In this document: positions 1 to 34,123 of the stretch, in pieces
How the letters are laid out: the number at the start of each line of letters is the position of its first letter
Position numbering within the stretch: position 1 is the first letter of the stretch
Source: Thermococcus sp.
GTDB lineage: Archaea > Methanobacteriota_B > Thermococci > Thermococcales > Thermococcaceae
Reading direction: 5' to 3'
Length of the DNA: 34,123 nucleotides
Assembly (NCBI GenBank): GCA_015522395.1
Contig: WAMH01000071.1
Span: 1-34,123 of the forward strand
Program-made: the position numbers and the translations under genes
Notes under the pieces: model-generated
Databases searched by the model: none
Told to the model about the DNA's origin: nothing
Seen by the model: the letters and a program-made list of their open reading frames with translations, nothing else

Positions 1-25
1 ACTATTAACTAAGTGAACCAAGAGG

Positions 26-566
26 ATGAGCAGGAGGAAGCTTCTGATGAGAAGGAGTGCAGTAACGATGGCCCGGTTCTTCTCTATGTGTACCCGGGGA
101 TTCGTTGTTACCTTTGCACTCTCTGGATTCGTCGCTTTGAGCGCCCATTACGGTGCTGGTTTAAGTGAGGTTCTTGTGCCCTGGTTCAGAGTGGGAGTCT
201 TCTTTGGAATTGCCTACGCGTACATCAACCTATCTCGAGTTCAGCAGGGAAAAGGCCAAGAAGGGAATGTCCTCCTGGGCCGCTGACAGATTGGCGTGGT
301 CGCTCGTGCCGTGGCTCTTACTGGACTCCCTTGTGGTTTTCGGGGTTATGATTCCGTTTGGGGGCTATGCCGGAGGTTCCTTGTACAACAAGTACGGAAT
401 CATCCTAAGTCTACTTGAGATGACCTTGGTCTCGTTCCTAAGCGGTGTGTTTAGAGGACTAATCTATGCTCGCATTGGACTTCCAGAAAAACCGGGTTTC
501 CTGTGTCTCAGGCTGGCGGAAAAGCTCGCGGGTAACGCCCACAGTCCGCCATCAAAACATTTATGA
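26..566 (+). pseudogene. Small membrane protein, apparently split by a +1 frameshift near 229-230 (alternatively two small ORFs, 26..286 and 267..566)
   Basis: Two overlapping hydrophobic ORFs. Removing one C at 229-230 joins ...GIAYAYIN to YLEFSREKAKKGMSSW... into one continuous protein of about 180 aa. No family recognised. Confidence 0.4.
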
Positions 567-597
567 AGCTCCCCTCAAACCTCAGCAGGGGAAAGTA

Positions 598-1530
598 ATG
601 CTCGAGGCAGCGCTCTGGGTAACGGCGATAGTCATTGGGCTAGTCCTGCTCGTCCTTTCGGGCGATAAACTGTCAGACAAGATAGTTGATGTTGCTAGGA
701 AGGCGGGTGTTTCCCCCCTCGTCATAAGCATCGTTCTCATAAGCCTTACCACGACCCTGCCCGAACTCCTGACCAGCGCCGTGGCGAGCTATCAGGGCCT
801 GACCGGAATGGCCCTTGGAAACGCCCTCGGAAGCATATTCGCCAACATCGCCCTCATCCTGGGTCTGGCGGCTACCATAAGGCCCCTGAAGGCCACGAAA
901 GCTGCCTACGAGAACTCCCTGGTCATGCTCGGCTCTTTTCTCCTCGTGATCGCCCTCTCCATCGACGGGACCCTCTCAAGGCTTGACGGGGCGATACTCC
1001 TCGGAACCTATGTCCTCTACCTCCGCTGGCTCCTCAAGAAAAACGCGAGGAGGGACCTGGACGTTGAGGGCACCGGACGCGCCACGGTTCTTGACTATGC
1101 CGTCCTGCTCACCCTCGGCCTGTTCCTTGTTCTGGGCGCGAAGCTCGTGGTCTACGGCGGAGCCAGCATAGCGGAGGCCCTCGGTATCTCTGAGTTCGTC
1201 ATAGGCGCCACTATCGTGGCGATAGGAACTTCCCTGCCGGAGATGACGAACGCGGTCTACGGTGCAATAAGAGAGCGCGGGAGCATAAGCATCGGCAACA
1301 TAATCGGGGCCGATATAATGAACGCCCTCGTCGTCCTCGGCGTTGCCTCTGTGATAAGACCCCTTCAGACGGGAGCCTCCATCCTGACGGTTTTACTGGT
1401 TCTGACGGTCATGCTCCCCATGGTGGCGTCGTTGAGGAAGACCCAGGGCCTCGGAAGGCCCATGGGGCTCTACTTCCTGGCCGTTTACTCGCTCTACCTT
1501 ATCCTGATGTTTTCAGGAGTGGAACTATGA
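598..1530 (+). CDS. Ca2+/cation (K+-dependent Na+/Ca2+) antiporter, CaCA/YrbG family
   Basis: Two alpha-repeats, TTTLPEL...GNALGS and GTSLPE...GNIIGA; multiple hydrophobic helices. Start moved to ATG 598 (MLEAALW). Confidence 0.9.
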   Translation: MLEAALWVTAIVIGLVLLVLSGDKLSDKIVDVARKAGVSPLVISIVLISLTTTLPELLTSAVASYQGLTGMALGNALGSIFANIALILGLAATIRPLKATKAAYENSLVMLGSFLLVIALSIDGTLSRLDGAILLGTYVLYLRWLLKKNARRDLDVEGTGRATVLDYAVLLTLGLFLVLGAKLVVYGGASIAEALGISEFVIGATIVAIGTSLPEMTNAVYGAIRERGSISIGNIIGADIMNALVVLGVASVIRPLQTGASILTVLLVLTVMLPMVASLRKTQGLGRPMGLYFLAVYSLYLILMFSGVEL

Positions 1531-1535
1531 GAACT

Positions 1536-1550
1536 CCAAAGTTTTTTAAA
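1536..1550 (+). promoter_or_regulatory. BRE/TATA-like promoter of the HIT gene
   Basis: CCAAAGTTTTTTAAA about 20-30 nt before the GTG start, followed by a C-rich tract as at other promoters in this window. Confidence 0.5.
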
Positions 1551-1570
1551 GCTCCCTCCAACTTTCCCCG

Positions 1571-2071
1571 GTGGTGAAAGTGAAGGTCCTGTGGGCACCC
1601 TGGAGGATAGAGTACATACGCTCACCGAAGCACGAGGGCTGCATATTCTGCGACTTCCCGAAGGAGAACCGCGACAGGGAGAGGCTGATCCTCTACAGGG
1701 GAAAGAAGGCCTTCGTTATAATGAACAACTACCCATACAACCCCGGCCACGTCATGGTCGTCCCCTACAGGCACGTCGCGAATTGGGAAGATCTGACCGA
1801 CGGAGAACTTCTTGAGATAATGAAGCTCACCCAGCTTATGATAAAGGCGATAAAGAGGGCCATGAATCCGGACGGCTTTAACCTCGGGGTCAACCTAGGC
1901 CGCGTTGCCGGCGCCGGAATCGACAGTCACGTCCACCTCCACATCGTCCCTCGCTGGAACGGAGACACGAACTTCATGCCTGTAGTAGCTGACACCAAGG
2001 TCATCCCCGAGTCCCTTCAGGAGGCCTACGATGAACTCAAGAGGGCGATAGAGGAGGTTGATGGAAGCTAA
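1571..2071 (+). CDS. HIT family nucleotide hydrolase (Ap4A hydrolase/phosphorylase-like)
   Basis: Histidine triad HVHLHIVPRW, N-terminal APWRxEYI and CIFC, NxYPYNPGH. Confidence 0.9.
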   Translation: MVKVKVLWAPWRIEYIRSPKHEGCIFCDFPKENRDRERLILYRGKKAFVIMNNYPYNPGHVMVVPYRHVANWEDLTDGELLEIMKLTQLMIKAIKRAMNPDGFNLGVNLGRVAGAGIDSHVHLHIVPRWNGDTNFMPVVADTKVIPESLQEAYDELKRAIEEVDGS

Positions 2072-2754
2072 AGCCTCTCTGCCTTTATCCTGAACTTTTT
2101 GTTGAGGGGGATTCCCTCAAAGACCTCTTTTCCCAGCTCCAGTAGGGGCACATCTGACTCTATGACCGACTCGTTCGTGCCGTGCCTGACCCTGAGCTCC
2201 CTCAGTATTCCGTCCCGAACCTTTACCGCAAGGTAAGTTCCGTCATCCGCCCAGCCTTCTAGGGTAAAGTCTTTTCCCATCTCCATCGCAACCCTCTTGA
2301 CAAGTGCTGGGGCTGTTTCAGGCGTTATGCGTTCAACCTCGCCCTCGCTTCCGTGGAGTTTAACCAGGGGGCACGTCATCGAGGAGCAGAACTCCCTTAT
2401 TGCCTCAGCGATGCCCCTTGCGAAATTTTCCAGCGGTTTTCCCATCAGTGCCTCCCCAAAGCCGGCCCAGCTCGCCGTCACCCTCAGTTTCTTTCTGGAC
2501 ATGCAAAACGTGACGGTTAGAATGCCCCTCTTCCCGTGGAAGGTGTAGATAACCTCCTCCCTCCCAACGCCGACGTCAAGCTCGAACTCGTAGCCGAAGT
2601 TGAAGATGAACCTCGGGACTTTAAAGCGAACTCTATCCCCATCCATACCCTCAAAGTACGGAAAGAACGGAAGGGCCTTCTCCGGCTCGCTGAGGATTAA
2701 AACAAGGGTCTCCCATCCATAGTAGACCTCAACTTCCCATGTTCTGGTTTTCAT
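2068..2754 (-). CDS. Hypothetical protein; N-terminal half possibly SRPBCC/START-like
   Basis: ORF with host-like codons; SD GGTGGAGG before ATG 2754. The fold guess rests only on the LxxILSEP...LP pattern. Confidence 0.7.
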   Translation of the reverse strand: MKTRTWEVEVYYGWETLVLILSEPEKALPFFPYFEGMDGDRVRFKVPRFIFNFGYEFELDVGVGREEVIYTFHGKRGILTVTFCMSRKKLRVTASWAGFGEALMGKPLENFARGIAEAIREFCSSMTCPLVKLHGSEGEVERITPETAPALVKRVAMEMGKDFTLEGWADDGTYLAVKVRDGILRELRVRHGTNESVIESDVPLLELGKEVFEGIPLNKKFRIKAERL

Positions 2755-2813
2755 TTCCTCCACCATCTAAAAATCGAGAAAGGTCGCAGAAAAGCGTTTC
2801 TTAAACCGTTGGT

Positions 2814-3551
2814 TTAAAACTCAGCTAATGCCTTCCACCTTTCCTTGGTTCTCTTCCAGCAACCGGGTGGCATCAGCTCACCCTCGGGACAGTAGCCGAG
2901 CTGTATACAGCGTGGCCCGAGCCTCGCCCACTTTATCACGGGCCTCAGCTCCTCGTTCTTCGCCATCTCCTCGAGCATCTTCCATGCAACTTCTCGAATC
3001 TCCCACTGCGCTCGCTCGCAGGCCCTCAAACCGAGGAAGTGCTTCAGCTCGCGGAGGTTCATAGTGACGACGATTTTTGTCCTCACCGCCTGGGGCAGGA
3101 TGAAGCGCGCATCCTCCTGGTGAATTCCCGCTCTGAAGGTTTCATCGTAGAGTTCAATGGCCTCTCGCATGAGCTTTCTCCACTTTTCGTAGAGCCCTGG
3201 ATTTTCTTTCACGCTCTCAGGAATCACAAAGGTCCCCTCCACATCATCTGGGTTCAATTTTATGTAACGCTGTGATTGTTGGGTATAGCTTGCTATTCTA
3301 TGACGGACGAGTTGGTGCGAACATACGCGAGAACAGCCTTCTACCGCGAATGTCAGCGTCGCGTGTTCCAGAATCGACTCGTGGCCGTAGCCGAGGACCC
3401 TCGGCAGGTGCATCTCGACGTCACTCTCCCCAATCATCTCAAAGGCCTCGCTCTCCCAGCCTTCCCAGTAGCTTATTAACGCCGCCCATGTGACAGTTTC
3501 GAGCGGTTTTCTTGTATAATTGACGAGCCTGACCCTTATCCCACTCCCCAT
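2814..3551 (-). CDS. thyX: FAD-dependent thymidylate synthase
   Basis: ThyX signature RHRIASYTQQSQRY, GHESILEH, EDARFILP, RAQWEIR. Start at ATG 3551 after GGTGG. Confidence 0.95.
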   Translation of the reverse strand: MGSGIRVRLVNYTRKPLETVTWAALISYWEGWESEAFEMIGESDVEMHLPRVLGYGHESILEHATLTFAVEGCSRVCSHQLVRHRIASYTQQSQRYIKLNPDDVEGTFVIPESVKENPGLYEKWRKLMREAIELYDETFRAGIHQEDARFILPQAVRTKIVVTMNLRELKHFLGLRACERAQWEIREVAWKMLEEMAKNEELRPVIKWARLGPRCIQLGYCPEGELMPPGCWKRTKERWKALAEF

Positions 3552-3633
3552 CAGCGCCACCGGGTAAAGAAGAGGCCCTCCTTTATTACGCTTTTCCCAT
3601 CCAAATGGAAGGGATGTAAGAGACGAATAGTCT

Positions 3634-4188
3634 TCACTCGCCGGTTTCCACCGGGCGCTGGGCCTGAATCTCCGGAGCACCGGGGAGAACCTCGGGAAGC
3701 CCAAAGAAAGCCATGATCTCAAAGATAGCACCGAGCAGTATGAAGAAGTATCCCACGAGGAACAGGCTCAGAACGGCACCGATGAGATACATGAGCGCCG
3801 CTGTGTGGAAGTTGCCAACTCCCGTTGCCTCTGTTATGGCGTCGTAGCTCCTCTTCATGAACCAGACGCCAATTATCATAATGATGGTGCCGACGAAGAG
3901 CCAGTCGCCGAACTGGGAGAGCAGCTTCTCGAGCTCTGCCGGGTTGTGCATGACCCCCTCGTACTTGCTTAGCATGTCGTAAAACGCCCACGAGAAGATG
4001 AAGCTCGCCGTTATGTTGAGCAGGGCCGCCCAAGTGTAGTCCCTAAATATCTTGAGTCTCCCCGTGGCTTCAGCTATCTCCTTGACCGCGAAAAGCTTGA
4101 GGACGAAGCCTATGAAATACGTCATGTAGAAGAGGCTGAAAATCGCCCCCAGCCCACCCCACGTTCTTGCAGTTTTAAGGTTTGCCAT
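3634..4188 (-). CDS. DUF996-like membrane protein
   Basis: AxxxGGxGAI N-terminus, LKLxAVKEIA, four hydrophobic segments, FEIxAFxxLPE end; SD GGTGA before ATG 4188. Confidence 0.75.
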   Translation of the reverse strand: MANLKTARTWGGLGAIFSLFYMTYFIGFVLKLFAVKEIAEATGRLKIFRDYTWAALLNITASFIFSWAFYDMLSKYEGVMHNPAELEKLLSQFGDWLFVGTIIMIIGVWFMKRSYDAITEATGVGNFHTAALMYLIGAVLSLFLVGYFFILLGAIFEIMAFFGLPEVLPGAPEIQAQRPVETGE

Positions 4189-4258
4189 GTGCATCACCGC
4201 ACACTTTACAACACGGCAGGTTATAAAAGTTACTGAGATACCCAAAAGCGTGCACATA

Positions 4259-4759
4259 TTACTCCTCTCTGATCCCAGCACTCTCCGGAAGTGAGAGGAA
4301 AGCCAATATCTCAAAAGCCGCCGCGACGAAGATGAGCGCAAAGCCTATCATAACTAGACTGAGTATCCCACCGAAGAAGTAGAGCTTACCCGTGATGTGG
4401 AACCTCTCAACCCCCGTTTCTCCAGCTATGTCTGAGTAACTTTCCTTCAGGAACCAGCTCCCAACTATCATCAGGAGCGCCGCCAGAAAGGTTCCCACCC
4501 CTATCGTTTCAAAGGCCATTCCCGGTGTTGCGGGTGGATTAAACCAGTAATCGATGAACACTCCGGTGAGGATCAGGCTTGACGCTATCCAAAGTACGGC
4601 CGCCCACAGGTACTTCTTCAAGATCTCTTCCCTGCCTGTTTTAACAGCAATATCCTTCACCGCCAGGAGCTTCAGGATGAATCCGATGAAACCGACTCCG
4701 GCAAGCGTCAGCACCGCCCCGATACCTCCAAGAAGCTTCGCGTTCTTCATTCGTCCCAT
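4259..4759 (-). CDS. DUF996-like membrane protein (tandem paralog)
   Basis: Same motifs as its neighbour (KNAKLLGGIGA, LKLLAVKDIA, FEILAFLSLPE); SD GGTGAG. Confidence 0.75.
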   Translation of the reverse strand: MGRMKNAKLLGGIGAVLTLAGVGFIGFILKLLAVKDIAVKTGREEILKKYLWAAVLWIASSLILTGVFIDYWFNPPATPGMAFETIGVGTFLAALLMIVGSWFLKESYSDIAGETGVERFHITGKLYFFGGILSLVMIGFALIFVAAAFEILAFLSLPESAGIREE

Positions 4760-4878
4760 AAACTCACCGTAGAAGTTTTAACACTAGGGTATAAAAAGGT
4801 TCATCGATAGTCGTTACATTTGGAAAGTCTCTCCTCAAAAATCCTCAAAAGCCTTCGCTTTCTCTTCCCTACTTCCGA

Positions 4879-4895
4879 CGAAAGGGTTATTAAAA
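4879..4895 (+). promoter_or_regulatory. BRE/TATA promoter of argF
   Basis: CGAAAGGGTTATTAAAA about 30 nt upstream of ATG 4925. Confidence 0.55.
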
Positions 4896-4924
4896 CCGCC
4901 GTCGAGGAATTTTCGGTGATGCAC

Positions 4925-5872
4925 ATGGTGGTTAGCCTTGCCGGAAGGGATATGCTCTGCCTCCAGGATTACACGAGGGAGGAGATTGAGACCATTCTGA
5001 AGACGGCCGAGATGATGAAGATCTGGAACAAAATCGGAAAGCCGCACCGCGTTCTTGAGGGGAAGACGCTCGGCATGATATTCCAGAAGCCCTCCACGAG
5101 AACGAGGGTTTCCTTCGAGGTCGGCATTTATCAGCTCGGTGGCTACGGCCTCTACCTCAACGCCCAAGACCTTCAGCTCCGCAGGGGAGAGACGATAGCC
5201 GACACCGCGAGGGTTCTGAGCAGGTACGTCGATGGTCTGGTTGCGAGGGTTTACGCGCACAAGGACGTTGAAGATCTCGCCAAGTACGGTAGCGTCCCGG
5301 TGATAAACGCCCTCAGCGACTTCTCCCACCCGTGCCAGGCTTTAGCGGACTACCAGACCATACTCGAGAAAAAGGGCAGGATTCAGGGCCTTAAGGTCGT
5401 CTACGTTGGAGACGGAAACAACGTCGCCCACTCCCTCATGATTGCCGGAACAAAGCTCGGTGCCCACGTTGTAGTTGCAACCCCAGAGGGCTACGAGCCT
5501 GACGAGAGGGTTATCAAGTGGGCCGAGCAGAACGCCGCCGAGAGCGGTGGAAGCTTTGAACTCCTCCATGACCCGGTTAAGGCTGTTAAAGACGCGGACG
5601 TTATCTACACCGACGTCTGGGCGAGCATGGGACAGGAAGCTGAGGCCGAGGAGAGGAGGAAGATATTCAAGCCCTTCCAGGTCAACAGGGAACTCGTCAA
5701 GCACGCCAAGCCGGACTACATCTTCATGCACTGCCTCCCGGCCCACAGGGGCGAGGAGGTCACAGACGACGTCGTTGACAGCCCGAACAGCGTCGTCTTC
5801 GACGAGGCCGAGAACAGGCTTCACGCCCAGAAGGCCCTGCTGGCCCTCGTCATGGGTGGGATAAAGGTCTGA
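4925..5872 (+). CDS. argF: Ornithine carbamoyltransferase
   Basis: STRTR carbamoyl-phosphate motif, HPCQ, DVWASMG, HCLP; 315 aa from MVVSLAGRD. Confidence 0.97.
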   Translation: MVVSLAGRDMLCLQDYTREEIETILKTAEMMKIWNKIGKPHRVLEGKTLGMIFQKPSTRTRVSFEVGIYQLGGYGLYLNAQDLQLRRGETIADTARVLSRYVDGLVARVYAHKDVEDLAKYGSVPVINALSDFSHPCQALADYQTILEKKGRIQGLKVVYVGDGNNVAHSLMIAGTKLGAHVVVATPEGYEPDERVIKWAEQNAAESGGSFELLHDPVKAVKDADVIYTDVWASMGQEAEAEERRKIFKPFQVNRELVKHAKPDYIFMHCLPAHRGEEVTDDVVDSPNSVVFDEAENRLHAQKALLALVMGGIKV

Positions 5873-5875
5873 GGG

Positions 5876-5902
5876 TTTTTCTCATTCACTTTGTTTCCCT
5901 TC
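5876..5902 (+). terminator. Oligo-T/pyrimidine terminator after argF
   Basis: T-run followed by CTCATTCACTTTGTTTCCCTT directly after the stop codon. Confidence 0.55.
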
Positions 5903-5918
5903 TAATACCTGGCCTGCC

Positions 5919-6033
5919 CTGAAAGCCCATCTTCATAGAGGGTGCGGTTTATGAAAGTCGATTTTCATAAAAGCGGCGATTTATGAAAGTGGGCTTTCAT
6001 AACTTGGGCTTTCTGTGAAAGTGGACTTTCACA
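5919..6033. repeat. Array of four 18-bp imperfect palindromes (consensus ATGAAAG-N4-CTTTCAT) at a 32-bp period
   Basis: Units start at 5919 CTGAAAGCCCATCTTCAT, 5951 ATGAAAGTCGATTTTCAT, 5983 ATGAAAGTGGGCTTTCAT and 6015 GTGAAAGTGGACTTTCAC, separated by 14-bp variable spacers. Confidence 0.9.
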
Positions 6034-6044
6034 AACGGCGAATC

Positions 6045-6106
6045 TTTTAAACCCATCAACTCGGAACATGCTCGAAAAGATCTTTGCGGGGCGCTATTCC
6101 ACCTAA
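6045..6106 (+). pseudogene. Remnant duplicate of the rsmB/NOP promoter and first 12 codons
   Basis: TTTTAAACC..CAT.CAAC..CGG..CATGCTCGAAAAG matches 8051-8090. Encodes MLEKIFAGRYST* versus MLEKLFSLGYSK of the intact gene. Confidence 0.7.
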
Positions 6107-6211
6107 TCTTTTTTGTCCATTCGGATTTGCCTTCTGGTAGCATAAAGGTTAATCTCTTCTCTTCAATCCCCACCAACCTCCAAGAACCCCCATGGGGTTG
6201 AAGGTGAAACT

Positions 6212-6230
6212 GGAGAAAAAAGGAAAAGGC
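6212..6230 (-). terminator. Oligo-T terminator of the lipoprotein gene
   Basis: Minus strand reads CCTTTTCCTTTTTTCTCC shortly after the stop at 6243. Confidence 0.55.
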
Positions 6231-6242
6231 TCACAATTACTC

Positions 6243-7985
6243 TCAGGCCCACTCGAAGGTAGCGCCACCCCAACTGGGGATAATTGCGTACGTCAGGTAG
6301 TACATTCGGGGGAAGTACCCCCTGTAAAAGGCCCTTTCGTTGTTTCCAACTGCCAAGTAAACCACCGAACTCTCGTTCCACGGGTTTCTGAAGACCTCAA
6401 AGACCTCCAGCTCGCCTGTGTAAGTTTCCCCGCTTGGCCTGCTGTAGAACCTGCTCCCGTTTACCGTGACGAGAGCGTTCTCGTTGAGTTCTTTGAGCAG
6501 GGAGCTGGTAGAGTAGAGAACCAGCATCAGGTTGCCTTTGAGTTCTTCCTCTGTGAGGTTTGAGACGGGTTTCAGGGTTGCGTTGATGCCGAGGCTCAAA
6601 AGCCAGTGGCACTCGTTCTCGGCAACCCTGCGCGAGTAGCTTTCGGGACTGTATGCAACGATTGCACCAGTTGAGTTGGCCCGTTTGAGGAAGTCGTAAA
6701 CCGTTATCGGGGGTTCAACTCCCTTTCCCCCGTCGGTCTCGTTGTAAACCTCCCCGACAACCTTCGCAAGTTTAGGCATGAAATCGGTGTAGTTCCTGTA
6801 AACGTCCCTGTGCTTCATGTAGTCGTTGACGTAGGCGTTGTAGATTTCTTTGATGAAGTAGAAGGACACGCTGTACATACCGAGCTTCCTTTTGGCCTCT
6901 TCCCCGCTGCCCGTGACGCTGAGGTAGTAGGCCTCGACGGCCCTGACGAATGTTTCGTAGAGCATTATCCTGAAGTTTGTGTATGCCATCATGGAGAGCT
7001 TTTCTCTGACTGGGTCGTAGAGGGACTCATAGGGCTGGAAGAGGCTGTAATACTTGTCCACCGCCGGGTTCACGAAACTGTGGGCGAACTCGTGCACGAG
7101 GAAAGTTATTCCAGTATTTGAGATATGGACTACCGGAACGCCGTCCCTAACGTAATTAAATCCCAGAAACGCGTAGACGTACTTGCCCCCGTTTCTGTTC
7201 ATGGGGATACCAAATCCATGTCTGGATATTAACGTAAGGGGAACTATCATCCAGGAGGAAGCGTTTTCGCCGAAGAAGCTCTCCTCGAACCGGGTCACGT
7301 TGAGGATTGTTTCACCGTTTCCCTCCTCGAACTGGCGAAGGGTTTCGTTGTAGAACGTCCTGTGCTCGTTGTAGAACTTCCAGAAGTCTGTCTCGTTTGC
7401 GAACCGGGCAACCGCCCCCGCGAACTCGTCGAGCAAGGTGGTGTTTAGCCACGGCCTGTACCGAAGCATGTCGCTCCAGTTCATAGCTTTCGAAAAGTTA
7501 ACCGGGTTCAGATGAAGGGCGAACTCCGGGATGGCATCGTAGGCAACCCCCTCCTCGACCATCATCGGGACCATCCTTACCGCGGTGGCGTTTGTGTAGT
7601 TCCCGAAGTACTTGGAGACGTCTCTCATGTATGGGTAATTGTATGGGCTTGCCCCCACAAGGTAGGGACTGACCCTTTCCTGATACCACGTTGGGTTGGC
7701 GATGAAGTAGATTATCTGGATTAGTTCAACGCGCGGGTCAATCTCAAGGTGAACCCTGGGGGAGAGGTTTCCCTCAACCGGGGTGAAGTCCACCTGTGTG
7801 GATGAGGAAACGTTCGAAGCGTTCACTGGGAAGCCCCGGGAATGAGTAACGTTGGGATGATCCTGTGGAGAATACGTCGTTGAGGTTGATGGTTGGTGTG
7901 TGGGCGATGTTGTCGGCGTCGAGCCAAGGCATCCGCTCACGAGAACGAGAATTCCTATCACCACCAAGGCGAGGAGTTTCTTCAT
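6243..7985 (-). CDS. Surface lipoprotein, DUF4932-like putative Zn-metallopeptidase with S-layer-like C-terminal domain
   Basis: Lipobox LVSGC, Ser/Thr/Pro linker, IDPRVEL start of domain, HEFAH (HExxH) with downstream YETFVRA, many N-x-S/T sequons. Confidence 0.75.
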   Translation of the reverse strand: MKKLLALVVIGILVLVSGCLGSTPTTSPTHQPSTSTTYSPQDHPNVTHSRGFPVNASNVSSSTQVDFTPVEGNLSPRVHLEIDPRVELIQIIYFIANPTWYQERVSPYLVGASPYNYPYMRDVSKYFGNYTNATAVRMVPMMVEEGVAYDAIPEFALHLNPVNFSKAMNWSDMLRYRPWLNTTLLDEFAGAVARFANETDFWKFYNEHRTFYNETLRQFEEGNGETILNVTRFEESFFGENASSWMIVPLTLISRHGFGIPMNRNGGKYVYAFLGFNYVRDGVPVVHISNTGITFLVHEFAHSFVNPAVDKYYSLFQPYESLYDPVREKLSMMAYTNFRIMLYETFVRAVEAYYLSVTGSGEEAKRKLGMYSVSFYFIKEIYNAYVNDYMKHRDVYRNYTDFMPKLAKVVGEVYNETDGGKGVEPPITVYDFLKRANSTGAIVAYSPESYSRRVAENECHWLLSLGINATLKPVSNLTEEELKGNLMLVLYSTSSLLKELNENALVTVNGSRFYSRPSGETYTGELEVFEVFRNPWNESSVVYLAVGNNERAFYRGYFPRMYYLTYAIIPSWGGATFEWA

Positions 7986-8078
7986 TTCTATCCCCTTCCC
8001 TACTTCCCAATGACCGAAGTTAAAAAATTATGGACCTCGAAGCGCAGGTATTTTAAACCTCCCATTCAACCGGTTATC

Positions 8079-9008
8079 ATGCTCGAAAAGTTGTTTTCCC
8101 TTGGCTACTCCAAGACATTTGCAGAGAGATATTACCAGCTCTGGGGAGAGAGGGCTTTGAAAATAGCCGAGGCCATGGAAAGACTCCTGCCGAGGTGCTT
8201 CCGCGTTAATACCCTCCGCATCGAGGTTCCAAAGCTCACAAAGCTCCTCAACAAGAAGGGCTTTCAGTTCAGGCGCGTCCCCTGGGCGAGGGAAGGTTTC
8301 TGTCTGACGAGGGAGCCCTTCTCGATAACCTCCACTCCTGAATACTTAAGCGGCCTCCTCTACATCCAGGAGGCAAGCTCGATGTATCCTCCCGTTGCCC
8401 TTGGGCCGAAGCCAGGAGAAACCGTTGCCGACATGGCGGCTGCACCGGGCGGAAAGACGAGCCATTTGGCCCAGCTGATGGAGAACGAAGGTCTCATATA
8501 CGCCTTCGACGTCGGCGAGGAGCGTTTAAAGGAGACGAGGCTCAACCTCTCCCGCCTCGGCGTTACGAACACCGTCTTAATCCACAGTTCATCGCTCCAC
8601 ATCGATGAACTCGGCGTGGAGTTCGACAAAATCCTCCTCGATGCACCGTGCACAGGCTCGGGAACTATACACAAGAATCCCGAGAGGAAAGCCAACAGGA
8701 CGATGGACGACGTGAAGTTCTGCCAGGGCCTCCAGATGAGGCTCCTTGAGAAGGGCCTGAGCGTCCTCAAGAAAGGTGGAACCCTCATCTACTCCACCTG
8801 CTCCCTCGAGCCTGAGGAGAACGAGTTTGTAATCCAGTGGGTTTTGGATAACTTCAATGTGGAACTGCTCCCGCTCCGCTACGGCGAGCCTGCCTTGACC
8901 AAGCCCTTCGGAATCGAACTGAGCGAGGAGATAAGGAATGCGAGGCGTTTCTACCCCGACAGGCACGGGACGAGCGGCTTCTTCGTGGCGAAGATTCGGA
9001 AGGTCTAA
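8079..9008 (+). CDS. RsmB/NOL1/NOP2/Sun family RNA cytosine-C5 methyltransferase
   Basis: DMAAAPGGKT SAM motif, DAPCTGSG and YSTCS catalytic cysteines, IQEASS. TATA at 8051 lies 28 nt before ATG 8079, so the transcript is probably leaderless. Confidence 0.95.
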   Translation: MLEKLFSLGYSKTFAERYYQLWGERALKIAEAMERLLPRCFRVNTLRIEVPKLTKLLNKKGFQFRRVPWAREGFCLTREPFSITSTPEYLSGLLYIQEASSMYPPVALGPKPGETVADMAAAPGGKTSHLAQLMENEGLIYAFDVGEERLKETRLNLSRLGVTNTVLIHSSSLHIDELGVEFDKILLDAPCTGSGTIHKNPERKANRTMDDVKFCQGLQMRLLEKGLSVLKKGGTLIYSTCSLEPEENEFVIQWVLDNFNVELLPLRYGEPALTKPFGIELSEEIRNARRFYPDRHGTSGFFVAKIRKV

Positions 9009-9934
9009 TCAGCCTCTGGGGCGAGCCTTTCCCCTATCTCCCTCAGCCTCTTCAAAACATCCCCGCTGAGGTGCCTCTCAAGCTCTTCTCTAGCTGCCTT
9101 GGCCAGCTCGAACTTGGACTTGTACTTTCCCAAATCGACCCAGTCTATCTTCTTTCCACCCACAAAGACGTCTATGTCGCAGAGCCTCTTGTAGCCCCTG
9201 TACTCAAGCCCCTTGAGCAGGAACTTCACGCGCTCGGGCTTTTCCCACGTTAGGAGCTTGAGCTTGTAGACGGGAACGCGCATGAACGGCCTTGGATAAA
9301 TCCCAGTCCCAGCCCTCGCCAACGATGAATCCCAGATCGAGGTCCTCTATCACCATCATCAGCCTCTCGATGTGCTCCTCGTAGCGCTTCTCGGTGTTGT
9401 AGACCTTTATCGTCAGCTCATTCCATTCGGGGAGAAGCTTGAAGAGCATGACCGGCAGGTTGATGAGAAGCTCCCTGTAAACGTCGAGGAAGTACCTCCT
9501 TACGAGAACCGCCCCCTCAATATCCTCCGGGCATATTGGAGAGTTCAGCTTCTTCTTGGTGACGCCTATAATCGTGTCCCCCGCCTCTCCCCCACGCTCA
9601 GCGCTTTCATCTGCCCCATGACCTCGCCGCCGAACCTCTCGGCGATCAGCTTGAGTGCCTCCTCAACCTTCTCAGGGATGTGGAGCAGGATTATCGTGCT
9701 CTCCGCCTTTACCTTCTCGATCGGGATCTTTCCGTTCACTACCTCCGAAAGAACCACCTTGGCATCCCTGCGTATCAGAAATCCCTCCTCGGGCAGCACG
9801 GTTGAGTCGCTGGGAGGCGTCACGAATAGCACCGTCTCGAACTCGCTACTGCGCCTTATGACCTCATCGGCCGGAACCCCATTGACGCCGAAGGTGGCCC
9901 TAACACCCTCCTTTATCCCCTCCACCTCGCCCAT
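9005..9934 (-). pseudogene. Hypothetical gene of about 308 aa broken by two frameshifts; CitX-like C-terminal motif
   Basis: The ORFs 9566..9934, 9204..9449 and 9005..9322 join into one protein if 2 nt near 9585-9588 and 1 nt in AAA 9298-9300 are removed. C-terminus contains LE...RLCDIDV. Confidence 0.75.
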
Positions 9935-9971
9935 GAGAAAGACGATGGAAGGCCAAAACGAACCAGCCTCA

Positions 9972-10544
9972 TTACAGACCCCTCCAGATTTTGTATCCCC
10001 TCATCGTGTCCGTCCCAACGGGGTAATCGACCCTAACGGCCCGTCCGCTCGGAAGGAAGATGGAGTTGACCCCGAGAACGGCGTTAAGCCCTTTGGGAAT
10101 CGCCTTGAAATTGTGGCCGTAGAGCCTGAAGTCGGCTTCCCTGTCGGCGACGTCCTTCCATGTGTGGCCGAGTGCGAACTTCTTGCCGCCTATCTCGATC
10201 ACCGTCCCCGGCTCCACAACGGAATCCCCGAAGAACTCCCGCAGAAGTTCCGGGTCGTCCTCATTGCCGGGAACAATGTAAAGCCTGGCTCCCGAGTTCT
10301 TCAGGATTTTGGCGAGCCTCCTCAGCCCCGAGAGGTAGAGCGGCCTCAGGTCTGGCCTCCTCTCCAGCTTCACGTTGTCCACCAAGTCCCCGGTGTGGAC
10401 TATGAAGTCCGGCCTGTTTTCCTCTATCAATCCCTCCAGGAAGCCGTAAACGCTCTCAGGAGTGTCTCCTATGTGCATTAAGAGGGTCTCGTCCGAGGAC
10501 TCGCGGAGTTGCCTCAACCTTCTCCTTCGCAGGAAGCCGAGCAT
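9972..10544 (-). CDS. Calcineurin-like metallophosphoesterase
   Basis: HIGDT, HTGDLVD, GNED, GHT and GHN motifs; likely start MLGFLRRRR at 10544. Confidence 0.85.
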   Translation of the reverse strand: MLGFLRRRRLRQLRESSDETLLMHIGDTPESVYGFLEGLIEENRPDFIVHTGDLVDNVKLERRPDLRPLYLSGLRRLAKILKNSGARLYIVPGNEDDPELLREFFGDSVVEPGTVIEIGGKKFALGHTWKDVADREADFRLYGHNFKAIPKGLNAVLGVNSIFLPSGRAVRVDYPVGTDTMRGYKIWRGL

Positions 10545-10640
10545 GGAATCCACTGAACCCTTTTGGCTGAGGGTGTATATTACCCTTTGGCCCATGGGAG
10601 CGCTTAAAAGGTCTTCACTCTACTTCCACTGGTGTTGAAA

Positions 10641-12366
<1,726 letters not shown>

Positions 12367-12442
12367 GCCAAAGTTGCACAACGTTTTTATATTCTCCCGT
12401 TATTTTTTCTATCTGGCATCAATCTACCCAGGAGGTGTTACT

Positions 12443-13825
12443 ATGAGGAAGGTCAGCGTTCTTATGGCGTTTCTGATAACAGGTTACATACTTGGCATCT
12501 GGAACTTCCTAGTGCTGCCGAAGTACTACATAAACTTCGGACTCAAGGGGTTCCTCGTGTCGCTGATTCCAACGCTTATAGCCCTGTTCCTGATCTACAG
12601 CGAGGCGGACAGCACGAAGAAGACACGCTATCTGATATACGAACTGTTCTTCAAGATAGCGAGGACGCCGGCGCTGATATTCGTCCTGTTGATGTTCCTT
12701 CTTGTGATGCTAGGAGTGACGACCTACTACTCCGCCTACGGCCTCATCTTCATGTTCGGTCTCAGCAACAGCTACGGCTACGTGGCCCTTATGATCATCG
12801 CAACGGTGCTTCTCTCGGCGGGGCTCCTGGTGCTCGCCAAGGGGCACACGCTGGAGTTCATCTCCGTCGTCTCGATACTCTTCATTCTCTTCGCCATTGC
12901 CGCCGCGTTCCTCGTCAGAGGTCAGGCCCTTGGGGCGATAAACTCCGAGCAGGCCCACCTCTACATCAAGGAGGCGGTTTCATCAATAACCTCCTTTGGC
13001 CAGCCTCTCAGCGGGAAAGGAATTCTCTACCTCATAGTCTCAACCCTCGTCTCATTCGGTCTTGGAACGGGCGTTTACTACGTCATAGGCAGCTTCAGTC
13101 CGGAGGACCTCGACTTCAAAAAGGTTCTCGTGGGTGTTTTCATTCTCCAAGTAATCATCAGCTTTGCGGCGGCATTCACGATGGCATACTCCCTCGGGGT
13201 GGCCTATGAGGGGGCGCAGAGGGCTTATCTCAATCCGAACATTCCGCCGGCTGAGGCTCTGAAGCTTTCCATCCAGTTCCAGAGCATACAGCAGTATACC
13301 ACCAACAGCACTCAGAGCCCGATGCACTCCATTGGGGTATTCTACGCCATTCCACAGGTCCTCAGGGGGAACGTTAAAAACGACACTAGTCTCATAGTCC
13401 TCCTGATGCTCTCGCTCTACCTGGCTGGACTAACGACTATTATCGTTCTAATGGAAATGGGCAGCCAGATGCTCTCCGAGGTTATGCAGTTCAGCAGAAC
13501 CCAGAGTCTGGGCTTCATATCGCTCCTCGGAATGGTCGTTTCGGGCGCCATGCTCGTTCACGACACAAGGACGATGTTCGTCGTCGTCCCCTTCGCCGTT
13601 GGAGCTCTCGTGGCAGGGGCGGAGGCTTACCCGCTTCTCTCATCGGAGCTGGCATACAGCAGGCTCATAGGGTCTCTGATAGCGATACTGCTCGGGATAG
13701 GTGCGGTGACCGTTTACTACGCCTTCACCTCCCCCTCAGCGGCTGTAAAGGTCGGTGCGCTCCTAGGGCTCGTCCTGTTCGTGCCGATCTTCCTGAACGG
13801 TGTGCTCCTGAAGTCACGCCGCTGA
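12443..13825 (+). CDS. Multi-pass membrane transporter, sodium:neurotransmitter symporter (SNF)-like
   Basis: Many hydrophobic segments; LGIWNFLVLP, SFGLGTG and AGLTTII resemble NSS TM1/TM6/TM8; SD GGAGGTG before ATG 12443. Confidence 0.7.
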   Translation: MRKVSVLMAFLITGYILGIWNFLVLPKYYINFGLKGFLVSLIPTLIALFLIYSEADSTKKTRYLIYELFFKIARTPALIFVLLMFLLVMLGVTTYYSAYGLIFMFGLSNSYGYVALMIIATVLLSAGLLVLAKGHTLEFISVVSILFILFAIAAAFLVRGQALGAINSEQAHLYIKEAVSSITSFGQPLSGKGILYLIVSTLVSFGLGTGVYYVIGSFSPEDLDFKKVLVGVFILQVIISFAAAFTMAYSLGVAYEGAQRAYLNPNIPPAEALKLSIQFQSIQQYTTNSTQSPMHSIGVFYAIPQVLRGNVKNDTSLIVLLMLSLYLAGLTTIIVLMEMGSQMLSEVMQFSRTQSLGFISLLGMVVSGAMLVHDTRTMFVVVPFAVGALVAGAEAYPLLSSELAYSRLIGSLIAILLGIGAVTVYYAFTSPSAAVKVGALLGLVLFVPIFLNGVLLKSRR

Positions 13826-13895
13826 TTTTCATTTTCAAAAATTTTTTAAAGGCCCCCTCCAACCCGTCTTAGAACGCTTACGGGAGGTTTGAGAA

Positions 13896-14306
13896 ATGGG
13901 AGACAAGACCAAGGTTCAGGTCAGCAAGCTCAAGCCGGGAAGGTATATCCTCATCGACGGCGAGCCCTGCAGGATAGGCAACATAACCGTTTCCTCGCCG
14001 GGCAAGCACGGTTCAGCCAAGGCGAGGATCGAGGCCGTTGGAATCTTCGACGGTAAGGTCCGGAGCATCGTCAAGCCCACCAGCGCCGAGGTTGAGGTTC
14101 CGATCATCGACAAGAGGACGGCCCAGGTTATAGCGATGACCCCGGACACGGTTCAGATCATGGACATGGAGACCTACGAGCTCTACGACATTCCCATCGA
14201 GACCGGCGTTGCCGACGAGATCAAGGACCAGCTCAAGGAAGGTATAAACGTCGAGTACTGGGAGACCCTCGGCAGGATAAAGATCATGAAACTCAAGGGC
14301 GAGTGA
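13896..14306 (+). CDS. eif5a: Translation factor aIF5A (hypusinated)
   Basis: SPGKHGSAK hypusine loop; 136 aa; SD GGAGG. Confidence 0.97.
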
Positions 14307-14308
14307 TG

Positions 14309-14323
14309 CCTTTTTCCTTCTTT
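14309..14323 (+). terminator. Oligo-T terminator after aIF5A
   Basis: CCTTTTTCCTTCTTT directly after the stop. Confidence 0.55.
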
Positions 14324-14370
14324 GCATAACGTTTTAAAGGCCCCCTCCAAAGGAGGGCACGGGTGGGGGC

Positions 14371-14916
14371 ATGGTAAACTTCAGCGGGATCATTCTCCGG
14401 AAGTTCAAGAACATAGCCGGTTCTCGCTACGAGGAGATAATGAAGGCCTACCAGGAGTTCTTTCTCACGGAGGAAGAGCTTCAGATTCCCGAGGTCAAGT
14501 CAATTCTCCTCGTCCTCGACAGGTTCTCCGGCGAGGTTCCAGAGGAGGTTTTCGAGGTTCTCTCGGCCTATCCCGGGGCCAGGATTGAAGTGGTTTACGT
14601 GATAGACGAGGGGCTCTGTTCCATCATAGGGGAAACCCTGGGAGAGGAGGAAGCCGAGGCCTTCAGAAAAAGCGAGGAATCGCTAGGCAGGGAGCTCTTA
14701 AGGGTGACTGAGAGATCCCTCTCGAAATTCGATCTCAGCTTCTCTATGGAGATAACCTTCGCCGACAAAGTGGAGTTCGTTGAAAACGATGCCAAGAACA
14801 GGGACATCCTTGTTGTGTCAAGGCACTTCGGCTCGGAGAGCACCAAAACCCACAGGATCAGCCCGATAGTGTTCAGGATTGTTCAGGGGGTAAAGAAACC
14901 CGTCATCGTTTACTGA
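14371..14916 (+). CDS. Universal stress protein (USP)-like
   Basis: SILLVLD, VVYVID, DILVVS, RIVQGVKKPVIVY USP pattern. Confidence 0.75.
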   Translation: MVNFSGIILRKFKNIAGSRYEEIMKAYQEFFLTEEELQIPEVKSILLVLDRFSGEVPEEVFEVLSAYPGARIEVVYVIDEGLCSIIGETLGEEEAEAFRKSEESLGRELLRVTERSLSKFDLSFSMEITFADKVEFVENDAKNRDILVVSRHFGSESTKTHRISPIVFRIVQGVKKPVIVY

Positions 14917-14925
14917 GGTGGTCAC

Positions 14926-16203
14926 ATGAGTCCGGAAGAGGCGATCGCACTCGCGGTTTTCCTGGGGGTTTACGCCTTTATAATAACGGAGAGGATCCAC
15001 AGAACGGTGGCCGCAATGGTGGGGGCGAGTTTGATCCTGATCGTGGGGATAATCCCATGGGAGAAGGTCCCCGAGTACCTCGACCTCGAAACGCTCCTCC
15101 TGCTCGCCGGCATGATGGTGATCGTCAACGTTTCCCGTGAGAGCGGCCTCTTTGAGTACATAGCCATAAAGACCGCCAAGCTCTCGAATGGGAACCCGAT
15201 GAAGGTCCTTCTCCTGTTCTCCGTCGTTACCGCCGTCGTTAGCGCGTTTCTCGACAACGTCACGACGGTTTTACTGCTGACGCCGATGCTTCTCTACATA
15301 ACCAAGAGGATGGACGTTAACCCCATTCCGTTCCTCCTCGCGGAGATATTCGCGTCCAACATAGGTGGCACCGCAACGCTTATCGGCGATCCGCCGAATA
15401 TAATGATAGGCTCCGCGGCAGGACTGAGCTTCAACGAGTTTCTGGAGAACATGGGGCCGATAGCCGTTGCCAACATCTTCCTTACAATAGCGGTGGTCTA
15501 CCTCGCCTACAAGAATTCCATAAAGGTCACCCCCTCAAAAAGGAAGGAGATTGAGAGGGTTATACTCAGCATGGACGAGGAAGATGCGATAAGGGACTGG
15601 GAACTCTTCAGGAAATCGGTTATAGTGATCTTGGCCATTGTCGCTGGTTTCTTTCTTCACGATACCATCGGAGTGAAGCCAGCCGTTATAGCCCTCTCCG
15701 GAGCCTCTGTGATGCTCCTATGGAGCGGTGTTTCCCCTGAGAGGGCCCTGGAAAAGGTGGAGTGGGCAACCCTGTTTTTCTTCGGCGGGCTGTTTCTCAT
15801 CGTGGGGGCTCTCGTCGAGACGGGGGTCATAGATGCAGCCGCGGGTAAGATTATGGAGCTCATCCACAGCGAGGCCCAGGCCATATTCGTGATCTCATGG
15901 TTTTCGGCGGTTTCGAGCGCGATAGTTGACAACATCCCTCTAACCGCCACCATGATCCCGCTGATAAAAGCGATGGGTTCGAGCGTTAACACGTATCCCC
16001 TCTGGTGGGCGCTCTCTCTAGGTGCCTGCCTCGGGGGGAACGGAACGGCAATAGGTGCGAGTGCAAACGTCGTTGTCTTGGGCATAGCCCACAGGGAGGG
16101 AATAAAGATAACCTTCGGTGAGTTTCTGAAGGTGGGGGCATTGATAATGGTCTCGACCGTTGCTCTTGGCAGTCTGATACTATGGATGAGATACGGACTG
16201 TGA
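14926..16203 (+). CDS. ArsB/NhaD (IT superfamily) ion transporter
   Basis: SAFLDNVTT, ASNIGGTATLIGDPPN, VDNIP, GGNGTAIGASAN. Confidence 0.9.
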   Translation: MSPEEAIALAVFLGVYAFIITERIHRTVAAMVGASLILIVGIIPWEKVPEYLDLETLLLLAGMMVIVNVSRESGLFEYIAIKTAKLSNGNPMKVLLLFSVVTAVVSAFLDNVTTVLLLTPMLLYITKRMDVNPIPFLLAEIFASNIGGTATLIGDPPNIMIGSAAGLSFNEFLENMGPIAVANIFLTIAVVYLAYKNSIKVTPSKRKEIERVILSMDEEDAIRDWELFRKSVIVILAIVAGFFLHDTIGVKPAVIALSGASVMLLWSGVSPERALEKVEWATLFFFGGLFLIVGALVETGVIDAAAGKIMELIHSEAQAIFVISWFSAVSSAIVDNIPLTATMIPLIKAMGSSVNTYPLWWALSLGACLGGNGTAIGASANVVVLGIAHREGIKITFGEFLKVGALIMVSTVALGSLILWMRYGL

Positions 16204-16212
16204 GGTGATCGC

Positions 16213-16662
16213 ATGAGGATACTCGTACTGGTTGACGGCTCTAAGTGGAGTCAGAAAGCGGCACTGCACGCGTTTGCAGTGGCAAAGGGAAAGAAGGCGA
16301 AGGTCGTGCTCTTCTCCGTGCTTGACAGGAGAGAGGTCCGGACAGTGGCCTTCCACGCCAGCGTTATAAGCGGCTCGCTTGATGAGATACGGAACTTTGA
16401 GGAAACCCTCTGGGAGCAGAACAAGAGAAACGTTAAGGAGCTCCTAACGACGCTCCTGGAGGTGGGGCAGAGGGAAGGTGTCAGCTGTGCCTTCAAAATC
16501 GTCGAGGGGCAGGCCAGGGACAGGATCCTTGAGGAGGCCAACTCAGGAAGGTACTCCCTCGTCGTCATGGGTGCCTACGGGAAGAGCGGTAAGACCAGGA
16601 TAGGTTCACTCCTGGAGGACGTCATCGGAGGGATAAGACCACCTGTCATGGTCGTCCGGTGA
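16213..16662 (+). CDS. Universal stress protein
   Basis: ILVLVDGS, VVMGAYG...IGS ATP-binding-type motif, PVMVVR. Confidence 0.9.
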   Translation: MRILVLVDGSKWSQKAALHAFAVAKGKKAKVVLFSVLDRREVRTVAFHASVISGSLDEIRNFEETLWEQNKRNVKELLTTLLEVGQREGVSCAFKIVEGQARDRILEEANSGRYSLVVMGAYGKSGKTRIGSLLEDVIGGIRPPVMVVR

Positions 16663-16706
16663 GCTAACTTTAAAACCACCTTTCCGTTTCCAAGCTGGGT
16701 GGTGAC

Positions 16707-17582
16707 ATGGAGTTCCTTTACACCTACGAGACGTTCAAGCTCGAGCTTCCCCTTACCGAACCAGAGAACGCACGTTACGTAATATTGGGTGTTCCCTTTG
16801 ACGGGACGACGAGCTTCAAGGCGGGGGCGCGCTTCGGGCCTTCACTGACGAGGCACGCGACGCTCAACCTCGAGAGCTACGTCCTCGACTACGACGTTGA
16901 CATTGCGGAACTTCCCATAGCGGATATAGGTGACGTTGCGGTAGTCGCTGGAGATCCCCGTGGGACCGCCGATAGAGTCAGAGAAACGATTGAAGAACTG
17001 AAGAGGGCAAACCCGGCCGGGATTCCAATACTCCTTGGCGGCGAACATTCCCAGACCCTTGGGGCAGTTGAAGCACTGAAGCCAAAAAGCTACGTTGTCT
17101 TTGATGCGCACCTCGATCTTCGCGACAGCTATGAAGAGAACCCCTACAATCACGCTTGCGTTGCGAGAAGGATAAGTGAGCTTGACATCGAGGAGGCCAT
17201 GTTCGGGATAAGGAGCGGGACGAAGGAGGAAGTGGAGTACGCGAAGATGAAGGGCATTCAGTGGGTTCACGCCAGAGATTACAGCTTTGAGTTATTCGTC
17301 GAGCTGGTTAAGCCCCTTCCTGAGCCAGTTTACCTCTCGGTGGACGTAGACGTCTTTGACCTCTCGATGGTTCCCTCAACGGGAACCCCCGAGGCAGGGG
17401 GATTGTCCTTCTGGGACGTTGTCAAAGCTGTTGAATGGCTCGTCGGGAACAAGAGGATAGCGGGCTTTGATGTGATGGAAGTAGCTGGAGAGAATCTCGG
17501 GGACATCACGGCCCTAACAGCGGCAAAGCTCCTCTTCTACTTCATCGGGGCAAATTGGAAAAATCATGAGGAGGGTTTGTAA
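16707..17582 (+). CDS. speB: Agmatinase / aminopropylagmatine ureohydrolase
   Basis: GGEHS, DAHLD, SVDVDVFD, TGTPEAGG ureohydrolase motifs. Confidence 0.93.
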   Translation: MEFLYTYETFKLELPLTEPENARYVILGVPFDGTTSFKAGARFGPSLTRHATLNLESYVLDYDVDIAELPIADIGDVAVVAGDPRGTADRVRETIEELKRANPAGIPILLGGEHSQTLGAVEALKPKSYVVFDAHLDLRDSYEENPYNHACVARRISELDIEEAMFGIRSGTKEEVEYAKMKGIQWVHARDYSFELFVELVKPLPEPVYLSVDVDVFDLSMVPSTGTPEAGGLSFWDVVKAVEWLVGNKRIAGFDVMEVAGENLGDITALTAAKLLFYFIGANWKNHEEGL

Positions 17583-18898
17583 CCCTTCTCCTCAAACTCC
17601 TTGACGATGCTCCTGACGGTCAGCAGCTTCTCCCTGAGGAAGGGAACCCAGAGGGTCTCCACGATGACCGTGGTAAGCACTGCTATTATGGTCACGCCCA
17701 GGATGATCTCTCCCCAGTGGATGAGCTGTGGATCATGGTAGGTCAGACCGAGGGTCAGGGGAAAGCTCGCCAGAGCCGAGGGGACGACGCCCCTGGGTCC
17801 CTCCAGGGATATGAAGAGGTACTCCTTTACGTTGTGCCACTTGAGGATCGGAAGTGCCGCGAGAGGCCTAGCGACGAAGATTATGGCGAATGATATTAGT
17901 ATTCCCTTCCAGAGGTAGTCGTAGATGACCGAGAGGTCTATGCTCGCTCCGAGAAGGGTGAAGATGAATATTGTCGCTATCGCCGCCAGACTCTCGTTGA
18001 AGTGGACCTCCCTTTCAATGGCCTTAACTATCCAGCGCGCGGTTTTGATGTCCTCCTTGAAGAGTATCTTGTGGTTGCCGAGGACTATACCCGTAACGGT
18101 TGCCACGAGGTAGCCCGAGGCGTGAACCATCTCTCCCAGCAGGAATCCTCCAAAGGCCAGGGAGAGGGAGTATATGATGACGTCAGGGAACTCCATGACT
18201 CCCGTCTTCTTGAGGATCCAGTAACCCAAGAAGCCCATGCCTATTCCAATGGCTATGGAGGCAAGCATCTGGTAGAGGAAGAAAACCACTGCGGCAGGAT
18301 AGATCCCTATGTGGCCCGCCATCATCTCGAGTATCCTGGCACTGGGAGCCTGCGGGACGAGAAGAGCAACGGCCACCGACGTCAAGACTATGCCGAGAGG
18401 ATCGTTGAAGATAGACTCTGTCACTATTATGGTTTCGATATCCTGCCTGACGCGATGCTGTCTGAAGAGGGGTATTAACGTGGCGGGGTCTGTGGCACTG
18501 ATTATCGCCCCAAAGAGGAAGCCAACAACGAATGGGACATGGAAAAGCCATGAGAAAACCGCCGCAGCAATGAGGGCCGTGATTAGGAGGCCAACCGTGT
18601 CAAGGGTAAGGACGGTTCCAAGACGCTTTTTCAGAAGGAAGAGACTGAGGTTGTGGCCCTCCGTGAAGAGTATCATAACGAGGCCAAAGACACGCACGTA
18701 ATCAAATAGAACATGGGCCAGGTCCCTGTTTACAAAATTGAGAACGGGTCCAATAAACATTCCAAAGAATATGAACAGCGGAATGTAAGAGACGTTGGTT
18801 CTTTGACTTATAAGAAGCGAAATGAAGCCTATGGCCATCACAATGAAAAAGACGAAGACCATCATCTCAACGCTGGGTAGCCCCGACGCTCCTATCAT
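17564..18898 (-). CDS. nhaP: Na+/H+ antiporter, CPA1/NhaP type
   Basis: ATDPAT, ESIFNDP and GPRGVVP motifs of archaeal NhaP; SD GGAGG before ATG 18898. Confidence 0.88.
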   Translation of the reverse strand: MIGASGLPSVEMMVFVFFIVMAIGFISLLISQRTNVSYIPLFIFFGMFIGPVLNFVNRDLAHVLFDYVRVFGLVMILFTEGHNLSLFLLKKRLGTVLTLDTVGLLITALIAAAVFSWLFHVPFVVGFLFGAIISATDPATLIPLFRQHRVRQDIETIIVTESIFNDPLGIVLTSVAVALLVPQAPSARILEMMAGHIGIYPAAVVFFLYQMLASIAIGIGMGFLGYWILKKTGVMEFPDVIIYSLSLAFGGFLLGEMVHASGYLVATVTGIVLGNHKILFKEDIKTARWIVKAIEREVHFNESLAAIATIFIFTLLGASIDLSVIYDYLWKGILISFAIIFVARPLAALPILKWHNVKEYLFISLEGPRGVVPSALASFPLTLGLTYHDPQLIHWGEIILGVTIIAVLTTVIVETLWVPFLREKLLTVRSIVKEFEEKGYKPSS

Positions 18899-18987
18899 AC
18901 CGATCCCTCCGCGTTTTTCTGCGTCACCGCGATTTGGACAGTCAAATGGATTTTTCTGTACATTCACATGACACCACGGCAATCGCC

Positions 18988-19638
18988 TTATATCCTTTTT
19001 GGTTCATTCCTCAGTTGTGCGTCTACTGATTGGAGTTCGTAGGGATAACCAAGCTTAACCACCAGTAATAAGCCCACCAAAAAGCCCAGAATCTCCATAA
19101 CGACGTCCTGAATCTTGTTTGAGAGACTCTCCTCCAGCCACGGCATTTCAGGTTGAAGGGCAACCTCAAAGAATTCCCAGAGGATTCCAGCTACGAAAAG
19201 GGCAAAGAAGCTTATCCCAATTATTTTCTTTGGACTCCACTTCAGCCCATAGGTTTGAGACGCCTCGAGGACGACCTCGTTGAAGATAAACCACGTGACG
19301 AGGCCCCCTAAGAAGTGGCTTGGAACGTCGGCGTAGCCCCAGGTGCCGTTGTAAAGGTCGAGGTTAAGAAAAGGGACCTCGAGGAAGGTTATGTGGGCAG
19401 CGATGAAGATCGAGAAGAGGGTGTAGATTCCATCGCTGTAGAAGGGACTCACCCATGGCCAGGCCCCCCTTCCAGGGCTCGGATAGGCACGCCTCACAAG
19501 GGGCGGAACGAAGAGGGAAGCTAGGCCGAAAACTGCAGCCGCCATCTGGTCGAGGGTGCCCTCTCCAATGATGCTTACAAGCGCGAGTGATACCACTCCA
19601 AAGGACGCCGCTACTGTGAAGCTCTCCCATCTCCTCAT
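18988..19638 (-). CDS. Hypothetical membrane protein (DUF2238/VanZ-like D..H / WE..E / D pattern)
   Basis: Several TM segments; DVPSHFLGG, GILWEFFE, QDVVM. Confidence 0.65.
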   Translation of the reverse strand: MRRWESFTVAASFGVVSLALVSIIGEGTLDQMAAAVFGLASLFVPPLVRRAYPSPGRGAWPWVSPFYSDGIYTLFSIFIAAHITFLEVPFLNLDLYNGTWGYADVPSHFLGGLVTWFIFNEVVLEASQTYGLKWSPKKIIGISFFALFVAGILWEFFEVALQPEMPWLEESLSNKIQDVVMEILGFLVGLLLVVKLGYPYELQSVDAQLRNEPKRI

Positions 19639-19832
19639 GTTACCACCGGAAGCTTTTCATCTTATTATATTTTCCCAGATATTCTTTTCGTTGGAGGCCC
19701 TTGGGGAAAGAAGCGATAAACCCCTCATAGTGGTACAATGTACTAAACGGGTCCCTTATGGTCACCATTTTCCCTAAACACTTAAATAAGGGCCATTAGA
19801 TACAATCCTCAGCAGTCCTGCCGGTGATCACA

Positions 19833-20327
19833 ATGGACATCGAACATGCACTGGAGAAGTTTCACTCCCTTAAGCTGGTGGATATAAACCCGGGTATATC
19901 TTCAATGCCAGTAGTCTCAGAGAACTCGGATATGATGAGCGTTCTCAAAACCCTGAGAACGAGGCACCACGTCTGGGTCGTCAAGGACAGGGACAGCATG
20001 GAACTCGTTGGCGTGATAAAATACATGGACGTTATAGACGTCCTCCTGCCGCCGGAAGCCCACAGATTCAGGCTTGGTATGACGAGCAGAACCATGAAGT
20101 CCCTCCTCGGGGGAGCGGCGAAGGCGGGTGATGTCGCGGAGAAGCAGGTCCTGACGATAGACGAGAACAAGACGGTTCTGGATGCCCTCATAAAGATGCG
20201 CAAGTACAAGACCCAGGTTCTGGCTATGGTCGATGGCAACAGGCTCGTTGGCGAGGTTAGCATAAGGATACTCATCGGTGAACTTCTAAGACTGATAAAG
20301 GTGAGTGGTGCCCAATGGAAGCAGTAA
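19833..20327 (+). CDS. CBS-domain protein
   Basis: Two CBS-like units (VWVV..LVGVI; VLTID..LVGEVS); overlaps the CPA2 start; SD GGTGA. Confidence 0.85.
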   Translation: MDIEHALEKFHSLKLVDINPGISSMPVVSENSDMMSVLKTLRTRHHVWVVKDRDSMELVGVIKYMDVIDVLLPPEAHRFRLGMTSRTMKSLLGGAAKAGDVAEKQVLTIDENKTVLDALIKMRKYKTQVLAMVDGNRLVGEVSIRILIGELLRLIKVSGAQWKQ

Positions 20328-21634
20328 CATGGCTTCTGTTCGCGATCGGTATCTCCCTCATTCTAGCGAAGATAGGGGACGCTATAATCGAACACTACGA
20401 GCTTCCCGGGGTTCTTGGAGAGCTGATAATGGGCATGATCCTTGGAAACCTGGTATACTTCGGCATCGTTGCCCCCCAGTACCTTCCAATAGTCAGCGGG
20501 GAGCAATATGTTAACACCATGACGAACATAGCAGACACCCTGGCCAAGCTGGGCATAATCTTCCTGCTCTTCCTCGGTGCCCTCGACACGGATATCGACC
20601 AACTCAAGAAGACGGGCGTTACAGCCACAGTCTCCACAGTTCTTGGCGTCTTCGTCCCGCTGATAATGGCTTGGTACGCTCTCATGGCGATGGGTTATCC
20701 CAGCAGGGAGGCCTTTGCCGGCGGCGTCCTTCTCACCGCGACCAGCATCGGCCTAACAGTTCGCGTCATGATGGACCTCGGTGTCCTTAAAAGCGAGGTC
20801 GGCGCCGCTTCACTGAGCGCAAGTGTCATGGACGACTTCCTTGGTATAGCACTCGTCATATTCGCCGTGGGAAGCGGTGGATTATTCGGCCTGACCCTTA
20901 AAATAATCGCGTTCTTTGTGATAACCGGCGTGATCTGGTGGTTCCTCGTTGACTACTACATCAAATTCGCCGAGAAGCTCCACGTTGAAAAGGGCATCCT
21001 CGGGATGGCCCTTGGAATGATGTTCCTCTTCGCGGCTTTGGCCGAGGGCTGGTTCGCAGCTGCTATAGAAGGTGCCTTTATGATGGGCTTGACCCTCTCG
21101 AAGCTCCCCGAGGGAAAGCGCCTCATGGAGGACGCAAGGGCCATCGGATACGGCCTGCTCGTCCCCTTCTTCTTCGTCCACACGGGGGCAATGCTTAACC
21201 TCACCGTATTCGAGCACAAGAACGCCCTCATACTTGCGACCGTTATGAGCCTGATAGCCGTCATCGGTAAGATACTCGGCAGGGGGTTCGGGGCGTGGAT
21301 AACCGCCTGGGGACGCGGAAGGGACTTCCTCATGACGCGGGAAAACGCGTGGATGTCCCTTCAGATGGGCATTGGTTCGGTTCCGAGGACGGAGGTGGCT
21401 TTGGTAGACCTCATGGTCGCCATCCAGGGTGGCGCGATACCCCCGAGTGATGCTCCGGAGTTCATAGCGGCGACGCTGATATTCATAACCGTCTCCGTGC
21501 TTATAACGCCTCCACTCCTCAAGTGGGCGTTCAAGGCCGAGATAGAGGAGGCCAAAGCGGCCAAAGCTGCCCAGAAGGCAGAGAGGATAAAGGAAACCAA
21601 AGAGAGGATAAAGGAGATAAAGGGGAATCAGTGA
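20315..21634 (+). CDS. Cation:proton antiporter, CPA2/NapA type
   Basis: ATSIGLT, SVMDDF (DD motif), GKILG, VPRTEVAL; many TM segments. Confidence 0.9.
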   Translation: MEAVTWLLFAIGISLILAKIGDAIIEHYELPGVLGELIMGMILGNLVYFGIVAPQYLPIVSGEQYVNTMTNIADTLAKLGIIFLLFLGALDTDIDQLKKTGVTATVSTVLGVFVPLIMAWYALMAMGYPSREAFAGGVLLTATSIGLTVRVMMDLGVLKSEVGAASLSASVMDDFLGIALVIFAVGSGGLFGLTLKIIAFFVITGVIWWFLVDYYIKFAEKLHVEKGILGMALGMMFLFAALAEGWFAAAIEGAFMMGLTLSKLPEGKRLMEDARAIGYGLLVPFFFVHTGAMLNLTVFEHKNALILATVMSLIAVIGKILGRGFGAWITAWGRGRDFLMTRENAWMSLQMGIGSVPRTEVALVDLMVAIQGGAIPPSDAPEFIAATLIFITVSVLITPPLLKWAFKAEIEEAKAAKAAQKAERIKETKERIKEIKGNQ

Positions 21635-21655
21635 CGCCTTTCTTTTTCCAACTTT

Positions 21656-22126
21656 TCAGCCGAAGAAGGCTCCCATCATGTCCATCTGCTCCTCGCTTAT
21701 GCTCTTTATTTTGAACTCCGGCATCTCGGAAAGCAACTCCCCGTACTCCTTCTCCGTTATCTCCCTCGCCTCACCGTTCTCGACGAGATAGAAAATCCCG
21801 TAGTCGGGGTCGCGGTAGGCGACGAGGAACCTATCCACCTCGATGTCATCGAAGTTCACGAAGATGATGTTTCCGCCGGTGTAGGTTCTCTTACACTTGA
21901 AGGGAAAGCTCGAGGAGTTAAGCATCGCATCTCCAAGGGCCTGGTTGGCCTTCTCACCGTTTATCTCCGTCCAGAACTTCCTTCCCTCGAAGTCGCCCTC
22001 GACGACTATCAGGAACCTCTGGCCTTCTAACTCCATCAGCGGTGCACCCTTCTCCTGAAGTATTTTAAACAGCTCTCCGATCGTCCCGGCGTTCCTAAGG
22101 GAAGCAACAAAACCTTCAACCTTCAT
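21656..22126 (-). CDS. Hypothetical protein
   Basis: ORF with host-like codons, SD GGTGA and an upstream TATA-like TTTTATA on the minus strand. Confidence 0.75.
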   Translation of the reverse strand: MKVEGFVASLRNAGTIGELFKILQEKGAPLMELEGQRFLIVVEGDFEGRKFWTEINGEKANQALGDAMLNSSSFPFKCKRTYTGGNIIFVNFDDIEVDRFLVAYRDPDYGIFYLVENGEAREITEKEYGELLSEMPEFKIKSISEEQMDMMGAFFG

Positions 22127-22257
22127 GGTCTTTCACCGCTTCACCTTGGGAACCGAGTATAAAAGCTTAAGCCTCCACCCGTTTAGAGGATAAACGATAA
22201 AAACCCCTCTACAAACCGGGAGATGGGAGGCAGGGATATAAGGCGGGGGACATAAAG

Positions 22258-24069
22258 ATGCCCGTGTCCGAATTAAGGGACCCCTTTAAAATTGAGGACG
22301 TACCCTTTTCTGAGAGAATTATTCGGTCTCATTCCATCCGTGAATGGGCCTTGGATATCTTGCTTGCTCTAATAGTGGGTGTAGGGAGTGGATTTGGAGC
22401 CGTTCTGTTCAGATGGCTGATTAGATTCTTTCGCTTGGTTTTTTATAGCCTCCCCCCAGTTTTTTCGTATCAGGGTTTTAATCTAAACCTAATTTTTATA
22501 CCTGCCGTAGGCGGCCTCATCATCGGTCCTATCGTTTATTATGTGGCCGTGGAAACAAAGGGACACGGAGTTCCTGAGATTATGGAGTCAGTTCACTTGA
22601 GACATGGCATTGTGAGACTAAGGGTGTTGCCTTTAAAACTCCTCGTTTCTTCGATAACTATAGGTAGCGGGGGGAGTGCGGGAAGGGAAGGTCCCATAGC
22701 TCAGATAGGGGGGAGCACCGGTTCCATACTAGGCCAGTTCTTTAAACTTGACGAGGCCAAGAAGAAGGCGTTGATCTGCTGGGGAGCCGGGGCCGGTATA
22801 GCGGGTACATTCAACGCCCCGATTGGAGGGACGTTCTTTGGATTGGAGGTCGTTATGGGAAGGCTGAGGGTGAGGGATATTATACCTGCACTGATAGCCT
22901 CAATAGTCAGCGCGGGTATAGCATCTAAGATTCTGGGCGATCGGCCAGCGTTTAAAACCACACTTCCGTGGCTTCAGTTCAACCCCAAGACTCTGGTGGT
23001 GTTTGGTTTATTGGGTATAGTTTTTGGATTGCTAGCCTTTTTCTGGGTAAAGCTCTTCTATTTCATCGAAGATTTTTTTGACAGGGATCTCAGGATTCCA
23101 AACTGGACGAAACCGGCCTTAGGTTTTCCTGTAGCCGGCCTTTTCAGTGCGACTCTCACATACTATTACTTCACGACTGAAGGGGTGAGCTTAAAACCAA
23201 TGTACTTTGGAATAATGGGCGTTGGGTACAATGGAATAGACCTTGCCCTAAAGATGAGCCTTCCCATATACATTTTCCTCCTTTTGGGATTGCTAAAGAT
23301 GATTGCAACGGCCTTTACAATAGGATCCGGAGGAAGCGGTGGCATATTTGCACCCTCACTGTATGTCGGAACAATGTTCGGCATATTCTTTGGATGGCTT
23401 ATGCTTGGCTGTCCCGCACATCCAGACCCCAGCCTTCTCCTTCCATACGCCGTGGTGGGGATGGGTGCTCTCTTTGCTGGGGCGGCACGGGCACCTCTAA
23501 CCTCCATTTTTCAGATCGCTGAGATGACTAGAGCCTTTAATCTGATGCCCTCTTTGATCGTGGCATGCGGATTGAGTTACATCACCTTTGACATACTCTC
23601 AAAAGGCTCGTCCATTTATACGTTGAAACTGGAGAAAAAAGGCTTGAGATTGGGAGAACATGAATTAATGATGGATCTCTTGGAGAACATTAAAGTTTCA
23701 GAGGCCATGACACCGGCTAAAAACGTAATCGTGGTCTCCTCTAAGGACAGCCTTGATGAAGTCATGAAAAAAATCACCAAGACCGGGCACTTAAGCTACC
23801 CTGTTCTCGAAGGGGATGAAGTTGTGGGGGTGATCACCCTCCAAGACATCACAAAATGTTCCGAGAAATGCAAGGAAGTCAGGGATGTGATGTCACAAAG
23901 ACCCGTGGTTGTATATCCCGACGAGAACCTAAAGGAAGCCATGTTAAAACTCGACAAAAACAACGTGGGGATATTGATCGTGGTACCAAGGGAGAATAGG
24001 AGAAAGTTAATGGGCATCATCACGAAGTCTGACATCATAAAGACAATCAGCTTGTACACACGGTCATGA
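22258..24069 (+). CDS. CLC chloride channel/transporter with C-terminal CBS pair
   Basis: GHGVP, GREGP, FNAPIGG, GGIFAP, SIYT, two CBS domains; visibly lower GC than neighbours. Confidence 0.93.
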   Translation: MPVSELRDPFKIEDVPFSERIIRSHSIREWALDILLALIVGVGSGFGAVLFRWLIRFFRLVFYSLPPVFSYQGFNLNLIFIPAVGGLIIGPIVYYVAVETKGHGVPEIMESVHLRHGIVRLRVLPLKLLVSSITIGSGGSAGREGPIAQIGGSTGSILGQFFKLDEAKKKALICWGAGAGIAGTFNAPIGGTFFGLEVVMGRLRVRDIIPALIASIVSAGIASKILGDRPAFKTTLPWLQFNPKTLVVFGLLGIVFGLLAFFWVKLFYFIEDFFDRDLRIPNWTKPALGFPVAGLFSATLTYYYFTTEGVSLKPMYFGIMGVGYNGIDLALKMSLPIYIFLLLGLLKMIATAFTIGSGGSGGIFAPSLYVGTMFGIFFGWLMLGCPAHPDPSLLLPYAVVGMGALFAGAARAPLTSIFQIAEMTRAFNLMPSLIVACGLSYITFDILSKGSSIYTLKLEKKGLRLGEHELMMDLLENIKVSEAMTPAKNVIVVSSKDSLDEVMKKITKTGHLSYPVLEGDEVVGVITLQDITKCSEKCKEVRDVMSQRPVVVYPDENLKEAMLKLDKNNVGILIVVPRENRRKLMGIITKSDIIKTISLYTRS

Positions 24070-24098
24070 GCCAACTAACTTGAATAGGGGTGCTGTTT

Positions 24099-25361
24099 AT
24101 GCTCGTCGATGCCGATCTCCACATTCACTCCCGCTACTCAAAGGCAGTCTCCAAGACCATGACGATTCCGAACTTAGCGGAAAACGCGCGCTTCAAGGGT
24201 TTAAGCGCCGTGGGAAGCGGGGATATACTGAACCCAAAGTGGGAGGAAGAACTCCTCAGGTATGCCCGAAAGGTTGATGGAGGGACCTACGAGCGCAACG
24301 GTATAAGGTTCCTCCTCACGACTGAGGTGGAGGACGAGAGGAGGGTTCACCACGTCCTGATCTTTCCGGATATAGGGATCGTTCACGAGATGAGGGAAAG
24401 GTTGAAGGAGTACTCAAGGGACATAGAAACCGAGGGAAGACCGCGCGTGAACCTTTCCGCCGCTGAAATAGCCGACCTGGCCAACGATCTCGACGTTCTC
24501 ATCGGACCGGCGCATGCGTTCACCCCCTGGACGAGCCTCTACAAGGAGTACGACAGCCTTAAAGAAGCCTACGGGGATGCAAAAATCGACTTTCTCGAGC
24601 TCGGCCTCTCCGCCGACAGCGAGATGGCCGACATGATAAGGGCACACCACAGGCTAACCTACCTCAGCAACAGCGATGCCCATTCGCCTATGCCCCACAG
24701 GCTTGGAAGGGAGTTCAACCGCTTCGAGGTTGAGGAGGCCACTTTTGAGGAAATCCGGAAGGCCATCCTCCGGAGGGGCGGCAGGAGGATAGTCCTCAAC
24801 GCGGGCCTCGATCCCCGGTTGGGTAAGTACCACCTCACAGCCTGCTCGCGCTGCTACACGAGATACAGCCTCGAGGAGGCAAAGACTTACCACTGGAAGT
24901 GCCCGAAGTGCGGCGGAAGGATAAAGAAGGGAGTAAGGGACAGGATTCTTGAGCTCGCCGACACGGAAGAGAGGCCGAAGGACAGGCCGCCCTACCTACG
25001 CCTAGCACCACTGGCGGAGATCATAGCGATGGTCATAGACAAAGGCGTTGGGACGAAGTCCGTGAGGCTGATCTGGGAGCGCTTTTTAAGGGAGTTCAGA
25101 AGCGAGATAAGGGTTCTCGTTGACGTTCCAGTCAGAGAGCTTGCCGCAGTTCATGGGGAAGTTGCCAAGGCAGTCTGGGCGTACAGAAACGGGAAGTTAA
25201 TCGTAATCCCCGGGGGAGGAGGAAAATACGGCGAGATCAAACTTCCAGAGGAGATCCGAAAAGCAGAGGTAGATGAGCTGGAGAGCGTTGAGATAGAACT
25301 TCCGGAGGAGGAAAAGCCGGGGCAAAGGAGCATAACGGAGTTCCTGGGGGTGGCACATTGA
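24099..25361 (+). CDS. endoQ: Endonuclease Q (PHP domain + Zn ribbon) for deaminated-base repair
   Basis: DLHIHS, PAHAF, SNSDAHS, CSRC...CPKC and C-terminal PIP box QRSITEFL; 420 aa from ATG 24099. Confidence 0.88.
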   Translation: MLVDADLHIHSRYSKAVSKTMTIPNLAENARFKGLSAVGSGDILNPKWEEELLRYARKVDGGTYERNGIRFLLTTEVEDERRVHHVLIFPDIGIVHEMRERLKEYSRDIETEGRPRVNLSAAEIADLANDLDVLIGPAHAFTPWTSLYKEYDSLKEAYGDAKIDFLELGLSADSEMADMIRAHHRLTYLSNSDAHSPMPHRLGREFNRFEVEEATFEEIRKAILRRGGRRIVLNAGLDPRLGKYHLTACSRCYTRYSLEEAKTYHWKCPKCGGRIKKGVRDRILELADTEERPKDRPPYLRLAPLAEIIAMVIDKGVGTKSVRLIWERFLREFRSEIRVLVDVPVRELAAVHGEVAKAVWAYRNGKLIVIPGGGGKYGEIKLPEEIRKAEVDELESVEIELPEEEKPGQRSITEFLGVAH

Positions 25362-26329
25362 GGGAATCCGAAATCATTGAGCTGTTCCTCGGACATCTAA
25401 AAAGGCAGGGTGATTTGCCCCTTGGAGACGATGCAGGTGCCTTAAAGTTCGGGAAGGCATGGCTTGTTGCTACAAACGACATGCTCGTCAGAAAAACGGA
25501 CGTTCCGGATATAATGACCCCGGAGCAGGTTGGATTCAAGACAGTAACCATGAACGTGAGCGACGTTGCCGCCATGGGAGCAAAGCCCATAGGCTTCCTC
25601 TTCTCGCTTGGTATCCCCTCGGATTCGAGCACCGGCTACCTCGAAGGGATAGCGAGGGGAATTGAAAAAGCTCTAGAATTCTACGAGGTCCCCGCTTTGA
25701 GCGCCGATACGAACGAGGCCGACGATCTGATCGTAGACGGAATCGCGCTCGGGACCACGGAGAGACCCATAACGCGCTCCGGAGCAGGGAGTGAAGAGAC
25801 CGTGTGCATCACGGGTGATGTGGGCAGGGCGCTCACCGGGTACCTAGTGTGGAAGAACGGGCTTGACGTATCCAAGGGAACACGCAGGGCCCTCTACGAG
25901 AAGTTCCTCGAGCCAAAGGCAAGGGTCAAAGAGGGAATCAAGCTGAGCGGGATCGCCACTGCCGCCATAGATGTGAGTGACGGTCTCTCCAAGGAGCTCC
26001 AAACCCTAGCAGGGATGAGCGGCGTTGGCGTTGAAGTCCTCGCGGAGAAACTTCCCATAACGGAAGAAGTCTTCGAGGTCGCAGAGATGCTCGGTCTTGA
26101 TCCCCTAACGCTCGCCCTATCCAGCGGGGAGGAATTCGAGCTGGTCTTCACCCTTCCAAAGGAGCTCTTAGGGCGTCTCGACTTTGAGTGCACTCCCATA
26201 GGGAGGACCTTCAGGGGAAACGGCGTCTACATTACGAACGGGGAAAAACGGAAGGAGATGCCTGTTCTCGGCTGGGAACACCTCTCAAACCGCCGGGATC
26301 CAGGAAGCTCCACCCCGATAACGTTTTAA
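25358..26329 (+). CDS. thiL: Thiamine-monophosphate kinase
   Basis: GDDA, NVSDVAAMG, DVSDGL, GEEFEL, GWEH; TTG start overlapping the endoQ stop. Confidence 0.92.
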   Translation: MRESEIIELFLGHLKRQGDLPLGDDAGALKFGKAWLVATNDMLVRKTDVPDIMTPEQVGFKTVTMNVSDVAAMGAKPIGFLFSLGIPSDSSTGYLEGIARGIEKALEFYEVPALSADTNEADDLIVDGIALGTTERPITRSGAGSEETVCITGDVGRALTGYLVWKNGLDVSKGTRRALYEKFLEPKARVKEGIKLSGIATAAIDVSDGLSKELQTLAGMSGVGVEVLAEKLPITEEVFEVAEMLGLDPLTLALSSGEEFELVFTLPKELLGRLDFECTPIGRTFRGNGVYITNGEKRKEMPVLGWEHLSNRRDPGSSTPITF

Positions 26330-26360
26330 AACCTCCTCCCTACTAACCCCGGGTTGAAAA

Positions 26361-27242
26361 ATGTTTGAGAGTCTCCTCACTTCCACCTCGGAATACACCT
26401 CTGCCGTTCTCAACGCCTCGCTGAGATACCTGTCCCTGGCGTTTCTGGCGTACTACACCAGCGTCTTTCTCTATGCCCTGAGGTGGAAGCTCATACTGAG
26501 GGGGATCGGACGGGACGCACCGCTGATGGAGCTGACCAAGGCCATAATGGCCTCAATATTCATGAACAACGTGACTCCCCTCAGCAGGAGCGGTGGGGAG
26601 TTCTTAAGGATCGCCTGGATATCAAAGCGGGCCGACGTTCCTTCCGGGATCTCCGCGGTCAGCATAGTTTACGAGAGGATACTAGAGACGGTACCGGTTT
26701 TCCTGCTTTTCCTCGTCGGGGCAAGCTATTTCTCGTCCACTGAATCGCTTCCATTCATCCTGCTCGGAATGACCGGCGTGTTTATTATATGGACCAAGTG
26801 GGACTCCTTCGTCAGGCTGTCCCTCAGGGTTTTCAGAACTAACGTGACGGAGGATGAGATGAAGGGGATACGCGACCTCCGAAGAATGCACGACGTCAAC
26901 CTTGCCGCGATAGTGCTGAGCTCTTCGGTCTGGCTTTTAGATGTCCTCAGACTGAAGTTCATCGGGCTCGCCTTCGGCCTCGACCTCCCCTGGGCCCTCG
27001 TAGCGCTGGTGTCGATAGCCAACCTTATCCTAGGTCTCGTGACAGTGACTCCCGGAGGGGTTGGGATAATCGAGGGTGGCCTCATTGGGACGCTGACGTA
27101 CTTTGGGATACCAATGGCCTTGGCCCTTCCCATGACCCTCCTCGAGCGCTTCGTCTCATACGTGGCTAGCAGCATAGTTGGATTCATAGTCCTCCTCACT
27201 TCCGGAGGGGTTGAAATATGGAGAGCCTTAAAATCGCGATAG
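26361..27242 (+). CDS. UPF0104/MprF-like flippase-domain membrane protein
   Basis: ALRWK, NNVTP..SGGE, YERILE, TPGGVGIIEG, LLER. Confidence 0.85.
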   Translation: MFESLLTSTSEYTSAVLNASLRYLSLAFLAYYTSVFLYALRWKLILRGIGRDAPLMELTKAIMASIFMNNVTPLSRSGGEFLRIAWISKRADVPSGISAVSIVYERILETVPVFLLFLVGASYFSSTESLPFILLGMTGVFIIWTKWDSFVRLSLRVFRTNVTEDEMKGIRDLRRMHDVNLAAIVLSSSVWLLDVLRLKFIGLAFGLDLPWALVALVSIANLILGLVTVTPGGVGIIEGGLIGTLTYFGIPMALALPMTLLERFVSYVASSIVGFIVLLTSGGVEIWRALKSR

Positions 27243-28444
27243 CCAGCGACTGGTTCTATCCGAAGGTAGGTGGAATCGAAGCCCACATAGACGAGCTCGC
27301 TAGGAGGCTCCTCTCGGCCGGCCACGAACCCTACGTCATAACTCACGATTACAGATACCTCAGGCCGTACTCCGATGATTTTCCATATCCAGTCGTCCGC
27401 TTTCCCGCGTCTGTTTACCTGAAAAAATATCACGTGAGCTTTGGCTCGAGCCAGTTCTGGAGGATAAACGAGTTCTACAAGGAGGTCAACTTCGACATAA
27501 CCCACGTTCACAGCATATACTCCCCCCTGGGCGTGGCCGTCTCAAAGATATCCCGTGGAATCAGGGGCGTTCCGGTAGTCGCCACCAACCATTCCTTCTA
27601 CGGCAAACCCCCCTTAGACCCCGTAATAAGACCCCTCGTGAGACACGAGCTGAAGAAGGTTGACACTTTCATAGCCGTCAGCACCCCCGTGGCGGAGGAC
27701 ACCAGGAGGCTCCTTGGAGACAGCATAGAGGGAAGACCCGTCTTTGTGGTTCCCAACGGCATAGAAGTCTCAAGATGGCGCCCACCGGAGCCCGAGGAGA
27801 GGGAAAAGGCCCGGGAAGAGCTCGGAATCAAGGACGAGCTGGCTATACTCTACGTGGGCAGAATGACGGAAAGAAAGAACACCCACAAAATACCTTTCAT
27901 TCTCAGAGAGGCCCTGAAACTGGGTGGGATCCCAAAGGATAGGGTGAAGCTACTGGTGGTTGGCGACGGCCCCATGAGACCAGTTCTGGAGGAAAACCTC
28001 CTGAAAACAGGAATTGGGGAGATAACCGTGATGAAGAACTTCGTTCCGAGGGGGGAGCTGCTTCACCTCTACTGGGCCTCAGACCTCGTCGTAGTTCCCG
28101 GTCTCCTCGAGACTTTCTCTGTCGTGGCGCTGGAGGCAATGGCAACCGGGAGACCGGTAGTTGGTCACAACGGCAGCGGCCTCTCGGACGTGGTCTCCCA
28201 CGGGAAGACCGGGCTTTTGAGCCTCAACGAGAAGGACATGGCGAGGAACCTCGCCCTTCTCCTAACCGACAGAGAACTGCTGGTTGAGATGGGGTTCAGG
28301 GCAAGGAAAAGGGTGGAAAGGAGATTCTCATGGGAGAACGTTCTCAAACGACTGTTGCGGGTCTACCGGGTGACCCTAGATGTGGGGAGTGAAGTGGACA
28401 GGCGCTACCTTTTCTACAAGATCATGAGGAGGATAGATGGATGA
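27218..28444 (+). CDS. GT4 glycosyltransferase, PIG-A-like
   Basis: SDWFYPKVGGIEAHI N-terminus, HVHS, TNHS, PNGI, ETFSVVALEAMA (EX7E). Confidence 0.9.
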   Translation: MESLKIAIASDWFYPKVGGIEAHIDELARRLLSAGHEPYVITHDYRYLRPYSDDFPYPVVRFPASVYLKKYHVSFGSSQFWRINEFYKEVNFDITHVHSIYSPLGVAVSKISRGIRGVPVVATNHSFYGKPPLDPVIRPLVRHELKKVDTFIAVSTPVAEDTRRLLGDSIEGRPVFVVPNGIEVSRWRPPEPEEREKAREELGIKDELAILYVGRMTERKNTHKIPFILREALKLGGIPKDRVKLLVVGDGPMRPVLEENLLKTGIGEITVMKNFVPRGELLHLYWASDLVVVPGLLETFSVVALEAMATGRPVVGHNGSGLSDVVSHGKTGLLSLNEKDMARNLALLLTDRELLVEMGFRARKRVERRFSWENVLKRLLRVYRVTLDVGSEVDRRYLFYKIMRRIDG

Positions 28445-29163
28445 TGGTCTCGATAACCTTCGACGTTGAACACGACTGTCCACCGTATCTTACTACTAGA
28501 AGGGGGATGAGGGAGGGGCTGCCGAAGCTCCTGGACCTGATGGCAGAGAAGCGCGTGAGGGGAACCTTCTTTTTCACAGCGAAGATGGCTGAGGAGTTTC
28601 CGGGTCTCGCAAAGAGGGTGGTCGATGAGGGGCATGAACTCGGGAGCCACAACTACAACCACGAACGCCTCGATACCCTGGACTTCGAGACAGGAAGGAA
28701 AGCAATAGAGCGCTCCCTCGAGGTTCTGCGCAGATTTGGAGACGTTGTTTCGTTCCGGGCCCCCAATCTGCAGCTTCCCGGAGAGTACTACGGTGTCCTC
28801 GAGAAGAACGGCGTTCTCGTGGACTCCTCGAAGGCGGCCTACAAGGGTTACCGATCCGGAGTGAAGTTCTTTGGAAACGTTCTGGAGGTGCCGGCATCGA
28901 CCACAAGCTCCGTCATAAGGCTTCCCTGGAAGATACAAAAGATCATCCACTCCCGTCTGAAGGAGCCAAGGATTTACTTTGCTCACCCCTGGGAGTTTGT
29001 GCCCATGCAGGGGGAGAGAATAAGGTGGGACTGCCGCTTCAACACCGGCGATAAGGCCATTGAGCTCCTCGGCAGGCTAATAGACTACTACAGATCAAAG
29101 GGCGCGAGGTTCCTTACCATACGGGAGTACTACGACCTCTACGGAAAGCTTAAACGTGGGTGA
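28441..29163 (+). CDS. Polysaccharide deacetylase (NodB/CE4-like)
   Basis: TFDVE, HELGSHNYNH, FRAP, YFAHPWE. Confidence 0.88.
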   Translation: MMVSITFDVEHDCPPYLTTRRGMREGLPKLLDLMAEKRVRGTFFFTAKMAEEFPGLAKRVVDEGHELGSHNYNHERLDTLDFETGRKAIERSLEVLRRFGDVVSFRAPNLQLPGEYYGVLEKNGVLVDSSKAAYKGYRSGVKFFGNVLEVPASTTSSVIRLPWKIQKIIHSRLKEPRIYFAHPWEFVPMQGERIRWDCRFNTGDKAIELLGRLIDYYRSKGARFLTIREYYDLYGKLKRG

Positions 29164-29186
29164 GGAAATCCCTAACGGGTGAGACC

Positions 29187-30236
29187 ATGAAGGAGGCCAT
29201 GTACTGGGAGCCGCTCGACAACAACCGTGTGAGATGCAAGCTATGTCCCCTCAACTGCATAATAGACGAGGGCCAGCGCGGATCATGCAGGATACGAAAG
29301 AATATAGGAGGAAAGCTCTACACCCTCAACTACGGCAAAGTCTCAGCCATCGGAACGGATCCCGTCGAGAAAAAGCCGCTCTTCCACTTCTGGCCGGGTT
29401 CATGCGCCCTATCAATAAGCTCGGTCGGCTGTAACATGCACTGCAAGCACTGCCAGAACTGGGAGATTAGCCAGGCCGATGAGAGCTTTCCTTATCTTCA
29501 CGACATGAGCCCCGAGATGGTTGTGGCAATAGCGAAGCGCTACGGCTGTGAGAGCATAGCCTACACCTACAATGAACCGGTAATCTGGTACGAGTTCGTT
29601 CTCGACACGGCAAAGCTCGCCAGAAAAGAGGGAATCTACAACCTCCTCATAACCAACGGCTACATAAACGAGGAACCCTTCAGGGAGCTGGCCCCTTACA
29701 TTGACGCTATGAACATCGACATAAAAGCCTTCAGCGACGAGTTCTACATGAAGATAGCGAGCGTTCCGAGCGGTGAACCGAGCAGAAAAACAGCGGTAAT
29801 AGCGAAAAAGGAGTTTGGAATCCACGTGGAGCTGACCTATCTGATAATCCCGACGCTGAACGATAAGGAGGAGGAAATACGCTCATTTGCTCGCTGGGTT
29901 GTGGAAGAGCTTGGCGATGAAACGCCAGTTCACTTCTCGCGCTTCTTCCCCCACTACAAACTGATGCATCTCCCGCCGACACCGCTTGAGACGATGAACA
30001 TGGCCTACCGTATAGCTAGAGAAGAAGGCTTAAAGTTCGTCTACATCGGCAACGTGCCCGGACATCCCGGGGAGAACACCTACTGCCCGAGGTGCGGCAA
30101 ACCTTTAATAGTGCGCCACGGATTCGAGATAGTCGAGTACCACATCACACCCGACGGAAGGTGTGAGTACTGCGGTGAGAAGATACCCATCATTGGGAGG
30201 TATCAAAAGAGGGAATATCCCAGGATGTGGTGGTGA
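29187..30236 (+). CDS. amrS: AmmeMemoRadiSam-system radical SAM enzyme (PFL-activase-like)
   Basis: CNMHCKHCQNW (CxxxCxxC), DPVEKKPLFHF, YTYNEP, N- and C-terminal CxxC pairs; SD GGTGAG before ATG 29187. Confidence 0.88.
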   Translation: MKEAMYWEPLDNNRVRCKLCPLNCIIDEGQRGSCRIRKNIGGKLYTLNYGKVSAIGTDPVEKKPLFHFWPGSCALSISSVGCNMHCKHCQNWEISQADESFPYLHDMSPEMVVAIAKRYGCESIAYTYNEPVIWYEFVLDTAKLARKEGIYNLLITNGYINEEPFRELAPYIDAMNIDIKAFSDEFYMKIASVPSGEPSRKTAVIAKKEFGIHVELTYLIIPTLNDKEEEIRSFARWVVEELGDETPVHFSRFFPHYKLMHLPPTPLETMNMAYRIAREEGLKFVYIGNVPGHPGENTYCPRCGKPLIVRHGFEIVEYHITPDGRCEYCGEKIPIIGRYQKREYPRMWW

Positions 30237-31060
30237 AATTGGAGGAGATAGAGGTCATCTTCTACATTGAAGGCCTTGGAAACGAGAAGAAAGCTTTAGA
30301 AAGTGCCTTGAAAGAGACCGCCGAGAACCTCAAAAGGGAGAGAGGGGTAGAAGTTGAGTACGCCAGAGTGGAAGAGGTGCTTGAAGACCCCCAAGCGGAT
30401 CCCCTGAAGTACTCCGGGATGATAGAGGCCATGCTTAAGGGCCCACTCGAGGAGATAGTTCGCCTAACGCTTCACTACTCACCGGCGATAGTGGAGGTCG
30501 TGAAGCCTGGAAAAGTCGAGGTTGATTCCAAGGAACTAATGAAGCTCCTCGGAGAGGTATCTCTCTTCATGCGCAAGCTCATGGAGGAGTTCGGAGGTCT
30601 GGCTGCCTATCCCAAGCTCGACGATGTTCCCGTTCCAAGGATAGGCTTCGAGCGCGAGGAGATCGAGGAGCTCATAATAGGCGACAGAAACGTCCGTTAC
30701 AGACTGGTTATAGAGGTCTTCGGGAAGGACGAGGAGAGCATAAAGGAGACCATGGCGAAGGCGCTGGCAATTGAGGGATGCAGGATAAACGCCCTCGTGG
30801 TTCAGGGCGAGATGGGGGAGAAAGAGTTCAAGGGCTATTTAGCGGCGGAGCTGCTGTCCCCCATCGACACGCTTGCCCAGCTGGTCGGGAAGTACGCACC
30901 GGTTGCAATATCCATACTCGAACCTGAGGTGGTGGATATAACCGCCAACGAGCTCCAGAACATCCTGACGGACCTGGGTGGGTTCGTGAACGAGCTCGTC
31001 ACCAGACCCGTGAGGAAGATGATAGCGGACAGGCAGAACACGACCTTCAAGCTCCAGTGA
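30227..31060 (+). CDS. Hypothetical protein with two internally repeated domains
   Basis: The two halves align (IEGLG/IEVFG; YSPAIVEVVKP/YAPVAISILEP; ELMKLL/ELQNIL). Start is one of three GTGs at 30227-30233. Confidence 0.8.
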   Translation: MVVKLEEIEVIFYIEGLGNEKKALESALKETAENLKRERGVEVEYARVEEVLEDPQADPLKYSGMIEAMLKGPLEEIVRLTLHYSPAIVEVVKPGKVEVDSKELMKLLGEVSLFMRKLMEEFGGLAAYPKLDDVPVPRIGFEREEIEELIIGDRNVRYRLVIEVFGKDEESIKETMAKALAIEGCRINALVVQGEMGEKEFKGYLAAELLSPIDTLAQLVGKYAPVAISILEPEVVDITANELQNILTDLGGFVNELVTRPVRKMIADRQNTTFKLQ

Positions 31061-31081
31061 TATTATCGTCAAAAGGCGAAA

Positions 31082-31118
31082 GGGCTATAGGCATTTAATT
31101 AAGCCCGCTTTTATTTTT
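31082..31118 (+). terminator. Weak hairpin plus T-tract terminator
   Basis: GGGCT...AGCCC followed by T-rich tracts. Confidence 0.45.
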
Positions 31119-31162
31119 ACGGCAATGAGCGAGCTTTTTTTGGACAGAGAAAGGGTCTGAAA

Positions 31163-31178
31163 GCGAAAAGTATATATA
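31163..31178 (+). promoter_or_regulatory. Strong BRE/TATA promoter of the S-layer gene
   Basis: GCGAAAAG-TATATATA about 85 nt upstream of ATG 31261, implying a 5' UTR of roughly 60 nt. Confidence 0.75.
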
Positions 31179-31260
31179 CCCTAACCCGGTAGAAGTCCAT
31201 TGACAACATCTGTTAGGCCATACCAGGGTGCAAGCCCAAAGATAGGGAGGTGTATGGAAG

Positions 31261-33105
31261 ATGAAAGTTAAGAAGATCGCGGCGCTTGCAATCGGTGCCG
31301 CAATGATCGGAGCCACGATGGGCTTTGCCAGCGCTCAGCCGACCGTTCCGAACATACCGAAGAGCTTCTTCGTGAACCCTAACGGGACCCCGAACGTTAA
31401 AATCGTTGTCGGAAGCAACGCTGCTGCCATGGACGTTGCCAGCGCGGCTGACATAGCCGTTGCCCTTGGAAGCCTGCTCTACACCGAGAAGGAGGTTCAG
31501 GCCCAGGGCGACTACGTTAAGATAACCGCCACCTACGCCCCGGCCACCGAGGCCATGTGGACCATCTACGCTTACAACTACACCACGATAACCGAGGACC
31601 ACAACATAACCAACATAACCAGCTGGGCAACCAGCTACGACCAGCTTCCGGGTGACTACTGGTACAATGGTGCCGCCTTTACCGCCAACTACACCACCTG
31701 GAAGGAGAACTTCAACGTCCCGACCACCCTCAAGGGCAAGGACAAGTCGGGCGAGTACACCTTTGACTGGCACATCACCATCAGCCACCCGAGCCTCATG
31801 TCAACCAACCCGTCCAACTGGAACCAGACCGCCCCGCCGAAGAGCGCTGACATAGCTGTTGCACCCGGCCAGTTCCACATACTCGTTGACTACGTGCTCT
31901 ACAACTACAGCGTCACCACCACCGAGACCGTCACCCTCGGCGAGCCCGAGTGGGGTACGACCACCGAGACCGAGAACGTAACCAACTACTACATAGGTGA
32001 CAAGGAGGAGATGGAAGCCGCGGGTGGAAATGGTAGCATCATCTTCCAGGGAATTGGAGCCGGTGACACCTTCACGGTCTTCGGCCAGGAGTACCACGTC
32101 CTCAGCGTTGGCAACAACACCTTCACCGCCGGTCATGTAGCAGGCGACCAGTGGTACCAGGTCGGCCAGCCGCAGGCCATACCGGGTACAAACTGGGTGG
32201 TCAACGTCCTCGACATCAGTATAACCGACCAGAGGGCCCTCATCACCGTCAAGAACACCGAGACCGGCGCCGAGACTGACCAGATAATCCTCAACCAGAA
32301 CGAGCCGGTTTATATTATCAGCACCAGCAGCGGCCTTGAGGCCACTACCACCTTTAACGGTCAGGCAGACCTTATACTCAAGCTCGAGGACACCTTCGTC
32401 GGTATCGACGGCCACCTCATAGCCAACATCTACGCAGAGTACAACATCCAGTCCCTCGGGCCGGTCTTCCACCCGGTCAGCGGATGGAACGCCACCGTCA
32501 GCACCAGTGACGGATACATAACCAACATAAGCCTCGTCAACGCCAAGGAACTCGAGGGCAACCCGCTCGACATATTCGGCACCTACAACCTCATGTACAA
32601 GTACGTCCAGAAGAGCTACGACGAGTACTACAACCCCGCCTCCGGTGAGTTCGTCAAGGCTCCCTCAGGCAAGTCATTCATAGTCGCCTACGCCTACATC
32701 TGCCTCAAGGACAAGGAGGGCAAGGTCGTCGAGAAGGAGATCAAGGTCGGCGACCAGATTCCGGGAACCGACTTCGTCGTCAGCGAGATAGCCGCCAACG
32801 TCACCCAGATCGAGCTTAAGCCTGTCACCCAGCCAATAACCGTCATGGACTTCGAGGTTAACATGGAGAACCCGGGAGCCAACCTCATACTCGTCGGCGG
32901 CCCGGTCGCCAACAAGATAACCAAGTACCTCGTCGAGCAGAACATCAGCAAAATCAACTGGTACAACAGCACTGGCGACATCGAGTACATCCCGAACGCC
33001 CTCGGCGGCAAGGATGTCGTCATCGTTGCCGGTGCCAACAGGACCGACACCAGGATGGCTGCCGAGGCCCTCATGAAGTACATCGCCGAGCTCGTTAAGG
33101 AGTGA
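31261..33105 (+). CDS. S-layer (cell surface) glycoprotein
   Basis: MKVKKIAALAIG signal peptide, IVVGSNAAAMDVASAADIA and NLILVGGPVAN terminal domains, about 16 N-x-S/T sequons, strong C-ending codon bias. Confidence 0.95.
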   Translation: MKVKKIAALAIGAAMIGATMGFASAQPTVPNIPKSFFVNPNGTPNVKIVVGSNAAAMDVASAADIAVALGSLLYTEKEVQAQGDYVKITATYAPATEAMWTIYAYNYTTITEDHNITNITSWATSYDQLPGDYWYNGAAFTANYTTWKENFNVPTTLKGKDKSGEYTFDWHITISHPSLMSTNPSNWNQTAPPKSADIAVAPGQFHILVDYVLYNYSVTTTETVTLGEPEWGTTTETENVTNYYIGDKEEMEAAGGNGSIIFQGIGAGDTFTVFGQEYHVLSVGNNTFTAGHVAGDQWYQVGQPQAIPGTNWVVNVLDISITDQRALITVKNTETGAETDQIILNQNEPVYIISTSSGLEATTTFNGQADLILKLEDTFVGIDGHLIANIYAEYNIQSLGPVFHPVSGWNATVSTSDGYITNISLVNAKELEGNPLDIFGTYNLMYKYVQKSYDEYYNPASGEFVKAPSGKSFIVAYAYICLKDKEGKVVEKEIKVGDQIPGTDFVVSEIAANVTQIELKPVTQPITVMDFEVNMENPGANLILVGGPVANKITKYLVEQNISKINWYNSTGDIEYIPNALGGKDVVIVAGANRTDTRMAAEALMKYIAELVKE

Positions 33106-33106
33106 G

Positions 33107-33128
33107 CTCTTTTTCTCTCCTTTCCTTT
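33107..33128 (+). terminator. Pyrimidine/oligo-T terminator after the S-layer gene
   Basis: Long pyrimidine run with a T-tract directly after the stop. Confidence 0.6.
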
Positions 33129-33153
33129 GGCTTCTTCTCGGTTTTAGGGGGTT

Positions 33154-33951
33154 TTGACCTTGAACGGAAAGAGGCTCGCAGTGATACTTGTAGTTCTCCT
33201 GCTCGTGGTTGCCCCCCTCAGCTATGTTGCCTACGCCCTCCACAACTACGGCAGGCTCATAAACCCGGGAACCCCAAAGGGAGTCGAGAGATACGCGGTT
33301 ATATACGCCTCGGATCAATTCTACGTGTTAACGGAGGAACAGTACCGGGAGCTCCTCCAGAACGGGACGAAACTGCCCGAAGGAGCGCAGGTTTTCAACG
33401 TCACCCTGGAAAGCTACCTCACGGGCAGCCCCAAGGTCGACCTGAACCTGACGCTTAGGAGCTTCTACGACTACTTCACGATAGTGCTTGGCTCCCCCTC
33501 CGTAATAAACTGCAAGGACAACCCCAACCTCTACGTCGGCAACTGCGAGTACAGGACGCTCTCGGTGTCCGAGATATCCGCCCTCGTCTCCAACCTGTTC
33601 TCCGTGAACTACTACCTAAAGGGACTTGAGATGGGCTACGACAACGTCACAGCCAAGCAGTACGCCTTTAACCAGACGTGGATGAGGTTCAGGAAAACCT
33701 ACCTCAACTTTTGGACGAAGTTCGACCTCGGAAGGGGCAAGATAGGAAACGAAAAGAACCTCGCGGTTCTGCTAATCGGACCGGCCGAAGGGGCAGAGAA
33801 GAACGCCGTTTTCGTGCCCAGAAAGGGTGTCCTCGTGATAGAGGGAACAACCGACGAGACCATAAGGGCGGAGATAGTCCTAATAGAGAACGTCATAGGG
33901 TTCCAGTGGCCCAAGGGCAACCAGACGAAGATGGTTCAGATCACAGGGTGA
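33154..33951 (+). CDS. Hypothetical N-terminally anchored surface protein
   Basis: KR followed by a hydrophobic N-terminal helix, several sequons, a Cys pair; start is TTG 33154 or 33160. Confidence 0.75.
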   Translation: MTLNGKRLAVILVVLLLVVAPLSYVAYALHNYGRLINPGTPKGVERYAVIYASDQFYVLTEEQYRELLQNGTKLPEGAQVFNVTLESYLTGSPKVDLNLTLRSFYDYFTIVLGSPSVINCKDNPNLYVGNCEYRTLSVSEISALVSNLFSVNYYLKGLEMGYDNVTAKQYAFNQTWMRFRKTYLNFWTKFDLGRGKIGNEKNLAVLLIGPAEGAEKNAVFVPRKGVLVIEGTTDETIRAEIVLIENVIGFQWPKGNQTKMVQITG

Positions 33952-34123
33952 TTAGACCACCCAAGAGTTCTCTCTTTTCTTCCCCCACCAGTTTGAAGAA
34001 CTCGTCTTCGCTCCTGAAGGGCCTCTTCGCAAGGATTTTGATGGCAGTTTTCCTCCCGATTCCCGGAATAAGTTCCAGGGTCTTGGGGCTTTCTCGGTTA
34101 ATGTTTATTGGAACCGGAATTCC
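33941..34123 (-). CDS. 3' end of a gene running off the window; C-terminal helix-hairpin-helix DNA-binding motif
   Basis: Minus strand reads GIPVPININRESPKTLELIPGIGRKTAIKILAKRPFRSEDEFFKLVGEEKRELLGGLITL*; IPGIG HhH motif. Confidence 0.8.
   Translation of the reverse strand, partial: GIPVPININRESPKTLELIPGIGRKTAIKILAKRPFRSEDEFFKLVGEEKRELLGGLITL

What the first reader, a model, noticed from the sequence alone, without database searches (positions are those of the whole stretch)
26361..29163. Candidate archaeal GPI-like glycolipid pathway: PIG-A-like GT4 + de-N-acetylase + flippase upstream of the S-layer gene
Seen: three overlapping genes behind their own TATA (about 26323). The GT4 begins IASDWFYPKVGGIEAHI. 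Established: eukaryotic PIG-A starts with a closely similar SDFFYPxxGGVExHI motif and makes GlcNAc-PI, which is then de-N-acetylated and flipped. Thermococcales make inositol-phosphate ether lipids, and glucosaminyl-archaetidylinositol is known from some archaea. Inference: this unit makes GlcNAc- then GlcN-archaetidylinositol, using a CE4 deacetylase instead of PIG-L, and flips it outward. It might tether the S-layer protein, which shows no C-terminal TM anchor.
Basis: partly seen in the sequence, partly recalled or inferred. Interest (0 to 1): 0.7.

Follow-up and report, generated by a model that had tools for sequence, protein, structure and literature searches.

The report
Archaeal amino-sugar inositol lipid cassette
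Three overlapping, widely conserved archaeal genes (a predicted lipid flippase, a sugar transferase and a deacetylase) likely make and export a known amino-sugar inositol membrane lipid whose genes were unassigned and which resembles the core of eukaryotic GPI anchors, while the nearby surface-layer gene is probably a chance neighbour and not a protein they anchor.

Summary
The three genes, their overlaps and the TATA are real (order: flippase, GT4, CE4). The trio is conserved in Thermococcaceae, Pyrodictiaceae and a few other thermophiles. It has the same parts as the bacterial gpgSDF/hexSDF cassettes, which make amino-sugar lipids. The likely product is hexosaminyl-archaetidylinositol. That lipid is reported in T. 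kodakarensis (41-42% of polar lipids) and T. barophilus, which both carry this CE4. It was not detected in P. furiosus or P. yayanosii, where I found no named ortholog. The evidence is four species, and T. kodakarensis probably uses a different GT4 in the same slot. The GT4 has a PIG-A-like N-terminus but no PIGA Pfam hit, and I could not place it in a tree with PIG-A. The S-layer tether is poorly supported. The gene lies 2.1 kb away behind its own promoter and lacks a GPI signal tail. It is unlinked in 12 of 12 genomes outside this genus and is present in 17 of 23 genomes lacking the CE4. The trio sits in a variable slot of an older gene block. Verdict: a new archaeal variant of a known cassette type, directly testable.

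The parts
26315..26331 (+). BRE/TATA-like promoter of the cassette, overlapping the thiL stop codon; 30 nt before the flippase ATG
   Evidence: sequence; conserved in 10 of 10 aligned upstream regions; function inferred
26361..27242 (+). MprF/AglD2-type flippase domain only (PF03706, TIGR00374), no aminoacyl-transferase domain; predicted to flip the product
   Evidence: close orthologs in 61 of 97 Thermococcaceae genomes at E<=1e-40
27218..28444 (+). GT4 (GT-B fold) retaining glycosyltransferase, subfamily 'A'; invariant E298-x7-E306, H96/H98, T123/H125/S126, R215/K220; basic amphipathic helices at about 132-148 and 395-408; predicted to add HexNAc to a lipid head group
   Evidence: (pLDDT 93.5); 41 genomes with E<=1e-130
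28441..29163 (+). CE4 de-N-acetylase without signal peptide; D8, E10, H70, H74, R106, H182 invariant in 16 of 16 aligned relatives
   Evidence: found in 74 of 97 genomes; residue roles from recalled CE4 motifs
29160..30236 (+). AmmeMemoRadiSam radical SAM gene (likely true start 29187); part of the older conserved block, not of the cassette
   Evidence: TIGR04337 379.5 bits vs cut-off 220; stays beside the S-layer gene when the cassette is absent
30227..31060 (+). 277-aa conserved gene of no known family, block gene before the S-layer gene
   Evidence: no Pfam/NCBIfam hit; conserved position
31165..31178 (+). separate BRE/TATA-like promoter of the S-layer gene
   Evidence: same element in the window and all 11 other upstream regions printed; csg promoter is used as a strong stand-alone promoter in T. 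kodakarensis (PMC4549637, passages)
31261..33105 (+). S-layer protein (PF05123/PF05124, TIGR01564): N-terminal signal, 16 N-glycosylation sequons, no C-terminal hydrophobic tail; N+C-terminal domain homologous to PDB 9FSA; a neighbour, not a part of the cassette

Best explanation
The three genes likely form an archaeal amino-sugar lipid cassette that would turn anionic archaetidylinositol into zwitterionic hexosaminyl-archaetidylinositol and move it to the outer leaflet. Step 1 (inferred): the GT4 docks on the cytoplasmic face through basic amphipathic helices and transfers an N-acetylhexosamine, probably GlcNAc from UDP-GlcNAc, to the inositol ring. Step 2 (inferred; active-site residues shown intact): the cytoplasmic CE4 removes the acetyl group and leaves a free amine. 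Step 3 (inferred): the MprF-type flippase exports the lipid; it is dispensable for synthesis, since some loci lack it. The probable role is tuning of membrane charge and head groups, as for GlcN-PG and HNHDRG in bacteria. Shown here: the genes, their families, their joint conservation, and that whole cassettes replace one another in one genomic slot.
For: (a) The same three-part design is proven in gpgSDF (GT4 + deacetylase + COG0392 flippase: GlcNAc-PG then GlcN-PG; PMC12713373) and hexSDF (PMC10128005). (b) The parts travel together. Flippase and CE4 flank the GT4 in 30 of 30 best-scoring loci. In 19 non-Thermococcaceae loci at >=39% identity, the flippase is upstream in 18 of 18 and the CE4 downstream in 14 of 15 loci with enough flank. 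(c) Cassettes A (41 genomes) and C1 (18 genomes) occupy the same slot in the loci read and never co-occur among the 62 genomes of this genus. The CE4 is mostly single-copy. This suggests one shared job. (d) The product exists. Hex(NH2)-PI-archaeol, m/z 1056.77, is reported in T. kodakarensis (PMC3906577 Table 2; 41-42% of polar lipids, PMC7356043 Table 1). In T. barophilus it is 1.3%, with a trace of the N-acetyl form expected as intermediate (PMC9294538). Both species have this CE4 (P0134, P0241). It was not detected in P. furiosus or P. yayanosii, and neither is among the named hits; 5 of 9 genomes of that genus lack the CE4. (e) The own genome encodes inositol-1-phosphate synthase and two CDP-alcohol phosphatidyltransferases. 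(f) The closest solved relatives are BshA, PimB', PimA and MshA, all GlcNAc-transferring or inositol-accepting GT4s. 27 of 35 single-domain profile hits touch PF08288, 9 above its cut-off.
Against: No lipid data exist for any species shown to carry subfamily A. T. kodakarensis' CE4 is 53% identical to the window's, in the band that sits behind C1-type GT4s about 30% identical to this one. In a quick tree C1 groups with the UbiA-linked C2 subfamily, not with A, so A could use another acceptor or donor. The lipid structures are mass-spectrometric. In T. barophilus hydrolysis gave glucose, and the authors tentatively wrote PGlc-HexNH2 rather than PI-HexNH2. The genotype-lipid match rests on four related species, and absence is inferred from a list in which only some proteins carry names. 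GT4 sequence does not predict donor or acceptor; structural matches are all 17-25% identical. A creatininase-family amidohydrolase beside the C2 GT4 is a second possible deacetylase. The flippase is missing next to the GT4 in 5 of 18 named Thermococcaceae loci with flank.
Confidence: 0.55

Rival explanations
1. Same chemistry, other lipid acceptor: the cassette adds a hexosamine to phosphoglucosyl-archaeol, archaetidylglycerol (a true GlcN-PG analogue) or a glycolipid, not to the inositol lipid.
For: T. barophilus compound VI was tentatively assigned PGlc-HexNH2 after hydrolysis gave glucose. The proven bacterial analogues act on PG and on a glycolipid. Subfamily A is only about 30% identical to the C1 type and reaches bacterial MAGs (L119, L120).
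Against: PI-archaeol is the dominant lipid, and the T. kodakarensis lipid fragments to the m/z 895 ion read as PI (stereochemistry not confirmed). The GpgS model scores only 95.7 bits against a cut-off of 480.
Confidence: 0.2
2. The cassette serves protein N-glycosylation. It either extends and deacetylates a dolichol-linked glycan, or makes a glycosylated inositol lipid that is flipped and donates its head group to S-layer N-glycans.
For: PF03706 flippases were linked to archaeal glycosylation, with this very deacetylase + GT context noted (PMC5898192). [quoted passage not shown] The S-layer has 16 sequons.
Against: No oligosaccharyltransferase, GT2 or sugar-nucleotide genes flank the trio among the neighbours scanned. 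The AglB-like gene lies on another contig, and two other PF03706 genes lie on a third. A free amino-sugar lipid is abundant in its own right.
Confidence: 0.13
3. The lipid is a GPI-like anchor to which the S-layer protein is covalently attached.
For: S-layer gene 2.1 kb downstream in this genus (10 of 15 named Thermococcaceae loci with flank). No C-terminal membrane anchor. 96 of 97 genomes keep some related GT4. Tourte et al. speculate about anchor roles.
Against: No hydrophobic C-terminal signal for a transamidase or sortase. No PF01650 in the own genome (82% complete); only 4 of 97 genomes have marginal, partial hits over the cut-off. The S-layer gene is unlinked in 12 of 12 genomes of other genera that have both genes: 7 lie 104-576 kb away and 5 are on other contigs. 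It is present in 17 of 23 genomes without the CE4. Two 99%-complete genomes have the trio but no S-layer hit (G020, G073). A dimeric protein anchor domain is described for this S-layer family (PMC11410804).
Confidence: 0.04
4. The GT4 and CE4 make a soluble GlcN-inositol(-phosphate) or GlcN-acid, as MshA/MshB and BshA/BshB do; the flippase is incidental.
For: BshA and MshA are among the best sequence and fold matches. The flippase is absent from some loci.
Against: The flippase overlaps the GT4 in 18 of 18 distant loci with flank. The GT4 family keeps basic amphipathic helices. No cysteine ligase or similar gene appeared among the neighbours scanned.
Confidence: 0.05

Closest known systems
gpgSDF of Pseudomonas aeruginosa (GlcN-PG; PMC12713373)
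   Same: GT4 + deacetylase + COG0392/PF03706 flippase in one operon; both enzymes predicted cytoplasmic; acetylated intermediate, then amino-sugar lipid
   Different: Not an ortholog (NF053787 95.7 vs 480 bits). The deacetylase here is PF01522 CE4, while GpgD is COG3233. Gene order F-S-D. Ether lipid and probably inositol acceptor instead of PG.
hexSDF of Clostridioides difficile (HNHDRG; PMC10128005)
   Same: Transferase + polysaccharide deacetylase + MprF-like flippase; flippase dispensable for synthesis
   Different: HexS is annotated as an MGDG-synthase type and acts on a glycolipid; it is regulated by HexRK; HexD may act outside the cell
Eukaryotic GPI steps 1-2 (PIG-A complex, PIG-L)
   Same: GT4 with a similar N-terminal motif; predicted product has the same GlcN-inositol-phosphate head; deacetylation before flipping
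   Different: No PF08288 hit, no C-terminal membrane segment, CE4 in place of PIG-L (PF02585 not found), no transamidase, no GPI signal on the S-layer
arCOG00899 + arCOG02876 + arCOG01403 context (MA0797/MA0798 of Methanosarcina acetivorans; PMC5898192)
   Same: Archaeal flippase + polysaccharide deacetylase + glycosyltransferase neighbourhood, already noted in 2015; CE4 relatives at 41-43% to the query occur in Methanomethylovorans and Methanoperedens
   Different: That paper proposed glycosylation or lipid flipping in general and named no product; I did not test orthology to MA0797/MA0798
PimA/PimB', MshA, BshA (solved GT4s)
   Same: Best sequence and fold matches (TM-score about 0.7-0.8); inositol acceptors or GlcNAc donors
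   Different: Only 21-25% identical; they do not fix donor or acceptor

Membership tests
PIG-A (GPI-GnT catalytic subunit) | PF08288 PIGA domain above cut-off (27 bits) | tested here: not met
   no hit at E<=10; 0 of 97 Thermococcaceae genomes over the cut-off, 68 with weak partial hits
PIG-A (GPI-GnT catalytic subunit) | N-terminal motif CM1 of PMC2446393 | tested here: inconclusive
   read by eye against Tables 3-4: 10 of 12 fixed positions of the eukaryotic form, all 8 of the archaeal form. That paper's own classifier put archaeal 'PIG-As' with ordinary GT4s, and similar N-termini occur in other subfamilies.
PIG-A (GPI-GnT catalytic subunit) | the other eleven motifs of PMC2446393 | not tested
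   no systematic scan was run
PIG-A (GPI-GnT catalytic subunit) | C-terminal membrane segment (recalled) | tested here: not met
   best 19-residue hydropathy 0.45 in the last 40 aa
PIG-A (GPI-GnT catalytic subunit) | clade with eukaryotic PIG-A | not testable with these tools
   no recognisable eukaryotic PIG-A among 35 of 150 profile hits scanned (best PF08288 42 bits), among 45 longer proteins or in PDB searches
PIG-A (GPI-GnT catalytic subunit) | UDP-GlcNAc:phosphatidylinositol activity | not testable with these tools
   needs an assay
GPI protein-anchoring pathway | PIG-L de-N-acetylase (PF02585) | tested here: not met
   not found in the 82%-complete own genome; control rang in 7 of 14
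GPI protein-anchoring pathway | transamidase (PF01650) | tested here: not met
   none in own genome; 13 of 97 weak partial hits, 4 marginally over cut-off
GPI protein-anchoring pathway | PIG-M mannosyltransferase (PF05007) | tested here: inconclusive
   no hit, but no control genome rang
GPI protein-anchoring pathway | hydrophobic C-terminal signal on the cargo protein | tested here: not met
   S-layer C-terminus best hydropathy 0.55
SDF-type amino-sugar lipid cassette (gpgSDF/hexSDF) | glycosyltransferase with intact catalytic signature | tested here: met
   GT4, invariant E298/E306 in 31 of 31
SDF-type amino-sugar lipid cassette (gpgSDF/hexSDF) | N-deacetylase with intact metal and catalytic residues | tested here: met
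   PF01522; D8, E10, H70, H74, R106, H182 invariant in 16 of 16
SDF-type amino-sugar lipid cassette (gpgSDF/hexSDF) | stand-alone MprF/COG0392 flippase domain | tested here: met
   PF03706 132.8 bits, TIGR00374 over cut-off, no synthase domain
SDF-type amino-sugar lipid cassette (gpgSDF/hexSDF) | conserved operon of the three | tested here: met
SDF-type amino-sugar lipid cassette (gpgSDF/hexSDF) | amino-sugar lipid depends on the genes | not testable with these tools
   only a four-species correlation
GpgS equivalog (NF053787) | score above 480 bits | tested here: not met
   95.7 bits

The most novel reading that the evidence does not exclude
This is the archaeal route to the GlcN-inositol-phosphate core of GPI, built by a stand-alone PIG-A-like GT4 and a CE4 in place of PIG-L, in three interchangeable versions. 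A sister cassette (GT4 + non-DGGGP UbiA prenyltransferase) would add the hexose and the unexplained C5 prenyl seen on these lipids. The flipped glycolipid would also serve the cell surface, as donor of the inositol-phosphate unit of the S-layer N-glycan or as non-covalent ligand of the S-layer anchor domain.
Probability: 0.12. Interest if true: 0.8.

Novelty: new variant of a known kind. Interest (0 to 1): 0.5.

Why it matters
A hexosamine-inositol ether lipid has been known from archaea for decades and reaches about 40% of polar lipids in T. kodakarensis under one published condition. My searches of the open-access library found no paper that assigns genes to it. This cassette is a concrete candidate in a genetically tractable genus, with a simple prediction (+42 Da intermediate in the CE4 deletion). 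If right, it extends the SDF charge-modifying design to archaea and shows that the GPI core can be made without PIG-L. It would also give lipid geochemists a marker gene for a lipid proposed as a phosphate-stress biomarker (PMC3906577). It does not show GPI-style protein anchoring in archaea.

Tried and rejected
Eukaryotic PIG-A for a tree: sought by a profile search of cluster representatives, by an N-terminal profile against longer proteins, in the PDB by sequence and fold and in the ESM Atlas (generic GT4 clusters only). None was recovered; the word filter makes that blank weak. A systematic scan of the published PIG-A motifs was not run, so only CM1 was compared. The trees are quick IQ-TREE runs without bootstrap or outgroup; deep branches are unsure. 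PIG-M search uninformative. The sigma-70 scan does not apply to archaeal promoters. RNA runs: none was listed. Earlier scan findings: none returned. The primary paper on the T. kodakarensis N-glycan is not held, and the supplements of PMC2446393, which list the archaeal 'PIG-A' accessions, could not be read; both could bear on the PIG-A and N-glycan questions. PMC9385802, PMC13747702 and PMC12175726 gave nothing on this pathway in the passages seen. Rejected ideas: that the UbiA beside the C2 GT4 is DGGGP synthase (best prenyltransferase scores 73-83 bits, far below cut-offs, in 7 of 7); that the creatininase is a fixed part of the C2 cassette (it occurs in genomes without C2 and is missing in many with it); that the radical SAM gene belongs to the cassette (it stays when the cassette is gone). 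No complex prediction was run, as no binding is claimed.
Full report
Observation. The window holds three overlapping + strand genes at the stated place: 26361-27242 (293 aa), 27218-28444 (408 aa) and 28441-29163 (240 aa). Pfam and NCBIfam call them an MprF/AglD2-type flippase domain (PF03706, TIGR00374), a GT4 and a CE4 polysaccharide deacetylase. A BRE/TATA-like element at 26315-26331 is conserved in 10 of 10 aligned upstream regions. Two further genes follow without a gap, a radical SAM gene (TIGR04337) and a gene of no family. The S-layer gene starts at 31261, behind its own conserved promoter. The named close relatives of the GT4 are Thermococcus proteins; the own genome is 82% complete.

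The proteins. The GT4 folds as a confident GT-B model (pLDDT 93.5). Its best solved matches are PimB', BshA, MshA and PimA at 21-25% identity. E298/E306, H96/H98 and R215/K220 are invariant in 31 of 31 relatives. Basic amphipathic stretches at about 132-148 and 395-408 are kept across that alignment (mean hydrophobic moment about 0.6 against a median of 0.32), which fits a peripheral membrane enzyme (inference). The CE4 keeps D8, E10, H70, H74, R106 and H182 in 16 of 16 relatives (roles recalled from CE4 motifs). It has no signal peptide, so deacetylation would precede flipping.

Is it PIG-A? Not by family test. The GT4 has no PF08288 hit at E<=10, and 0 of 97 Thermococcaceae genomes have one over the cut-off. 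By eye, its N-terminus fits 10 of 12 fixed positions of the eukaryotic motif CM1 and the whole archaeal variant in PMC2446393 (parts 1-3 of 6 read). That paper itself reclassified the archaeal 'PIG-As' as ordinary GT4s. There is a lean towards PIG-A in the wider clade: of 150 profile hits I scanned the 35 single-domain ones, and 27 touch PF08288, 9 above the cut-off, best 42 bits. No eukaryotic PIG-A was recovered, so the tree question stays open.

Distribution. Among 97 genomes of the family the GT4 falls into subfamilies. A (this one; 41 genomes at E<=1e-130) groups with Pyrodictiaceae sequences. B (18 genomes) lies at another locus. C1 (22 genomes) and C2 (65 genomes) are sisters, about 30% identical to A. 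A, B and C1 each sit with the same CE4 family and usually the same flippase. The CE4 is found in 74 of 97 genomes, mostly once, and the close flippase in 61 of 97. Within the window's genus (62 genomes), A (41) and C1 (18) never co-occur and fill the same slot in the loci read. Of 48 named loci, 19 are non-Thermococcaceae at >=39% identity: Pyrodictiaceae, Desulfurococcales, one Micrarchaeota MAG and two Thermodesulfobacteria MAGs. In these the flippase is upstream in 18 of 18, the CE4 downstream in 14 of 15, and an S-layer gene of this family nearby in 0 of 12 loci with enough flank. In the 20 Thermococcaceae loci the counts are 13 of 18, 16 of 17 and 10 of 15; in the 9 distant loci 1 of 7, 3 of 8 and 0 of 6. 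These genomes are related and not independent.

The S-layer link. The block TIGR00375-thiL-[slot]-radical SAM-unknown gene-S-layer-membrane protein is older than the cassette. In G002, G035, G074 and G088 the slot holds ABC transporters, a regulator or a nucleotidyltransferase/HEPN pair; G035 keeps a 24-aa CE4 remnant. An S-layer hit is present in 88 of 97 genomes, including 17 of the 23 without the CE4. In the 12 genomes of other genera with both genes they are never adjacent: 7 lie 104-576 kb apart and 5 are on different contigs. G020 and G073 carry the trio with no S-layer hit. The S-layer has no hydrophobic C-terminal tail, which GPI transamidation needs (recalled). No PF01650 or PF02585 was found in the own genome, and only 4 of 97 genomes have marginal partial PF01650 hits over the cut-off. 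Its N- and C-terminal segments match PDB 9FSA (E 5e-18), described as the dimerising anchor domain of the M. voltae S-layer, with a like arrangement predicted for Thermococcales (PMC11410804, passages). What that domain binds is not stated there, so a non-covalent contact with a lipid head is not excluded.

The product. The same three parts make GlcN-PG in P. aeruginosa (gpgSDF; PMC12713373, parts 1-3 of 5) and an aminohexosyl glycolipid in C. difficile (hexSDF; PMC10128005, passages). In both, loss of the deacetylase accumulates the N-acetyl lipid, and the flippase is not needed for synthesis. The archaeal neighbourhood was noted in 2015 without a product (PMC5898192, passages). T. kodakarensis makes Hex(NH2)-PI-archaeol, Hex-PI-archaeol and a +C5H8 form (PMC3906577, passages with Table 2; PMC4870337, one legend). 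The amino lipid was 7-17% of polar lipids under phosphate limitation in that study and 41-42% in another (PMC7356043, passages with Table 1). T. barophilus has 1.3% plus a trace of the N-acetyl form (PMC9294538, passages). Named CE4 orthologs exist for both (P0134, P0241). P. furiosus and P. yayanosii lack the amino lipid in that study and are not among the named hits. The four named Pyrococcus-lineage hits equal the 4 of 9 positive genomes of that genus. The M. barkeri lipid of Nishihara 1992 I saw only as cited. Against: four species, MS-level structures, a tentative glucose rather than inositol core in T. barophilus, and no lipid data for a subfamily-A species. P0134 is 53% identical to the window's CE4, in the band that goes with C1, so the best lipid evidence concerns a different GT4.

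Mechanism. Most likely (0.55): the GT4 transfers HexNAc, probably GlcNAc, to archaetidylinositol on the inner face; the CE4 frees the amine; the flippase moves the zwitterionic lipid outward. Inositol-lipid synthesis genes are present. All three steps are inferred. Rivals: another lipid acceptor (0.2); a role in N-glycosylation (0.13), which deserves a test because the T. kodakarensis N-glycan contains myo-inositol phosphate (review PMC11407970, passages; primary paper not seen); a soluble product (0.05); covalent GPI-type anchoring of the S-layer (0.04).

A sister cassette. The C2 GT4 is preceded by a UbiA prenyltransferase and/or another PF03706 flippase, and often followed by a creatininase-family gene. 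The UbiA is found in 57 of 97 genomes and scores far below DGGGP-synthase cut-offs in 7 of 7 tested. It is a natural candidate for the unexplained +C5H8 adducts, and C2 for Hex-PI (inference; P. yayanosii has Hex-PI and its +C5H8 form without the amino lipid). Neither was found in the own, incomplete genome. In genus g3, C1+CE4 (4 genomes) and C2 (5 genomes) are complementary.

Verdict. Real feature; it works like gpgSDF/hexSDF but is not a member of the GpgS family, of PIG-A by Pfam, or of a GPI-anchoring pathway. No paper assigning these genes to the lipid turned up in eight searches of the open-access library; subscription papers are not covered. New variant of a known kind, interest 0.5: the design is familiar, but it makes an old orphan lipid directly testable.

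Noticed in passing
L077:4342-7991, L071:5349-8955, L079:5284-8858, L068:6002-8838, L080:5392-8004, L063:6042-8188, L067:5204-7212: Second Thermococcaceae cassette: UbiA prenyltransferase (not DGGGP synthase by score), PF03706 flippase, GT4 subfamily C2, often a creatininase-family amidohydrolase. Candidate source of Hex-PI-archaeol and of the unexplained +C5H8 head-group adducts.
   Followed up: partly
window 33154-33951: 265-aa gene of no family with a strong N-terminal membrane segment (hydropathy 2.85). It follows the S-layer gene in the loci read and is missing together with it in G020 and G073. A better candidate for an S-layer tether or assembly factor than the lipid cassette.
   Followed up: partly
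L136 (G020), L137 (G073): Two 99%-complete genomes have no hit to this S-layer family; the block ends after the unknown gene, whose identity drops to 37-38%.
   Followed up: partly
window 26330-29186; L138-L141: The thiL-radical SAM interval is a variable slot: cassette A, cassette C1, ABC-2 transporters with an HTH regulator, or a nucleotidyltransferase/HEPN pair.
   Followed up: yes
window 29160-31060: AmmeMemoRadiSam radical SAM gene (79-90% identical across the family) and a 277-aa gene of no family stay directly before the S-layer gene; the reason is unknown.
   Followed up: no
L119, L120, L104: Subfamily-B flippase and GT4 (with CE4 in L119) in Thermodesulfobacteria MAGs and a Micrarchaeota MAG: horizontal transfer or mis-binning, not resolved. 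GT4+CE4 also in Methanoperedens (L118) and Polyangiaceae (L126).
   Followed up: no
L059, L062, L114: Second (type B) cassette copies look broken in genomes that also hold an intact type A copy.
   Followed up: no
L134:4155-6245 (G000:C89): Two tandem PF03706 flippase genes between an RsmB-type methyltransferase and NAD kinase, with no glycosyltransferase beside them.
   Followed up: no
L117:4973-9501: In a Desulfurococcales MAG the trio lies two genes from a probable DGGGP synthase (243 bits on NF009523, cut-off 269), a lipid-synthesis neighbourhood.
   Followed up: no
window 14926-24069: Cluster of ion transporters (CitMHS/ArsB, two Na+/H+ exchangers, CLC-CBS channel). The CLC gene lies in the lowest-GC part of the window (0.46-0.49 against about 0.54).
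   Followed up: no
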